Source of the DNA: Alphaproteobacteria bacterium | Lineage (GTDB): Bacteria > Pseudomonadota > Alphaproteobacteria > Bin95 | Length of the DNA: 64,000 bases | Assembly: GCA_963665325.3 (NCBI GenBank) | Contig: CAXXWS020000002.1 | Span: 704,001 to 768,000 of the forward strand | Direction: 5' to 3' | Part shown: piece after piece, positions 1 through 64,000 of the stretch | Layout of the letters: every line of letters begins with the position of its first letter | How positions within the stretch are numbered: the first letter of the stretch is position 1 | Made by a program: the position numbers and the translations under genes | The notes under the pieces: model-generated | Seen by the model: only the letters and a program-made list of their open reading frames with translations | Told to the model about the DNA's origin: nothing | Databases searched by the model: none

Positions 1-2
1 CC

Positions 3-305
3 AGAGCCGATGGCGGAGATGTTGGTAGTGGGACGGGAATCGAGTTAAATGCTTCGGTAAGCTGGGAAACATTGGAGGGATTGTTTCTTACAGGCTCGGG
101 CAGCCATGTATTGGATTCGGATAATGAGTTCAATGCATACGCTATCGGCGCTGAATGGCAAACCGGATTCGGCCGTCCGTCGGTTTCCTGGAATCGGGAA
201 AACTACAGCCTTGGATGGTCCAGGGAGTTCAGCGGTGGTGTGTTGGGCATAAACACTATACCCGATGAGCAAGCCATGAGATTGGACCTTTCTTTGAGGT
301 TCTGA
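3..305 (+). CDS. C-terminal part of an outer-membrane beta-barrel/autotransporter-like protein (5' truncated by window edge)
   Basis: Frame is open from base 3 (RADGGDVGSGTGIELNASVSWE...). It has alternating amphipathic strands and ends in a terminal Phe (LDLSLRF), typical of a BAM beta-signal. Confidence 0.55.
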   Translation, partial: RADGGDVGSGTGIELNASVSWETLEGLFLTGSGSHVLDSDNEFNAYAIGAEWQTGFGRPSVSWNRENYSLGWSREFSGGVLGINTIPDEQAMRLDLSLRF

Positions 306-680
306 TATCCCTTTCAGAAGATGGGGGCTTCGGGCAAAGGATCTCGGGTATAGGTAAGGACGACAGCCGACCGCGGGCCGGTGAAGCGGAGCCCGGTCGA
401 AGCGTTCCTTTCCTGCCTGTCCGATTGTGTTGACGCTTTGGAGTGAAGCCCTCGAAGCTATTGGGGGGAATGGCAACCAGTATGGCGGAGTGCGATAGGG
501 CGAAAATGGCATGACGGATGCGAAGCGGGATGTCGACGAAGACGGTTTTCTGGAGAAGAACCGGGAATAGTCTTATTGGCATGAGGGGGAGTAGGTCCGT
601 CGACCGGTCGGAAATCGGGCTTGACGCCAATCACCAGTGCCTATAGCTGGCAAGTACCGAAGTGGCAGAGAGGGGACGCT

Positions 681-1397
681 GTGCCAAAGCCTATATCCAC
701 CCCGACCGCGAGGCAGGGTATCCAGATCGGCGACAGGTTGATGGTCGAATGCGAAGACGGGCTTTTCTACAAGTCGGTCGTTATCGGGTTGTCGGAAAAG
801 AGCATAAACATCCTGTTCGACAGTGGGGGCGAACAAGCCGAAATAAGCCGGCAGGCGGCTACGGATCCTGTCAGGGGGATATGTGCGCTCGATCAGCGGG
901 AATGGCTCGATGCAGGCCTTTCCGGCGAGAAAGCAGACCAATTGTTGCAAGCGGAGCATTCAGGGCAAGGGGATTTCCCCGGAATGGAGAGCGCAGCGCC
1001 GCAAGGCCGTCCGCGCCGCCGGCGGCGGACGCGCGAGGAAATCGCGGCAAACAAGGCAAACGCTCCCGCCAGCTTGGAGCATAATCGACCGTCCGGCGTC
1101 GTGGACGGCATGGGGGGCCAGCTAAAGGGCTACCGAAACAAGCTGGCGGCTCTCCCGACACTGACGCTCGAGAGCATGATGGCCGTTTTCAGGAAGGCGA
1201 ACCCGGACGACCTGACAGAAGCGCAAAGCGCTATCTATGGCGAGTTCCACGATATGCGCCAGCTTGAAGAAGCGTTCCCCGATAAACTGCCGTCGCTGGA
1301 TCCGAACGATTATGACGCCTGCCGGGCAATGAATCAGGAAAGCACGACCGATGATCTGCTGGCACCCACAATGTATGAGAGAACCAATGCGGTATAG
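681..1397 (+). CDS. hypothetical protein with N-terminal Tudor/SH3-like barrel
   Basis: GTG at 681 after AGAGGGGA (ORF track starts at 621). The segment IGDRLMVECEDGLFYKSVVIGLSEKSINILFDSGGEQAEIS has a Tudor/Agenet-like pattern. A terminator-like hairpin follows. Confidence 0.55.
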   Translation: MPKPISTPTARQGIQIGDRLMVECEDGLFYKSVVIGLSEKSINILFDSGGEQAEISRQAATDPVRGICALDQREWLDAGLSGEKADQLLQAEHSGQGDFPGMESAAPQGRPRRRRRTREEIAANKANAPASLEHNRPSGVVDGMGGQLKGYRNKLAALPTLTLESMMAVFRKANPDDLTEAQSAIYGEFHDMRQLEEAFPDKLPSLDPNDYDACRAMNQESTTDDLLAPTMYERTNAV

Positions 1398-1419
1398 CCT
1401 CCAAAGGGCATATCGTTCC

Positions 1420-1446
1420 AAGGGGAGGCTTCGGCTCTCCCTTTTT
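1420..1446 (+). terminator. putative rho-independent terminator
   Basis: Hairpin AAGGGGAGGC-TTCG-GCTCTCCC followed by TTTTT. Confidence 0.6.
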
Positions 1447-1637
1447 GGTTCAGCAAGAAGGGCCGAAAGGCTTTAAGACGCTCAGACGCATATTCTGGCT
1501 CAACTTCAACAGCACGGACAAAAAGCCGGGCACCGCTCTTCCTGCCGGTCTCCCGGAGGCGGCCGGCTCCAGGCGGAGCGCGAGGTGGGCGCGTCGGGTG
1601 TGTGAACCACGCGCCGAAGGGCAGGCTCGGCACTCCA

Positions 1638-2948
1638 TCAAAAGGTCTTCGAAAAACCGATTGTGGCACCCTGATTGCGCCAGGCGTTAATCGGGATACT
1701 GGAGCGGTTCCATTCGTGGAAATATCCGATATACGGAGCGAATCCTTGGAGTTGCAGTGCGCGGTGAAGCAAGTTCACGGAGAGGCGCGTCTGCCGGTCC
1801 GAGCGCGTCTTTCCGAAGAGAGGGGTTGCGCCGTCGTAGCGCCGCCAGTGCATGGCCATTCGGGGCGAGATGGAGAGGCCGCCTGCGAAGGCATGGGAGA
1901 CCCCGAAAGCGAAGCCGCCAAGCCGGCTGCCGTGACGGTCCTCGCGGGCCCCGAGATGTTCGAGGTCGAGTTCGACCCGGAACGTCGTCCGGGAGTCGAG
2001 TGCGTAGTCGAGGCCGGGCCGCAGGGTAACGGTCCAGCCGTTCAGCCCGGGATGGTCCCGATGGCCGCGGCGCTCCGCGTTGAGCGCGGCGTCGAGCCGC
2101 AAGGCCGGCGACAGGCGCACGCGGCCGCGCACCCAGGGGCCGATCCCGTCGCTGTAGCGCTTTCCGCCCAGCCATCGCCGGCTGAGGCGAAGGCCGCCGG
2201 ATGCGCTCCCCCGATCAAACAGCCGCGCGGCCCCGATATCGCTTTGGACCGAGATATCGTTCCAGTCGGATTTCTCGTAGAGCTTTGCCGCCGCCGAAGC
2301 CGCCAGCACGCCGCGCCAGTCGTCGGCAAGGACGGACGAATATTGTGCGCCCGTGCCGAGCAGCAAGCCCGTTCCGGATGCTTCGCGGGCATCCTCGTCG
2401 AGACGGAACGGCACGCCGCCGATACGTATTTCGTCGTCATCCGTGCGCTTTGCCGGATTGCTCTCCGGCAGAATCGCCGCGGAGATCGAGGCCGACCATC
2501 GCTTGCGGGCATCGATCCGGTCGAGCCACGCCTCCACCGCCTTCTCGACGGAAGATGGCAGTTCATCCGCGAGCGAAGCCTCGAAATGGAACCGGGCTTT
2601 TCCGTCGCGTCCGAGCAGGCCGTAGACGCGGGCCAGTTCGAGCCTGGCCCGCGTCAGCTCCGGGCGGAGAGCCAGGACCGCCTCGAAACGCCGGGCGGCG
2701 TCGCGCAGACGCCCGAGCCGGGCTTCTGCGCTGCCCAGCAGGAACAGCCGCTCAATATCTTCTTCCTCGTCGCCGGGTCGTGCCTGCTCCAGGAATGCAT
2801 GCGCGTCGCGGAAACGGCCGGCATCGAACAGAAGCCGACCGAACTGCATGTCGTCAGGCACGTTCCGAACATCGGCCGTTTGGCCGAGCGCAGTCGCGGC
2901 GAACAGCAGCGCCGCCGCGACCGCAGCCGGGAGTGCGCCCGCGCGCAC
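1638..2948 (-). CDS. Slam-family surface lipoprotein assembly modifier (TPR + DUF560 beta-barrel; type XI secretion)
   Basis: Signal peptide, TPR repeats (ERLFLLG...RARLELAR), a barrel starting WSASISAAILPESN, and C-terminal GFSKTF. Lies directly downstream of a TbpB-like lipoprotein. Confidence 0.85.
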   Translation of the reverse strand: MRAGALPAAVAAALLFAATALGQTADVRNVPDDMQFGRLLFDAGRFRDAHAFLEQARPGDEEEDIERLFLLGSAEARLGRLRDAARRFEAVLALRPELTRARLELARVYGLLGRDGKARFHFEASLADELPSSVEKAVEAWLDRIDARKRWSASISAAILPESNPAKRTDDDEIRIGGVPFRLDEDAREASGTGLLLGTGAQYSSVLADDWRGVLAASAAAKLYEKSDWNDISVQSDIGAARLFDRGSASGGLRLSRRWLGGKRYSDGIGPWVRGRVRLSPALRLDAALNAERRGHRDHPGLNGWTVTLRPGLDYALDSRTTFRVELDLEHLGAREDRHGSRLGGFAFGVSHAFAGGLSISPRMAMHWRRYDGATPLFGKTRSDRQTRLSVNLLHRALQLQGFAPYIGYFHEWNRSSIPINAWRNQGATIGFSKTF

Positions 2949-2960
2949 CTGCGGGCGGCG

Positions 2961-4787
2961 CTACTGGCGGGCACCGCCGAACCAGCCGTGAAGCAGCTTG
3001 CCGTCCGCTCCCGTCGCCTGCATGACGCCGGCGGCCTCGGCGACGGCTGGCCCGTAGAAGGCGCCCGAGACGGTGCCGTCATAACCCAGACCCGACAGGC
3101 TGCCCGACAGGGCGTTCCCCTCGATGGCGCCGTTGAAGATCGTGAACTCGCCGGCAGTCGCCTGGTACGATTCACGCTGGAAGTAGCCCGGGCTATGCTC
3201 CAGATCCGAAATGCGCCCGGAGACGCTGCCCGCCGCGAAGTCCGCCGACAGGGTCAGCGATCCGCTATAGCCCTCGGCGTAGTTGGAGGAGGCGCGCCCC
3301 TCTCCCGGGGCCGGTGCGAAGACATAGGCGGCCGCCTTGCCGGCATAGGTCGCCGTTCCCGTCTGCGGCATGCTGGCGGAGGCGGTCCTGGTTCCGTGGA
3401 CAACCGATTCCCAACTAAAGGAGTCTGCCGAACTCGTGGTCCCATCGGGGTAAACTCCGACCAGCCAGTCCTTCACGTTGTAGTGCTGTCCTTGCGGCAC
3501 CCGGTCCGCGTAGTGCGGGCGCCGGAACCAGGCCAACAAGGTGCCGGTTCTTTTCTGATAAACCTCGGCCCTGCTTCCGGTGCCGATGTCATCGACGCTC
3601 ATGGACACGGTCTGTAGCGTCCCGTCAACCAGATAGGAGATCGTGTATCCGCCGGCATTATCCGCTTCGATGGCCGTGATCCGGTTGTTCGCGTCCTGAG
3701 CCACAATGCGGGGCGATGCCGAGTTGTAGCCGAGGCGGTTTACGCCGGCCTGCAACGGCTCATTGTCGGTGTGTTCGCCGACGACATCCGCACGTGTGCC
3801 GCCGAGATATCCTATCACTGCCCAATCGTCGTCGTCGCCGCCGGCGCGGGCCGCAGTGAGAGACGCGCCGAACTCGCGCGCGTTCGGCCCGTAGAACTGG
3901 CCCGATACATCGCCGGCGAACCCGCGCACGCTGTCGCCCAGAGGCACATTCGCATCGTCGTCCACACCCGTCAGGGTGGCCGTAAACCCATCGTTGGCGA
4001 TCTCGCCATCGGAGATTTCGAGCCGCGTGGTCGAAGCGAGGTTCCGGTAATCGGACTCGCCCGGCCCTCGTATCCTCAGACGGAAAATGCGTCCGTCCAA
4101 AGTCGCATCCGCAAAGTCAGCCGTCAGCACCAGATTGCCTTGAACCCGGGAACGGGCGACCGAGGTGGAGACGGAGTCGAGAGTATTGTCATAGGCGTCG
4201 GCGTGCATCCGCCCGATGTAGGTCGCGGTTCCCGTCGGCATGTCCTCCGGACCGGTCGGGATGCCGTAAGTCCAGACAAGCCTTGCCCCGTCCGGATGAT
4301 GGGAACCGAGAACATCGAAATAATCGAATTCCGACCCGATGCCATAGTTCTCACCGTCGAACGATCCGGCAGAGCTCCAGAACCAGTACTGTCGGCCGTC
4401 TACGTCCTTGGTATAGGAGGTTGTGTCCCGGGTTGCGAAGTCGCCCTTCGAGAAGTGCACGGTCGTTTCGGTGCCGTCGATGACATAGGTCACATGGAAT
4501 CCGTTGTCGCCGTCGCTCGCCACGGAGGAGATCGAGAAACGGTCGCCCACGGAAGCCCTGTCGGCACTGTAGTCGAACTCGAGCGCCTTCGAGACGGCCC
4601 CGAACATTTCGGTCGGATCCGGAACGAGCTCGGCCAGGGTCGGCGCCGGAGGCGTGGCGGGCGGCAGCGGCATCGGGCCGCCTGTCTTGCCGGCAGTGCT
4701 TCCTCCCCCGCCTCCACAGCCGGCAAGGGCGAGCACGGCAACGAGCGGAAGGGCAATCGAGGTCTTGCGCAGGACGGTAAAAGTCAT
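2961..4787 (-). CDS. bilobed TbpB/transferrin-binding-protein-like surface lipoprotein
   Basis: Lipobox LALAGC with a Gly-rich linker. Two lobes each carry MPxGTATYxG...L(V/T)LxADF...GxFYGP motifs. Ends in GWFGGARQ. Confidence 0.8.
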   Translation of the reverse strand: MTFTVLRKTSIALPLVAVLALAGCGGGGGSTAGKTGGPMPLPPATPPAPTLAELVPDPTEMFGAVSKALEFDYSADRASVGDRFSISSVASDGDNGFHVTYVIDGTETTVHFSKGDFATRDTTSYTKDVDGRQYWFWSSAGSFDGENYGIGSEFDYFDVLGSHHPDGARLVWTYGIPTGPEDMPTGTATYIGRMHADAYDNTLDSVSTSVARSRVQGNLVLTADFADATLDGRIFRLRIRGPGESDYRNLASTTRLEISDGEIANDGFTATLTGVDDDANVPLGDSVRGFAGDVSGQFYGPNAREFGASLTAARAGGDDDDWAVIGYLGGTRADVVGEHTDNEPLQAGVNRLGYNSASPRIVAQDANNRITAIEADNAGGYTISYLVDGTLQTVSMSVDDIGTGSRAEVYQKRTGTLLAWFRRPHYADRVPQGQHYNVKDWLVGVYPDGTTSSADSFSWESVVHGTRTASASMPQTGTATYAGKAAAYVFAPAPGEGRASSNYAEGYSGSLTLSADFAAGSVSGRISDLEHSPGYFQRESYQATAGEFTIFNGAIEGNALSGSLSGLGYDGTVSGAFYGPAVAEAAGVMQATGADGKLLHGWFGGARQ

Positions 4788-5148
4788 CGCGAAAGCTCCT
4801 GTTCGGGATTGAGAGAAAGGCGGCTGACAAACGGTATCCGATCGGCCTGACGCAGGATGTGCAGGCCGGGCCGGGGGCGCAGCGGGATCGATAGGGTGGA
4901 GTGAGTGCGGTTCCGCCGAACGGCGCGTGGCGGCAAAAAACGAACTGCGGTTGGACCGGTCGCAGTGAGGCCGGGCGTCCGAATGCCGACAACTGCGCGG
5001 CAATATGTCCGTTCCGCCCAAGGCGAACGAAATACGGGACGCCGCCGTCTGCTACGGCGGCAAAGGGCTTCGGAAGGGAGGAGGTGCCGGTCTCGGCGAC
5101 CGGGAGTGCGGGACTGCCCTAGCGGGCTACAACATGCGCTGACATCAA

Positions 5149-5276
5149 GAGGCGCGAGGCGCGAGGCGCGAGGCGCGAGGCGCGAGGCGCGAGGCGCGAG
5201 GCGCGAGGCGCGAGGCGCGAGGCGCGAGGCGCGAGGCGCGAGGCGCGAGGCGCGAGGCGCGAGGCGCGAGGCGCGA
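5149..5276 (+). repeat. perfect 7-bp tandem repeat (GAGGCGC)x18 + GA
   Basis: Counted directly in the sequence. Confidence 0.95.
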
Positions 5277-5287
5277 TTCTACCCGCT

Positions 5288-5554
5288 ATGCCAACCGACA
5301 GCATCAAACCCTGTCGTCCCCTCTCTGACTTCGACTGGAATATAGTCAGCCTCTCCGGGCCGGCGCAAGCTCGAAGTGCCGTTAGCTTTGGGTTCGGGTT
5401 CACCGCCGCGGACGATGGCGGGCGCGAGGTGTTCGTCCATTACCGCGCCCTGTCGCGCGCCGGCCTGGAGATACTGGAACCCGGAGAGCGCGTGAGCTTC
5501 CGGATCGAAGAGGTCCCGCGCGGCCTTCAGGCCAGCGACATCGCGCCGGTCTGA
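5288..5554 (+). pseudogene. cold-shock domain (CspA-like) fragment lacking the canonical N-terminus
   Basis: FGF..DDGGREVFVHYRAL...LEPGERVSFRIEEVPRGLQASDI matches RNP1/RNP2 and the C-terminal CSD. GTVKWF is absent in frame. Confidence 0.6.
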
Positions 5555-5575
5555 CGCCGCCGGCGCCATTGTCCT

Positions 5576-6025
5576 TCAGAGCAGCTCGCCCTGCGGGCGG
5601 GGCTCCACGCCGGATGTCCCGGACTTCTCCGGCTCCTCCGGCGCCAGGGCCGCGGCGACCCGCTTCGCAGCCGCTTCGCCGACCGCAGGCGCCAGGACCG
5701 CGCACAACTCCGCCGCCCGGCCCGAAGCGGCAAGCTCGCCCGCCCAGGCGGCAAACAGCACGGCAAGCCGCTCATGCAGCCCGGAGCGCAAAATGCCGCG
5801 ACCGCTCTTCCCGGACAGAAAGGGCCGCAGATGGCGCACGGCCTCCAGCAGGCCGCGTTCGCCCTCGAGCGTCCGGCCCCCCGCCTCCGCCAGCGCCGCG
5901 TCCACAAGATAGCGCGAGATCGATTTCCCCTGCCCCCGCGCCCGGTCTTCCGCCAGCGCCCATTCCTCGTCCGTCGCCGAGATCGAAAGCCGCACAAGCG
6001 CCGAACCGGGCAGCGGGCGGCTCAT
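5576..6025 (-). CDS. ribbon-helix-helix (CopG/MobC-like) DNA-binding protein
   Basis: RLSISATDEEWALAEDRARGQGKSISRYLVDAAL has an RHH pattern. Start overlaps the upstream stop (ATGA). Confidence 0.65.
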   Translation of the reverse strand: MSRPLPGSALVRLSISATDEEWALAEDRARGQGKSISRYLVDAALAEAGGRTLEGERGLLEAVRHLRPFLSGKSGRGILRSGLHERLAVLFAAWAGELAASGRAAELCAVLAPAVGEAAAKRVAAALAPEEPEKSGTSGVEPRPQGELL

Positions 6026-6318
6026 CTCCCGCCGTCCTTCGGCGCCGCTTCTTCCGGGCTGCCTTCATCGGCCACGGCGCCGCGTATCATGTCCGCGAAA
6101 CCGATCAGCCGGCGGACCCCGTCATGCAGTTCGGCCCGTTCCGCCTCCGACAGGCCGGGAGCCTCTCCCTTGCCGCCGCCGTCCCCCAGCGCCCGCTCCA
6201 GCACGAAGGACGAAACCGACACTCCCGCCGCTGCCGCCCGCTCACCGAGCGTATCCCGCTCCCCCGGGCTGCAATACACGCTGCGGGGACGTTTCGCAGT
6301 CTCGGCTCTTCTCCGCAT
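6022..6318 (-). CDS. ribbon-helix-helix (MobC-like) DNA-binding protein
   Basis: GGAGG RBS before ATG 6318. RSVYCSPGERDTLGERAAAAGVSVSSFVLERAL has an RHH pattern. Confidence 0.65.
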   Translation of the reverse strand: MRRRAETAKRPRSVYCSPGERDTLGERAAAAGVSVSSFVLERALGDGGGKGEAPGLSEAERAELHDGVRRLIGFADMIRGAVADEGSPEEAAPKDGGR

Positions 6319-6422
6319 GCCGCAGTCCTCCAGTATACGCTCCGGGCTCTGCAACGGCTTCCCTTGCGGCGTCCTCACTGCGCCGACACCCTCCGGCCCG
6401 GACAACCGGCCGCATCCCGCAC

Positions 6423-6642
6423 ATTGTGGCGTAACAGCACAAGATTGTCGACCTTATGGCGCAACGACACAAGCCCGGCGCCTCCATGCACGACGATGCA
6501 GAGACTTTATGGTGTTGCGCCATAAGAGCGCCGGTCTTGTGGCGTGGCAACACAAGACCCGCTCCGTTTATGGCGCAATGACACAAGACATCCTTATGGC
6601 GCAGCACCATAAGGCGGCAGGCTTGTGGCGCAACTACACAAG
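6423..6642. repeat. array of 7 quasi-palindromic sites TTRTG-N9-CAYAA (about 30-bp period)
   Basis: Cores start at 6424, 6454, 6507 (inverted), 6537, 6568, 6594 and 6623. Confidence 0.85.
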
Positions 6643-6712
6643 CATCGCCGCGCCCGCCCGGTCAAGGGCATTGACGGACCCTTTCGGGCATGAAACACAG
6701 GATCGATATGAC

Positions 6713-6773
6713 TGTTCCCCGGTGGAACACAGGAGCACCACATCAATGTGGTATCCATGTTCACATGGATACC
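6713..6773. repeat. cluster of short palindromes (TGTTCC-N5-GGAACA; ACCACAT-CA-ATGTGGT; GGTATCCATGT-TC-ACATGGATACC)
   Basis: Read directly; the last has perfect 11-bp arms at 6750-6773. Confidence 0.7.
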
Positions 6774-7124
6774 CATGGTCCCGTGCATCATCATCCGCGA
6801 CTCCACAAAGCCGCCACATGGAACACGACGTTCAGGGCGGAAGTCGATGCAAATCCTCGACATGAGGATTGGGTGCTCCGGAGATACGGCGCGACTGCCT
6901 CCCGGTCCCACACTCAGCGCCCGCAGGCGCCACGCCCGGTGCTCCTGTTGTATGTCATAAAATCCCCAATCTGCAACTGCAATGCGATTCCTACCACGAT
7001 CTCATACAGCATAATCGTGACACAAGGCGCTTGCATCGACCCCCGTAATGCCTTATTGTGGCTCACCTTATGAGGAAGGCAGCGCTTCAATCCACGGGTG
7101 TCCCTATAGTCCTGAACTGAGGTT

Positions 7125-7268
7125 TTATTGGCACACCAGCACGATGTGCTCGGCGAGCGCGGCCGCCAGGGCCTCGCGGTCCCCGGCGGACAGTTCCTGG
7201 CGCAGGTCGAGGCCCTCGATCTCCGCTCCGAGGGAAGGATGCAAAGGCTTCGGCGTCGGGATGCTCAT
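7125..7268 (-). pseudogene. truncated TauD/TfdA dioxygenase (first 47 aa only)
   Basis: GAGGAGG RBS. MSIPTPKPLHPSLGAEIEGLDLRQELSAGDREALAAALAEHIVLV matches the TauD N-terminus, then CQ* in unrelated AT-richer sequence. Confidence 0.75.
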
Positions 7269-7279
7269 GGCGGGCCTCC

Positions 7280-8770
7280 TCATTCGTCTCCGCGGCTGCG
7301 GCGCGCGGCCATTCGGGCGGCGATGGCGGGCCAGGCGAGGCCCAGGACCGCCAGCGCGAAGAAGCCGCAGACAATCGGGCTCTCCAGCAGCCGCAGCCAG
7401 TCATTATCGTACATGATCATCGACTGGCTGAGCGTCTCTTCCAGCATCCTGCCGAGAATGAGGCCCATGACCAGCGGGGCCGCGCCGAAGCCGTGCCGGC
7501 GCATGAGAAAGCCGACCGCGCCGGAGAGCAGCATGATCCAGACATCGAAGAAGGAGCCGCTCAGGCTGTAGGCACCGATCACCGAGAAACCGAACACCAT
7601 GGGCCAGAGGAAGGTGCGCGGGATGAGCGTGATCCGCGCGAAGACCTTCGCGCCCACAAGGCCGATGATGAGGAAGGCGACATTGCCGACCGCCATGGCG
7701 CCGAAGATGGCATAGACGAACTCGGGCGTATTCTGGATGAGATAGGGCCCGGGGCGAAATCCGTGTGCGATGAGCGCGGCCAGGATGAGCGCCGTCGTGC
7801 CGCTGCCGGGTATGCCGAGGGCGAGCGTCGGTACCATGGCGCCGCCGGTCGCGGCATTGTTGGCGGCCTCGGGGCCGGCGATGCCCTCCGGCACGCCGGT
7901 GCCGAACTCGTGCTTGCGCCGGGACCACCGCTTGGCTTCGTTGTAGCCCATGATGGCGGCAACCGTGCTGCCTTCCGCAGGCAGGATGCCGATGAAGGTG
8001 CCGATGCCGCTGGAGCGCAGCACCGTGCCGGTGACGGCGCGAATGTCTTCCCTGCTCGGCAGCTTCACGACCACGGACTTGATGCGCTCCAGCGCCATGT
8101 CCGCCGTCTGGCTCTGGACGAGCATTTCCGAGACGGCGAAAAGGCCGATCAGAACCGGCACGAACTCCACGCCTTCGGTCAGTTCGTGAAAGCCGAAGGT
8201 AAATCGCTCGATCCCGGTGCCGAGATGCGTGCCGATGGTGCTGATGAGCACGCCCACGGCTCCGGCAATCAGGTTGCGCAGCGACGACCGGCCGCTGATC
8301 GAAGCGAGCATGCTGAGCGCGAAGACGGTGAGCGCGAAATATTCCGGCGGCCGGAACGACACCGCCACCTTTGCGAGCAGCGGCGTGGCGACGATGAAAA
8401 CGACCAGGGAGAGAAGGCCGCCCGTGACGCTGGAGACCGCCGCGAGTCCGAGCGCACGCCCTGCTTCGCCGCGCCGGGCCATGGGATAGCCGTCGAATGC
8501 AGTGGCCACGGCCGGCGGCGCGCCCGGCGCATTGATGAGGATCGCGGTGATCGAGCCGCCGAACGTGCCGGCGCAATAGAGCGCCGCCATCATGCAGATC
8601 GCCGACACCGGCTCCAGCATGATCGTGAAGGGCAGCAGGAGCGCGATGGCGAGCGGCGAGGACAGGCCGGGCAGCGCGCCGAACAGCACGCCGATCAGCA
8701 CGCCCGCCATTACCAGCGCCATGTTGTAAAGGCTGAAAGCGAGCCCAAGACCTTCCAGGATCGGTTCCAT
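7280..8770 (-). CDS. tctA: tripartite tricarboxylate transporter permease TctA
   Basis: GALPGL, GGSITAILINAPG, PEAANNA and LALGIPG motifs; about 12 TM. Confidence 0.92.
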   Translation of the reverse strand: MEPILEGLGLAFSLYNMALVMAGVLIGVLFGALPGLSSPLAIALLLPFTIMLEPVSAICMMAALYCAGTFGGSITAILINAPGAPPAVATAFDGYPMARRGEAGRALGLAAVSSVTGGLLSLVVFIVATPLLAKVAVSFRPPEYFALTVFALSMLASISGRSSLRNLIAGAVGVLISTIGTHLGTGIERFTFGFHELTEGVEFVPVLIGLFAVSEMLVQSQTADMALERIKSVVVKLPSREDIRAVTGTVLRSSGIGTFIGILPAEGSTVAAIMGYNEAKRWSRRKHEFGTGVPEGIAGPEAANNAATGGAMVPTLALGIPGSGTTALILAALIAHGFRPGPYLIQNTPEFVYAIFGAMAVGNVAFLIIGLVGAKVFARITLIPRTFLWPMVFGFSVIGAYSLSGSFFDVWIMLLSGAVGFLMRRHGFGAAPLVMGLILGRMLEETLSQSMIMYDNDWLRLLESPIVCGFFALAVLGLAWPAIAARMAARRSRGDE

Positions 8771-8779
8771 GCGCGCCGT

Positions 8780-9283
8780 TCAGTTCAGGTTCAGGCCGAA
8801 GACGCCCGGCTGGAAGTAAATCTGGAAGGCTTGGGTAAACAACAGCATCACCGCTGTCGGAAACCCCAGGGCGAAGGCGGCAAGCGGCGTCCAGCGTCGC
8901 TCGCCCCAGAGCAGCGGCAGGGCGAAGCAGATGGCAATCAGCGTGAGATAGGTGCCGAGCCACTCCGCCGCCGCGACCAGTACGAGCGCTGCGGCGAAAG
9001 TGACATAGGCGATCGGCCGGACGGTATCCCGGCGGTCTTCGTCGAGGCCGCTGTCACCCCTCCTGCTGCGAACGGCGTGTTCGAACGGCAGGAGCACCGC
9101 GAGCACCCCGATCACCGACAGCATGAGCCGCGGGAAGAAGTCCGGCGGAATGGTGTCGGCGAAAAGCGGCGAGACCTCCTCGAAGGTCGTGCACAGGTAG
9201 AAGCCCGCGCCGACCAGCGCCAAAATCGCCAGGCTGAGCGCGAGATCCGTGCGGTGGACCCGGCCGAGCACCGACCGCCGCAT
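8780..9283 (-). CDS. tctB: tripartite tricarboxylate transporter small subunit TctB
   Basis: 4-TM protein with PDFFPR motif, lying between tctC and tctA. Confidence 0.85.
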   Translation of the reverse strand: MRRSVLGRVHRTDLALSLAILALVGAGFYLCTTFEEVSPLFADTIPPDFFPRLMLSVIGVLAVLLPFEHAVRSRRGDSGLDEDRRDTVRPIAYVTFAAALVLVAAAEWLGTYLTLIAICFALPLLWGERRWTPLAAFALGFPTAVMLLFTQAFQIYFQPGVFGLNLN

Positions 9284-9295
9284 GAGTGACGCCCC

Positions 9296-10246
9296 CTAGA
9301 GCCCCAGCTCTTCCATGGCGGCCTTCGCCAGGGCGTAGTTCTCCTTGAGCTGCTTGTCCCAGACCTTCCAGCCGGCGACGCTCTCCTCCGGGTCGAGCCC
9401 GGAAGACCGGAGATAGCCGCCGAAAGTCTTGTGCTTCATGGCCTTGGCAAGCGCATCGGAGAGCTTCTGGATGATCGGCTCGGGCGTACCGGCCTTCACC
9501 GCATAGCCGCGTGTGGTTGAGGTCTTTATCGGGTAGCCGAGTTCGAACGTCGTCGGCACATCCGGGTAGCCGCCGAGGCGCTTGTCGTTCATCACCGCTA
9601 GCGGGCGGAAGGTCCCGTCCTGCACCTGCGTCAGCGCTTCGGAGACATTCGGCAAAGTGGCATCGATGGCCCCGGACATGAGCGCTTGCACCATCTGTGC
9701 GCCGCTGCCGAACGGAACCGCTTTCTGCTTGATGCCGGCCACCTTCGCGAACTGCAGCAGGCCGATATGCTCCGTCGAGCCAATCTCGCCGACGCCCCAG
9801 TTGAGGGCACCCTCCTTGGAGGCGGCAATCAGCTCCCCCAGTGTCTTGTATGGGCTGTCCTTGTGGACGGTGATGAAGGTCGGGTCGTCCATGGCGCGGG
9901 CGACGCCGACCATGTCGTCGATCTCCATGCCGCCCTTGCCGCGCGCGATGGTGTAGAGATGGGTCTGCGTGAGCGCCATCAGCGTGTAGCCATCGGCAGC
10001 CTTGCCGTTCACATAGGCCTGGGCCGCCGCCCCGCCGCCGCCGCGTTTCGCGACCACGACCATGTCGGTGTCGAGATTACGGCGCGAGCGGATCATCATC
10101 ATCCGCGCCGTGGTATCGGTGCCGCCGCCATATTTGGCGTGGATGACAACTTCGATGGTCTTGTCGCCCGGGAAGTCGTCGGCTGCGGTTGCCGGCAGCG
10201 CCAACATGCCCGCGAGCGCGACTCCGGTCAGAACGGACTTCAGCAT
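9296..10246 (-). CDS. tctC: tripartite tricarboxylate transporter substrate-binding protein TctC (Bug family)
   Basis: Signal peptide; GGGTD, ADGYTL and YPDVPT motifs. Confidence 0.9.
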   Translation of the reverse strand: MLKSVLTGVALAGMLALPATAADDFPGDKTIEVVIHAKYGGGTDTTARMMMIRSRRNLDTDMVVVAKRGGGGAAAQAYVNGKAADGYTLMALTQTHLYTIARGKGGMEIDDMVGVARAMDDPTFITVHKDSPYKTLGELIAASKEGALNWGVGEIGSTEHIGLLQFAKVAGIKQKAVPFGSGAQMVQALMSGAIDATLPNVSEALTQVQDGTFRPLAVMNDKRLGGYPDVPTTFELGYPIKTSTTRGYAVKAGTPEPIIQKLSDALAKAMKHKTFGGYLRSSGLDPEESVAGWKVWDKQLKENYALAKAAMEELGL

Positions 10247-10327
10247 CGGTAACTCTCCTCGTGCCGTCGAAATGCCGGCCCCCCCCCTGCACGGCCGGTC
10301 GCTATGGATGGCGGGTTCGGTCTTCGG

Positions 10328-11566
10328 CTACTCCGCAGCCTGCGCGGCGCGGGGCGGCCAATCGACCTGGCGGCGCATTTCCAGCCGCGCGATCTGCTGG
10401 CGATGCACCTCGTCGGGGCCGTCAGCGAAGCGCAGCGCGCGCATCCGCGACCACATGAAGGAGAGCTTGAACGCCTGGCTCATCGCCCCGCCGCCATGCG
10501 CCTGCATGGCGTCGTCGATGACCTGCAACGCCATGTTCGGCGCCGCCACCTTGATCATCGCGATTTCCTGGCGCGCGGCCTTGTTGCCGACCGTGTCCAT
10601 CATGTGGGCGGCCTTGAGGGTCAAGAGGCGGCACATGTCGATATTGATGCGCGCGTCGGCCACGCGCTCGCGGAAATTGTCGCGGTCGCCGACCGGCGTG
10701 CCCCAAGTCACCCGCTCGGTGCCGCGCCGGCACATCATTTCGAGCGCGCGCTCGGCTACGCCGATGATCCGCATGCAGTGGTGGATGCGCCCGGGACCGA
10801 GACGGCCCTGCGCGATCTCGAAGCCGCGCCCTTCGCCGAGCAGCATGTTCGAGGCCGGCACGCGCACATCCTTGAAATCGACCTCGCCGTGGCCGTGCGG
10901 CGCATCGTCGAAGCCCATCACGTTCAGCATCCGCACGACCTTGATGCCGGGCGCGTCGGTCGGCACCAGGATCATGGACTGCTGGTTGTACCGGGGACCG
11001 GCCGGGTCGGTCTTGCCCATGAAAATCAGGACCTTGCAGCGCGGATCGCCGATGCCCGAAGTCCACCATTTGCGCCCGTTGATGACGTATTCGTCGCCGT
11101 CGCGCTCGATGCGGCTCTCGATATTGGTGGCGTCGGAGGACGCGACGCGCGGCTCCGTCATCGCGAAGGCGGAGCGGATTTCGCCGGCCAGCAGCGGGTC
11201 GAGCCATTGCTTCTTCTGCTCCGGCGTGCCGTAGCGCTCCAGCACCTCCATATTGCCCGTGTCCGGGGCTGAGCAATTGAAAACCTCGGGGCCCCAATTG
11301 ATCCGCCCCATGACTTCGCAGACCGGGGCATATTCGAGGTTGGTCAGGCCGCCGCCCAGTTCGCTCTCCGGCAGGAACAGGTTCCAGAGGCCCTCTTCGC
11401 GCGCCTTTTCCTTCAACTCCTCCAGGATCGGGATGACCTTCCAGCGGTTGTCGCCCTCATCCAGCTGTTCGTAATAGACCCCTTCGTTCGGATAGACGTA
11501 GCGGTCCATGAAGTCCTGGACGCGGCCGACCAGCTCCTTCGTCCGGTCGTTGAATTCGAAGTCCAT
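10328..11566 (-). CDS. acyl-CoA dehydrogenase
   Basis: [42 protein letters not shown] and ADGPDEVH motifs. Confidence 0.95.
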
Positions 11567-11637
11567 CGGGTTCCCTCTCCGGAGTTCCTATTTCTTTCGA
11601 GGGACCCTAGCGCAAGACGCCGGTTGCCGGAAGCCGG

Positions 11638-12648
11638 CTATGCCTTTCCGGCAAGGCCCAGCACCGTGGCGTAGAGCGTGTCCTCGACTGTAATTCCCTC
11701 CTCGGGCGTCCGGGCACGGGCCGCGAGGCGCCGGTCGCCCGGCAGCCGGGCTTCGCCATTGGAAAGCAGCCGCCCGAACAACTCCTCCACATGGGCGAGG
11801 AAACCCGGTCCCGCGAGCCGCGCGGGGTCTATGGCGATGAACGACTGGGCGCCGTTGGAGGGGCCGCCGTCGCGCTTGTAGTCGGCGGCGCTCTCATGGC
11901 CGAAGAACCCGCCGGAGAGCCCGCCGGTCATCAGCTCCACCATGAGCGCGATGGACGAGCCCTTGTAGCCGCCGAACGGCAGCTGCACGCCTTTCAGGAT
12001 TTCCGAGGGGTCGGTGGTGGGCTTGCCGTCCGGGTCGAGACCGGCGCCCTCCGGGACCGAATGGCCGTCCCGCGCGGCGATCTGAAGTTCTCCCCGTGCG
12101 GTTGCCGCTGACGCCTGGTCGAAAATCATCGGCGGCCTTCCGCCGTCACGCGGACAGGCAAACGCCATCGGATTGGTGCCGAACAACGCTTCCGTGCCGC
12201 CGGCTGGCGCCATGAAGCTCTGCGAATTGACGAAGGTGAAGGCGACCAGCCCTTCCTCCGCCAGGGGCTCGATATCGGGCCACAAGGCGGCGAAGTTGAA
12301 GGAATTCCGGATCGTCATGCAGGCCACGCCCTGGGACCGCGCCTTCTCCGCCAGCACTTTGCGTCCGCGCGCGATGGCGAGCGGCGCGAAGCCCCGGCGC
12401 GCATCCACCGCGACCAGGCCGGGAGCAGCATCCGCAATGTCCGGTTCGGCTTGTGGATCGGCGGCGCCGCTTTTCACCGATGCCACATAGCCCGGCAGCC
12501 GGAACAGGCCGTGGCTCTTGCAGCCGTCCGCCTCCGCGCGGGTGATGTGGTCGGCGATCGCCTCGGCGTTGGCGGGGGAGACACCTGCGTTCGACATCGC
12601 TTCGAATGCGAGCGCGCGGCAGTCCTCCAGCGAAATGGCGGCGGGCAT
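11638..12648 (-). CDS. Ldh_2/malate-lactate-ureidoglycolate dehydrogenase family oxidoreductase
   Basis: SHGLFRL, GTNPMAF, FDQAS, PFGGYKG and RLPG motifs. Confidence 0.9.
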   Translation of the reverse strand: MPAAISLEDCRALAFEAMSNAGVSPANAEAIADHITRAEADGCKSHGLFRLPGYVASVKSGAADPQAEPDIADAAPGLVAVDARRGFAPLAIARGRKVLAEKARSQGVACMTIRNSFNFAALWPDIEPLAEEGLVAFTFVNSQSFMAPAGGTEALFGTNPMAFACPRDGGRPPMIFDQASAATARGELQIAARDGHSVPEGAGLDPDGKPTTDPSEILKGVQLPFGGYKGSSIALMVELMTGGLSGGFFGHESAADYKRDGGPSNGAQSFIAIDPARLAGPGFLAHVEELFGRLLSNGEARLPGDRRLAARARTPEEGITVEDTLYATVLGLAGKA

Positions 12649-12725
12649 GTTCGGTGGTCCCCCATGCGTTTGCGGAGTCGGTCCCGGAGCATAGACTTGG
12701 CGGCCGATGACAAGGAAGCCGCGAG

Positions 12726-13478
12726 ATGCGTATCCATTCCGAAGAACTGGGCGGGCATGTGACCCTCGTGCGGATAGAGAACGAGGCGCGCCGCAACGCC
12801 ATGACGCGCGCGATGATGGTGCGCCTCGCCGATCTCTGGGATGAGCTTGAGGCGGGGCCCACGCGCGCCATCGCGCTCACCGGAGCCGGGGACAAGGGGT
12901 TCTGCAGCGGCGCGGATGTGTCGGGAGACCTGTCGGCCTCGCCGGAGACGGCCGCAGCGGTCGCGCGCGCGCTGTTGAAGACGAAACGATATCGCAAACC
13001 GATTGTCGCAGCCGTCAACGGCGACTGCGTCGCCGGCGGGGTCGAACTGCTGATTTCGACCGACCTTCGGGCTGCCGCGCCGCATGCCCGCTTCGGGCTG
13101 CCCGAGGTGAAGTGGGGCATCTACCCGTTCGGCGGCGCGGCGACCAAGCTGGTGCGCCAGATCGGCTATGTGCACCTCATGGACATGATCCTGACCGGGC
13201 GTCTGCTGGATGCGGAGGAAGCGTGCGCCATCGGGCTTGTGAACGCCGTGGTTCCGGCCGGCGAGCTGCTCGACTGGGCGGTGGAAAAGGCGCGGCTGAT
13301 TGCCGCCAACAGCCCGGCAGCGGTTCAGGCGGTCAAGGAGCAGATCACTGCCGGGCTGGAGGAATGGACGCTCTCCCAGGAGCCGCGCGAACAGGCGCTG
13401 GGCGACCGGGTGCGCGCCTCTCCCGACTTTCCCGAAGGCGTCGCCGCATTCCTGGAGAAGCGCCGGCCGCAATATTAG
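12726..13478 (+). CDS. enoyl-CoA hydratase/isomerase
   Basis: FCSGAD, AAVNG..GGVEL, FGLPEV and EGVAAFLEKR motifs. Confidence 0.92.
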   Translation: MRIHSEELGGHVTLVRIENEARRNAMTRAMMVRLADLWDELEAGPTRAIALTGAGDKGFCSGADVSGDLSASPETAAAVARALLKTKRYRKPIVAAVNGDCVAGGVELLISTDLRAAAPHARFGLPEVKWGIYPFGGAATKLVRQIGYVHLMDMILTGRLLDAEEACAIGLVNAVVPAGELLDWAVEKARLIAANSPAAVQAVKEQITAGLEEWTLSQEPREQALGDRVRASPDFPEGVAAFLEKRRPQY

Positions 13479-13555
13479 CCCTCCGCCCCATGGACCTTGG
13501 GGTTCGCCTGCGCCATATGTTTGCCCCATTCGGCAGTCCGCCGCTAAGGTCGCGC

Positions 13556-15979
13556 ATGATGGAACTTCTGCAATATATCGACCGGCGCCCGGAGCCTCGC
13601 GAGGCGCTGGCGCTTGCCGAATGCGGCGATCTGGAAGGTTTGATGGATGCGGCGGCGCGGTTGCGCGACCGGCTGCACGGGCCGCGTATCAGCTATTCGC
13701 GCAAGGTCTTCATCCCGCTGACGCATCTCTGCCGGGATGTCTGCCATTACTGCACCTTCGCCAAGCCGCCGCGCCGTGGCGAGGCTGCATACATGACACC
13801 GGATCAGGTGTTGGAAATCGCTCGGGCCGGGGCGGCTGCGGGCTGCAAGGAGGCGTTGTTCACGCTCGGCGACAAGCCGGAACGGCGCTACCGCGCGGCG
13901 CGCGAGGCGCTGGCCGAACTCGGTTACGAATCGACCCTCGACTACCTCAAGGCCATGGCGCAGCTGGTGTTCGAGGAAACCGGCCTGTTGCCGCACCTGA
14001 ATCCGGGCCTGATGACGGCGGAAGAGCTTGCGGAGCTTCGCGGCGTTTCGGCCTCGATGGGCATCATGCTGGAAAGCGCCTCGGACCGGCTCTGCGAAAA
14101 GGGCATGCCCCACTACGGCTCGCCCGACAAGGTACCGGCGCGCCGGCTTGAGACCATCCGGCTCGCGGGCGACGCAAGTGTCCCGTTCACCTCCGGCATC
14201 CTGATCGGCATCGGCGAGACACGGCGCGAGCGCATCGAGGCACTGCTGGCGCTGCGCGATATCGACGACGCCACCGGCGCGGTGCAGGAGATCATCGTCC
14301 AGAACTTCCGCGCCAAGCCCGACACGAAGATGGCCGCCGCGCCGGAGCCGGACGCCGAGGAACTGCTCTGGACGATTGCGGCCGCGCGGCTGATCTTCGG
14401 CCCGGCCGCTTCGATCCAGGCGCCGCCGAACCTCTCGCCGGGCGCGCTCGGGCCCATCGTGGCGGCAGGCATCGACGACTGGGGCGGCGTGTCGCCGGTG
14501 ACGCCGGATTTCGTCAATCCGGAAGCGCCCTGGCCGCATCTGGAGACGCTCGCACGCGAGACCGCGAAGGCCGGCAAGCAGCTGGTGGAGCGCCTCACGG
14601 CCTATCCGCGCTACCTCAACGATGAATGGCTGGCGCCGCCGCTGCTGACCCGCGCATTGCAGCTTTCGGACGCCGGGGGTCTGGCGCGGCCGGACGACTG
14701 GTCGCCCGGTGAGTTGACTGTGCCTGCGCCGATCCCGCGGCGGGGCGCGGCGAGCGCCGATGTCGAGACGATCCTTGCGGATGCGGAGGCGGGCGCGCCG
14801 CTCGACGAAGCCGGGATCGTGCGCCTGTTCGAGGCGCGCGACGACGATTTCCATGCCGTGGCGGAAGCCGCCGACCGGGTGCGGGCGCAGCTTGCAGGCG
14901 ACACCGTCACCTATGTGGTGAACCGCAACATCAACTACACCAATGTCTGCTACTTCAAATGCCAGTTCTGCGCCTTCTCGAAGGGCAAGCTTTCCGAGAA
15001 CCTGCGCGGACGCCCCTACGACCTGGACCTCGACGAAATCCGCCGCCGCGTCGCCGAGGCCTGGGACCGGGGGGCGACAGAGGTCTGCATGCAGGGCGGC
15101 ATCCATCCTGACTACACCGGCCAAACCTATCTCGACATTCTGGACGCGGTGAAGGCGGCCGCGCCCGACATCCACGTCCACGCCTTCACGCCGCTCGAAG
15201 TGTTCCAGGGCGCGCATACACTCGGCATTTCCGTCGAGGCCTTCCTGCGCGACCTGAAGGCGGCGGGCCTCGGCACCCTGCCGGGCACGGCTGCGGAAGT
15301 GCTCGACGATGAGGTGCGGCGCATCATCTGCCCGGACAAGATCGACACTCAGCAATGGCTGGATGTCATGGAGACGGCGCACGGTCTCGGTATTCGGTCC
15401 ACGACGACGATCATGTACGGCCATGTCGAGCGGCCGGTGCATTGGGCGCGCCACCTCCTGCGGTTGCGCAATCTCCAGGCGCGCACAGGCGGCTTCACCG
15501 AATTCGTGCCGCTGCCCTTCGTCCACATGGAAGCGCCGATCTACCTGAAGGGGCGGGCGCGCAAGGGGCCGACCTTCCGGGAAGCGGTGCTGATGCATGC
15601 GGTGGCGCGCCTCGCACTCGCGCCGCATTTCGTCAATATCCAGACCTCCTGGGTCAAGATGGGGCCGGAAGGCGTTTCGGCGGCCCTGGCGGCCGGCGCG
15701 AACGATCTCGGCGGCACGCTGATGAACGAGAGCATCACCCGCGCCGCCGGCACGGTTCACGGACAGGAAATGGCCCCGCACCGCATGGAGGAAACCATCC
15801 TGGCGGCCGGGCGCCGGCCGGTCCAGCGCACCACGGATTACGGCCGCCCGCCGGAAATCCAGATCCTGCGCTCCCGCCAGGCCGCGCCGCTCGCGGACAT
15901 CGTGGAGACCCCGGCGCGCAAATACGAACGCACCGCCCCCCGCACCCTCTACCGCCCGGGTTTGACGGCCGCGGAGTAG
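13556..15979 (+). CDS. fbiC: bifunctional FO synthase CofG-CofH (F420 precursor biosynthesis)
   Basis: Two radical-SAM CX3CX2C motifs (CRDVCHYC; CYFKCQFC), plus YSRKVFIPLT, NRNINYTN and GANDLGGTLMNESI. Confidence 0.92.
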   Translation: MMELLQYIDRRPEPREALALAECGDLEGLMDAAARLRDRLHGPRISYSRKVFIPLTHLCRDVCHYCTFAKPPRRGEAAYMTPDQVLEIARAGAAAGCKEALFTLGDKPERRYRAAREALAELGYESTLDYLKAMAQLVFEETGLLPHLNPGLMTAEELAELRGVSASMGIMLESASDRLCEKGMPHYGSPDKVPARRLETIRLAGDASVPFTSGILIGIGETRRERIEALLALRDIDDATGAVQEIIVQNFRAKPDTKMAAAPEPDAEELLWTIAAARLIFGPAASIQAPPNLSPGALGPIVAAGIDDWGGVSPVTPDFVNPEAPWPHLETLARETAKAGKQLVERLTAYPRYLNDEWLAPPLLTRALQLSDAGGLARPDDWSPGELTVPAPIPRRGAASADVETILADAEAGAPLDEAGIVRLFEARDDDFHAVAEAADRVRAQLAGDTVTYVVNRNINYTNVCYFKCQFCAFSKGKLSENLRGRPYDLDLDEIRRRVAEAWDRGATEVCMQGGIHPDYTGQTYLDILDAVKAAAPDIHVHAFTPLEVFQGAHTLGISVEAFLRDLKAAGLGTLPGTAAEVLDDEVRRIICPDKIDTQQWLDVMETAHGLGIRSTTTIMYGHVERPVHWARHLLRLRNLQARTGGFTEFVPLPFVHMEAPIYLKGRARKGPTFREAVLMHAVARLALAPHFVNIQTSWVKMGPEGVSAALAAGANDLGGTLMNESITRAAGTVHGQEMAPHRMEETILAAGRRPVQRTTDYGRPPEIQILRSRQAAPLADIVETPARKYERTAPRTLYRPGLTAAE

Positions 15980-16070
15980 GGTGTACGGCAGCTCCACTGC
16001 TGCCCGGTTTGGATGTAGCGGACAGGGCGCGTGGCCCGGATCGACGCCCGGCGTCCCGATTCTCTGTCCT

Positions 16071-16307
16071 CTCATCCTGAGTAGCCGCAAAGCGGCATAT
16101 CGAAGGGCGCCACCCCGAGACCTCTCTCCGCCAGGCCGCCTCCCACACCTCTTTCGTCGCCCCCGCGAAGGCGGGGGCCCATCCCTGACTCCCGATGCTG
16201 CCGCAGCCGGTGGAGAGTGGGTCGAACCGCCGAATTTGTCGCGAGAACCGAGGCTGGGCCCCGGCTTCCCCGCTCGGGGGCGAGGACAGGCGGGGTCCGG
16301 GGCGACG
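16071..16307. repeat. alphaproteobacterial REP/RPE-like palindromic elements
   Basis: CTCATCCTGAGTAGCCGCAAAGCGGC..TCGAAGG at 16071-16107. CGTCGCCCCCGCGAAGGCGGGGGCCCA at 16155 pairs with TGGGCCCC...GGGGCGACG ending at 16307. Confidence 0.65.
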
Positions 16308-16592
16308 GTTGGGGTCGCGCAGTGTGGAGCCACGACGAGCGGATGCGTGAATCCGGTAGCGCCCGAGCCGGGGCCTTGTGTGGCCGGAGCCCTGTTGCAG
16401 CGAGGCCCGGCTGACGACAAGGGCCGCGCAGTCCGAAGCCGCCAGGGATGCGTGCATGCGGTAGCCCGCTCGCGGGAGGCGGGAGGAGCCTTCCGCCGGC
16501 AATCGTCATGGGTTCCGATCCATGGCCGCCGGTATTGCCGATCCTTACCCGCGGCCGTTGGCATGACTGCATGTTCGTATACTTTGAAATAA

Positions 16593-16911
16593 TTCCCAGA
16601 ACAGGGCTTGTGTTCTGGGAAGTCGTGCTACAATGGCTCCGAGGGAAGCGGTATCCATGGTCCGCTTCCCGTCTCCCTGGCCCGGCGCCGGAACGACCCC
16701 GATTCAGCAGACAGGCGAAGTGCGCCCTCCGGCTCGCGCGCGCAATCAGGCGCGCGAACCGCGCCGGCGCCGACGCCCGCCCGCGCCCGCCCGCGATACG
16801 CGCGAAACAGGGTCGCTCCGGAGACGGGCCGGGGTGACGACTGTGGTTCGGGCCTGAAATCGGGTTCGACTCGAAAGAATGTAAACGGAATGAAAGGAGC
16901 CGCCGCGCCCC
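16593..16911 (+). other. copy A of dispersed conserved non-coding module (promoter-like motif + structured leader)
   Basis: Homologous to the reverse complement of 57883-58200, with a 32-nt identical core at 16740-16771. TTGTGT-N15-TACAAT with TGn extension. 11-bp IR at 16593-16621. Confidence 0.75.
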
Positions 16912-17892
16912 ATGCCCATCATCCAACCCGCCGTTGCCCTGTCCACACGCCAGGAGGCCTTCTGCCGCCACTATGCGGTCTCCGGCAATGCCGCAGACGC
17001 TGCAAGGCAGGCCGGCTATTCCGGGCGCTCCGCCCGCCAGACCGGATGCGCCCTATTGGAACGGCCCTACATTGTGGAGCGCCTGCGGCGCATCCGCCTG
17101 TCGTGGAAGCGCACCGAGCGGGACGAGGCCCGCATCCTGCTTGCCCGGCTGGAGCAGGCGTGGGACGCGGCCGTCGCCAGCGGCTCGGCTTACACGATGC
17201 TCCGGGTGCTGCGCTTCCAGGCCGAGATTGCAGGGCTTACGGGGCCGACGGCCGCGCGCCGTGCGGGGCTCTGGCCGCTGCCGCACGAGGACGAGTTCGG
17301 CGAGATCGAGGCCGGCGAGGCTCAGGAGGCGGGCACCGAGCCGGGGCCGCTCTCCGAGGCCGTGCGCAGCGGCCTCGACCGCGCCCGATGCGCGCTCGCG
17401 CGGCACCGTGACTGCCGGGAGGAGATGGAAGCGCAGGAGGGCTTCGACGGGGCCGCGCACGAGGAGGTTGCCCGCAGGCTCGCCGGGGCCGTCGAGGAAC
17501 GCGAGCGGCTCCCTGTCTGTTTCGAGCCGCCCGCACCGGCTTCGCCCGGAGACCGGCCCCCCGCCGACGACCCGCCCGAGGAGACCTACGAGGACTGCCC
17601 GTGGGCAGGCGGCGAAGGGTCCGGCGACGAGGACAGGATCGACAGTGACCGGGCCGACGGCGCCGAACATGACTGGCTCTACCAGCGCCGCAACGGCTAC
17701 GCCGAAATCTACGACCCCTGGGCCCCGGAGGAGGTCGAGGAGCGAACGCGGAACCGCCTCGATCGGGAAGAGCGGGGCGGCGGAGAAGACGATGACTGGA
17801 GTGGACCGGCGACCAGAAAGAAGAAGAAAAAGAAGGGAAAGAAGACCGCGCCCGAGGGCGCCGGCTCCGCGCCGGACCATGACATCTCGTGA
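16912..17892 (+). CDS. solo terminase-small-subunit-like HTH protein with acidic/disordered C-terminus
   Basis: LSTRQEAFCRHYAVSGNAADAARQAGYS..SARQTG..LL..P.I matches the TerS (PF03592-type) N-terminal HTH pattern. AAAGGAG RBS. No terL or portal gene nearby. Confidence 0.75.
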   Translation: MPIIQPAVALSTRQEAFCRHYAVSGNAADAARQAGYSGRSARQTGCALLERPYIVERLRRIRLSWKRTERDEARILLARLEQAWDAAVASGSAYTMLRVLRFQAEIAGLTGPTAARRAGLWPLPHEDEFGEIEAGEAQEAGTEPGPLSEAVRSGLDRARCALARHRDCREEMEAQEGFDGAAHEEVARRLAGAVEERERLPVCFEPPAPASPGDRPPADDPPEETYEDCPWAGGEGSGDEDRIDSDRADGAEHDWLYQRRNGYAEIYDPWAPEEVEERTRNRLDREERGGGEDDDWSGPATRKKKKKKGKKTAPEGAGSAPDHDIS

Positions 17893-17904
17893 CATTCCAT
17901 GACA
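17878..17904 (+). repeat. 10-bp-phased CATGACA repeats (3 copies)
   Basis: CATGACA 17878, CGTGACA 17888, CATGACA 17898. Confidence 0.8.
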
Positions 17905-17999
17905 CTCCCGGGAGGGAGCCACGCATCGCGCTGCGCGTCTCTCCTACCCTGCCGACCCGACAGCGCCGCGCAGACCATGACCCTGGTGAGAAATGCGGG

Positions 18000-18329
18000 T
18001 TAACCGAGCAATTCCACCGGCTCGTCGAGCGGGTGGCGGCCTTCGCGGTCTTCTATTTCGAGCACCCAGATGTCGGGGTCGCGGGCGGCCTCGCGGGCAA
18101 TTTCCTCGTCGGCGTCGGCCTCCGGGCCCGGCGGGTGGGCGAGCCAGCGGCGGCGGTCCCCGTCGGTCCAGGCCGGGCGGAGGAGTTGCGCCGTGCCGTC
18201 GAGGCGGTTGAGCTTGAGCAGCACTGCGCCCGCCCCGTCGAAGCCGCGCCGCGCTACCTGCGCCGGGCAGCCGCGAACCGTTGCCGCCCGGATGCAGGCC
18301 TGGATATAGACGCGAGCCGTCAGCGCCAA
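18000..18329 (-). CDS. DUF1491 family protein
   Basis: RRGFDGAGAVLLKL and DPDIWVLEIEDREGRH motifs. Confidence 0.85.
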   Translation of the reverse strand: MALTARVYIQACIRAATVRGCPAQVARRGFDGAGAVLLKLNRLDGTAQLLRPAWTDGDRRRWLAHPPGPEADADEEIAREAARDPDIWVLEIEDREGRHPLDEPVELLG

Positions 18330-18343
18330 GGCAGCGCCGCGCC

Positions 18344-19219
18344 TCAGGCGTGTCCGGGCACGATGTGCCGGGCGGGCGAGGGCCGGAAGGTCGCGCGCTT
18401 CAGCCAGCGGTTTTCCGTCGGGTCGAAATCGTCCCGCCGATGAAGCAGGAAGCCATTGTCCCAGAGCACGGTGTCGCCAACCTCCCAGTCATGCCGATAG
18501 ACGAAGCGGGGCTCGGTCGCATGCGCGATCAGGCGGTCGAGCAGGGCGCGACCCTCTCCCGCGTCCATGCCGTCTATCCCGGACATGGTGCCGGGGTCGA
18601 GATAGAGCGCCTTGCGCCCCGTCACCGGGTGGGTATGCACCAGCGGGTGGGTGACGTCGGGCGTGCGCCGGCGGATGTCGTCTTCCGCCATCTTGTCGAT
18701 TTCGCCGTAGCCGGCCACGCGCACGGCATAGCTGAAAACGCCCCGCCGCCCCTCGATCTCGGCCTTGAAGCCTTCGTCGAGCGCGTCGTAGGCGGCTTCG
18801 AGATTGGCCCAGCAGGTGGGTGCGCCGCCGGCCGGCGTCTCGACGCAGTAAAGCAGGGACCCCGTGGCCGGATTGGCCATGTAGGACTGGTCGGTATGCC
18901 AGGCGAGCTCGCCCTGGCCGATACCGCCGATGGTGTTGCCGCCGGGGCCTCGCATATTGGAGATGTAGGTGATCTCGGGCTGGTATTTCGACGCCCAGTC
19001 CTCCCGCACGATCAGCTCCAACGCGCCGAACCAGGAAGCGGCCTTCGCAAGCTCGGCTTCCGAGAGCGCCTGCCGGCGGAAAACCAGCACGCCGTGTGCG
19101 GCAAGCGCGGTATCCAGCGCCTCGCGGGTTTCCTCGTCCGGGTGCTCGTGCAGTGCCATGCCCTCCACGATCCTCGCGAAGCCGTTTTCGGCAGGTCTGA
19201 ATGTCAGCATGGCCGTCAA
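18344..19219 (-). CDS. TauD/TfdA family Fe(II)/2-oxoglutarate dioxygenase
   Basis: WHTD, HPLVHTHPVTGRKALY, HDWEVGD..WDN...HRR motifs. Confidence 0.9.
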   Translation of the reverse strand: MTAMLTFRPAENGFARIVEGMALHEHPDEETREALDTALAAHGVLVFRRQALSEAELAKAASWFGALELIVREDWASKYQPEITYISNMRGPGGNTIGGIGQGELAWHTDQSYMANPATGSLLYCVETPAGGAPTCWANLEAAYDALDEGFKAEIEGRRGVFSYAVRVAGYGEIDKMAEDDIRRRTPDVTHPLVHTHPVTGRKALYLDPGTMSGIDGMDAGEGRALLDRLIAHATEPRFVYRHDWEVGDTVLWDNGFLLHRRDDFDPTENRWLKRATFRPSPARHIVPGHA

Positions 19220-20157
19220 AGCTCCTTCAACAGCGCCTCGATATCGTCCGGGCTCTCGACCGCGACGCCGGACATCTCCCGGTCGATGCGCCTGACCAGC
19301 CCGGAGAGCACCTTGCCGGTGCCGAGCTCGACCACGCGGTCGATGTCGTTCTCGCGCATGAACATCATACTCTCCCGCCAGCGAACGGTCGCCGTCACCT
19401 GGCGCACGAGGAGGTCAGGCAGGTCGGCGGCGCCTTCCACCGGGCGCGCCGTCACATTGGCAACCAGCGGCACCGAAGGGTCTTCCATATCGACAGAGAC
19501 CAGGGCCTCCGCCATGGCGTCGGCGGCGGGTTGCAGCAGCGAGCAATGGAAGGGCGCACTTACATCGAGCATGATCGCCCGGCGCGCGCCCCGCGCCTTC
19601 GCCAGTTCCACCGCGCGTTCGACGGCAGCGCAGTCGCCGCTCACCACGACCTGGCCGGGAGCGTTGTCGTTGGCCGGATCGCAAACCTCGTTTTCTGCCG
19701 CCTCGCGGGCAACTTCCTCCACCTGCTCGAAATCGAGGCCGAGCAGCGCCGCCATTGCGCCGGCGCCTACAGGCACGGCGCTCTGCATCGACTGCCCGCG
19801 CAGCTTCAGAAGGCGCGCGGTATCGGCGAGCCGGAAAGCTCCGGCCGCAGTCAACGCCGAATACTCACCAAGCGAATGACCCGCCAGATAGAGGCAGGCC
19901 GAGGGCAGGGAAACGCCGCCCTCGCGCTCCAGCACCCGCATGACGGCCATGCTGTGCGCCATCAGCGCCGGCTGCGCGTTCTCCGTCAGGGTCAGTTCGT
20001 CGCCGGGGCCTTCGAACATCAGCCGCGAGAGACCTTGTCCGAGGGCGTCATCTACCTCCTCGAACACCTCCCGCGCGGCCGCCGAAGCCTCCGCCAGCGC
20101 CCGGCCCATGCCGACCGCCTGCGCCCCCTGTCCCGGAAAGACGAAAGCTCGTGCCAC
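19216..20157 (-). CDS. fabD: malonyl CoA-ACP transacylase
   Basis: FVFPGQG, GHSLGEY, VSAPFHC and VRWRES motifs. Confidence 0.95.
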   Translation of the reverse strand: MARAFVFPGQGAQAVGMGRALAEASAAAREVFEEVDDALGQGLSRLMFEGPGDELTLTENAQPALMAHSMAVMRVLEREGGVSLPSACLYLAGHSLGEYSALTAAGAFRLADTARLLKLRGQSMQSAVPVGAGAMAALLGLDFEQVEEVAREAAENEVCDPANDNAPGQVVVSGDCAAVERAVELAKARGARRAIMLDVSAPFHCSLLQPAADAMAEALVSVDMEDPSVPLVANVTARPVEGAADLPDLLVRQVTATVRWRESMMFMRENDIDRVVELGTGKVLSGLVRRIDREMSGVAVESPDDIEALLKEL

Positions 20158-20303
20158 GAACCCCTCCCGATGCCCGGTCAACGAAGTGCAATCAAGGCGG
20201 GGCCGCAGAGAGTGTCAAGGGCGCATTCCGGCGGCTTGCGCGCATTGCGGGTTCGTGTATAACCCCGGCCCCAGTGCAACTTTCGGGACGAAACGCATCG
20301 GCA

Positions 20304-20735
20304 ATGGCTCTTTACGAGAATGTCTTCATAGCGCGTCAGGACATGTCGCCCGCACAGGTGGAGACCCTGGCGGACGAATATGTGTCCGTCATGGAGTCCC
20401 TCGGCGGCAAGGTCGAGAAGCGCGAACATTGGGGCCTCAAGACCCTGGCTTACCGGATCAAGAAGAACCGCAAGGGCCATTACGTCCTCTTCAATTTCGA
20501 TACGAACGGCGACGCGGTGGCTGAACTCGAGCGGCGGATGCGCCTGTCGGAAGACGTGCTGCGGTACCTGACCGTGCGGATCGAGGCCGTCGACGAGCGG
20601 CCTTCCGTGATGCTTCAGGCCCGGCCGCGCGACGACCGCGGCCGGCGCGACGCGCGCCCGCGCCGGGATACCGAGGAGAGGAAACCGGAAGGCGCCGGCG
20701 AGCAGCCTGCCGCCGCAGTGGAGGCCGCCCAATGA
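20304..20735 (+). CDS. rpsF: 30S ribosomal protein S6
   Basis: [25 protein letters not shown] and EDVLRYL motifs. Confidence 0.97.
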
Positions 20736-20968
20736 ACGCTGCACCGCGCCGCCCCTTTTTCCGACGCCGCAAGAGCTGCCCCTTCTCCGGGCCCAATGCG
20801 CCCGAGATCGACTACAAGGATGTGAAGCTGATGCAGCGGTTCCTGTCGGAACGCGGCAAGATCGTGCCCAGCCGCATTACCGCCGTCTCGGCAAAGAAAC
20901 AGCGCGAACTGGCGCAGGCGATCAAGCGTGCGCGCTTCATGGCGCTGTTGCCCTACGTCGTAAAGTAG
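20732..20968 (+). CDS. rpsR: 30S ribosomal protein S18
   Basis: [18 protein letters not shown] and [13 protein letters not shown] motifs. Confidence 0.98.
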
Positions 20969-20996
20969 GTCCAGGACTGCCGCCCGCGCGGATTGG

Positions 20997-21938
20997 ATGG
21001 GAAAGGATCTCATCCTCCTGACCGTCGGCGGGCTGGCCGCAGGCGCGCTCTTCGGTTCCATCGTCGCCGGCTCTCTGGGTGCGGCCCTGCTGGCCTATTT
21101 CGCCGCAGCGCCGCTGTTCCTTGTGGGCCTGTCCCTGGGTTGGCTGCCGGTTGTCGCCTCGGCACTCGTCGGCGCGGCTGTGGTGGCCGGGATCGTCGGT
21201 TTTTTCGCTGCCGGCTATTTCGCTCTCATTATCGGCCTTCCAGTAGCCGTGTTGTGCCGACAGGCCCTGCTGAACCGCACCGACGGGCGGGGCGGTGTCG
21301 AATGGTATCCGCCCGGTCGCCTCGTCGCGGCGCTCACCGCCATGGCGGCTGCAGCTCTCCTGGCGATGTTCTCCGTCGCCGTTCTCGAAGGCGTGGATCC
21401 GCGACAGGAAGTGCAGCAGACGATCGAGGCGGTTCTGGACGCCGGGATGCCGCCCGAAATCGCCGAGCGCGCCAAGGAACAGGGTCTGGCAGTGCGGGCG
21501 GCATCCTTCCTGCCGGGCATTGCCGCGGCGCTGCTTTTCCTGACACTGGCGCTGGACGGCGTGCTCGGCCAGGCCATCGCCGCGCGCCTGAGTATCGCGA
21601 GGCGCCCCTCGCCTCCGTGGCGCGATATGACGCTGCCGGCCTGGCCGTTGTACGCGCTCGGCCTTTCCTGTCTTGCCGGGATTGCCGCAAGCGGAGCGCT
21701 GGAGTATATCGGCCGCAATCTGGCTATCGTCTTCGCCGTTCCGTTCCTGCTGCAGGGGCTTGCTGTCGTCCATGCCGTGGCGGCCCGGCTGCCGGGGCGG
21801 ACGGTCTGGCTGGTCGGTTTCTATCTGCTGGGGCTCCTGATGGCCTGGCCATTCGTGCTGGTCGCAGCGCTGGGCCTTGCGGAGCCTTATGTCGGTCTGC
21901 GCGCCCGTTTCGGGGGCGGTCCGAAGGAGAGTGAGTAA
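20997..21938 (+). CDS. DUF2232 (YybS-like) membrane protein
   Basis: Multi-TM protein with EWYPPGRL and LQGLAVVH, in the conserved position between rpsR and rplI. Confidence 0.85.
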   Translation: MGKDLILLTVGGLAAGALFGSIVAGSLGAALLAYFAAAPLFLVGLSLGWLPVVASALVGAAVVAGIVGFFAAGYFALIIGLPVAVLCRQALLNRTDGRGGVEWYPPGRLVAALTAMAAAALLAMFSVAVLEGVDPRQEVQQTIEAVLDAGMPPEIAERAKEQGLAVRAASFLPGIAAALLFLTLALDGVLGQAIAARLSIARRPSPPWRDMTLPAWPLYALGLSCLAGIAASGALEYIGRNLAIVFAVPFLLQGLAVVHAVAARLPGRTVWLVGFYLLGLLMAWPFVLVAALGLAEPYVGLRARFGGGPKESE

Positions 21939-22564
21939 TGGAGCTGGTCCTTCTCGAACGGGTCGAGAGCTTGGGGCTGATGGGCGATATCGTCACGGTC
22001 AAGCCCGGATACGCGCGGAACTACCTGCTGCCCCAGAAGAAGGCGCTGCGCGCGACGCCCGAGAACATGGCCGTTTTCGAGACGCGCCGCGCGGAGCTGG
22101 AAGCACGCAACCTGGAGCGGAAGGGTGAGGCCGAAGGTGTTGCCGGGAAGCTGGAAGGCTTCAGCGTCACGCTGATCCGCCGCGCCGGCGACACCGGACA
22201 TCTCTACGGGTCGGTCACGGTGCGCGACATCGCCGAGGCGGCCAGCGAGGCGGGCGTCGAGATCGATCGTCGGCAATTGCGGCTCGCGCAACCGATCAAG
22301 TCGCTCGGCCTGCACGATATCGCGGTCCAACTGCATCCTGAGGTCCAGGTACCGATCACCGCCAATGTCGCCCGCACGCTCGATGAGGCGGAGGCGCAGG
22401 CGCGCGGCGAGGATGTGCTGGCGATGGACGACGAGGACGCTTATCGTTTCGAGAGCGGACTGTCGGAGTTCTTCGACGACGGCGGATCGGAGCGCGACGG
22501 AGAGGCCCGGGCTGAAGCCGGCGAGGCCGAACCGGCCGGGGAAGAACCGGGCGAGGTAAGCTAG
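21938..22564 (+). CDS. rplI: 50S ribosomal protein L9
   Basis: VKPGYARNYLLPQKKA, LYGSV and PIKSLG motifs. Confidence 0.97.
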   Translation: MELVLLERVESLGLMGDIVTVKPGYARNYLLPQKKALRATPENMAVFETRRAELEARNLERKGEAEGVAGKLEGFSVTLIRRAGDTGHLYGSVTVRDIAEAASEAGVEIDRRQLRLAQPIKSLGLHDIAVQLHPEVQVPITANVARTLDEAEAQARGEDVLAMDDEDAYRFESGLSEFFDDGGSERDGEARAEAGEAEPAGEEPGEVS

Positions 22565-22615
22565 GGGTTCGTTGCCCGCTGGCTGCGGCGGGAGGCGGGA
22601 GGGAGAGCAGGGCCG

Positions 22616-23818
22616 ATGCTGTTCGCGCCGTTGTTACGCCGGCTCGTCAAATTCGGTACGCTGACCGTAATAGACCCGCGCGGCGGCTCACACAGCATAG
22701 AAGGCGCGGGCGGGCCTTCGGTCGCCATCCGCCTGCACGATAGCTCGGTGAGCCGGGGGTTGATCCGCAATCCGGCTCTTGCCATTGGCGAGGCCTATAT
22801 GTCCGGGCGGCTGACGGTTGAGCAGGGCACGCTGTTCGATTTCCTCACCATTCTGGTGGTCAACCGCCGCGAGGCCCTTCTCGGTCGTTCCAAGGGTCCT
22901 GCGGCCATCGGGCGAAAGCTCATGGGCCGGTTGCGGACGCACAACCCGGTTGGCACGGCGCGTCGCAAGGTATCGCACCATTACGACCTGAAGCCGGAAC
23001 TGTTCGATCTGTTCCTGGACAGCGACCGTCAATATAGCTGCGCCTATTTCGCCTCGGACAATGACGACATCGAGACGGCGCAGCGGCGCAAGAAGACGCA
23101 TCTTGCGGCGAAGCTGCTGCCGCGTCCGGGGGACCGGGTTCTGGACATCGGCTCGGGCTGGGGCGGTCTGGGGCTTTATCTGGCGCAGGAAGCGGACGTG
23201 GATGTGACGGGCGTGACGCTCAGCCACGAGCAGCATGAGCTGTCGAACGCGCGCGCGGCGGAGGCGGGGTTATCGGAGCGTGTGCGCTTCAAGCTGCAGG
23301 ACTACCGGGAGGAGACGGGCCGCTACGAGCGGATCGTTTCGGTGGGGATGCTGGAGCATGTGGGTCTGGGGCATTATCGCGAGTTTTTCGGGAAGGTTCG
23401 CGATCTGCTGACGGATGACGGCGTTGCGGTTGTGCACACCATCGGCCGCTACGACACGCCGGGCCCGGTCAACCCGTGGATCGCCCGCTACATCTTTCCG
23501 GGCACCTATGTGCCGACGCTTTCGGAGCTGATGCCCGCGATAGAGGAGCAAAACCTTCTGGTGACGGACATAGAGGTATTGAAACGCCACTATGCGAAGA
23601 CGCTCAGGGCGTGGCGGGACCGTTTCGTTTCGAACCGGGACCGGGCTCGCGCGATGTATGACGAGCGTTTCTGCCGTATGTGGGAGTTCTACCTCACTGC
23701 CTGCGAGGTCGGCTTCCTGTCGAAGGAGCTCAATGTCTTCCAGATCCAGCTTGCAAAGGATCTGGATGCGGTGCCGGAGACGCGGGACTATATCCACGCC
23801 TTCGAGGCGGCGCACTGA
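22616..23818 (+). CDS. cfa: cyclopropane-fatty-acyl-phospholipid synthase family SAM methyltransferase (copy 1)
   Basis: HHYDL, QYSCAYF, LDIGSGWG, VSVGMLEHVG, YIFPG and RMWEFYL motifs. Confidence 0.9.
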   Translation: MLFAPLLRRLVKFGTLTVIDPRGGSHSIEGAGGPSVAIRLHDSSVSRGLIRNPALAIGEAYMSGRLTVEQGTLFDFLTILVVNRREALLGRSKGPAAIGRKLMGRLRTHNPVGTARRKVSHHYDLKPELFDLFLDSDRQYSCAYFASDNDDIETAQRRKKTHLAAKLLPRPGDRVLDIGSGWGGLGLYLAQEADVDVTGVTLSHEQHELSNARAAEAGLSERVRFKLQDYREETGRYERIVSVGMLEHVGLGHYREFFGKVRDLLTDDGVAVVHTIGRYDTPGPVNPWIARYIFPGTYVPTLSELMPAIEEQNLLVTDIEVLKRHYAKTLRAWRDRFVSNRDRARAMYDERFCRMWEFYLTACEVGFLSKELNVFQIQLAKDLDAVPETRDYIHAFEAAH

Positions 23819-23869
23819 CGGGCGCCGGGATGGCCTAGCGCGGCCGGAAAGCCGGGGAGGGCACGGCTC

Positions 23870-25072
23870 ATGCTCTATCTGCCGTTTTTGCGCCGGTTCG
23901 TCGAAGTCGGGGTGCTGACGGTCATCGACTCGAACGGCGCCGCACACCGTCTGGAAGGCGGGGAAGGCCCGTCGGCGACAGTGCGCCTGCACGACGCTTC
24001 AGTCGCGCGCGCCATGTTCCGGAATCCGGCGCTTGCTGTTGGCGAGGCCTATATGGACGGGCGCCTGACGGTCGAGGAGGGCACGCTGTTCGACTTCCTC
24101 ACCATCGCTCTTGTCAATCAGCGCCGCGCTCGGCTACGGAGCGATTCCGGTGTCCTGGACTTCGCACGAAGGCTTATGGGCCGGTTGCGGACGCATAACC
24201 CGGTTGGCGCGGCGCGTCGCAAGGTATCGCACCATTACGACCTGAAGCCGGAACTGTTCGATCTGTTCCTGGACAGCGACCGTCAATATAGCTGCGCCTA
24301 TTTCGCATCCGACAACGATGACATCGAGACGGCGCAGCGGCGCAAGAAGACGCATCTTGCGGCGAAGCTGCTGCTGCGTTCGGGGGACCGTGTTCTGGAC
24401 ATCGGCTCGGGCTGGGGCGGTCTGGGGCTTTATCTGGCGCAGGAAGCGGACGTCGATGTGACGGGCGTGACGCTCAGCCACGAGCAGTATGAGCTTTCGA
24501 ATGCGCGTGCGGTGGAGGCCGGCCTTTCCGAGCGGGTTCGATTCGGGCTCCGGGACTACCGCGAGGAGACGGGCCGTTACGAGCGGATCGTTTCGGTGGG
24601 GATGCTGGAGCATGTGGGTCTGGGCCACTACCGGGAGTTTTTCGGGAAGGTCCGGGAGCTTTTGACGGACGACGGGGTTGCGGTTGTGCACACCATTGGC
24701 CGCTATGACATGCTTGGCCCGGTCAACCCCTGGATTACTCGCTACATTTTTCCGGGCGGATACCTGCCGACCCTCTCGGAACTGATGCCTGCAATAGAGG
24801 AGCAAAACCTTCTGGTGACGGACATAGAGGTATTGAAGCGCCACTATGCGAGGACGCTCAGGGCGTGGCGGAACCGTTTCGTTTCGAACTGGGACAAGGC
24901 GCGCGCGATGTATGACGAGCGCTTCTGCCGTATGTGGGAGTTCTACCTCGCCTCCTGCGAGGTCGGTTTCATGCACAATATCGTGACCGTATTCCAGATC
25001 CAGCTTGCGAAAGACCCGGACGCCGTGCCGGAGACGCGGGACTACATTCACGACTACGAGGCCGCGCACTGA
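23870..25072 (+). CDS. cfa: cyclopropane-fatty-acyl-phospholipid synthase family SAM methyltransferase (copy 2)
   Basis: Same motifs; near-identical paralog of the preceding gene. Confidence 0.9.
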   Translation: MLYLPFLRRFVEVGVLTVIDSNGAAHRLEGGEGPSATVRLHDASVARAMFRNPALAVGEAYMDGRLTVEEGTLFDFLTIALVNQRRARLRSDSGVLDFARRLMGRLRTHNPVGAARRKVSHHYDLKPELFDLFLDSDRQYSCAYFASDNDDIETAQRRKKTHLAAKLLLRSGDRVLDIGSGWGGLGLYLAQEADVDVTGVTLSHEQYELSNARAVEAGLSERVRFGLRDYREETGRYERIVSVGMLEHVGLGHYREFFGKVRELLTDDGVAVVHTIGRYDMLGPVNPWITRYIFPGGYLPTLSELMPAIEEQNLLVTDIEVLKRHYARTLRAWRNRFVSNWDKARAMYDERFCRMWEFYLASCEVGFMHNIVTVFQIQLAKDPDAVPETRDYIHDYEAAH

Positions 25073-25515
25073 TGGATGCCGGGCAGATGGCGAGCGCTGC
25101 CGATGCGCTGGCCCGGCGCGTCTCCGACGCCATGTACGGGCAGGACGATGCGTCGCGGAATCTCGGCATCCGGCTGGAGGCGGTCGGCGCCGGCTGGGCC
25201 CGCATGTCGATGCCGGTGACCGACAACATGCTGAACGGCCATCGCGTTTGCCACGGCGGCTACATCTTTTCGCTCGCCGATTCGGCCATGGCCTTCGCGA
25301 GCAACAGCCGCAACCGGGTCTCCGTGGCGCAATTCTGCTCCATTACCTTCCTGCGTCCCGGCCGGGCGGGCTGCCTGCTGTTGGCCGAGGCGCGGGAGCA
25401 GGCGGACGCCGGGCGCACCGGCATGTATGCCGTCGAGGTGCGTGAGGACGGCGGCGAGGTCCTCGCCGTGTTCTCGGGCGCGGTCCGCCGCCTGGGGGAA
25501 CGAACCATCGTCTGA
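25072..25515 (+). CDS. paaI: hydroxyphenylacetyl-CoA thioesterase PaaI family
   Basis: MLNGHRVCHGGYIFSLADSA.AFASNS hot-dog motif. Confidence 0.85.
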   Translation: MDAGQMASAADALARRVSDAMYGQDDASRNLGIRLEAVGAGWARMSMPVTDNMLNGHRVCHGGYIFSLADSAMAFASNSRNRVSVAQFCSITFLRPGRAGCLLLAEAREQADAGRTGMYAVEVREDGGEVLAVFSGAVRRLGERTIV

Positions 25516-25533
25516 AGGCTGCGGCTCCGCGTT

Positions 25534-26661
25534 TCAGCCGCCGCCGAGCAAAGGCCCGGCCTTGGGCTTGCGACGTTTCTCGCCCTTCAGGAACAGCGGC
25601 GCAGCCAGTGCCAGAGATGCGCCCGTTTCCGGGTCGTCGCAGGGGATGAGCGCGCCGCTCTCCCGCATCTGAGCATCGTTCGGGATGTCGGCGAGTGTGC
25701 CGATCTCGCCGAAACTGACGGCATGGCGGACGAGGATTTCGCGCCAGTCCGGCCAGTCGCGAGCGGCGAAGACGGCGTCGAGATCGGCGATCAGCGCGTG
25801 GCGGTTGGCGACCCGCGCCGGCCGGTCCCGGTAGCGCGGATCGTCGAGCCATTCCGGCTTGCCGAGTGCAGCGACCAGCTTCGGCCAGTTCCGGTCCTCG
25901 GGTAGGAGCACGAGGTGGAACCAGCGGCCGTCGCCGCAACGGTAGAGGTTGTGCAGCGCGTTGGCGGCATCCTCGCGGGACGGGCGCCGCTTGTGCTCCG
26001 CGCCACACAGGATGGCGCTGGTCTGGAAGGCGTTCCACCAGAGGCCGTTCGCCATGAGGTTGGTCGAGACGGCGCCGCCCTTGCCCGTTCGCTCGCGCCG
26101 GTAGAGCGCCATCATCACGGTGGCGAAGAGCGTCATCGCAGTCGGGTGGTCGCCCATGCCGGGGAGCGAACGCGCGGGCGGTGCATCGGGCGCGGGCCGC
26201 ACCATGTCCATAAGGCCGCTGCGCGCCCAGAGCGCCGTCGAGTCGAACCCGGTGCGTGCGGCTTCGGGGCCGGTCTCGCCATAGGCGGTAACTGAGGCAT
26301 AGATCAGCCGCTCGTTCAGCGGCAGCAGGTCCTCATCGCGGATGCCGAGCCGTGCGCGCGTTCCGAGCGGCGAGTTGGTGATGAAGACATCCGCTTCGCC
26401 CACCATGTCGTATAGCCGCACCCGGTCCCCGTCCTGCTTCAGGTCCAGCACGACACTCCGCTTGTGCCGGTTGTCCATGTTGAAAGGATAGTTGAACGGC
26501 GTGGGCGGATTGCCGGGCGCCCCCACGGACTGCCGAAACGGGTCGCCGTCGGGCGGCTCGACCTTCACCACGTCGGCGCCGAACTCGCCTAGAATCATCG
26601 CGGCCGCTGGACCGGCAATAAAAGTCGCCGCCTCGATAACCCTGATCCCGTCGAGCAGCAC
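25534..26661 (-). CDS. CaiB/BaiF family III CoA transferase
   Basis: LDGIRV, AGP..GADVVKVEPP.GDP.R, NRHKRS..LDLK and GFD motifs. Confidence 0.9.
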   Translation of the reverse strand: MLLDGIRVIEAATFIAGPAAAMILGEFGADVVKVEPPDGDPFRQSVGAPGNPPTPFNYPFNMDNRHKRSVVLDLKQDGDRVRLYDMVGEADVFITNSPLGTRARLGIRDEDLLPLNERLIYASVTAYGETGPEAARTGFDSTALWARSGLMDMVRPAPDAPPARSLPGMGDHPTAMTLFATVMMALYRRERTGKGGAVSTNLMANGLWWNAFQTSAILCGAEHKRRPSREDAANALHNLYRCGDGRWFHLVLLPEDRNWPKLVAALGKPEWLDDPRYRDRPARVANRHALIADLDAVFAARDWPDWREILVRHAVSFGEIGTLADIPNDAQMRESGALIPCDDPETGASLALAAPLFLKGEKRRKPKAGPLLGGG

Positions 26662-26839
26662 GGAACCTCTCCTCTCATCAACGCCACCGGCGCCATTTGG
26701 TCGGCCACCTGGGGAAACTAACCCGACGCCGCCGGAGGGGAACCGACGTTGTACGGGAGCATTTGTCGCAAGCCATGGAGTTAGGGGTGACAGATTGGAT
26801 AGGATTACCTGCCGAATCTTGGTCGGGAGGGACAAAGTC

Positions 26840-27733
26840 GTGGCGCGGGCGGAAGCGAACGGGATCGAAATCGAATACGAGCTTCGGGGGCCGGCGGACG
26901 GCGAGCCGATCCTGATGATCGGCGGGCTCGGCATGCAGCTCATCTCCTGGCCGGACGCGCTGATCGACGGGCTCGGCGAGGCGGGCTTCCGGCCCATCCT
27001 GTTCGACAACCGCGACTGCGGGCTTTCCACGCGCTTCGAGGAGGCCGGACTTGCGAATATCGGCCGGGCCTTCAAGCAGGCTCGGGCGGGCGAGCCCGTG
27101 GACGCCCCCTATGCCATCGAGGATATGGCCGACGATGCGGCAGGGCTACTGGATGCGCTCGGCATCGGGGCGGCGCACATCTATGGCAGCTCCAATGGCG
27201 GGGCCATCGCGCAGCTGGTGGCGATTCGCTATCCGGCGAAGACGAAATCCCTGGTCTCCGTCATGGCGACTTCGGGCCGCCGGGGATTGCCGCGGCCGAG
27301 CAAGGCGGCTTCGGATTGGCTGAACGCACCGCGCCCGGCGGATATCGACCGCGAGACCTTCATGGAATTCGCCTGGGAGCAGAACCGGATCATGGGCTCG
27401 CCAGGCTATCCGCGCGACGAGGCCGGCATTAGGGCCCGCGCCGGCGCGCTGTACGACCGCGCCTATTATCCCCCCGGCCACAGCCGGCACCTGTTGGCGA
27501 GCATCGCTTCCGGCGACAGCCGCTGCGCCGCGCTCGGCGGCATCGCGGCGCCCACGGTCGTCATCCACGGTGCCGACGACCCGCTGGTCCCTGTAGGGCA
27601 GGGCGAGGACGTGAAGAACTCGATCCCCGGCGCGCGCATGGTCGTCATCGACGGCATGGGCCACGACGTGCCCGACGGCGCGGCGCCGCTGGTCGTCGAG
27701 GCGGTGGCCGGGAACGCCCGGCGCGTGGGCTGA
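26840..27733 (+). CDS. alpha/beta fold hydrolase
   Basis: FDNRDCGLS, GSSNGG nucleophile elbow, HGADDPL and GMGH. Confidence 0.9.
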   Translation: MARAEANGIEIEYELRGPADGEPILMIGGLGMQLISWPDALIDGLGEAGFRPILFDNRDCGLSTRFEEAGLANIGRAFKQARAGEPVDAPYAIEDMADDAAGLLDALGIGAAHIYGSSNGGAIAQLVAIRYPAKTKSLVSVMATSGRRGLPRPSKAASDWLNAPRPADIDRETFMEFAWEQNRIMGSPGYPRDEAGIRARAGALYDRAYYPPGHSRHLLASIASGDSRCAALGGIAAPTVVIHGADDPLVPVGQGEDVKNSIPGARMVVIDGMGHDVPDGAAPLVVEAVAGNARRVG

Positions 27734-27737
27734 CGGC

Positions 27738-28220
27738 TTAGAAGGCCAGCGCCCGGCGCATCAGGTCGAGCGCGGCTTCGGCGAAACGCCACATATTGGC
27801 CTCGCGGTCGGCATCGCCCGTTTCCAGCGTCTCGGCGAAGTCGATGGCGCCGGAGACCGCGAGGCAGCTATGCCCCGGCGCGTCGCCGTAGCGGTTGCCG
27901 TCCGGTCCGGCCGCGCCTGTCTCCGCGAGGCCCCAGTCCGTGCCGAAGATGGTTCGGGCGCGGCGCGACAGCAATTGCGCATAGGGTTCGGACGAAGACC
28001 GGATGCCGCGCATGTCGGCCTCGCCGATCCGCGCCAGCTCGCTCCGCGCGGCCTGCGTGTAGATCACGCCGCCGCCCTGGTAGTAGCGGCTGGCCCCCGG
28101 CACGGCGAGCAGCGCCGCCGACACCAGGCCGCCGGAAGAGCTCTCGAAAATGGCGATCGTCTCGCCGCGTTCCTTCAGCTTCGCGCCGATCTCTGCGGCC
28201 ATGCCTTCCAGTCGGGCCAT
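27738..28220 (-). CDS. CinA C-terminal/PncC-like protein
   Basis: ESSSGGLVSAALLAVPGASRYY and ETGAAGP motifs. Confidence 0.85.
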   Translation of the reverse strand: MARLEGMAAEIGAKLKERGETIAIFESSSGGLVSAALLAVPGASRYYQGGGVIYTQAARSELARIGEADMRGIRSSSEPYAQLLSRRARTIFGTDWGLAETGAAGPDGNRYGDAPGHSCLAVSGAIDFAETLETGDADREANMWRFAEAALDLMRRALAF

Positions 28221-28224
28221 GTCC

Positions 28225-29613
28225 TCAATATCCCTCCGGCGTGCGGTGGTGCCAGTCCGTCGCCTGTTCGTAGGCCCAGCCTATCCGGAGCGCCAGCGCC
28301 TCGTCCCCGTCGCGGGTGTTGACCAGAAGCGAGGTCGGCATGCCGGCCCGGGTGAAGCCGTTGCGCATGGCGAGACCGGTCAGGCCCAGATAGTTGCCCA
28401 TGCGGGTCACGGTTGCGGGCGTCTGCTTCTGGTCCACCTCGGCGACCGGGATTGCCGCGAAGCGGGCCGTCGGCGTCAGCAGCGCGTCGATGCCGTCCAT
28501 CGCTTCGTCGAAGGCTGCCATGACCGCCTGGCGGTCGATCAGGGTGGCCACATAGTCGCGGGCGGAAAGCCGTCCGCCGGCGGCCACGCGCGGCTTTACA
28601 TCGGGATCGAGCTGCTGTTCGTCGTTGTCCACCACGTCCTTCAGGTGGGTGTAGCTCTCCGCACCGATGATGTTGGCGACCGGTTCCGCAAAGTCCGCCA
28701 TGGCGCGCGGCATGGCGATATCCACGATATGTGCGCCCAGTTCCTCGAACGCGGCGAGTGCGGCGTCGTAGGCCGCCAGCACCTCGGCGTCGAAGCCCGG
28801 CCGCTCGGAGTCCGGCATGCGGGCGAGGCGCAGGCCTGTTACGCCCCGGCGCAGGCCGGAGGTCGCGTCCGCGGGCGCCAGCCGGCGGGTCTTCCGGTCG
28901 CGCGGGTCAGCCCCCTGCATAGCCTCCAGCAGCCAGGCGCAGTCCTCGACAGCCCGGGCGAGCGGCCCCGGCGTGTCGAGCGTGTGGGAGAGCGGCAGCA
29001 CGCCGTGGGTGCTGATCCGCCCGACCGAGGTCTTGAGGCCGGCCGTGCCGCAAAAGGCCGCCGGCAGGCGCACCGAGCCGCCGGTATCGGTGCCGATGCC
29101 GCAGGGGATGAGCCCGGCGCCGACGCCCGCGCCGGTGCCGCTCGACGAGCCGCCGGGGATGCGGTGCGTATCCCGGTCCCAGGGGTTCCAGGGGGTGCCG
29201 AGCGAGTTGTTCGTGCCCCAGCCGCCATAGGCGAACTCGACCGTGTGGGTCTTGCCGACCACGATCATGCCGGCGGCGCGCAGCCGCTCGACCAGTGTGG
29301 CGGTCGTGGGCGAAATGCGTTCCTTCCAGATGGCGGCCCCGCCGGTGGTGACGCGGCCTTCCATGTCGCAAAGGTCTTTCACGCCGATGGGGATGCCGTG
29401 CAGCGGGCCGATGCGATGCCCGGAGCGAATCGCCCGGTGCGCGGCCTCGGCGGCCTCGCGCGCCTCGTCGGCATAGACGGCGGCGAAGGCATGGAGCTTC
29501 GGATCGAGGCTGGCAATCCGGTCGAGGCAGGTTTCCGTCACCTCGACGGGCGACAGCCGCCCGGCTGCGATCTCGGGGGCAAGCTCGTGGATCGGGGCGA
29601 AGGGGTCCGACAT
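28225..29613 (-). CDS. amidase (amidase signature family)
   Basis: PLHGIPIGVKD, GGSSSG and GTDTGGSVRLPA motifs. Confidence 0.92.
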   Translation of the reverse strand: MSDPFAPIHELAPEIAAGRLSPVEVTETCLDRIASLDPKLHAFAAVYADEAREAAEAAHRAIRSGHRIGPLHGIPIGVKDLCDMEGRVTTGGAAIWKERISPTTATLVERLRAAGMIVVGKTHTVEFAYGGWGTNNSLGTPWNPWDRDTHRIPGGSSSGTGAGVGAGLIPCGIGTDTGGSVRLPAAFCGTAGLKTSVGRISTHGVLPLSHTLDTPGPLARAVEDCAWLLEAMQGADPRDRKTRRLAPADATSGLRRGVTGLRLARMPDSERPGFDAEVLAAYDAALAAFEELGAHIVDIAMPRAMADFAEPVANIIGAESYTHLKDVVDNDEQQLDPDVKPRVAAGGRLSARDYVATLIDRQAVMAAFDEAMDGIDALLTPTARFAAIPVAEVDQKQTPATVTRMGNYLGLTGLAMRNGFTRAGMPTSLLVNTRDGDEALALRIGWAYEQATDWHHRTPEGY

Positions 29614-29752
29614 GGAACGGGGTCTCCTGATGGCGCGAGTGATGTGCAGGATAGGGTCATCGCCGTCCCGGAGCGAGCCGCGCCCGGTATGGCGTCGGCG
29701 ATGCGGCGGGGATAGCATCGCAGCGGAAGGACGGAGCGGGGGAGAAGAGGCC

Positions 29753-30910
29753 ATGGCGGCATCGTTGAACGGCAAGGCGGCGGTCGTGGGGATCGGCGAG
29801 ACGGCCTATCTGCGCGGATCGGACAAGAGCGCGCTGGCGCTGCAATTGGAAGCGTCGCTCAGGGCGATAGAGGATGCAGGCCTGGAGCCGAAGGATATCG
29901 ACGGCATTCTGCCCTATGCCTCGGGCGCGGCCGTCGCCGAGGACTTCATCACCAATTTCGGCCTGGAGGACGTGACCTTCTCGGCGACTACGCCGATGGG
30001 CGGGGCGAGTTGCGTGGCTGCGATTCAGGCGGCGGCGGTCGCCGTGGCGACAGGCCTTTGCCGAAATGTGCTGTTGCCGATCGGGCGGCGCGGCTATTCG
30101 GACTCGCGGGTGGCGTCGCGGGTTGCCGCCATGCCGCAATTCCACGTCGTCTCCGAGTTCGAAACGCCTTCCGGAACCATCGCCCCGGCGCAGCTCTACG
30201 CCCCAATGGCGCGTCGCCACATGGAGCTTTACGGCACGACGGCGGACCAGTTTGCGGAAGTCGCCGTCACTATGCGCCGGCACGCCGTGCTGAACGACAA
30301 TGCCATCATGCAGAAGCCGATGACCGTCGAGGACCATCACGCATCGCGGATGATCTGCGACCCCTACCGGCTCTTCGACTGCTGCTTGGAGAGCGACGGC
30401 GGCGCGGCGATCGTGATCTCCGGCGCCGAGCGCGCGGCCGACACGCGCCGCCCGGTTCCGATCATGGGCGTGGCCGAAGGCCACCCCGACTCGCCGAGCG
30501 TCATCACCCAGCGTCCGGAGATCACGCGCCTCGGGCTTGCCAAGGCCGCGCCACGCGCCTTCGGCATGGCCGGCGTGCGCCCCGAGGATGTGGATGTCGC
30601 GGAGGTGTATGATTGCTTCACCTGGACGGTGATCTGCCAGTTGGAGGATTTGGGCTTCTGCGCCAAGGGTGAGGGCGGCGCTTTCATCGAGGGCGGGCGG
30701 ATCGGCCTCGACGGGGCGCTGCCGGTCAACACGCATGGCGGCCTGCTCAGCCAGGCGCATATCGTCGGCATGAACCATGTCTGCGAACTGGTGAAGCAGA
30801 TGCGCGGCGAGGCGGGCCGGGCGCAGGTGGCGGACGCCGAAGTCGGCCTCGTGACCGGCTACGGAGACCTCGGCGACGGCTCGCTCGCGATCATCGGAGC
30901 GGCGGCGTGA
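29753..30910 (+). CDS. thiolase-superfamily (SCP-x/Ltp2-like) protein
   Basis: DCCLESDG, YDCFT and NTHGGLLS motifs; paired with a DUF35 gene. Confidence 0.88.
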   Translation: MAASLNGKAAVVGIGETAYLRGSDKSALALQLEASLRAIEDAGLEPKDIDGILPYASGAAVAEDFITNFGLEDVTFSATTPMGGASCVAAIQAAAVAVATGLCRNVLLPIGRRGYSDSRVASRVAAMPQFHVVSEFETPSGTIAPAQLYAPMARRHMELYGTTADQFAEVAVTMRRHAVLNDNAIMQKPMTVEDHHASRMICDPYRLFDCCLESDGGAAIVISGAERAADTRRPVPIMGVAEGHPDSPSVITQRPEITRLGLAKAAPRAFGMAGVRPEDVDVAEVYDCFTWTVICQLEDLGFCAKGEGGAFIEGGRIGLDGALPVNTHGGLLSQAHIVGMNHVCELVKQMRGEAGRAQVADAEVGLVTGYGDLGDGSLAIIGAAA

Positions 30911-31332
30911 GCGGCGCCGCGACCGAATTGAACCCCGCGCGCCCGGCGCCGGAGCCCACCATCGACTCGAAACCCTATTGGGACGGGCTGAAGGAACGCC
31001 GCCTGCTGCTCCAGCAATGCGGCGACTGCGGCCTGGTCCGCCACTACCCCCGCCCGATGTGCGCCGACTGCCATTCGCTGGAGGTGGGCTGGATCGAGTC
31101 CTCCCGCCAGGGCCGGCTCTATAGCTGGACGGAGGTCCACCATCCCTTCGTGCCCGGCTTCCGCGGCGAAATCCCCTATGTCATGGCCACCGTCGAACTG
31201 GAGGAAGGCGTTCGCCTCCAGTGCCAGATGCTCGACGCCGCCTCGGCGGGCCTCAGGCTCGACCTGCCGGTGGAGATCGTCTTCCGGGAAGTGCAGGACG
31301 GTTTGGTGCTGCCCTTTGCGCAAGCAGCGTGA
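30907..31332 (+). CDS. DUF35 Zn-ribbon/OB-fold protein
   Basis: CGDC...PRPMCADC and PYVMATVELEEG motifs. Confidence 0.9.
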   Translation: MSGAATELNPARPAPEPTIDSKPYWDGLKERRLLLQQCGDCGLVRHYPRPMCADCHSLEVGWIESSRQGRLYSWTEVHHPFVPGFRGEIPYVMATVELEEGVRLQCQMLDAASAGLRLDLPVEIVFREVQDGLVLPFAQAA

Positions 31333-31340
31333 GTGCGGTC

Positions 31341-31490
31341 TGTATTGAGACGGTAATCACCTGACAGTCAGGCTGGCGTCGGCGCGCGACCGTCAAGAGT
31401 CGTGCGTCCGATGATGCGGATGTGCTCGTCGAGCAGGGTATGGCGCAAGCGTTCGGCGAAGCCGTGTCGCCGGGGCCTTCGCGGTGCGGT
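31341..31490 (-). mobile_element. IS481-family remnant (transposase C-terminal fragment + terminal end)
   Basis: HGFAERLRHTLLDEHIRIIGRT resembles the IS481 NGxxERxHRTLLDEHFR motif. The end reads TGTATTGAGACGGTAATCACCTGACA with 5'-TGT. Confidence 0.6.
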
Positions 31491-31849
31491 GCCCGGTCTC
31501 TTCCGGCTGGAGGAGGAACTTGCAGGGGTGGCGGAGAACGGGAGGTGCAGAAAGGAGGATGCGGGGCTTGAAATAGGAAAATAGAGCTGTATATGCTTGC
31601 GGAACGGAAGCGCTGGGGAGGGGACGCCATGAAACGAGCGGATTACGGGTGCGGGTAGCGGCGGTTCCGCCGGTGGCGGGGCATGCAATCTGGGGCGATT
31701 GTCGGCGCCGGTTGGCGCGCCGGGCAGGTGCGCCCGGCGTGCCGGTTGTTGCGTTCAGCCTGGCGCCCGGCGTTCGGGGCGGACGGCCAGCTTGACTGCG
31801 ACGAAGGCGCCGCGGCGGAAAAAATTTTCAGTTTTTGTTCTCCAGAGCC

Positions 31850-31876
31850 TTGACCACGAAAATTCGATGCTACAAT
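31850..31876 (+). promoter_or_regulatory. promoter-like motif TTGACC-N15-TACAAT with extended -10
   Basis: Same spacing as at 16608-16634 and 58156-58182. Followed by a hairpin and GCTGTTTGACA. Confidence 0.5.
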
Positions 31877-32095
31877 GGGGTTGAAGTGGCGGCTTGTCCC
31901 GGTCCGGGGCGGCCGCCTTTTCCGTTTCGCTGTTTGACATTGTGGGACCTGCCGGGGAAAGCCGGGGGAGGTGCGCGTGCGCTTGCCGGGGGCAGCCCAG
32001 CGCTTCCCCCCGGCTCCTCCGGCCGGCCCGGTCCGGCTTCGTCCGTTCGCGTGGGAGTGCTACACTCCCGGCCTCAAGCGGGGAGGGCAGGAGAT

Positions 32096-33133
32096 ATGGA
32101 CCGGATCGTTCTCGCCGGGGCTGCGCAGCCCGGCATGAAGCATCGCCAAGGGCTGTTCCGGCTGGCGGAAGGCGGCTCGGAATGGCAGCGGGTGAGCCAC
32201 GGACTGCCGGAGGAGCCGGAAATCCGCGCGCTCGGCTTCGTCGGCGACAAGGCCTATGCGGGCACGCAGGCCGGACCCTATGTCAGCGAGGACGGGGGCG
32301 AGAGCTGGCGTTCGCTCAACCTGCCGTCGGAGGAGCGCACCACATGGTCGGTGCTGGCGCGGCCGGGCGACCCGGACACGCTCTATGCCGGCACCACGGG
32401 CACTGCGATCTACCGCAGCACCAATGGCGGCGCGCGCTGGGAACGGCTCCGCCCGTCGGTGCCGGAGGGGCATTGCGACATGGGCTTCGCGACCCGCGTC
32501 ATTCGCATGACGGCGGACCCGAGCGCGCCCGACGAGATCTATGCGGGCCTGGAAGTCGGCGGCGTGCTGCGTTCGCTCGACGGCGGCGACACATGGGAAA
32601 GCTGCAATGCGGACCTGTTGCGGCTCGCCGGCGAGGAGCACCTGAAGAGCGCCATCGGCTCCGACATGGAGAGCGAGGGCATGATGGACTCCCACTCGCT
32701 GACCGTCAGCCCCGCGCTGCCGGGCACGGTGTTCCTGGCGACGCGCATGGGCCTCTTCCGCTCCGACGACCGGGGCGAGACCTGGCGCGAGCTCGGCATC
32801 GGCAACTACTCGCCGCTCACCTACGCCCGCGACGTCACGGTCTCGCGGCACGACCCGAAGGTGCTGTTCGGCGCATTCAGCAAGGCCGCGACCAGCAATG
32901 CCGGCTCGCTCTGGCGCAGCACGGACCTGGGCGAGAGCTGGGAGCGCTTCGACAAGGGCGTCGATGTGAACTCCACGCTGATGATCGTGGCCGAAAGCGC
33001 ATCGGACGCGGACCGCGTCTGGTGCGCGGCGCGCGGCGGGCGCACCTTTGGCACGGAGGACGGCGGCGGGAGCTGGGCGCAGATCGAGTTGCCGGACGAG
33101 GTGAAAGGCGTCTATGCGATGGCGGCCGCCTGA
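32096..33133 (+). CDS. BNR/Asp-box repeat beta-propeller protein (WD40/YVTN-like)
   Basis: Repeated S.DGG.(S/T)W Asp boxes. Confidence 0.85.
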   Translation: MDRIVLAGAAQPGMKHRQGLFRLAEGGSEWQRVSHGLPEEPEIRALGFVGDKAYAGTQAGPYVSEDGGESWRSLNLPSEERTTWSVLARPGDPDTLYAGTTGTAIYRSTNGGARWERLRPSVPEGHCDMGFATRVIRMTADPSAPDEIYAGLEVGGVLRSLDGGDTWESCNADLLRLAGEEHLKSAIGSDMESEGMMDSHSLTVSPALPGTVFLATRMGLFRSDDRGETWRELGIGNYSPLTYARDVTVSRHDPKVLFGAFSKAATSNAGSLWRSTDLGESWERFDKGVDVNSTLMIVAESASDADRVWCAARGGRTFGTEDGGGSWAQIELPDEVKGVYAMAAA

Positions 33134-33150
33134 CGGCTGAGCCTGCGCCT

Positions 33151-34143
33151 GTGACGGAAACCGGAGGTACGCAGGCGCTCACCGCCGCGCTGAGGCGCAT
33201 GGGACTCGCCGAACCGGAGGAGCGGCCCTGCTTCGAGCCGCTTGAGGGCGGGGTTTCCTCCGACATCTACCGGGTGGAGACGGCCGCCGGGCCGCTTTGC
33301 GTCAAGCGTGCGCTGGCCCGGCTCAAGGTCGAGGCGGACTGGCGCGCGCCGGTGGAGCGTAACGGCTCAGAGGCGGGCTGGCTCGCAGCCGTGAACGCGC
33401 TGCTGCCCGACGCCGCGCCGCGCCTGTTGGGGCAGGACGAAGAGGCGGGGGCGCTCGCCATGGCGTGGCTGGAGCCCGAAACGCACCCGGTCTGGAAGGC
33501 GGAGCTTGCCGCCGGCCGCGCCGACCCGGCCTTCGCGCGGGAGGTGGGCCGCCGGCTCGCTGTCATCCACCGCGCCCATGAAAGCGATAAAGCGACGGCC
33601 GCCGCCTTCGCCACGGACGCGATCTTCCACGCCATCCGCCTGGAGCCCTACCTGCTGGCGACGGCGGAGCGGCACAAGGACCTTGCGCCCGAGCTGACCG
33701 GGCTCGCCGAGACGACGGCGGCGCGGCGCGAGACGCTGGTCCACGGCGATGTCAGCCCGAAAAATATACTGGTCGGTCGGGCAGGACCGGTCTTCCTCGA
33801 CGCCGAATGCGCCTGGTACGGAGACCCCGCCTTCGATATCGCCTTCTGCCTGAACCACATGCTGCTGAAGAGCGTCTGGAAGCCGTACCACGAACCGGCT
33901 TACCTCGCCTGCTTCCGCGCGCTGGTGGCGGGCTACGGGCCGGACGCGGCGCTGGAGGAGCGCACGGCGCGGCTGCTGCCGGGCCTGTTGCTGGCGCGCA
34001 TCGACGGCAAGTCGCCGGTCGAATATCTCACGCGCGAGGACGAGAAAGCTCGCCCCCGCGCCTTCGCCCGCCGCCTGCTGCAGCGCCCGCCGGCAAGCCT
34101 CGGCGAGATCGCGGCGGCCTGGACTGAGGAGCGTCCGGCATGA
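33151..34143 (+). CDS. aminoglycoside phosphotransferase/methylthioribose kinase-like kinase
   Basis: GGVSSDI, CVKRAL, LVHGDVSPKNIL and FLDAECA.YGDPAFD motifs. Confidence 0.85.
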   Translation: MTETGGTQALTAALRRMGLAEPEERPCFEPLEGGVSSDIYRVETAAGPLCVKRALARLKVEADWRAPVERNGSEAGWLAAVNALLPDAAPRLLGQDEEAGALAMAWLEPETHPVWKAELAAGRADPAFAREVGRRLAVIHRAHESDKATAAAFATDAIFHAIRLEPYLLATAERHKDLAPELTGLAETTAARRETLVHGDVSPKNILVGRAGPVFLDAECAWYGDPAFDIAFCLNHMLLKSVWKPYHEPAYLACFRALVAGYGPDAALEERTARLLPGLLLARIDGKSPVEYLTREDEKARPRAFARRLLQRPPASLGEIAAAWTEERPA

Positions 34144-34385
34144 CCGGGCGTCGGAATATCCTTTTCGTCACGTCCGACCACGGCGACTCGCTCAGCGAGC
34201 GCGGGCTGTTCTTCAAGATTTCGTTCTTCCAGTGGTCTGTCCGGGTGCTCGCTCATCCCGCTGGCGGCGGGGCGTGAGTCACGCCGGCCGGACACCGTGC
34301 TCGCGGAATACACCGCCGAGGGCGTGACCGCGCCGTTGCTGACGGTCCGCAAGGGGCCGCATAGGGTGATACCACAGCCGCATAC
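34140..34385 (+). pseudogene. internally deleted choline-sulfatase-like remnant
   Basis: RNILFV is fused directly to TSDHGDSLSERGLFFKISFFQWSVRV, followed in another frame by VLAEYTAEGVTAPLLTVRKGP. These are BetC-like segments; the CxPxR region is missing. Confidence 0.6.
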
Positions 34386-34393
34386 GGCGCAGG

Positions 34394-35236
34394 TTAGCCT
34401 GCCGGGGGCGACCAGCCGTAGACCCGCTGGAGGGTTCCGCCCATCAGTTCCGCGCGATCGCTCTCCGTCAGCCTGTCCGTCCGGCGGAACGGCTCAACTC
34501 CCTGCTCGTAGTCGAGGAGGTTGACGGCGCGGGTCCAGTCGGTGCCCCAGAGGCATCGGTCGATGCCGAAGCGCTCGAAGATGCGGCAGAGCGGGTCCCA
34601 GATGTCGTCATAGGGATAGGGCCGGTGCGAGAGCGTGCAGGCGCCCGTGATCTTGACGACGACATTCTCGCACTCCGCCAGCGCCAGCAGGGCCGGCAGG
34701 TCGGCGAAGGGCTCCGGCGGCGCGGGCGGCTCGAAAGGCTGCCTCAGGCCGAGATGGTCGATGACGATCCGGGTCCCGGGATGGGCCCGCGCCAGTTCCA
34801 GCGCCCGGTCGAGCAGGCCCCAGCAGAGCAGGTTGACCGGAAGCCCGTTCGCGGCCGCCGCGCGCAGGATACGGGAAACGCCGGCATGGTCCGGGTCGGT
34901 CGACACCCCGTAGGACAGCATGATCCGCACGGCGACCGCGCCCTCCACCCTTGCCCAGTCGGCGACCGTCTCCGCGACGCCGGGGTCGGAGGGATCGACC
35001 GGCTTGACCAGGCAGAAGCGGTCTGGATGGGCGGCATAGGTCTGGAGCGCATAGCTCGCATCGTAGCGGTACATGCTGTAGGGCGAGACGAGCACGGCCC
35101 CATCCACCCCGACCGCATCCATCGCGGCCACCATGTCGCCACCCGTGACCTCCGGCGGACCCGCCAGCGTTCCTGCCCAGGGCCGTCCGGGATGGTCGCG
35201 TTCATAGGCATGCACTTGGGCGTCGATGATCGACAT
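34394..35236 (-). CDS. amidohydrolase family protein (Amidohydro_2)
   Basis: IIDAQVH, IDHLG and WGTDW motifs. Confidence 0.88.
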   Translation of the reverse strand: MSIIDAQVHAYERDHPGRPWAGTLAGPPEVTGGDMVAAMDAVGVDGAVLVSPYSMYRYDASYALQTYAAHPDRFCLVKPVDPSDPGVAETVADWARVEGAVAVRIMLSYGVSTDPDHAGVSRILRAAAANGLPVNLLCWGLLDRALELARAHPGTRIVIDHLGLRQPFEPPAPPEPFADLPALLALAECENVVVKITGACTLSHRPYPYDDIWDPLCRIFERFGIDRCLWGTDWTRAVNLLDYEQGVEPFRRTDRLTESDRAELMGGTLQRVYGWSPPAG

Positions 35237-35275
35237 GGATTGCGTCTCCCTTTACGGCAACGGGTTGGAGGCGCC

Positions 35276-36412
35276 TCAGGCGGCCAGCTCCAGGATTTCC
35301 ACGACCTCTGCCGGGCTCTCTATGGGGCGCGGGTTGCGGGGCACCCAGGGCGTGCCCATCGCCTGCTCCGCGATCCTCTGGAAATGTTCGCGCCCGACGC
35401 CGGCCGCGGAGAGGCTGCGCGGCATGCCGAGGCCGGCGATGAAGCGGTCGAGCAGGTCGCCCGCATCCGCGTCCGGCTGGCCCATCGCCATCGCCACCAG
35501 CTTCTGGCGTTCCGCATTGGCCGAGCGGTTCCAGCGCATCACGAAGGGCAGCATGATGCAGGAGGTATGGCCGTGCGGCGTGTCGAACACCGCGCCCAGC
35601 ACATAGCCGATGCCGTGGCTGGCCCCCATCGGCACGCCCGCCGCAAGCGGCGCCATGGACAGCCAGGAGCCCACCTGGCAATCGAGCCTCGCCTCGATGT
35701 CGGTGGGGTCCGCCTTCACCCGCGCAAGCCCTTGCGTCAGCAGCGTCAGCCCCCTCAGCGCTTGCGCGTCGCCATAGGCATGGGCTTCGCCGGAGCAGAC
35801 ACCCTCGACGCAATGATCCACCGCGCGCACACCGGTCGAGAGGAACAGCCATTCCGGCGTATGCGCCGTCGGCGCCGGATCGAGGATGACCGCGCTCGGA
35901 ATGGCGTCCGGATGGCGGAACAGCTCCTTCAGCTTCACGCGCTCATCCGTCACACCGGCAATGGCGCTGAACTCGCCGGCCGACAGCGTGGTCGGGATGG
36001 AGACCTGCGGGATCGAGGGCCCTGCCGGCGGGTCGCGCAACGCGTCCATCTCCTCGGCTGTGCGGATATCGTTGGCGAGGCACATCCGCACCGCCTTGGC
36101 GCCGTCGGTCAGCGAGCCGCCGCCGAAGGTGACGATGAGGTCAGCGTCGGCGGCCCGGGCGGCCTCCGTTGCAGCGATCACGTCCCCGCGCGGCGTGTGC
36201 GGCGCCATGCGGTCGAACTGGCCGGCGACCTTGTTGCCGAGCGCACGGCGCAGCTTTTCGATCTCGCCGGTCTTGCGGCCGAGCGTGCCGCTAACCATGA
36301 GGAAGATGCGCTCAGCCCCGAGTCGCTCCGCCTCCTCCGCGACGGCCTGTTCCAGCGGCACGCCGAAGCTCACCGCCTCCATCCGCCCGAACGCTACCCG
36401 ACCCGATTTCAT
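35276..36412 (-). CDS. iron-containing alcohol dehydrogenase/maleylacetate reductase family
   Basis: GGGSLTD.AK, PTTLSAGE, DHCVE, SHGIG and PHG motifs. Confidence 0.88.
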   Translation of the reverse strand: MKSGRVAFGRMEAVSFGVPLEQAVAEEAERLGAERIFLMVSGTLGRKTGEIEKLRRALGNKVAGQFDRMAPHTPRGDVIAATEAARAADADLIVTFGGGSLTDGAKAVRMCLANDIRTAEEMDALRDPPAGPSIPQVSIPTTLSAGEFSAIAGVTDERVKLKELFRHPDAIPSAVILDPAPTAHTPEWLFLSTGVRAVDHCVEGVCSGEAHAYGDAQALRGLTLLTQGLARVKADPTDIEARLDCQVGSWLSMAPLAAGVPMGASHGIGYVLGAVFDTPHGHTSCIMLPFVMRWNRSANAERQKLVAMAMGQPDADAGDLLDRFIAGLGMPRSLSAAGVGREHFQRIAEQAMGTPWVPRNPRPIESPAEVVEILELAA

Positions 36413-36484
36413 CGCCCGCTCTCCCCGTTTCCTTGCCCGCTTGCAATGTTGCCAGGATTGAGCATATGGCGACCCGTTCCGCCG

Positions 36485-37045
36485 TCAATCGCGCGTCCGG
36501 TCCCGCGGATGCCTGGCAGCCGGGTCGGCACTCATGGACAGGAGGCCCCATCCGGCAAGCGCAAGGGCAATACCGGAAGCCACGGCCCGAACGGTGTTCC
36601 AAACCTGCCACGGGGCGGAGTAATTCCCCCACGCCTCCTGCGCCTGAGCGGTCTCCAGCGGCGTCCCGGCCGAGGCCAGAACCTCGTTCAGGGGGACATT
36701 GACCGCGATCGTCGGGACTAAGGCGCCCAGAACATACAAGAGGCAGGCCAGGGCGAAGAAAATTGCAACGCGCCGTTCCTGGACCTTCAAGGCTGCCAAC
36801 GCGGTCGCCATCGACAGGACGGGGGTACCGAAAAAGGCCGGCGCAAACACCCAGTTGCGCACGCTCGCATTCATGGCCTGCATAGCGGCTATCGCGATTT
36901 CGGGGTCCGCCGCGTCCAAACCCCACATGGTCGAGCAGACCCATGCGAAGAAGAAACCGAACATGGCACCGGAAAACAGTAGAGACAGGATAGCGAGAGG
37001 CTTCAGCACGGGCGCTCCGGATGCAAGACCGCTTGCAGGGCGCAT
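36485..37045 (-). CDS. DUF1772/anthrone oxygenase family membrane protein
   Basis: GFFFAW...MWGLD, AMQAMN, NVPLNE.L and W..WN.VR motifs. Start is uncertain. Confidence 0.8.
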   Translation of the reverse strand: MRPASGLASGAPVLKPLAILSLLFSGAMFGFFFAWVCSTMWGLDAADPEIAIAAMQAMNASVRNWVFAPAFFGTPVLSMATALAALKVQERRVAIFFALACLLYVLGALVPTIAVNVPLNEVLASAGTPLETAQAQEAWGNYSAPWQVWNTVRAVASGIALALAGWGLLSMSADPAARHPRDRTRD

Positions 37046-37309
37046 TGCGGCAGCGGATTGCCGATTGCGATGAGCACCATGCGGCAAGTCTTCCATCGTC
37101 ATTGGACCAACGTCGTAATCATCCTGTGGTCCCGCCGCCGCGACAATAGTCAGAGCTGGAGCCGGGCAACGAGCTGCCACAAACTCCCGTGGCTCCCAGG
37201 CGTCCGCCCGCGTTCTCACGATCCCCGGGGAATGCGCTCCGCACCCTTTCCATCCCGATGCTACTGCGCTCTACTGTCGAGCTATACCCGGCAGGAAGGG
37301 CGGTATGCC

Positions 37310-37762
37310 ATGACCGCATACAGATTCGACGACCGCGCCATCGAGTGGGCGCCGTTCAACGGTTTCGAGGGCCTCTACTACGCCATACAGAGCGTGGACC
37401 GGGAGCTGAACCGGGTCGATATGCTGATGAAGTTCGACCCGGACACCAACTGCGTGCCGCACACCCATGTCGGCGTCACCAAGACGCTGGTGCTGGAGGG
37501 CGAACACCGCATCTACAAGCCTGGGCCCGACGGCGCGCTCGGGGCACCCGACATCCGCCCGGCGGGCACCTTCTCGGAGAACCGGGGCGACGAGACCCAT
37601 GTCGAGGGCGGCGGGCCGGAGGGCGCGATCATCCTGCTCTCGATGCAGGCAGTGGACGGGGACGTTTACGACATCCTCTGCGAGGACCTGTCGGTCGACC
37701 GCAAGATCACGTTGGACAATTTTACCCGGGGCCTGGAGCGCCAGCGCGCAAGAGCCGCGTGA
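37310..37762 (+). CDS. cupin (ChrR-like) domain protein
   Basis: HTH...TLVLEGEH...H.E motifs; GGAAGG RBS. Confidence 0.75.
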   Translation: MTAYRFDDRAIEWAPFNGFEGLYYAIQSVDRELNRVDMLMKFDPDTNCVPHTHVGVTKTLVLEGEHRIYKPGPDGALGAPDIRPAGTFSENRGDETHVEGGGPEGAIILLSMQAVDGDVYDILCEDLSVDRKITLDNFTRGLERQRARAA

Positions 37763-37819
37763 GGGCGTGGCTTTGAACCGGTTCCCTGAGGAAGAGCACG
37801 CTACCTATCCCGCTTTCGA

Positions 37820-38485
37820 GTGAGGCCCACCGATATGCTTTGCTTTGCCGAAGAGATCATGCTGCTCCTGCTGGACGACCGCGACGGCAGCTTCCTGCCC
37901 GTCCCGAGTTCGTCGATCAGGAGCGCATTGGCCGGCGCGGTGTTGATGGACCTGGCGCTGGCAAACCGGATCGACACCGATCTGCACTCGCTCATCCTCG
38001 TTGACGACAAGCCGACGGGCGACGCATTGCTCGACCCCACACTTGCGCGTATCGCCGAGTCCGAGCAGGCCCACGACGCTCACCACTGGGTGCAGAGGAC
38101 GTCCGACCATGCCGACGAAATCCGCCAGTCCGCACTGGACCGGCTCGTCGAGAGGGGAATCCTGAATCGCGAGGAAGACCGGTTCCTCTGGGTCTTCCGG
38201 TCGCGGCGTTACCCGACCGTGGACGGAACGGCGGAGCGGGAAGTCAAGCTGAGGATCATGGGCGTTCTGCTGTCGGACGAGATACCCGATCCCCGAGACA
38301 TCGCCATCATCGGCCTGAGCGACGCCTGCGGTCTGTTCGACCACATGCTGGCCACGCCCGAACTGGCCCAGGCACGCGGCCGCATCGACCAGGTGCGGAA
38401 ATTCGACCTGATCGGGCAGTCTGTGGCGAACGTGGTCGAGCAGATCGACGAACTGAACAGGTTGCGCGCCCGCTCCGACTTGTAG
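37820..38485 (+). CDS. GPP34/GOLPH3 (Vps74) family protein
   Basis: EEIMLLLLDD, LAGAVLMDLAL.NRID, LVERGIL and F.SRRYP motifs. Confidence 0.8.
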   Translation: MRPTDMLCFAEEIMLLLLDDRDGSFLPVPSSSIRSALAGAVLMDLALANRIDTDLHSLILVDDKPTGDALLDPTLARIAESEQAHDAHHWVQRTSDHADEIRQSALDRLVERGILNREEDRFLWVFRSRRYPTVDGTAEREVKLRIMGVLLSDEIPDPRDIAIIGLSDACGLFDHMLATPELAQARGRIDQVRKFDLIGQSVANVVEQIDELNRLRARSDL

Positions 38486-38513
38486 CGGCGATCCCTGAGG
38501 CCGATGGCCGGTC

Positions 38514-38930
38514 CTACCCTCCCGGCATGCCCTTGTCCTTGGGGAGCTCCGGGTGCATCGGGTTCCAGGGCTGCGCGCTGCCGACGAAAATGTCGCGGCT
38601 CGGCCGGTAGCCGCTCGGATCGTCGAGGCTGCCTGCGTAAAGCACCCGCACCGAGTCGGTCGCCCCGTTGATCAGGAATACGGGAGAGCCGCATTCGGAG
38701 CAGAAGCCCCGCCGCATGGGGTGGCCCCTGTCCGCGGGCCTTTCGAACCAGGCCGGCTCGCCGCTGAGCAGCCTGAATTCCCTCTCCCGGACCGCCATGG
38801 CCGGGAAATAGGCGCTGCCGGTCGCCTGCTGGCAATCCCGGCAATGGCAGTTGCCCATATAGACGGGCGCGCCCGTTACCTCATAGCGAATGGCGCCGCA
38901 TGCGCAGCCGCCGCCGAACGGGACTTCCAT
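38514..38930 (-). CDS. GFA/CENP-V family Zn-binding protein
   Basis: [17 protein letters not shown] and FCSECGSP motifs. Confidence 0.92.
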
Positions 38931-39028
38931 GGCCGTTCTCCCTCTTACATCTCCCTCGGAGTATAGCCGCTCGCCGACCGGCGCACCGGTGCGTTGCAGC
39001 GAAGCGGCCGGCGGGGTATGAGCGCGCC

Positions 39029-40711
39029 ATGGCTTCCTACCAGTATGTCTATGTCATGCACGGCCTCGCCAAGGCTTATCCCGGCGGGCGCAAGGTGCTG
39101 GACAATATCCGCCTCGCCTTCTTGCCCGGCGCCAAGATCGGCGTGCTCGGGCCGAACGGGGCCGGCAAGTCGACGCTCATGCGCATCATGGCCGGCATCG
39201 AGACCGAGTTCGACGGCGAGGCATGGGCCGCCGACGGCGTGCGCGTCGGCTACCTGCCGCAGGAGCCGGAGCTCGATCCGGGGCGGGACGTGATGGGCAA
39301 TGTCATGCAGGGGGTGGCGGAAACGGCGCGGCTTCTGGAACGCTTCAACGAGGTGAGCCTGCGCTTCGCCGAGGACCTGAGCCCCGAGGAGATGGACGCG
39401 CTGATCGAGGAACAGGGCGAGCTCCAGGAGCGGATCGACGCGGCGAACGGCTGGGAGCTGGAACGCACCGTCGAGATCGCCATGGACGCGCTGCGCTGCC
39501 CGCCCGGCGATTCGGACACGGCCACGCTTTCCGGTGGCGAGCGGCGGCGGGTTGCGCTCTGCCGCCTTCTTCTTTCCAGACCGGACCTGCTGCTGCTCGA
39601 CGAGCCGACCAATCATCTCGACGCGGAAAGCGTGGCCTGGCTCGAGCGCTTCCTGGAGCAATATGAAGGCACGGTGGTGGCCGTCACCCACGACCGCTAC
39701 TTCCTCGACAATGTCGCCGGCTGGATCCTGGAGCTCGACCGGGGGCGGGGCGTGCCGTTCGAGGGCAATTATTCCTCCTGGCTGGAGCAGAAGGAGCGCC
39801 GCCTCGCACGGGAGGAGAAGCAGGAAAGCGCCCGACAGAAAGTGCTGCAGCGCGAACTGGAATGGGTCCGCCAGAGCCCGCGCGCTCGGCAGGCCAAGAG
39901 CCGGGCCAGGCTTCGGGCCTATGACGAGCTGCTGGCCGAAGGCGCGCGCCGGGCGCTCGACACGGCGGAGATCGTCATTCCGCCCGGGCCGAGGCTCGGC
40001 GATATCGTGATCGAGGCGAAGGGCGTGGCCAAAGGCTTCGAGGACCGGCTGCTGATGGAGGGGGTCTCATTCCGCCTGCCGCCGGCGGGCATTGTCGGCG
40101 TGATCGGGCCGAATGGCGCCGGCAAGACCACCCTCTTCCGGATGCTGACCGGCGAGGAGACGCCGGACAACGGCGTTCTGCGCGTCGGCGAGACGGTCGA
40201 GATCGGCGCAGTGGACCAGAGCCGCGACGCACTGGCCGCCGACAAGACCGTCTGGGAGGAGATTTCAGGCGGGCTCGACATGATTGCGCTCGGAGCGCAC
40301 GAGGTGGCGAGTCGGGCCTATGTCTCGACCTTCAACTTCAAGGGTCCGGACCAGCAGAAGAAGGTCGGCTCCCTCTCGGGCGGCGAGCGCAACCGGGTCC
40401 ACCTCGCCAAGATGCTCAAGTCCGGCGCCAACCTGCTCCTGCTGGACGAGCCGACCAACGACCTTGACGTCGAGACGCTGCGCTCGCTGGAGGAGGCCCT
40501 GCTGGCTTTCGCCGGCTCCGCGCTGGTCATCAGCCACGACCGCTGGTTCCTTGACCGGATCGCGACACACATCCTCGCCTTCGAGGGCGACAGCCATGTC
40601 GAGTGGTTCGAGGGCAATTACGCCGACTACGAGGCCGACCGCCGCCGCCGCCTCGGCGCCGAGGCCGACCGCCCCCACCGCATTCGCTACAAGCCGCTGA
40701 CGCGCCAGTAG
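39029..40711 (+). CDS. ettA: energy-dependent translational throttle protein EttA (ABC-F)
   Basis: Two ABC domains ([18 protein letters not shown]), ARQAKSRAR linker and C-terminal HRIRYKPL. Confidence 0.95.
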
Positions 40712-40718
40712 CGCGGTC

Positions 40719-42365
40719 CTACAGCCCCACATCCTCCGGGAAGTATTTCATCGCGCAGCGGAGCGGGTTGGGCGCGGCCTGGCCGAGCCCGCAAATGGAG
40801 GCGTCGGCCATGACGGAGGCCAGGTCTTCCAGCACGTCGCGGTCCCACGTGGGCTCGGCCATCAGGAGGGCGGCCTTTTCCGTGCCGACCCGGCAGGGCG
40901 TGCATTGCCCGCAGCTTTCATAGGCGAAGAAGCGCATCAGGTTGAGCGCGGCTGCACCGATATCGTCGCCATCTGCCAGCACGACCACCGCGCCTGAGCC
41001 CGTGAAGCAGCCATGCGGCTCCAGCTTGCCGAAATCGAGCGGGATGTCGGCGAGGCCGGCCGGCAGGATGCCGCCCGAGGCGCCGCCCGGCAGATAGGCT
41101 TTGAACTCGCAGCCCTCCGCCATGCCGCCGGAGAACTCCTCGATCAGCTCGCGCGCGGTGACGCCGGCGGGCACGATCTTCACGCCTGGCTGCTTCACCC
41201 GGCCGGAGACGGAATAGGCCCGCCAGCCCTTGCCGCCATGCCGCCCGGTTTCCGCAAACCATGCCGCGCCCCGCTCCAGGATCGCCGGCATCCAGTAGAG
41301 CGTCTCGACATTGTGGACGAGCGTCGGCCGGCCGTGGAGGCCCACTTGGGCCACATAGGGCGGGCGGTGGCGCGGCAGGCCCCGCTTGCCCTCGATGCTC
41401 TCGATCATCGCCGACTCTTCGCCGCAGATATAGGCGCCCGCGCCCCGGCGCAGATGTACGCCGCCGGGCGGTGCGAGGTCTCCCAGCCGGGCGATCTCGG
41501 CCGCCATGATTTCCCGCGCATCGGGATATTCATCGCGGAGATAGATCGTGATCGTATCCGCCTCGACCGCCCAGGCGGCGATCAGCGCGCCCTCCAGCAC
41601 GGCGCCGGGCGCGGTCTCCAGGAAATGGCGGTCCTTGAAGGTACCGGGCTCGCCCTCATCGGCATTGACGGTCAGGTGACGCGGTTTCGGCCCGGCGCGT
41701 ACGAAACCCCATTTGCGCGCGCTCGGGAAGCCCGCGCCGCCCATGCCGCGCAGCCCCGATTCCCCGATCTCGCGTGCCACCTCCTCGCGGGTACGCCCGC
41801 CTTCGAGGCAGACGCGATACTGTTCATACCGCCACTCAGGCACCGCCGGAACGGCGTGCTCCGCTTCGTCCGAAACGGCCGCGCGTACGCTTTCGGTCGT
41901 CGCCTCGTCCACATGCCGGTGCCCGGCCTCGACGACCGGCGCGCAGTCGCAGCGGCCCATGCAGGGGGCGGTGACGACCCGCGCGTCCGGGAAAGCGGAT
42001 CGAAGGGCTTCCAGCAGCGCCGGCGCGCCGGCCAGCTCGCAGGAAAGGCTGTCGCAGACGCGCAGGGTGAGCGCCGGCGGCGGCGCCTCGCCCTCCTTCA
42101 CGGTGTCCAGATGCGCGTAGAAGGTCGCGACCTCCCAGACCTCCGCCATGGCAAGGCGCATTTCCTCCGCCAGCGCCGCCAGATGGCGCGCGGAGAGATG
42201 CCCGAAGCGCCCCTGGAGGCTGTGCAGATATTCGATCAGGAACTCGCGCCCGCGCGGCGCATCGCCCAGCACAGCCTGCACTTCCGCCAGCGCCTCCGGC
42301 TCGACCTGCCGGCCTTTGGGCTGCGTGCGCCCCCGACGGCGCTGCTTGACCGCTTCTTCCGGCAC
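40719..42365 (-). CDS. NuoE-NuoF-like fused NAD(H)/FMN-binding subunit (formate dehydrogenase beta type)
   Basis: CDSLSC/CMGRC 2Fe-2S ligands, GLRGMGGAGFP, NADEGEPGTFKD, GAGAYICGEES and ESCGQCTPCR motifs. Confidence 0.9.
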   Translation of the reverse strand: MPEEAVKQRRRGRTQPKGRQVEPEALAEVQAVLGDAPRGREFLIEYLHSLQGRFGHLSARHLAALAEEMRLAMAEVWEVATFYAHLDTVKEGEAPPPALTLRVCDSLSCELAGAPALLEALRSAFPDARVVTAPCMGRCDCAPVVEAGHRHVDEATTESVRAAVSDEAEHAVPAVPEWRYEQYRVCLEGGRTREEVAREIGESGLRGMGGAGFPSARKWGFVRAGPKPRHLTVNADEGEPGTFKDRHFLETAPGAVLEGALIAAWAVEADTITIYLRDEYPDAREIMAAEIARLGDLAPPGGVHLRRGAGAYICGEESAMIESIEGKRGLPRHRPPYVAQVGLHGRPTLVHNVETLYWMPAILERGAAWFAETGRHGGKGWRAYSVSGRVKQPGVKIVPAGVTARELIEEFSGGMAEGCEFKAYLPGGASGGILPAGLADIPLDFGKLEPHGCFTGSGAVVVLADGDDIGAAALNLMRFFAYESCGQCTPCRVGTEKAALLMAEPTWDRDVLEDLASVMADASICGLGQAAPNPLRCAMKYFPEDVGL

Positions 42366-42653
42366 GTCCCCGCATCCTTCCCGCCGACCCGCTCATCCCG
42401 ATATACAGGCCGCAGGACGCCATGCCCATAGCGTGCCCACGTCCCGAGCCGGGGCGGCGCGCATTGACATTGGCGGGCCGGGAGCGCATGTATCTCCCGT
42501 AAATCGTCTTCCGGGCCCGCGACGCAACGTATTTGCGCGGCATCGAACCCGGAAACCTGCAACTCCACCCGTTCCGGCCGCTCCCGCGGCCGGCATATGC
42601 GCCCGAAACCAGCCGTCCCGACAAGCGGGTCGCGCCGGGCGGCAAGGAACAAT

Positions 42654-43889
42654 GTGACCGAGAAACCCTTTTCCGAATTCGGCCTGGCTGAGACCCTGCA
42701 ACGCGCGCTCGCCGCGCGCAAACACACGATACCGACGCCGATCCAGGCGCAGGCCATCCCGGAGGTCCTGGCCGGGCGGGACCTCATCGCCATCGCCCAG
42801 ACCGGCACCGGCAAGACGGCGGCCTTCGCGCTGCCGATCCTGCACCGGCTCGCCGGCGCAAAAAACAGCGTTCGCGCCCGCGCGCCGCGTGCCCTCGTCT
42901 TGGCACCGACGCGGGAGCTGGCGATCCAGATCGCCGACGAGTTCCGCGCCTATGGCGCCCGGCTTCAGCTGCGGCTTGCGGTCATCTACGGCGGTGTCGG
43001 CCAGCGGCCCCAGGTCGATGCGCTGGCGCGCGGCACCGACATCCTCGTCGCCACGCCCGGACGCCTGCTGGACCTGATGGGACAGCGCCGCGTCAGCCTC
43101 GACCGGATCGAGCATCTCGTTCTCGACGAGGCGGACCGCATGCTCGACATGGGCTTCATCCGCGACGTGCGCCGCATTCTGGCGGCCCTGCCGACGGCGC
43201 GGCAGTCATTGCTGTTCTCCGCCACCATGCCCCGCGATGTGGCGCGTCTGGCGAGCGACTTCCTTCGCGATCCCGTCCGGGTAGCGGTGACGCCGCAGGC
43301 GACGCCGGTGGAGCGGATCCGGCAAAGCGTCTTCCACGTCCCGGCCGGGGACAAGCAGCGCCTGCTGGCCGAGATTCTGGACGACCCCGCGCTCTCGCGG
43401 GTGCTGGTCTTCGCCCGCACCAAGCATCGCGCCAACCGGGTGGCGACCCAGCTGGAGAAGGGTGGCGTCGCCGCCGATGCGATACACGGCAACAAGTCCC
43501 AGGGCGCGCGGCAGCGGGCCCTCGAGCGTTTCCGGCGGGGCGAGGCCCGCGTCCTGGTCGCGACCGACATTGCGGCGCGCGGCATCGATATCGAGGATAT
43601 CAGCCACGTCATCAACTTCGAGTTACCGAACGTGCCGGAAAGCTATGTCCACCGCATCGGCCGCACGGCACGGGCCGGCGCCGACGGCATTGCCTATTCG
43701 TTCTGCGACGCGGCCGAGCGCGACTCGCTCGGCCAGATCGAACGCCTGATCCGGCAAAGGCTGACCGTGGTCGGCGACGACCCCGCCCCGGCATCGGGCG
43801 ACCGCCCCGCGCAAGGCCGGCCGCGGCGCAAGGGCGCCGGAGCCGGCCGAAAGCGCGGAACTCCCCGCTTCGCCGAGGCGCGGCCCTGA
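42654..43889 (+). CDS. rhlE: DEAD-box RNA helicase (RhlE-like)
   Basis: [21 protein letters not shown] and HRIGRTAR motifs. Confidence 0.92.
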
Positions 43890-43911
43890 ACGCGGGCGCC
43901 GGGACCTTACC

Positions 43912-45792
43912 TCAGCCCATTTCGCCGCCGTCGTCGCGGGTGACGGCGATCACGGTGGAGCGCGGCGTGGTGTCGCCGCCGCCCGGGAAGTGGCCGCCGC
44001 CCTTGTTGCCCGGATGCTGGAGGCCGACGAACATGGTCTTCCGATCCATGGACCAGCAAAGCCCGGTCACCTCGCACTCCTTCGGACCGACCAGGAAGCG
44101 GTGGATTTCGCCGCTGTCGGGGTCGGCATAGAGCATCTGGTTGTTGCCCTGGCCGGCGAAGTCGCCCTCGTTCTTGAAATTGCCGTCGGTCTGGATCCAG
44201 AGGCCGCCCTTGCTGTCGAACACGAGCCCGTCCGGCGAGTTGAACATATTGTCGGGGGTCACATTGGCGGAGCCGGCGCGGTCGTCGTCATGCACCGCCG
44301 GGTTGCCGGCCACCACGAACAGGTCCCACTCGAAACCGGCGGCCGTGTGGTCGCCGCCCGCCGGCCGCCAGCGCACGATCTGGCCGTATATGTTGCCTTT
44401 GCGCGGGTTGGGGCCGCCCACCGGCGTCGGGTCGCCGCCCTTGTTCGGCTTCTTGCCGCGGTTCTTGTTGTTGGTGAGGCAGCAATAGACCTCGGCGCGC
44501 TTCGGATGCGCTGCGACCCATTCGGGCCGGTCCATGGTAGTCGCGCCCACTGCCGATCCGGCCATGCGCGTGAACACGGCAATGTCGGCTATCGAGGCCA
44601 TGCCGGTCGCCTCCGGCGTCAGCGCCATCCACTCGCCGCTGCCGTCCTCGGCGAAGCCCGCCACCGAAAGCGAACCCGACTCCAGCAGGCCGGAATTGTC
44701 CCCGCCTTCGGCATAGCGGCCTGCGGAGATGAAGCGGTAGAGGAACTCGCCGCGCTCGTCGTCGCCCATATAGACGACGACATGGCCGTTGGCCGCGATG
44801 ACGACCTCGGCGTTCTCATGCTTGAAGCGGCCGAGCGCGGTGCGCTTCTTCGGCACCGAATCCGGGTCGAGCGGATCGATCTCGACGACATAGCCCGCCC
44901 GGTTCGGCTCGTTCGGGTGCTTCGAGATGTCGAAGCGCTCGTCCGCGGTGGCCCAGGCATAGCCCCAGTCCTTCAGGCCGACGCCGTAGCGCTTCATCGC
45001 ATCCGACACCCCATAGTCGGGGTCGGACGACGAGAAATAGCCGTTGAAGTTCTCTTCGCAGGCGAGATAGGTGCCCCAGGGCGTCCTGCCGTTGCCGCAA
45101 TTGTTCCAGGTGCCGAGCGACGTCTCGCCTGCCGGGTCGGCGGCCGTCTTCAGCATGTCGTGGCCGCGCGCAGGCCCCGTGATCTCCATCGGAGCGTCGG
45201 CGGTGATGCGCCGGTTGAAGGGCGAATCCAGCACCGGCCGCCAGGCGCCGTCCGTCATCTCGACCTCGAAGACGCTGACGCCGTGGCCGGCCTTGCCCTT
45301 GCGCACGTCGTCGGCGTTCTCGGGCAGGCCGGAAGCGCGGTTGCCGTAGATGACGGACCGGTTCACGAATTCGTTGTTGACGGCAAGCACGGTCCTGCCG
45401 TCGACGAAGAAGGTGGCCATGCCGTCGGTATTGTCGCCGAAGCTGCGCTCCTGGCTGGCGCCGGTGCCGCGCGTCGCGTGGTCGAACGGCGCGCCGTCGG
45501 ACCAGAGCGGGTCGCCCCAGGCGATGACGTTCTGCCACGAGAAGCCCGGCGGCACGGTCACCGTATCCAGGCTGTTGGCGGCCACGGGCTCGAAGCTGAG
45601 AGCGCCCATGCCGCCCGCATGCGCGGGCCGCAACGCGCCTAGGCCGAAAAAGGCGCCGGCTGCGCCGAGGGCCGCCGTGCCGCCAAGAAAGCGGCGTCGC
45701 GACACCACATGCTCGAAGCCGGTCGGCTCGGCGCGCGGGTCGTTCAGTTCGTCGAATTCGTCAAATGAGAGTTCGCTGGCGTGGTCGGGCAT
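43912..45792 (-). CDS. phoX: PhoX family alkaline phosphatase (Tat-exported)
   Basis: SRRRFL Tat motif; NNCG.G.TPWGTYL.CEEN, GRFKHE, MDRPEW and FNSPDG motifs. Confidence 0.92.
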   Translation of the reverse strand: MPDHASELSFDEFDELNDPRAEPTGFEHVVSRRRFLGGTAALGAAGAFFGLGALRPAHAGGMGALSFEPVAANSLDTVTVPPGFSWQNVIAWGDPLWSDGAPFDHATRGTGASQERSFGDNTDGMATFFVDGRTVLAVNNEFVNRSVIYGNRASGLPENADDVRKGKAGHGVSVFEVEMTDGAWRPVLDSPFNRRITADAPMEITGPARGHDMLKTAADPAGETSLGTWNNCGNGRTPWGTYLACEENFNGYFSSSDPDYGVSDAMKRYGVGLKDWGYAWATADERFDISKHPNEPNRAGYVVEIDPLDPDSVPKKRTALGRFKHENAEVVIAANGHVVVYMGDDERGEFLYRFISAGRYAEGGDNSGLLESGSLSVAGFAEDGSGEWMALTPEATGMASIADIAVFTRMAGSAVGATTMDRPEWVAAHPKRAEVYCCLTNNKNRGKKPNKGGDPTPVGGPNPRKGNIYGQIVRWRPAGGDHTAAGFEWDLFVVAGNPAVHDDDRAGSANVTPDNMFNSPDGLVFDSKGGLWIQTDGNFKNEGDFAGQGNNQMLYADPDSGEIHRFLVGPKECEVTGLCWSMDRKTMFVGLQHPGNKGGGHFPGGGDTTPRSTVIAVTRDDGGEMG

Positions 45793-45843
45793 GACGCTCC
45801 TCCGTTTTCTTCAACTATGGTCCGATACAAATACAGAAAGCCG

Positions 45844-45872
45844 ATGACTGTCTGTTATCGCTTCGATGACAA
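45844..45872 (-). promoter_or_regulatory. putative Pho box upstream of phoX
   Basis: Minus strand reads TTGTCAT-N4-GCGATAA-N4-CAGTCAT, an 11-bp period of CTGTCAT-like units, about 50 bp upstream of the phoX ATG. Confidence 0.55.
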
Positions 45873-47033
45873 CTCCGTTGCACCGACGATCCGCCGCACC
45901 GTCTCGGCCGCGCGGAGGCTGGGCCGCCCGACTCCGCCGAGCTTGGCGGCCAACTCCCGGTAAGCGGACAATTGCGCTGCACGCGCGCTTTCGTCGAACA
46001 AAAGTGGCCTGAGCGCTTGCGCGAGCGGCCCCGGCCGGCAGTCTCCCTGGATCAGTTCCGGCACGACGGGACGGTCGAGCACTATGTTCACCGGGCAGAA
46101 CCGGCGCGTGCGGACCACGACCCGGCCGATCAGCGCCGTCGCCGAATTGAGCCGATAGGCGGTGACCTGCGGCACGCCGGCAAGCGCCAGTTCGAGCGCG
46201 ACCGTGCCGGATGCCCCGAGCGCCGCCCGGCTGGCGGCAAAGGCATCCTGTTTCTCCGTCTCGCCGAGCGTCACCGTGACCGGCCAGGGCCAGCCGGCCA
46301 CCGTCTCCCGCACGCGCTCTGCCACAGTGCCGACGGTCGGCATAGCCAGATGCAGACCGGGCGTCTTGGCTGCCAGGCGCGCCAGCGTTTCCCGGAACAC
46401 CGGCAACAGCCGGCGCACCTCGCCCGACCGGCTGCCGGGCAACACCGCCAGGAGGGTGCTCTCGGGCGCGATCCCGTGCCGAGCCCGGAAGGCATCTCCA
46501 TTGCCCGGCGCCGCTTCGATCAGCGAATGGCCGACGAATGTGCTTGCCAGCCCCTCGCGCTCGAACAGCGCTGGCTCGAACGGCCAGAGGGTCATCAGGT
46601 GGTCGAAGAGCCCGCCCATGCGCCGCGCGCGGCCGGGCGCCCAGACCCAGACCATCGGCGCAACATAGTGGATGCGTGCGGCAGGGCAGCCGGCGCGGAT
46701 CAGCCGCCTCGCAACACCCTTGTTGAAACCGCCTGAGTCGATGGTCACGACCGCATCCGGCCGGAAACGCAGAATGTCGGCGACCGTCTCGTCCATCCGG
46801 CGCAACAGCCTCCGGGCGCGGGGCAGCACCTCGAACAGCCCCATCACGGCCGTTTCGGCCTGCGGGAACAGGCTGGCGACGCCCTCGCCGGCCATGTGCT
46901 CGCCGCCGACGCCGGCCGCCTCCACCGGTCCGCCTTCTCGCAATGCGCCGAGCAGCCGGGCACCGAGCGCGTCGCCGGAGGGCTCGCCGGCAATGATGTA
47001 GATCCGCAGTGTCATCGCTATCGACAGCCGCAT
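45855..47033 (-). CDS. lpxB: lipid-A-disaccharide synthase
   Basis: IAGEPSGD.LGA, HYVAP.VW.W, LPGSRSGEV, SGTVALE and VPELIQ motifs. Confidence 0.93.
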   Translation of the reverse strand: MRLSIAMTLRIYIIAGEPSGDALGARLLGALREGGPVEAAGVGGEHMAGEGVASLFPQAETAVMGLFEVLPRARRLLRRMDETVADILRFRPDAVVTIDSGGFNKGVARRLIRAGCPAARIHYVAPMVWVWAPGRARRMGGLFDHLMTLWPFEPALFEREGLASTFVGHSLIEAAPGNGDAFRARHGIAPESTLLAVLPGSRSGEVRRLLPVFRETLARLAAKTPGLHLAMPTVGTVAERVRETVAGWPWPVTVTLGETEKQDAFAASRAALGASGTVALELALAGVPQVTAYRLNSATALIGRVVVRTRRFCPVNIVLDRPVVPELIQGDCRPGPLAQALRPLLFDESARAAQLSAYRELAAKLGGVGRPSLRAAETVRRIVGATELSSKR

Positions 47034-47102
47034 CCGCCCGGCAGGCTGGACGGAATGGTGGGGTCGTGCCCTAATGCGGCGTTGGCGGCACCGGGGTGGG
47101 GC

Positions 47103-48101
47103 ATGTCGGGTATGGCTCGCATGGTCGGGCAGCGGCTGGCGCTAGGCGTCTTCACGCTTCTCGTCGTCAGCATCGTCATTTTTGCAGCCATCGAATCGCT
47201 GCCGGGAGACTTCGCTCAGGCCATCCTGGGCCAGGGCGCGACTCCCGAAGCTGTCGCCGCCATCCGCGAAAGCCTCGGCATGGACCGCTCAGCGGTCGAA
47301 CGCTACTTAGCATGGCTCGGCGGCGTGTTCAGCGGCGATTTCGGCGTCAGCTTCAACCAGTTGAGCTTCCAGTCCCAATACGGGCAGACCGGCGAACGCG
47401 ACGTGGTGACGGTCGCCGACCAGCTCGCGCCACGCTTCGCGAACACGATTTTCCTTGCCGCCACGGCCGCGGCCGTGGCCGTGCCGCTGTCGCTCGCGCT
47501 CGGCATACTGGCGGCGCTCTACCGGGGTTCGATCTTCGACCGGGCGGCGAATGTCGGCACGCTTACATCCATCTCCAGCCCGGAATTCTTCGTCGCCTAT
47601 ATCCTGATCCTCTTCCTGGCGGCGGCCAATCCGATCTTCCCCTCGATCTCGAAGATCCACGCCGATCTTGACTTCTGGGAACGGCTCTACCGCACCGTGC
47701 TGCCGGCGCTCACGCTCACGCTTGTCGTCACCGCCCACATGATGCGCATGACGCGCGTTGCGATCATCAACCTTCTAGCCTCGCAATATATCGAGATGGC
47801 GCGCCTGAAGGGAGTCCCGCGCTTGCGGGTGATCGTGCGCCATGCGCTGCCCAATGCGCTGGCGCCGATCATCAATGTCATCGCGCTCAACCTCGCCTAT
47901 CTGGTTACCGGCGTGGTGGTGGTGGAGGTTGTGTTCGTCTATCCGGGCATCGGGCAGATGTTCGTGGATGCAGTGAAGCTGCGCGACATGCCGACCGTGC
48001 AGGCCTGCTGCCTGGTCTTCGCCGCCGCCTATATTCTGCTCAACCTACTGGCGGACGTGCTGTCGGTACTGACCAATCCGCGCCTCAGGCACCCTAAATA
48101 G
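47103..48101 (+). CDS. Dpp/Opp ABC transporter permease (DppB-like)
   Basis: LPGDFA..ILG, ARLKG, HALPNA and VFVYPGIG motifs. Confidence 0.9.
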   Translation: MSGMARMVGQRLALGVFTLLVVSIVIFAAIESLPGDFAQAILGQGATPEAVAAIRESLGMDRSAVERYLAWLGGVFSGDFGVSFNQLSFQSQYGQTGERDVVTVADQLAPRFANTIFLAATAAAVAVPLSLALGILAALYRGSIFDRAANVGTLTSISSPEFFVAYILILFLAAANPIFPSISKIHADLDFWERLYRTVLPALTLTLVVTAHMMRMTRVAIINLLASQYIEMARLKGVPRLRVIVRHALPNALAPIINVIALNLAYLVTGVVVVEVVFVYPGIGQMFVDAVKLRDMPTVQACCLVFAAAYILLNLLADVLSVLTNPRLRHPK

Positions 48102-48110
48102 GCGGGTGCG

Positions 48111-49049
48111 ATGGGGTTCCTCACCTATGTCGTCCTGCCTCTGGCGGTCCTGACCGGGTTGGCCTGGACGGGCCGCGCCGGCTTCCGCGGCATCGCTGGC
48201 CCCTTCGGCGCCGTCTTCCGCGCCATGCCGCTGACCGCGGCTTTCGGGCTCACCGTCGTCCTGCTGTACGTTCTGGCGGCGCTGGCCGCGCCCGTGATTG
48301 CGCCCTATGGCGAGTCCCAGATCTTCGACGAGTTCAACCTCTTCCCCGGCGAGAACCCGGATTTCGTGCTTGGCACCGACCAGCTGGGCCGCGACCTGCT
48401 CACGCGCCTGCTTTACGGCGGGCGCAACACCATAGGCATCGCGTTCGTGACGACCGCGCTCGCCTTCCTCATAGGCGCGACCCTGGGCTTTGTCGCGGCG
48501 GTGCTTGGCGGCTGGCTGGACCAGGTCCTGTCGCGCACGGTCGATGTGCTGATGGCGATCCCGCAGCTCATTTTCGCGCTGCTGCTGCTCACCATCTTCG
48601 GGCAGTCCACGATCAACATGATCCTGGTGATCGCCGTGCTGGACTCGACGCGCGTGTTCCGCCTCTCCCGCGCGGTCGGCGGCAATATCGTGGTGATGGA
48701 CTATATCGAGGCCGCGAAGCTGCGCGGCGAAGGGATCGGCTACCTGATCTTCAAGGAAATCCTGCCGAACGCCGCGGCCCCCCTGCTGGCAGAGTTCGGG
48801 CTGCGCTTCTGCTTCGTGTTCCTGCTGATTGCGGCGCTGAGTTTCCTCGGCATCGGCATCCAGCCGCCACTGGCGGACTGGGGCACGATGGTACGCGAGC
48901 TTTCCATCTATATCGGCTATGCGGAATACGGCGACTGGCAGGCGGCTTCCCTGCCGCTGCTGCCGGCGGCGGCTATCGCGCTGCTCACGGTCGCGATCAA
49001 CTTCACCGTGGACTGGATGCTCGACCGCTATTCGGGCCTGAAGGACTGA
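48111..49049 (+). CDS. Dpp/Opp ABC transporter permease (DppC-like)
   Basis: LGTDQLGRD, EAAKLRGE and LSFLG.GIQPP.ADWG motifs. Confidence 0.9.
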   Translation: MGFLTYVVLPLAVLTGLAWTGRAGFRGIAGPFGAVFRAMPLTAAFGLTVVLLYVLAALAAPVIAPYGESQIFDEFNLFPGENPDFVLGTDQLGRDLLTRLLYGGRNTIGIAFVTTALAFLIGATLGFVAAVLGGWLDQVLSRTVDVLMAIPQLIFALLLLTIFGQSTINMILVIAVLDSTRVFRLSRAVGGNIVVMDYIEAAKLRGEGIGYLIFKEILPNAAAPLLAEFGLRFCFVFLLIAALSFLGIGIQPPLADWGTMVRELSIYIGYAEYGDWQAASLPLLPAAAIALLTVAINFTVDWMLDRYSGLKD

Positions 49050-49068
49050 GACCGAGGAGACTGGTTCG

Positions 49069-50727
49069 ATGGGCAGCGTCAGCCCCCTGGTGACGATCCG
49101 GGGCCTCAAGATCGAAGGACTGGCGGGAGAGGACTGGCTGCCGATCGTGAACGGCATCGACCTCGATCTTGCCCGCGGCGAGGTGCTCGGCCTCATCGGC
49201 GAGTCGGGCGCCGGAAAATCCACGGTCGGCCTCGCCGCCATGGGCTTCACGCGCGACGGCTGCCACATTGCCGGCGGGTCGATCGAGTTCGACGGCATCG
49301 ACCTGGTGGCGGCGTCCGAGGAAACCAGGCGCGGCCTGCTCGGCCGGCGCATTGCCTATGTCGCGCAATCGGCGGCGGCGAGCTTCAACCCCGCGCACCG
49401 GCTCATCGACCAGCACACCGAGGGGCCGGTGCTCCACGGCGTCTCCTCCCAGCAGGAGAGCCAGGAAGACGCGATGGCTCTCTATGCCCGGCTCCGGCTG
49501 CCGGAGCCGGACAGCATCGGCTTCCGCTATCCGCACCAGGTCTCCGGCGGGCAGTTGCAGCGCGCCATGACCGCGATGGCGATGTCCTGCCGCCCGGACC
49601 TCATCATTTTCGACGAGCCGACCACGGCGCTCGATGTCACCACGCAGATCGAGGTGCTGGCCGCCATCCGCGATATCGTCGAGCAGTTCGGCACGGCCGC
49701 TATCTACATCACCCACGACCTCGCCGTGGTGGCGCAGATGGCGGACCGGATCAAGGTGCTGCTCAAGGGCGACGAGGTGGAGGAGAACGAGACCCGCTCC
49801 ATGCTGTCGGACCCGCAGGAGGACTACACGAAGTCACTCTGGGCGGTCAGGAGCTTCCGGCGGCCGGAGCAGCCGCCGGTGGCAGGAGACGCGCAGCCCG
49901 TCATCGCCGTGTCCGGAGTGACCGCGGGCTACGGCTCGGCCGGCGACGTGCTGCACGAGGTGTCCTTCGACATCCATGTCGGGCGGACGGTAGCGGTGGT
50001 CGGCGAGTCCGGCTCCGGCAAATCCACCGTCGCGCGCTGCATTACCGGCCTGCTGCCGCCGCGCCGCGGGGAGGTGCGGTTCAACGGCGAGGCCCTGCCC
50101 GCCGGCTACCGGGGCCGCAACAAGGACCAGCTGCGCCAAGTCCAGATGATCTACCAGATGGCCGACACGGCATTGAATCCGAAGCTCCGCATACGGGACA
50201 TCATCGGGCGCCCGGTCCGGTTCTACCGGGGGCTCCGGGGGGCCGAACTGCGCCGGCGGGTGGAGGAGTTGCTGGAGCAGATCGAGATGGAGCCCGACCT
50301 CTATATCGACCGCCTGCCGTCGGAACTCTCCGGCGGGCAGAAGCAGCGCGTCGGTATAGCGCGGGCGCTTGCCGCGGATGCGCAATTCATCATCTGCGAC
50401 GAGGTGACATCCGCGCTCGACCAGCTTGTCGCGGAGGGCATCCTGAAACTGCTGGACCGGCTCCAGAACGAGCTGAACCTCGCCTACATGTTCATCACCC
50501 ACGACCTCGCTACAGTGCGCGCCATCGCCGACGAAGTGGTGGTGATGAAGGACGGCAGGGTCGTGGAGGCGGGGCCGAAGACGGAAATGTTCACCCCGCC
50601 GCACCACGATTACACCGACCTGCTGCTGAGCTCGGTGCCCGAGATGGACCCGGACTGGCTCGACCGGCTGTTGCAACAGCGCGGCGTGGACAATATCGGA
50701 GAGGCGGCGCGCGTCAGGCTCGACTAG
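49069..50727 (+). CDS. Dpp/Opp ABC transporter fused ATP-binding protein
   Basis: Two NBDs (GESGAGKS / GESGSGKS, SGGQ). Confidence 0.92.
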   Translation: MGSVSPLVTIRGLKIEGLAGEDWLPIVNGIDLDLARGEVLGLIGESGAGKSTVGLAAMGFTRDGCHIAGGSIEFDGIDLVAASEETRRGLLGRRIAYVAQSAAASFNPAHRLIDQHTEGPVLHGVSSQQESQEDAMALYARLRLPEPDSIGFRYPHQVSGGQLQRAMTAMAMSCRPDLIIFDEPTTALDVTTQIEVLAAIRDIVEQFGTAAIYITHDLAVVAQMADRIKVLLKGDEVEENETRSMLSDPQEDYTKSLWAVRSFRRPEQPPVAGDAQPVIAVSGVTAGYGSAGDVLHEVSFDIHVGRTVAVVGESGSGKSTVARCITGLLPPRRGEVRFNGEALPAGYRGRNKDQLRQVQMIYQMADTALNPKLRIRDIIGRPVRFYRGLRGAELRRRVEELLEQIEMEPDLYIDRLPSELSGGQKQRVGIARALAADAQFIICDEVTSALDQLVAEGILKLLDRLQNELNLAYMFITHDLATVRAIADEVVVMKDGRVVEAGPKTEMFTPPHHDYTDLLLSSVPEMDPDWLDRLLQQRGVDNIGEAARVRLD

Positions 50728-50742
50728 GATGCGTGGCAAGTT

Positions 50743-52329
50743 TTGACGAACGATGACCGGAACTACCTGAGGGAGGCTTTCCCCGTGAATCTCAAACTGG
50801 ACAGAAGAACGCTGCTCAAGGCAAGCGCCGCCACGGCACTTGCCGCAGGCGTGGGGCCGGGGCCGGCGTTAGCGGCCGGGCCCAGGGCCGGCGGCACCTT
50901 GCGGCTCGGCCTTTCGGGCGGCAACACCACCGACAGCTGGGACGGGCGCACTCATTCCGACGTGTTCATGCAGGTTGCGGCCCAGGGCGCCGTGTTCGAC
51001 TGCATCACCGAGGTTGCCGCCGATGGTTCGCTGGTCGGCGAACTGGCCGAGAGCTGGGAATCCTCGACCGACCTCGTGACCTGGACCTTCAACCTGCGCA
51101 AGGGCGTCGAGTTCCACAACGGCAAGAGCTTCGGCGCCGACGATGTGATCGAATCGCTGCAACTGCATGTGGCGGAAGGCGCGAAGTCGCCGGCCAAGCC
51201 ACTGGTCGAGCCCATCGTCGAGATGAAGAAGATGAACGACCACCAGGTGCAGTTCGTCCTCAACGCCGGCAATGCCGACTTCCCCTACCTGCTCGCCGAC
51301 TACCACATCCTGATCCACCCGGCCGGAATGGTGGACGAGAGCATCCGCGACGGCATCGGCACGGGCGCTTACCGCAATCTCGGCTTCGACCCGGGCGTGC
51401 GCCTGCAGCTCGAGCGCAACCCGAACGCCTACAAGAAAACCTGGTTCGACGAGGTCGAGGCCATCTCGATTACCGACCCGGCGGCGCGCGTCAGTGCGCT
51501 GATGACCGGCGAGGTGGACGCGATCAGCCGCATCGACGCCAAGTCGGTGCGCCTGTTGGACCGCAATCCCGGCGTGGAGGTATCGGAGGTAACCGGAAAC
51601 CAGCACTACACCTTCCCGATGATTACGACGGCGGCGCCCTTCGACAACAACGATGTGCGCCTCGCACTCAAATACCTCTTCGACCGGGAGGACCTGGTCC
51701 GCAAGATCCTGCTGGGGCATGGCAAGGTGGGCAACGACCACCCGATCGGTCCGGCCAACCGCTTCTACCATGCGGACCTGGAGCAGCGTGTTTACGACCC
51801 CGACCGGGCAAAGCACCTGCTCAAGAAGGCCGGGGTGGACAGCCTGCAGCTCGATCTCTCCGCCTCCGACGCGGCTTTCGCGGGTGCGGTGGACGCCTCG
51901 CAGCTCTTCCAGGAATCGGCGAAGGCCGCCGGCGTTTCCATCAATGTCATCAAGGAACCTGCGGACGGCTACTGGTCCAATGTGTGGATGAAGAAGCCGT
52001 TCTGCGCCTGCTTCTGGTCCGGTCGCGCGACCGAGGACATCATGTTCTCGACCGCCTATGCCGCCGGCAAGCCGTGGAACGACAGCTACTGGGAGCATGA
52101 GCGCTTCAACAAGCTGCTCGCCGAGGCCCGGACCGAAGTCGACGAGGCCAGGCGCCGGGAGCTCTATTACGAGATGCAGGTCATCGTCCGCGACGAGGGC
52201 GGCGTGGCCGTGCCGATGTATGCCAACTGGATCGACGCAAAGTCCAAGAAGCTGGCCCACGGCGAGCATGTGGGCAATGTCTGGGCGCTCGACTCAGCGC
52301 GCATCGCGGAGCGCTGGTGGTTCGCCTGA
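50743..52329 (+). CDS. ABC transporter substrate-binding protein, family 5 (Tat signal)
   Basis: DRRTLLK Tat motif; ELAESWE, LRKGVEFHNG, GTGAY and AERWW motifs. Confidence 0.9.
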   Translation: MTNDDRNYLREAFPVNLKLDRRTLLKASAATALAAGVGPGPALAAGPRAGGTLRLGLSGGNTTDSWDGRTHSDVFMQVAAQGAVFDCITEVAADGSLVGELAESWESSTDLVTWTFNLRKGVEFHNGKSFGADDVIESLQLHVAEGAKSPAKPLVEPIVEMKKMNDHQVQFVLNAGNADFPYLLADYHILIHPAGMVDESIRDGIGTGAYRNLGFDPGVRLQLERNPNAYKKTWFDEVEAISITDPAARVSALMTGEVDAISRIDAKSVRLLDRNPGVEVSEVTGNQHYTFPMITTAAPFDNNDVRLALKYLFDREDLVRKILLGHGKVGNDHPIGPANRFYHADLEQRVYDPDRAKHLLKKAGVDSLQLDLSASDAAFAGAVDASQLFQESAKAAGVSINVIKEPADGYWSNVWMKKPFCACFWSGRATEDIMFSTAYAAGKPWNDSYWEHERFNKLLAEARTEVDEARRRELYYEMQVIVRDEGGVAVPMYANWIDAKSKKLAHGEHVGNVWALDSARIAERWWFA

Positions 52330-52357
52330 CCGACAAGCCGGACAGCTGCTGACTACA

Positions 52358-52390
52358 GGGGCCGCTGCGCGCTGCGCGGCGGCCCTTCTC
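52358..52390. terminator. GC-rich hairpin between convergent genes
   Basis: GGGCCGCTGCGC-GCT-GCGCGGCGGCCC followed by TTCTCTTT. Confidence 0.5.
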
Positions 52391-52391
52391 T

Positions 52392-53126
52392 TTACCCGTA
52401 GCGTCGCGCAAGGCGGTCGAAAGTGGCGCCGACGATAGCGTCCTGGCGCAGGAAGCGGCGGGCCTCCAGCCCGTGGGCCGGTTCGATGCTGAGCACTGTG
52501 CCGGCGGACTCCGCATCGAGTTGCAGGCGCGCCGCCAGCTCGAAATTGTAGGCGAGGTAGGTCGCCTCCTCGACCGACTTGCCGACGGTCAGGAGCCCGT
52601 GATGCGCGAGCAGGATGGCGCTCTTGTCGCCGAGCGCCTCCGAGATGATCCGCCCTTCCTCATCGGCGACCGGGACACCGGGCCATTCGGGTAGCCAGGC
52701 GCAATCCTCGTACAGCATCATCGCGTCCATATGGCTGCACACCAGCGGCCGCCCGATCATCGACAGGGCCGAAGCGGCCGGCGGGTGGGTGTGTACGATG
52801 CAGTGCGCATCCGGCCGGACACGGTAGATCCATATATGGAAGCGCACGGCGGGATTGGCGATGCCCTCGCCCTCCACGGTCCGGATGTCCTCGTCGACCC
52901 GCAGCAGCGTTTCTTCCGACGCCTCCTCAAAGCCCTCACCCAGCGGCGGGGTCCACCATCCGCCCGGCTCAGCCCGGACCGTCAGCTGTCCCGCAAGGCT
53001 CGTGGCGTGCCCGTTCGCGGCCAGGATGCGAGCCGCCACAGCAAGCTTGGCTTTGTCCGAGCGAACTGCGCGCTTGAGACCGGCCTCAAGCGCATTGTCC
53101 ACTTCGGCGCGAACTTCATCAGGCAT
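52392..53126 (-). CDS. class II aldolase/adducin family protein
   Basis: FH.WIYR.RPD..CIVHTHPP and LAHHG motifs. Confidence 0.88.
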   Translation of the reverse strand: MPDEVRAEVDNALEAGLKRAVRSDKAKLAVAARILAANGHATSLAGQLTVRAEPGGWWTPPLGEGFEEASEETLLRVDEDIRTVEGEGIANPAVRFHIWIYRVRPDAHCIVHTHPPAASALSMIGRPLVCSHMDAMMLYEDCAWLPEWPGVPVADEEGRIISEALGDKSAILLAHHGLLTVGKSVEEATYLAYNFELAARLQLDAESAGTVLSIEPAHGLEARRFLRQDAIVGATFDRLARRYG

Positions 53127-53226
53127 GGGTCGCCTCCCGTATTGCCCGGACCTTCGACTTGCAGACGCAGGCCAGTCTGCCATGCCGGCGGGATCCTGTA
53201 TCGGCCGGTTCCAAAAGAACCGCGCT

Positions 53227-54426
53227 TCAGCCTGTATTGCGCCGGGCGGCGAGGACCGCGCCGAAGGAACAGAGAAAGGCGACGACAAGGAACGCGCCGC
53301 AGCCGAGGAACAGGAGCGCCGGCCAGTCCCGGTCCATCGTCCATCCGAACAGCAGCGGCGCCAGGCCGCCGCCGATGGAGAGGCCGACAAATACAAAGCC
53401 GATGACCCGGCCGGTGCTTCCGGGCGGCGTGATCCGCCTGAGCATCAGGTCGCGGGCCGGAAGCACAAGGCCCATCCCGAAGCCGGCGGCGCCCAGCAGT
53501 ACGGCGAGGCCGAGGGTGCCGATATCGGCGAAGGCCGCCAGCGCCGTCAGCACGCCGCCGCCTATCAGCGCCGCGCCGGTGAGCCGCACTTGCAGCCGCT
53601 CGCGGTCGGGCAACTCGCCGCCGGCAAGAATGCCGAAGGCGAGCGCCAGCAGGGCCGTCGTCAGCACCGCGCCGGCCGAGGCCGGGTCGAGGCCGTAGAG
53701 CTTGTCGAGCCCGATCACCGTGAATGCCATGATGCCGCCGCTCGCCATGCCGTATGCCGCGAAGAAACCGAAGAACAGCAGGATCGGCAGGGAAAGGCGC
53801 TGCGCCGGCGCGGCGTTCGGGGTGTCTTTCGGGCGGGGCGGGGAAGCGACGGCTGCGCCGCTCATCGCCATGACCGCCACGGTTGCGATGCCTGCCGCTC
53901 CGACCAGCATGACCGTGCTGCGCCAGCCCATCCATCCGGCCAGTGACGCTACGGTCAGGGGCGCGACCGCAGTCCCGAAGAACCCGAGGAAGGTGTGCAG
54001 GCTGTAGGCGCGCGGCAGGCGCCGTTCGCGGATGCGCGCGGCCAGCACGGCATAGTCGGCTGGATGGAAGACGCTGTTGCCGATGCCGGCCGTTATGGCG
54101 AGCAGCGCCAGCGCCCAATAGCTGGAAACGAACCCGATGGCGGCGATGGCGGCGGCGTTGAGCGCGAGGCCCGCCAGCAGCACCGGCCTGGCGCCCCAGC
54201 GGTCCACCGCCAGCCCGACCGGCGCCTGCAGCACGCCGCCGACCACGGCATAGCCGGTAACCAGCGCCCCTAGCAGGGCATAGCTCGCGCTGAATTCCTC
54301 CCGGAAGAACAGGAAGAGCGGCGGCAGGGTGAGCGCATAGAAATGGCTGAGGAAATGCCCGGCGCCGATCAGCGCAAGCGTCCGGGTTTCCCCGCGCGCC
54401 GCCCCCGCCTCCGCAGTCTGCGCCAT
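53227..54426 (-). CDS. MFS transporter
   Basis: About 12 TM; HFLSHFY, DRWGAR and GNSVFHPAD motifs. Confidence 0.9.
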   Translation of the reverse strand: MAQTAEAGAARGETRTLALIGAGHFLSHFYALTLPPLFLFFREEFSASYALLGALVTGYAVVGGVLQAPVGLAVDRWGARPVLLAGLALNAAAIAAIGFVSSYWALALLAITAGIGNSVFHPADYAVLAARIRERRLPRAYSLHTFLGFFGTAVAPLTVASLAGWMGWRSTVMLVGAAGIATVAVMAMSGAAVASPPRPKDTPNAAPAQRLSLPILLFFGFFAAYGMASGGIMAFTVIGLDKLYGLDPASAGAVLTTALLALAFGILAGGELPDRERLQVRLTGAALIGGGVLTALAAFADIGTLGLAVLLGAAGFGMGLVLPARDLMLRRITPPGSTGRVIGFVFVGLSIGGGLAPLLFGWTMDRDWPALLFLGCGAFLVVAFLCSFGAVLAARRNTG

Positions 54427-54622
54427 CCTGGAATCCTCTCTACGCCGTTGTGCAATATGCCTGCCGGCACCCGGAGACGAAACCGGCGCACCCATCATCC
54501 GTTTGCCGCAGCAATATCATCCCCCTGACACCGCTTTGCAGGGCTTCGCGGCTTGCGCCTCCTCCATTTACGCACTTATGGTTATGCAGGATCGATTCGG
54601 GTCCGGTTGCAGGGAGGGTGTT

Positions 54623-55186
54623 GTGACGCCGCCTGTGGAGAGCGCGCCGACGCTGGTGCTCAATGCGGATTTCCGCCCGTTGAGCTATTTCCCGCTGTCG
54701 CTCTGGTCGTGGCAGGAGAGCATCAAGGCCGTGTTCCTCGACCGGGTGCAGGTGCTGGCGGAATACGAGCGCGAGGTGCGCTCGCCGACGCGCGCCATGC
54801 GGCTGCCCTCCGTCATCGCGCTCCGGGACTATGTAGCGCCGGCCCGCCACCCGGCCTTCACGCGGTTCAACGTGTTCCTGCGCGACCGCTTCGGCTGCCA
54901 GTATTGCGGCTCGCGGCTGCCGCCCGAGGACCTGACCTTCGATCATGTGCTGCCGCGTTCGCGCGGCGGGCGCACGGGCTGGACCAATGTCGTGGCCGCC
55001 TGCGGTCGCTGCAACCGCGCCAAGGGCGACCGGTTGCTCCGCGATTCCGGCATGCGCCTGCAGGCGGAGCCGGTGCGCCCGAGCGTCTGGCGCCTCCAGG
55101 AGAACGGGCGCCGGTTCCCGCCCAATTTCCTGCACGAAAGCTGGTCCGACTTCTTGTACTGGGACAGCGAACTCGAACAGGGCTGA
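54623..55186 (+). CDS. HNH endonuclease (McrA-like, conserved alphaproteobacterial family)
   Basis: LVLNADFRPLSY.PLS, FTRFNVFLRD..CQYCG, TFDHV.PRSRGG and C..CN..KG motifs. Confidence 0.9.
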   Translation: MTPPVESAPTLVLNADFRPLSYFPLSLWSWQESIKAVFLDRVQVLAEYEREVRSPTRAMRLPSVIALRDYVAPARHPAFTRFNVFLRDRFGCQYCGSRLPPEDLTFDHVLPRSRGGRTGWTNVVAACGRCNRAKGDRLLRDSGMRLQAEPVRPSVWRLQENGRRFPPNFLHESWSDFLYWDSELEQG

Positions 55187-55208
55187 CGCCTTTCCACCGC
55201 GTGGCCTG

Positions 55209-56450
55209 TCAAGCGAGGCTTTCCTCTATGCGGATGGCCTCGTTCCACTTCGCCATGCGCTCGGACCGGGCGAAGGAGCCGACCTTGAGGCCGGGCGCGC
55301 GCCAGCCGACCGCAAGATGCACAATGGTCACATCCTCGGTCTCGCCGGAGCGCGCCGAAACGATGCCGCCGAAGCCCGCCTGCCGCGCCGCGTCCCAGGC
55401 GGCCTTCGCCTCGGTGAGCGTGCCGCGCTGGTTGGGCTTGATGAGTAGCGTGTTTGCGGCGCCGCGCCGCGCCGCCTCTTCGACGCGCCGGGCGGAGGTC
55501 ACCAGCAGGTCGTCGCCGACCACCTGCACCCGGTCTCCGTGCTCCGCCGTGAACGCGGCGAAGCCTTCCCAGTCATCCTCGCCGAGCGGGTCCTCGACCG
55601 AGACGACGGGATAGCGCGCGAGCCACCCGCCGACCAGGCGGACCATGCCCTCGCTGTCCAGCTCCCGGTCCTCCAGTGCCAGCCGGTAGCGGCCGTTGCG
55701 CCCGAACTCGCTTGCCGCGACATCGAGCGCGATGGCGACCTGCTCGCCCGCGCGGAACCCGGCGCGCTCGATGGCACGGGCCAGCATGTCGAGGGCGGCC
55801 TCGTTGGTGTCGAAGTCGGGCCAGAAGCCGCCCTCGTCCGCCACGCCCCGCAGCCGCCCGGCCTCCGCCATCAGCAGGCCGGCGGTTCGATAGACCTCGG
55901 CGGTCCAGGCGCAGGCCTCTGCGAAACTCGCCGCGCCGGGCGCGGTCACCATGAAGTCCTGGATATCGACCCGCCGGCCCGCATGGGCGCCGCCGCCGAA
56001 AATCTGGATTTCCGGTGCGGGCAGCGAGACGGGCCCCTCGCCCGCAAGCCGGCGCCAGAGCGGCATGCCGGCCGCGTTTGCCGCCGCCCAGGCCGCCGCC
56101 ATCGACACCGCAACGCTGGCATTGGCGCCGAGCCGGGACTTGTCCTCCGTGCCGTCGAGCCCGATCAGCAGCGCGTCCAGCGCCTCCTGGTCCTCCACGC
56201 TCGCGCCCTGGAGCGCGGCGGCAATCTCGCCCTCGACGGCCGCCACGGCCTGCATGACGTCGAGCCCGCCGAAAGCCTGGCCGCCGTCGCGCCGGTCCAG
56301 CGCCTCGCCCGAGCCGGTCGAGGTCCCGGCGGGTGCAATCGCGCGGCCCGTCGCCCCGCCCGCCAGATGCACCTCGGCCTCCACCGTCGGCCGCCCGCGC
56401 GAGTCCCACACCCGGCGCCCGCGTACCCTCTCGATCTCGAACGCTCTCAC
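55209..56450 (-). CDS. enolase-family protein (divergent paralog)
   Basis: DSRG.PTVE, STG..EA, LGANA, DEGG, GDDL, KPNQ.G, RSGETED and RSERMAK motifs. Confidence 0.88.
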   Translation of the reverse strand: MRAFEIERVRGRRVWDSRGRPTVEAEVHLAGGATGRAIAPAGTSTGSGEALDRRDGGQAFGGLDVMQAVAAVEGEIAAALQGASVEDQEALDALLIGLDGTEDKSRLGANASVAVSMAAAWAAANAAGMPLWRRLAGEGPVSLPAPEIQIFGGGAHAGRRVDIQDFMVTAPGAASFAEACAWTAEVYRTAGLLMAEAGRLRGVADEGGFWPDFDTNEAALDMLARAIERAGFRAGEQVAIALDVAASEFGRNGRYRLALEDRELDSEGMVRLVGGWLARYPVVSVEDPLGEDDWEGFAAFTAEHGDRVQVVGDDLLVTSARRVEEAARRGAANTLLIKPNQRGTLTEAKAAWDAARQAGFGGIVSARSGETEDVTIVHLAVGWRAPGLKVGSFARSERMAKWNEAIRIEESLA

Positions 56451-56532
56451 TGTGCCGCTCCCTCTGCCGGGTCCGCATGAAAGACCGTCGTCTTCCTCGG
56501 GGAAAGGGTCGGGCGGCAGTACCCCTGCGATG

Positions 56533-56569
56533 TGTCATGAATTGTCATGTTTCGTTATGCGATGTCATG
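56533..56569 (-). repeat. 10-bp-phased CATGACA repeats (4 copies, one degenerate)
   Basis: TGTCATG at 56533, 56543 and 56563; CGTTATG at 56553. Confidence 0.8.
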
Positions 56570-56643
56570 GGGCTGCCTGCGCAGGGCGCGTGTCCCGCGT
56601 CCGTTTTCGACATGCCATTCCTGCTCCTTCGCCTTCCGGAATC

Positions 56644-56670
56644 GAAAAGGCGGCCCCGAAGCCGCCTTTC
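56644..56670 (-). terminator. putative terminator downstream of epimerase gene
   Basis: Minus strand reads GAAAGGCGGC-TTCGGG-GCCGCCTTTTC. Confidence 0.6.
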
Positions 56671-56720
56671 CCCCGTTCCGGGCCTGACGCGCACCGGACG
56701 CCTTTTCGGGACCGCCGGTA

Positions 56721-57626
56721 TCAGCCCTCGGCCTGCACCGCCTCGATGATCTGGCGCACGCGGTCCCGGAAGGGTGCGTATTGGAGGCCGAACTCCTCTA
56801 CCAGCCTGCGGTTGTCGATCAGGAAATTACCGGAGCCGTCGCGGCCGCCGGTCTCGCTGTCGAACGAGATATCCGCGTCCGGCAGGAACTCGCGCACCAG
56901 CGCCGCGAGATTGCCCATCGAGATGGCGTGGCCGCCTGTGTTGTAGACCTGGTGGCGCGGCGCTTCGGCGAGCGTAACGCGCGCGAACGCCTCCGCCACG
57001 TCATCCACATGGATGGGCGCGCGCATCGCATCCGCATGGGGGAAGCTCACGGGCTCGCCGCGGGCCGGGAAGGTGACGCAGCGCACATGGTCGATGGAGC
57101 CGTAGATCTTGTCAGGTCCGGTCACGTTCGCCGGTCTGATCCCGGTGATCCTCATGCCGTACTTCCCGGTGTAGTCGCGCGCCTGCCACTCGTTGAAAAT
57201 CTTGTGCATGGCATACTGGTTGTCGCCGTAGCGATGGTCGTCCTCATCCGCCGCGCGCTCGCCGAAATGGCTCTGAAAGCCGCTGACGGCCAGAGAACTG
57301 GCATAGACAGTGTGCGCGACGCCGGCGAGCCGGGCGGCCTCGAAGCAGTTGCCCATGCCCAGAATGTCTAGCTTGAGCGCGATGCGCGGCGGCAGCTCGC
57401 CGATGAAATAGGCGAGGTTGACCAGCCGGTCGGGCTTCGTCTCCGCGACGAGCGCCATCACCTGGTCGAATTGGGTCACGTCCCCGCGCCGCGTCTCGGC
57501 CATATCGCCGAAGTCCGCCGCATCGGGGGCGATGTCCATCGCGATGACCTCCGCGCCCTGCGCCGCCAGCAGCGGCACCAGCCGGCGCCCGATAAAGCCG
57601 GTCCCCCCGACCACCAGAACCTTCAT
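56721..57626 (-). CDS. NAD-dependent epimerase/dehydratase (extended SDR)
   Basis: GGTGFIG, ASS, YAMHK and HVDDVA motifs. Confidence 0.9.
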   Translation of the reverse strand: MKVLVVGGTGFIGRRLVPLLAAQGAEVIAMDIAPDAADFGDMAETRRGDVTQFDQVMALVAETKPDRLVNLAYFIGELPPRIALKLDILGMGNCFEAARLAGVAHTVYASSLAVSGFQSHFGERAADEDDHRYGDNQYAMHKIFNEWQARDYTGKYGMRITGIRPANVTGPDKIYGSIDHVRCVTFPARGEPVSFPHADAMRAPIHVDDVAEAFARVTLAEAPRHQVYNTGGHAISMGNLAALVREFLPDADISFDSETGGRDGSGNFLIDNRRLVEEFGLQYAPFRDRVRQIIEAVQAEG

Positions 57627-57753
57627 GTCCTGTCCTCTCCCGTTCGAGCCGCCCCCTGAGCGGCAACCGTTTCGATAGAAGCACATTTCGATTCAGGCTC
57701 GAAATCCCCGCCCCGGCCCCGGCCTGCCGCCGAGCGGGGAAGCCCTCCGGATA

Positions 57754-58200
57754 TGTCATGGGATGTCATGTTTTGTCATGCGCAGGGTTCGTATGCTGCG
57801 GCCGGGCCGGGCCTGCAGCGGCCGTTTCGGTCCGGTGCTCCGGGTATTTGGTCCGGTTTTTCCGGCTTCCGGTTTCCGGCATCGGTCTCTCCTTTCGATC
57901 CGTCTTCGCTCCGTTTTCCCTGTGCCGGATGGGCCAGGCGGCGGGACCCTATTTTCGCGCGCAATCGCGCGCGGGCGGGCGGGTGCGTTGGCGCCGGCGC
58001 GGTTCGCGCGCCTGATTGCGCCTGTGTGCCCCCGCGCGCGAACCCGAGCGCAGGGCGCACCTTTCCTGTCCGCCCCCTCGGTGGTTTTTCGCGCCGGCGC
58101 CGGTGCGGGAGTGAGCGGCCTCCGGAAACCGCTCCCGGTCATTTGTTCTGGCTTTATTCTAACATACTTTGGCGAAACACAAGTCCTTCGCCGGCATTTT
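57754..58200 (-). other. copy B of dispersed module: promoter-like motif, structured leader, 38-aa ORF (57882-57766), 3 phased CATGACA repeats
   Basis: 32-nt core 57990-58021 is identical to 16740-16771 (reverse complement). TTGTGT-N15-TAGAAT. AAAGGAG RBS. TGTCATG at 57754, 57764 and 57774. Confidence 0.75.
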
Positions 58201-58251
58201 TCAAGAATTTTGGGGCTTATATATCAGTTTACCCGGACCGCCTCTCCGCGA

Positions 58252-58440
58252 TTACTCCCACGGGCGATGAATTGGTGGCAGGCGTCGGGTGTCGCCGTGT
58301 GCCGCACGCCAGGTGTTCACCGCCCAGCGAAAGCAGACGTCGATGGGCCGCCCAGCCCACGGCATGAGCACTTTCACTAGAAACATGAACCACGCCAGCG
58401 CCAGCAGCAGGATGAGCGCCATCCATAGGAGGTCGGCCAT
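58252..58440 (-). CDS. small single-TM hypothetical protein
   Basis: 62 aa with a hydrophobic N-terminus, directly downstream of the 58450-58614 ORF. Confidence 0.4.
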   Translation of the reverse strand: MADLLWMALILLLALAWFMFLVKVLMPWAGRPIDVCFRWAVNTWRAAHGDTRRLPPIHRPWE

Positions 58441-58449
58441 GCCGGTGGT

Positions 58450-58614
58450 CTATTCCACCTCCCCCTCGCGCCTGAGGTAGTCCCACTCCACCTTCGGCGG
58501 CCCGGCCATGATGGCGCGGGCGATATTCTCCGGGCTGTCCGGGATCGACTCCGGCATCCGCCGCGTCACGGGGCGTCCGCGCGGGCGCTTCGGCTGGTCC
58601 CGATGGTCGGTCAC
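58450..58614 (-). CDS. small AT-hook-like protein (54 aa), not in ORF track
   Basis: MTDHRDQPKRPRGRPVTRRMPESIPDSPENIARAIMAGPPKVEWDYLRREGEVE; GAGGGAG upstream of GTG. Confidence 0.55.
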   Translation of the reverse strand: MTDHRDQPKRPRGRPVTRRMPESIPDSPENIARAIMAGPPKVEWDYLRREGEVE

Positions 58615-58704
58615 ATGCTGGGCTCCCTCGCTGCCTGCTCGGACGATACGCCCGCGCCGGGGAGGGCGGCGTGGGTGGGCCTCTCACCGTAGCCGCGTCC
58701 CCGG

Positions 58705-59289
58705 CTACCGGTTCCGCCGCATCCACCGCTCCCATTGCCGCTCTACCTTTCGCCGCTGCTGCAGCTTCCGCGCCTCGGGCAGCGGCAAGCCCCTCGCCTC
58801 GAACGTCCCCCTGCACCAGCGGGCTCTCGAATCTGCCCCGCAGCACCCGGCCCCACTGCGTCACCCGCCCCACTGCGTCACCCGCCCTTCCAGTCGGGCG
58901 GGCTCCCAGTGGGGCGAGCCGCCGAACGGAGGAGACAGGGACATGCGGGCGGTGACGAACCGCCCGTCCTCGCCTATCGCCACCCAGGGCGTCCGGTGCG
59001 GGTAGACTGGGCGCAGGTAGGGTCGGTGCGTCGGGCACGGCCAGTCCAGTCCCGACAGGGTGACGATCACGCGGGCTGGCTTGCCGTGGTAGCCGTCGAA
59101 ATGGAGCAGAGCCGCGACGAGCCCATCAGTCACCGGCAGTCCGGACGGGACGTGGATCGCCTCTACCCTGCCGTCCACGTAGGTCCGGGGCTTGCCGTCG
59201 AGCGGGAGATCGCGCGCCGCTAGAGGGGCCGCGAGCGCGCCCAATAAGCCCGCCGAAAGCGTGGTCAGGACGCGCCTCCTGGTCACCAC
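58705..59289 (-). pseudogene. secreted (Tat-like signal) hypothetical protein disrupted by a 17-bp tandem duplication
   Basis: TRRRVL..LLGALAAPLAA signal. (GCCCCACTGCGTCACCC)x2 at 58850-58883 creates the stop at 58861. The original 3' end is inferred. Confidence 0.45.
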
Positions 59290-59374
59290 GGCCGGCTACG
59301 CCCACCTTGCGGACGGGCACCTTGTCGCGGCGGCAGAACAGGTTGGCTCGATCATTGCAGCGGCTATGGAATAA
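59285..59374 (+). pseudogene. tyrosine recombinase/integrase C-terminal remnant
   Basis: TTAGYAHLADGHLVAAAEQVGSIIAAAME* contains the catalytic Tyr motif TTxxYAH. The upstream catalytic domain is absent. Confidence 0.65.
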
Positions 59375-59399
59375 GCCCAACCACGTGGTCGCAGCAGTC

Positions 59400-59475
59400 T
59401 CCTTGCAATTCCAGACTGAAAAACATGAAACATTTATATAATTTAATACAATTATCACAATAAATATACACTATC
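59400..59475 (+). promoter_or_regulatory. AT-rich promoter region of the second TbpB-like lipoprotein
   Basis: Very AT-rich island (AACATTTATATAATTTAATACAATTATCACAATAAATATA) in high-GC DNA, about 100 bp before the start. Confidence 0.45.
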
Positions 59476-59564
59476 TGCCGATGATCGGTGTTATGGTCGG
59501 TTGAGCCGAAGGCTTCGTTCTGGGCGGTTGATATTGCCCAGTGCTAATCAGGAGAGAGAGACGC

Positions 59565-60860
59565 ATGACATCCTTAGATGATCGATTGGCCCGAACTGCG
59601 ACTCTAGGCGTTGCTGCCGCATTCGCCCTGCTGACTCTTGCAGCCTGCGGTGGAGGCGGTGGAGGCGGACCCTCGTCGATGATGCCGCCCGGCGGTGGTG
59701 GCGGGAGTCAAACGATTCCGACGCGCGCTGTGGCCCTGACAGATTCGGTGACGGCGACCAACGCGGCCGCCGCAATCGCTCGGGCGGCCGAAGCCCAGCC
59801 TAGCGCCGGCAGCGTCACGCAGTCATCGAATGTCGACAGCAATAACATCACAACCGACGAGGTAGATATCACCGCGCAGTACGGGTCAGGCGGCCCCAGC
59901 TTCTCCATTCGTAACGGAACCGCGTGGTCTATCGGCACGAGCGACGGCAATCCCCGCCGGATCTCCGGTACCTCGCCGCCGTGGCAAGGCGACGAGTTGA
60001 GCAAGCGCATTAGCGGCGGCACGCTATACGTCGACGCTTATACGGACGTAGAGGCCCCCACTCAGGTCACGTCGGGCGGAACCTACGCGTTTACGTTTCC
60101 GACCATTACCGTTGGAGGTCAATTTACTAATCAAAACAGCAATATAGCCCTCCCTGCCACGCTGGATGGCGTTGCCGGCAGAGCGGCATGCACCGGTTGT
60201 TCGTTCGTATACACGACCGGACAACTTCAAATGGCGGCGGGGACGATGACGTTCACGCCCACAGATGGCTCCACTCCTACGACCCTCACGTCCGGAACGG
60301 TTACCAGCATGGTGGCGGATGCCGACTATTTGGCGGGCGGCGTGTGGCTGATTGTCCCCGACGATGCAACCAGCGCTGCCGACTTCGAGTTCGGTGCGTT
60401 CGCTGACGGCAACGATCCGTTTATGCAAAGCAACCTTGCCGCCGTCAGCGGCACCGCAACCTACGATGGGGATGCGACCGGCGTGTTTTCGGAGACCTCG
60501 GGTGGCTCCACCGAGATCGGGTACTTCGATGGCGATGTCCGGCTGACCGCGAATTTCGGAGACCCAAGCGGCCTCGGCACGATCAGCGGGTCGATCACCA
60601 ATTTCGAAGTCGACGGCTCTCCGGCAGACGGTACGTTGAATCTGGGAACCGCCGGCATCGGCTCGCAGGACAGCGGCTTCTTCAGAGGAGCGGTCACCGG
60701 TTCTGGCGATGGGCGCAGCTACACCGGCCACTGGGGCGGCCAGTTCTACGGAAACGGCGAGGCCGACGGCCGGCCGGGATCGGTTGCCGGGACGTTTGGC
60801 GGGCATTCCACGGACGATGCGGTGAACTTCGTCGGTGCCTTCGGCGCTCATAAGCAATAG
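59565..60860 (+). CDS. single-lobed TbpB-like surface lipoprotein (probable Slam substrate)
   Basis: Lipobox LTLAAC + poly-Gly. DYLAGGVWL, GTATYDGDATG, VRLTANF, WGGQFYG and VAGTFGG..FVGAFGAHKQ barrel motifs. Confidence 0.8.
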   Translation: MTSLDDRLARTATLGVAAAFALLTLAACGGGGGGGPSSMMPPGGGGGSQTIPTRAVALTDSVTATNAAAAIARAAEAQPSAGSVTQSSNVDSNNITTDEVDITAQYGSGGPSFSIRNGTAWSIGTSDGNPRRISGTSPPWQGDELSKRISGGTLYVDAYTDVEAPTQVTSGGTYAFTFPTITVGGQFTNQNSNIALPATLDGVAGRAACTGCSFVYTTGQLQMAAGTMTFTPTDGSTPTTLTSGTVTSMVADADYLAGGVWLIVPDDATSAADFEFGAFADGNDPFMQSNLAAVSGTATYDGDATGVFSETSGGSTEIGYFDGDVRLTANFGDPSGLGTISGSITNFEVDGSPADGTLNLGTAGIGSQDSGFFRGAVTGSGDGRSYTGHWGGQFYGNGEADGRPGSVAGTFGGHSTDDAVNFVGAFGAHKQ

Positions 60861-60885
60861 ACTGACCAACACGCTCCACAGACGT

Positions 60886-60920
60886 AGAAGGGCAGCCAGA
60901 CGGCTGCCCTTCTCATTTTT
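60886..60920 (+). terminator. rho-independent terminator
   Basis: AGAAGGGCAGCC-AGAC-GGCTGCCCTTCT followed by CATTTTT. Confidence 0.75.
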
Positions 60921-61219
60921 CCTCCAGCATCGAATCGTACACCAGCGTCCGCACTACCCGCAGCACCGCCGTCGGCATTGGTGTACACGCCGCTGCCGAC
61001 GGCACTGGCGGCCACAGCACGGAATTGCCGACAATGTGCGCGTTTCAGAAAGTTCCGGCCGGCAATTTCAGTAAGTCCCGGTCCGGGATGATGGGCGTAG
61101 GTGTAGGGTATCCTCGCCACTCGCCGCCCCGGCCGCCGCCTGTCCCCGCCCTCGAAGCGGGGCAGGCTGCCGGCGCGCCGTCCGGGCCCGCGAGCGGGGC
61201 CCTTACGGGCGAATTCGCT

Positions 61220-62632
61220 TCAACCCGGACAGGTCATGCTCCGGCGCAAACCGTTCGGCCGGTCCGTCTTCCGTATCAGCACGATCCGGTTGGTGTTGGT
61301 GCCCTTGCGGTTGTTGGCGACGCCCCAGCAATTCGCCGTCTTGGTGAAGCTCTGCTCGTTCACCATGACGCCCTCGACCGCGAGCGGCAGGCCGCCTGCG
61401 GCCGCCACGACATGGTCTTCGAGCAGCACCGTGCCGCCCCGAACCTCGCCGACTTCGAAAGCGAGGTAGCCGCCGGGCCGGAGCGTGCGCGCGATGTCCC
61501 GGAGGCTGGTATGGACGAAGGCCCGCCACGCTTCCGGCGTCCTGTGGGCGGCAATCGGCACCGTCTCCAGGTCGATGGCGGCGAACCAGCAGCGCAGCCA
61601 GTTGTCCGTGCGGTAGTCCACCACGTCGAGGAAAGGCGGGGAGGTGACGACGAGATCGACCGAACCGTCAGGCACGAACACCGCGTTCTGCGCCGGCGCC
61701 GTGCCGAGCAGCGCCAGCGGGTGCGGCGGCGGCTTGCCCTGGGACAGGAGCGCCCGACTCTTGCGCAGGATGAGTGCGTCCACGTCGCGCAGGGGCGGCA
61801 TCTGCTTCCGCTTCGCATTGATGAGGCGCTGGCGGTCCGCCCCCACCGCCTGGTTGGGCGGCATCGTATAGACCGAGAAGAAGCCGGGGGAATGGCCGGT
61901 CAGCCGGTTGAGGCAGACCATGCGCAGCCACCCGTCCACGGGGTCGAGCGCGCCGGACCGTTCCCGTGCGGCGAACCATGCGCGCAGCGCGGCGAGGCGG
62001 GCGAGCACCGAGTCGTGGAAGAAGGCGCGCAGGTCGTCGAACAGCGGACCTTCCGGCAGGGGAGCGGACGGCGGAATCTCGGCCAGCCGCGCGGCGACCT
62101 CCTCGAGCGGGGGCGGCGCGAGGCGCGGAGCGAGCAGCATGGCGGAGAGCGGATTGATGTCGGAGCCGACCGGCCGGCGGCCCATCAGCGCGGCCTGCAA
62201 CGGCGTCGTGCCGCGTCCCATGAAGGGGTCGTAAACCGCGTCGCCCGGCCGGGTCAGCCGCTCGATGAAGAAGGCCGGAAGCTGCGGCTTGAAGCAGGCC
62301 CGGTAGCTGACCTCATGCAACCGGCTCGCCTTCCGCTGGCCCGAGGTCCAGAACTCGTTGGTGAAACAGGGGATGCCGCTTCGCTCGTCGATGCGGGTGG
62401 TGCGTCCCCGATAGCTGAATGCGGCGAGGAGGTCGGGGAACGCCTGAGGCGGGTCCGGCGGCAAGGCCGGGACCATGCCCTCATTCGTCACCCCGGACGG
62501 CGCGCCAGCGGCGATCCGGGGTCCATCTTCCACGCTTTCAGCCCGCTTCGGGAGGCAGGGCTGGGCCCCGGCTCGGGGACCGGGGCGACGCTCTATGGTG
62601 ACCGCCGCGTTCGGTTCAGGCTGATAGGACAA
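61220..62632 (-). CDS. orphan DNA methyltransferase (N4-C/N6-A type; start may be 62476)
   Basis: Motif I VYDPFMGRGTT and motif IV VTSPPF; YRACFKPQLP. Confidence 0.85.
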   Translation of the reverse strand: MSYQPEPNAAVTIERRPGPRAGAQPCLPKRAESVEDGPRIAAGAPSGVTNEGMVPALPPDPPQAFPDLLAAFSYRGRTTRIDERSGIPCFTNEFWTSGQRKASRLHEVSYRACFKPQLPAFFIERLTRPGDAVYDPFMGRGTTPLQAALMGRRPVGSDINPLSAMLLAPRLAPPPLEEVAARLAEIPPSAPLPEGPLFDDLRAFFHDSVLARLAALRAWFAARERSGALDPVDGWLRMVCLNRLTGHSPGFFSVYTMPPNQAVGADRQRLINAKRKQMPPLRDVDALILRKSRALLSQGKPPPHPLALLGTAPAQNAVFVPDGSVDLVVTSPPFLDVVDYRTDNWLRCWFAAIDLETVPIAAHRTPEAWRAFVHTSLRDIARTLRPGGYLAFEVGEVRGGTVLLEDHVVAAAGGLPLAVEGVMVNEQSFTKTANCWGVANNRKGTNTNRIVLIRKTDRPNGLRRSMTCPG

Positions 62633-62654
62633 GGCTTAGAAAGGGCCGCTTCCG

Positions 62655-63287
62655 TCAAGTGTCCCCGGGCGCCCGCGCCAGGGCCGTGCCGATCAGGGCG
62701 TCGCGGGTGACGAGGGCGGCCAGCGCGTCTTCGTCCATGTCCTCGGTGCCTTCCGGGCGGCGGGGCAGCACGATGTAGCGAAGGTCGGCCGTGCTGTCGT
62801 GGACCCGGACCTCGACATTGGCCGGCAGTTGGGTGCCGAACTCGGCCAGCACGGCGCGCGGCTCGCGGACGACGCGGGAGCGGTAGGCCTTCTTCTTGTA
62901 CCAGGCGGGCGGCAGGCCCAGCACCATGCGCGGATAGCAGGAGCAGAGCGTGCAGACGACGACATTATGGACGCTCTCGGTGTTCTCGACGACGCGCACG
63001 GTGGGGCTGTGCTCAAGCTCGTAGCCCTCCTCCGCCAGCAGGCCGGCCGCATCCTGCATCAGCCGGGCCTTGTAGTCCGGGTCCGTCCACGCGCGGGCGA
63101 CGAGGCGGGAGCCGTTCGCCGGCGTCAGGCTGTCCATCGCCTCGATCCGGCGCTGGATGGCTTCGGCGGTGAAGACGCCTTTCTCCACCAGCAGCTCGCG
63201 AATCGCGCGCTCCAGCGGCTCGTAACCGCTCGACGGGTCGTCGGCGGCATGGGTATGGCGGTGCGCGTGAACATGGGGGTCGTTCAT
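62655..63287 (-). CDS. cobalt nitrile hydratase alpha / thiocyanate hydrolase gamma subunit
   Basis: VCTLCSCYP Co-binding motif; ARAWTDP and YRSRVVREPR; His-rich N-terminus. Confidence 0.92.
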   Translation of the reverse strand: MNDPHVHAHRHTHAADDPSSGYEPLERAIRELLVEKGVFTAEAIQRRIEAMDSLTPANGSRLVARAWTDPDYKARLMQDAAGLLAEEGYELEHSPTVRVVENTESVHNVVVCTLCSCYPRMVLGLPPAWYKKKAYRSRVVREPRAVLAEFGTQLPANVEVRVHDSTADLRYIVLPRRPEGTEDMDEDALAALVTRDALIGTALARAPGDT

Positions 63288-63571
63288 GGCTTGTCCTTCA
63301 GCGGCTGCAGCCAGTGTTCGTAAATGTCGGCCTCGAGCGTGTCCGCCGGCCCGCCGGCATACTCGCTCCAGAGATCGGCCTGCCGGAACTGGACCTGGTA
63401 TAGCGCCAGCGGCGGGTCGCCCGGCCTGAAATAGGCGAGCGCCTCCGGGTTCGGAAAGCGGCCGAGACAGGCGGTCACCACGCCTTCGCGGCCCTTCAGA
63501 TAGCCGGGCACGCGGTGATGGCCCGCATGGAAGCGGTCGTCCACCCGCACTTTCGTGCCGTTCTCGATCAC
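63284..63571 (-). CDS. nitrile hydratase beta C-terminal (SH3-like) / thiocyanate hydrolase alpha-like subunit
   Basis: GHHRVPGYLKG.EG, NPE..AY, LYQVQF..DLW and DIYEHWL motifs. GTG overlaps the upstream TGA. Confidence 0.85.
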   Translation of the reverse strand: MIENGTKVRVDDRFHAGHHRVPGYLKGREGVVTACLGRFPNPEALAYFRPGDPPLALYQVQFRQADLWSEYAGGPADTLEADIYEHWLQPLKDKP

Positions 63572-63864
63572 GGCGGCGGTTCTCCTTCGCTCGCGAGCCG
63601 CGCCTCGATATCGGCGCGGTCCAGAATGTTCAGCGACTCCAGTTCGCGACGCAACGCCGCCAGCCGGCGGTCGTACCAGGCGGCGCCCTCGGAGGAGTCG
63701 TCGCGCAATGCCTCCATCGTCCGGCGGTGCGCCTCGACAAGCTCCGCCTCGCCGCTGTCCGCAAGCAGGGAAAGCAAAGCCTCCACCCGCCGCTCGTAAA
63801 GCGTCGGCTGGCGCGGCATCGCCGCCGCGTCGATTTCGGCCGAACCGTGCATGGCGGCAATCAT
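63568..63864 (-). CDS. nitrile hydratase beta N-terminal-like / thiocyanate hydrolase beta-like subunit
   Basis: YERRVEAL..LL...HRRTMEAL...WYDRRLAAL...L..ADIEARL pattern; coupled to the next gene. Confidence 0.7.
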   Translation of the reverse strand: MIAAMHGSAEIDAAAMPRQPTLYERRVEALLSLLADSGEAELVEAHRRTMEALRDDSSEGAAWYDRRLAALRRELESLNILDRADIEARLASEGEPPP

Positions 63865-63935
63865 AGCCGCGCCTATGCGCCCGGAACAGACTGTGCAAAA
63901 CTGCGCCCGCGTGAGTTTTTCGAGGAGGAATGCCG

Positions 63936-64000
63936 ATGTCCGAGCGCCACACCACCCGCCTGAAACGCCTTGTGCAGGCGCCCGAAATCCTGGTCGCGCC
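63936..64000 (+). CDS. isocitrate lyase/PEP mutase family protein, N-terminus (partial)
   Basis: GAGGAGG RBS; MSERHTTRLKRLVQAPEILVAP. Confidence 0.5.
   Translation, partial: MSERHTTRLKRLVQAPEILVA

Follow-up and report, generated by a model that had tools for sequence, protein, structure and literature searches.

A promoter, a leader and repeat arrays in the window

The window, which is the whole 64,000-nucleotide stretch analysed here (alphaproteobacterial assembly GCA_963665325.3, contig CAXXWS020000002.1), carries two loci on opposite strands, designated copy A and copy B, in which the same parts follow one another in the same order, and a third locus with a heptamer array but no leader. 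Copy A (16570-17904, + strand) is located among genes assigned by Pfam to a radical-SAM CofH/FbiC-type protein, DUF1491, TauD, an acyltransferase and ribosomal protein S6. It begins with an AT-rich block (TGTTCG..TTTGAAATAATTC) leading into a sigma-70-type promoter-like site (16570..16636 together), in which a -35-like TTGTGT (16608-16613) is followed by a 15-nt spacer with a TGc extension and by the -10 hexamer TACAAT (16629-16634). The putative 5′ UTR of ~275 nt (16637..16911) includes a 5′ stem-loop recognised from sequence and covariation (H1, GGGAAGCGG / CCGCTTCCC, 16643..16670), the motifs CCGGCGCCGG and GACAGGCGAAGTGCGCCCT, the invariant core GCGCAATCAGGCGCGCGAACCGCGCCGGCGCC (16740..16771) and the block CGATACGCGCGAAACAGGGTC. 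A Shine-Dalgarno (SD) sequence, AAAGGAG (16893..16899), precedes a cargo ORF encoding a 326-aa terminase-like protein (16912..17892, GC3 0.85), the stop codon of which is overlapped by an array of three units, CATGACA tct CGTGACA ttc CATGACA (17878..17904; 0 mismatches to the array pattern, 0 expected).

Copy B shows the same build on the - strand, with an upstream block and promoter-like site (58156..58222; TTGTGT 58182-58177, a 15-nt spacer with TGt, TAGAAT 58161-58156), a leader (57883..58155) harboring H1 at 58136-58113 and the core at 58021-57990, and an SD-led 38-aa ORF (MPETGSRKNRTKYPEH...HDKT; 57766..57882) that ends in the second unit of an array in which all three units are perfect, CATGACA aaa CATGACA tcc CATGACA (57754..57780). 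The leader profile was matched by nhmmer at 16570-16831 (E 3.2e-63) and at 58222-57903 (E 1.3e-50), the two leaders align collinearly with a single 19-nt indel, and a repeat search of the window returned a 76-nt match of 82% between the two copies. The core of copy A is identical to the reverse complement of 57990-58021, its 26-mer being matched twice in the window (0 expected from 100 shuffles), and the array pattern is matched four times against 0 expected. Both copies also contain CCGGCGCCGG and GACAGG..A.GTGCGCCCT. Re-reading of the sequence confirmed, at their positions in both copies, all seven parts that a previous sequence-only reading of this DNA had listed, from the promoter-like site to the ORF that ends in the array. 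The same reading placed the stop codon of both ORFs in the second unit, in the same register, which is correct for copies A and B, whereas the unit varies across the family, where 56 scored ORFs stop in unit 1 (20 ORFs), unit 2 (27) or unit 3 (9). A stop inside the array is automatic, since each unit contains a TGA and the 10-nt period equals 1 mod 3, and three units at this period close all three reading frames.

The third array (56533-56569, - strand) has four units, one of them degenerate (CATGACA tcg CATAACG aaa CATGACA att CATGACA), with an epimerase-family gene on one side and an enolase-family gene on the other. An SD-led mini-ORF of 17 codons (ATG 56618-56616, TGA 56567-56565) runs into it, the whole feature spanning 56533..56618, and the leader-profile search gave no match at this site. 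In a syntenic locus of the family (L078; the loci fetched for comparison bear L numbers), a full module with the core was found downstream of the same epimerase gene. L078 is without copy B, yet it has a module where the window has the leaderless array.

A lineage-restricted family of modules

The exact 26-nt piece formed by the first 26 nt of the core was found in at least 91 stretches of 13 MAG assemblies, which bore out the proposal of a dispersed family and removed the possibility that only the two copies exist. The copies per assembly, all lower bounds, were 20, 17, 11, 10, 9, 9, 5, 4, 2, 1, 1, 1 and 1. The leader of copy A is collinear with those of copy B and 85 other copies, the flanks are different and unrelated between copies, and the multi-copy alignments begin agreeing at the position equivalent to ~16570. 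A CATGACA array follows on the same strand in 78 of 93 copies (for 14 of the 15 others, the downstream sequence at hand reached 623 nt or less before the locus end), and the exact core was found at most 1700 nt upstream of 90 of the 96 array groups. Copies A and B belong to a lineage-restricted family with many copies per genome, each copy being a self-contained module of ~0.45 kb, or of 1.4 kb with the long cargo, in which an AT-rich block, an extended -10 sigma-70-type promoter, a 5′-terminal stem-loop, a leader, a ribosome-binding site with an ORF slot and the array or arrays follow in this order. The family leader is GC-rich, measures ~150-200 nt and contains an invariant core of at least 26 nt; the ORF slot, whose content differs between subfamilies, is preceded by a strong ribosome-binding site; and the module ends in one or two arrays of 2-5 CATGACA units at exactly 10-nt spacing. 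Tandem sets of modules, as in L022, are rare exceptions to the single dispersal seen otherwise, and an RNase P RNA in L022 is a mere neighbour of the module.

The promoter consensus of the family is TTGAC(A/T/C)-N15-TATGAT or TAGAAT, with TGn, and a comparable motif was observed in 73 of the 91 copies having 200 nt upstream, TGn being present in 52. A simple promoter scanner called the promoter of neither window copy, which is attributed to the 15-nt spacer. As for the structured leader that had been proposed, the claim held for the 5′ hairpin, while no covariation was seen in the rest of the leader. Among 77 distinct rows, 85.6% of the H1 cells were paired, against 43-60% with the partner slid, and changes on both sides affected 7 of 10 pairs. 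Double-side cells numbered 48, against 20.4+-3.4 in shuffles (0 of 500 shuffles reached 48), and G.U exceeded A.C on the sense strand (71 vs 23 cells). For 87 leaders, RNAalifold returned 15 pairs with 0 compensatory changes, the copies having been picked by their exact core, and a scan for covarying stacks gave many alternative GC pairings. Outside H1 the leader is (GC)n-rich and invariant, an invariance that partly reflects the selection of copies by the exact core, which also renders a full covariance model uninformative. The MFE z-scores were -2.81 for the leader of copy A and -0.95 for that of copy B. The covarying hairpin and the invariant 26-32-nt core indicate, from comparison of the copies, selection on the sequence itself; since the parts outside H1 are invariant and show no covariation, a role of the core at the DNA level would also be possible. 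Concerning a riboswitch or another cis-regulatory element, the cargo and downstream genes of the leaders had no common function, and no theme emerged among 22 downstream genes, of which three encoded CoA-transferase III.

An SD-led ORF beginning +60 to +260 after the core ends in an array unit in 56 of the 77 array-bearing copies, and the differing cargo of the copies agrees with the modular build around a variable ORF slot that had been suggested from the window alone. The cargo types are a conserved 326-329-aa terminase-like protein, an ORF of ~190 aa of no known family, and short peptides. Among the latter, a ‘MPKT’ subfamily, starting MPKT.SR...EYP, was found in 17 copies and includes the 38-aa ORF of copy B, so that copy B represents a separate subfamily and not, as had been supposed, an internal deletion of a terminase-like member. 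An internal-deletion derivative of the terminase-like gene, of 66 aa, was found in L060. Copies differ in the frame in which one and the same 3′ nucleotide module is read, and from these frame differences we infer that selection on the short ORFs would act on nucleotides instead of peptides. No family was assigned to the other cargo ORFs by Pfam, nor by NCBIfam to those other than the 38-aa peptide, and a comparison of the terminase-like protein and two further cargo ORFs with the PADLOC-DB defence models gave 0 families. A hydrophobic membrane peptide of a type I toxin-antitoxin system was considered and excluded, as the 43 peptides of 60 aa or less have a median GRAVY of -1.45 and a median net charge of +3.

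Searches of Rfam, plasmids, phages and the literature matched the build of the module to no described element. As anticipated, Rfam 15 at the gathering score gave no match in the window and none overlapping the modules in 18 loci, and with relaxed thresholds (E up to 10) both copies returned only chance-level matches (E 0.2 or more). The search of plasmids with both modules by blastn gave nothing or chance-level matches of 24-31 nt, and that of phages with the array gave chance-level matches only (E 9). Four array and core strings, searched as exact strings, occurred in 0 papers, and keywords led to no description, in a search that covered papers without their supplements. BOX, Correia/NEMIS, ERIC and REP/BIME elements are short, intergenic and present in many copies, consist of ordered sub-modules, and can be transcribed and form hairpins, with the mode of spread of several of them unexplained. 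The modules resemble them in small size, high copy number, intergenic position, ordered sub-modules and hairpins, but differ by bringing along a promoter, an ORF slot that is preceded by a ribosome-binding site and holds up to a 326-aa gene, an invariant 26-32-nt core and 10-nt heptamer arrays, and by the absence of terminal inverted repeats in the copies seen. Phage morons and integron gene cassettes are portable units in which conserved signals flank a variable ORF, a description that also fits the modules; unlike them, however, the modules stand in no phage or integrase context, carry no attC-like site, have a leader in each unit and are singly dispersed.

Phased arrays and the terminase-like protein

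Perfect CATGACA units numbered 374, against 36 expected from base composition, and the spacing of units was 10 nt in 183 pairs, 9 nt in one and 11 nt in one. The near-exclusive use of 10 nt, although 7, 8, 10, 11 or 13 nt would close all frames, points to the helical repeat of DNA or to a rigid oligomer. An antisense promoter or a Pho-box reading of the arrays was rejected, no consistent -10 being visible by eye, as was the reading of units as -35 boxes: the scanner called one in the third array, and most arrays are without a properly spaced -10. The Pho box, the site of PhoB, comprises CTGTCAT direct repeats with an 11-bp period; the reverse complement of the unit holds TGTCAT, and in both cases direct repeats stand about one helical turn apart, but the period is 10 nt here and the arrays follow no rule of orientation or position relative to genes. 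The units of another heptamer repeat, TAACTGA, are contiguous by our reading, with a 7-nt period, whereas CATGACA units are separated by 3 nt, close a module on its 3′ side and go together with a conserved leader. TAACTGA repeats of Beggiatoaceae, Cyanobacteria and Bacteroidetes were described as groups of 2-6 at many intergenic sites, mostly a few nucleotides upstream of start codons, with stop codons in the units and no theme among neighbouring genes; their function was left undefined and a regulator-binding role was proposed (PMC4679880).

The protein of copy A comprises a small-terminase-type HTH (~residues 9-80) resembling that of SF6/SPP1 G1P, a helical region to ~198 and a conserved acidic tail with a K-rich patch. 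It matched Pfam Terminase_2 (4.6e-12, residues 11-80), PHROG 51 (1.7e-13) and the PDB entries 4zc3, 2cmp and 3zqp at E 0.003-0.01 (4zc3 E 0.0032). Foldseek gave a local match to 4zc3 only (TMt 0.73, rmsd 1.4, 45 columns), and nothing at E of 0.001 or better when the whole model, a monomer of mean pLDDT 56, was compared with the PDB. In the Atlas, only clusters of 261-281-aa Terminase_2 proteins were found. Over its whole length, the window protein shares 81-83% identity with five full-length copies of another assembly, and the array overlaps the stop codon in all six full-length copies. A model of four copies of residues 1-205 scored 0.42, against 0.00 for the best control, with an interface on helices 59-110, runs sharing at least 41% of contacts and a partner pLDDT of at least 56. 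Of 30 proteins whose structures are pairs of one chain, 20 attained the 0.42 mark, as did 1 of 23 whose structures are single chains; since solved small-terminase rings exist, the predicted self-association may reflect likeness only.

In P22 and P1, pac sites lie in or beside the terS genes. The terminase-like protein resembles the SPP1/SF6-like TerS in its N-terminal HTH (Terminase_2; 4zc3/2cmp/3zqp), in the direct repeats at its gene and perhaps in a self-association, predicted for the helices past the HTH, but it differs in standing in no phage or packaging context, in its long conserved acidic tail and in the presence of the repeats at dozens of sites without the gene. For SPP1, a pac site has been described in which direct repeats form three sets where the small-terminase gene begins (PMC4737164).

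Taken together, these data are best, if tentatively, read as a family of transcribed modules whose arrays are bound by a ring-forming terminase-like protein. The promoter of each module would drive the synthesis of a long-leader RNA, which the 5′ hairpin would stabilise and in which the invariant core would serve as a recognition site. The ORF slot would be translated up to the array, which closes three frames, and on DNA the array would constitute a helically phased binding site of a protein oligomer. The best candidate for the binder is the terminase-like HTH protein, the only conserved protein that the family carries, which may bind its own 3′ array as well as the arrays of cargo-less modules; we infer this by analogy with a small terminase meeting the direct repeats in a pac site. 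The family would have arisen by the copying of a defined unit, many copies now being vertically inherited. Besides the promoters missed by the scanner and the absence of covariation outside H1, three observations weigh against this reading. Terminase-like genes were found, among the matches listed for the fetched loci, in four sources only (the window, one six-copy assembly, L052 and L060), and were absent from the listed loci of the assemblies with 17, 11, 9 and 9 fetched copies. Stand-alone terminase-like genes on Skermanella plasmids are without phased arrays. Finally, the 10-nt period also provides stops and ATGs in all frames, so that a role in RNA or translation fits the same data.

Should the modules be transcribed, up to at least 20 copies of an undescribed RNA and small-ORF unit would be present per genome in this metagenome-only clade, and the core of that RNA is under tighter sequence conservation than the protein genes next to it. 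Binding of the arrays by the terminase-like protein would mean that a DNA-recognition subunit of phages was recruited to a chromosomal role, and the exact 10-nt lattice lends itself directly to a binding assay.

Competing readings and the spread of the modules

The modules might instead be non-autonomous mobile elements, MITE-like or satellite-like, copied by a recombinase or transposase encoded elsewhere, which would bind the phased units near one end, while the promoter and ORF slot would be passengers. This explanation, which we consider unlikely although it has several observations in its favor, would account for many copies per genome at unrelated sites and for ends that are defined on both sides in recent paralogues: in one assembly, the similarity between five full-length terminase-like copies (a sixth is truncated where the locus ends) sets in ~40 nt before the -35 and is lost directly behind the last unit. 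It would also explain why some copies are present or absent between syntenic loci of different assemblies, an insertion polymorphism expected of a MITE or insertion sequence and illustrated by the difference between L078 and the window, and why the number of units varies at orthologous sites (e.g. L032 vs L054). Furthermore, the units end in ...ACA and the left block often begins with TGTTC, and modules obey no rule of direction with respect to the gene next to them (42 on the same strand, 26 on the opposite one and 9 without such a gene, by a crude gene caller). However, neither terminal inverted repeats nor target duplications were found in the ends of the five paralogues or in the alignment of 87 copies, the arrays occupy one end only, and the modules are without a transposase, as the sequence-only reading had noted for the window. 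An IS110-family ORF in L089 interrupts a module. The proposed comparison of empty and filled sites yielded filled orthologous sites only, since no empty site occurred among the 63 elements with both flanks, whose loci had been chosen for having the core. Orthologous retention was observed in six groups of copies that share both flanks across assemblies at 86-98% flank identity, and L093 is syntenic with window positions 18013-22543 at 87% identity, with a module in the same place. This retention, together with the invariant core and the covarying hairpin that speak for selection on the sequence, argues against this reading.

Action of the arrays in RNA is equally to be weighed, either as a frame-independent device for stop and restart of translation or as a phased RNA-protein site, the modules then being regulatory RNAs or small-ORF genes. 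Every unit contains ATGA, the TGA is retained in nearly all unit variants and, in the family loci examined, the arrays without exception follow the leader on the sense strand. The period is 1 mod 3, and three units by themselves form an ORF of 7 codons (M-T-x-H-D-x-x-stop), often with its own GGAGG upstream, MTKHDIS-type ORFs being present in L011, L034, L041, L054, L076, L083 and L087, and the slot ORFs that end in a unit (56 of 77) would likewise suit such a device. The proposal is nevertheless doubtful, as it leaves the near-exclusive choice of 10 nt among frame-closing periods unaccounted for, the peptides are not conserved in frame, the two-unit arrays (45 of 118) cannot close all frames, and no candidate RNA-binding protein was found.

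An extension of the favoured reading, in which the terminase-like protein binds the arrays, would make the dispersed arrays and a domesticated small-terminase-like ring a genome-wide marking system, with either pac-like entry points for the packaging or transfer of host DNA or a new kind of roadblock regulon, each site being paired with a structured RNA of a new class whose 32-nt core is invariant across species; we regard this as improbable. Very improbable, in turn, is that the arrays are pac-like packaging or marking sites, scattered over the chromosome, that serve a particle of phage origin, for instance a gene transfer agent, with the terminase-like protein as its domesticated recognition subunit. 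The small-terminase-type HTH, the four-copy model, if its self-association is more than likeness, the many arrays per genome and the array in the 3′ end of the terminase-like gene would be in keeping with it, the latter being comparable to pac sites in or beside terS, as described for SPP1 (PMC4737164). However, no large terminase, portal or capsid gene was found near any copy examined, the likeness to phage proteins is limited to residues 7-122, and the promoter, leader and SD-led ORF slot would be left unexplained. A simple two-copy segmental duplication within the genome, compatible with the presence of only two leaders in the 64-kb window, is practically ruled out by the spread of the core over at least 91 stretches in 13 assemblies (up to at least 20 per assembly) and by the unrelated flanks.

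Independently of how the arrays act, the family is a candidate marker for its lineage. Many copies were located at contig ends, which shows that the family breaks short-read assemblies.

Modules of the family in and beyond the window

All parts that the sequence-only reading had listed for copy A (16593..17904, plus strand) and copy B (57754-58200, minus strand) were found in the sequence. Their leaders aligned collinearly along some 300 nt, interrupted by a single 19-nt indel, the 32-nt core was identical in both, and a repeat search ranked this pair first among the inverted repeats of the window (76 nt, 82%). A plain duplication of two copies was refuted by the exact 26-nt core, which occurred in at least 91 stretches from 13 assemblies among the matches listed from a species-representative genome collection (at least 20, 17, 11, 10, 9, 9, 5, 4, 2, 1, 1, 1 and 1 copies per assembly). 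The core-bearing assemblies listed were all MAGs labelled Alphaproteobacteria or Rhodospirillales, except for one contig labelled Bryobacterales. A leader profile recognized 103 leaders, of which 10 lacked the exact 26-mer and only two were located in the window.

The window has a G+C content of 67% and an ordinary chromosomal gene content (TctABC, acyl-CoA dehydrogenase, ribosomal proteins S6 and L9, ABC transporters, PhoX, LpxB, nitrile hydratase). Copy A is flanked by a radical-SAM CofH/FbiC-type gene (13112-15979) and by a convergent DUF1491 gene (18000-18329), while an epimerase-family gene (56721-57686, minus strand) follows copy B in the same orientation. No family match was obtained for the stretch of roughly 600 nt that separates copy A from the FbiC-type gene. 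A 39-nt match of 74% (GGCTTCCCCGCTCGG...) was observed between 16263-16301, about 340 nt upstream of the copy A promoter, and 57706-57744, directly after the copy B array.

Upstream of 73 of 91 copies, an AT-rich block preceded a TTGAC(A/T/C)-N15-TATGAT or TAGAAT site, with TGn before the -10 in 52, and a stem-loop (H1) started about 9-10 nt past the -10. Among 77 distinct rows, 85.6% of H1 cells were paired, versus 43-60% when the partner was slid by 1-3 columns, and both sides had changed in 7 of 10 pairs. Cells with both sides changed numbered 48 versus 20.4±3.4 in shuffles, a value reached by 0 of 500 shuffles, and the sense strand held 71 G.U versus 23 A.C, although the relatedness of the copies inflates measures of this kind. 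The G.U excess fits transcription in the proposed direction. Beyond H1, the leader was GC-rich and nearly invariant; RNAalifold on 87 aligned leaders found no compensatory change among 15 pairs, and a covarying-stack scan gave many competing GC stacks.

Counting the window's two with the 91 loci, 78 of 93 copies had a same-strand array of at least two CATGACA units downstream. Among the 15 copies without an array, 14 had at most 623 nt of stored downstream sequence, and a single one (L042) had 1800 nt. Conversely, the exact core lay within 1700 nt upstream of 90 of 96 array groups in 719,850 bases, a proportion biased by the choice of loci by core. Together these copies make up a family of self-contained modules that combine signals for transcription and translation with an RNA-type hairpin, an invariant core and a heptamer lattice at the DNA helical repeat. 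The Bryobacterales-labelled contig carried, behind one promoter, a tandem set of four core-sORF-array modules spaced by about 300 nt (L022, 5853-6874, minus strand), adjoining an RNase P RNA gene (5184-5583).

Phased arrays and the ORF slot

Perfect units were observed 374 times versus 36 expected from base composition, and pairs of them were spaced by 10 nt 183 times, by 9 nt once and by 11 nt once. Arrays held two (45 arrays), three (67), four (5) or five units (1), with a first spacer that was mostly AAA and a pyrimidine-rich second one. In the window, a three-unit pattern with up to three mismatches matched both known arrays and a third one of four units (56533-56569, minus strand), where 100 shuffles predicted 0. 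Located between the epimerase-family and an enolase-family gene, this orphan array follows a 17-codon SD-led mini-ORF whose stop lies in the first unit (56533-56618 with the array), and the leader profile search found no leader upstream of the array. A promoter scanner read ATGACA-16-GACAAT within it (56568-56541), and the unit itself is one base off the family -35 consensus CTTGACA (17878-17884 vs 16607-16613 in the window).

Read in reverse complement, the unit includes TGTCAT, the Pho-box core; the arrays differ from that box in their period of 10, not 11. Copy B has an HNH endonuclease gene (54503-55186) and a DNA methylase-domain gene (61220-62632) at distances of a few kb, and a methylation link to the unit, which contains the palindrome CATG, is conceivable.

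Each unit contains ATGA and the period of 10 equals 1 mod 3, so over three units TGA, like ATG, occurs in each of the three frames, and any ORF entering an array must therefore stop there. The common stop register noted for copies A and B proved to be no rule, as the stop fell in units 1, 2 and 3 in 20, 27 and 9, respectively, of the 56 scored ORFs.

A strong SD stood about 95-150 nt past the core, and the ORF slot held several subfamilies. One was the terminase-like protein, with 326 aa in the window copy and 329 aa in each of five full copies from another assembly. Another was a ~190-aa ORF starting MT(A/V)..P, with shorter relatives of 61-149 aa and, for the ~190-aa form, no family in Pfam or PADLOC. 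The slot also held 15-45-aa peptides starting MTATDP, MPKT.SR...EYP or MQ(D/E). Copy B's peptide belongs to the MPKT group, which overturns the earlier suggestion that copy B may be an internally deleted derivative; a true internal deletion of the terminase-like gene was found at another locus (L060, 66 aa). In one further locus (L089, ~3134-4800, plus strand), an IS110-family transposase ORF of 310 aa was inserted between core and array; the leader evidently serves as an IS target or tolerates such insertion.

Many copies had a longer 3′ module, consisting of a small hairpin, GCAGAA, a two-unit array, a GGGGTCYCC block and a three-unit array. Because this homologous module was read in frames that differed from copy to copy, and the short peptides were hydrophilic and basic, we read the selection as probably acting on nucleotides, and perhaps also on the act of translation, but not on peptides. 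An RNA or translation role of the arrays themselves is, in our estimate, unlikely.

Mobility and inheritance

Evidence for both mobility and inheritance was present. Five full-length terminase-like copies in one assembly were 85-96% identical (a sixth was cut by the locus end), and their likeness began about 40 nt before the -35 and ended right after the last unit. Some agent probably copies a defined unit. One locus (L078), sharing 88% identity with the window over the epimerase gene, lacked copy B; its full module stood downstream of that gene, at a place that in the window has just the orphan array. On the side of inheritance, both flanks were common to six groups of copies across assemblies (86-98% identity), and a locus syntenic with window 18013-22543 (L093, 87%) bore a terminase-like module at the same place (80%). 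In the latter, about 1.3 kb of extra DNA (4565-5892), which may be an insertion, separated the DUF1491 gene from the module, versus 93 nt in the window.

The next gene was on the same strand in 42 cases, opposite in 26 and not found in 9, according to a rough gene caller that reports false ORFs starting in the array as well; the 22 co-oriented downstream genes tested were unrelated housekeeping genes. Copy alignments showed neither terminal inverted repeats nor a target duplication, and flank comparison across assemblies yielded no empty site. That the family is a trans-mobilised element, with the arrays as subterminal binding sites, is a rather improbable reading.

The terminase-like protein and the nearest known systems

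Along their entire length, including the acidic tail, the five full copies of the other assembly shared 81-83% identity with the window protein. Residues 9-80 matched small-terminase DNA-binding domains, and phage proteins aligned to residues 7-122 only. In the AlphaFold model, which was weak (mean pLDDT 56), helices extended up to residue 198 and the tail was disordered. Residues 1-205, modelled in four copies, scored 0.42 versus 0.00 for the best control, reaching a mark attained by 20 of 30 proteins solved as same-chain pairs and 1 of 23 solved as single chains, a calibration from which its own 5-row alignment and its four copies depart. Contacts fell on helices 59-110, the runs agreed in at least 41% of contacts, and partner pLDDT was at least 56. 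Since small-terminase rings are solved, this prediction shows likeness to them, not binding.

The reading ranked most likely, which we hold tentatively, is that the modules would be transcribed units whose arrays act on DNA as binding sites for an oligomer, namely the terminase-like protein encoded by the family itself. The link between protein and array is drawn from their co-location in all six full copies, from the self-association model and from the known encounter of small terminases with direct repeats located at the gene that encodes them (PMC4737164). In that study, the SF6 domain showed little specificity for its repeats. Among the matches listed, loci of several assemblies held no terminase-like gene. 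Arrays serving as pac-like packaging sites are very improbable, and no packaging gene was found among the window neighbours of the terminase-like gene.

No matching family was found in Rfam, nor any match in plasmid and phage records; an exact-string search found the array and core strings in no paper, and a keyword search gave no description of the element. Closest in kind are small terminases with their pac repeats, modular interspersed repeats and the TAACTGA heptamer repeats (PMC4679880). Whichever family the modules could be filed under, they miss one of its defining features, and we therefore class them as interspersed modular repeats in general kind, with unusual content.

Stand-alone terminase-small-subunit-like genes were also observed outside phage at three loci of Skermanella plasmids (L001, 2279-3582; L002, 2264-3555; L003, 2965-3696), with no phased arrays beside them; two form tandem pairs, immediately upstream of genes for HlyD and peptidase-domain ABC exporters. 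Other repeats in the window included a perfect intergenic tandem repeat of about 18 copies of GAGGCGC (5121-5295) and a tandem duplication of 1254-nt period (22601-25083) holding two 400-aa cyclopropane-fatty-acid-synthase-type methyltransferase genes, 73-95% identical by segment. At 6424-6555, two 49-nt arms of 71% complementarity are made of TTGTGGCG...CACAA palindromes, which may be an operator cluster.
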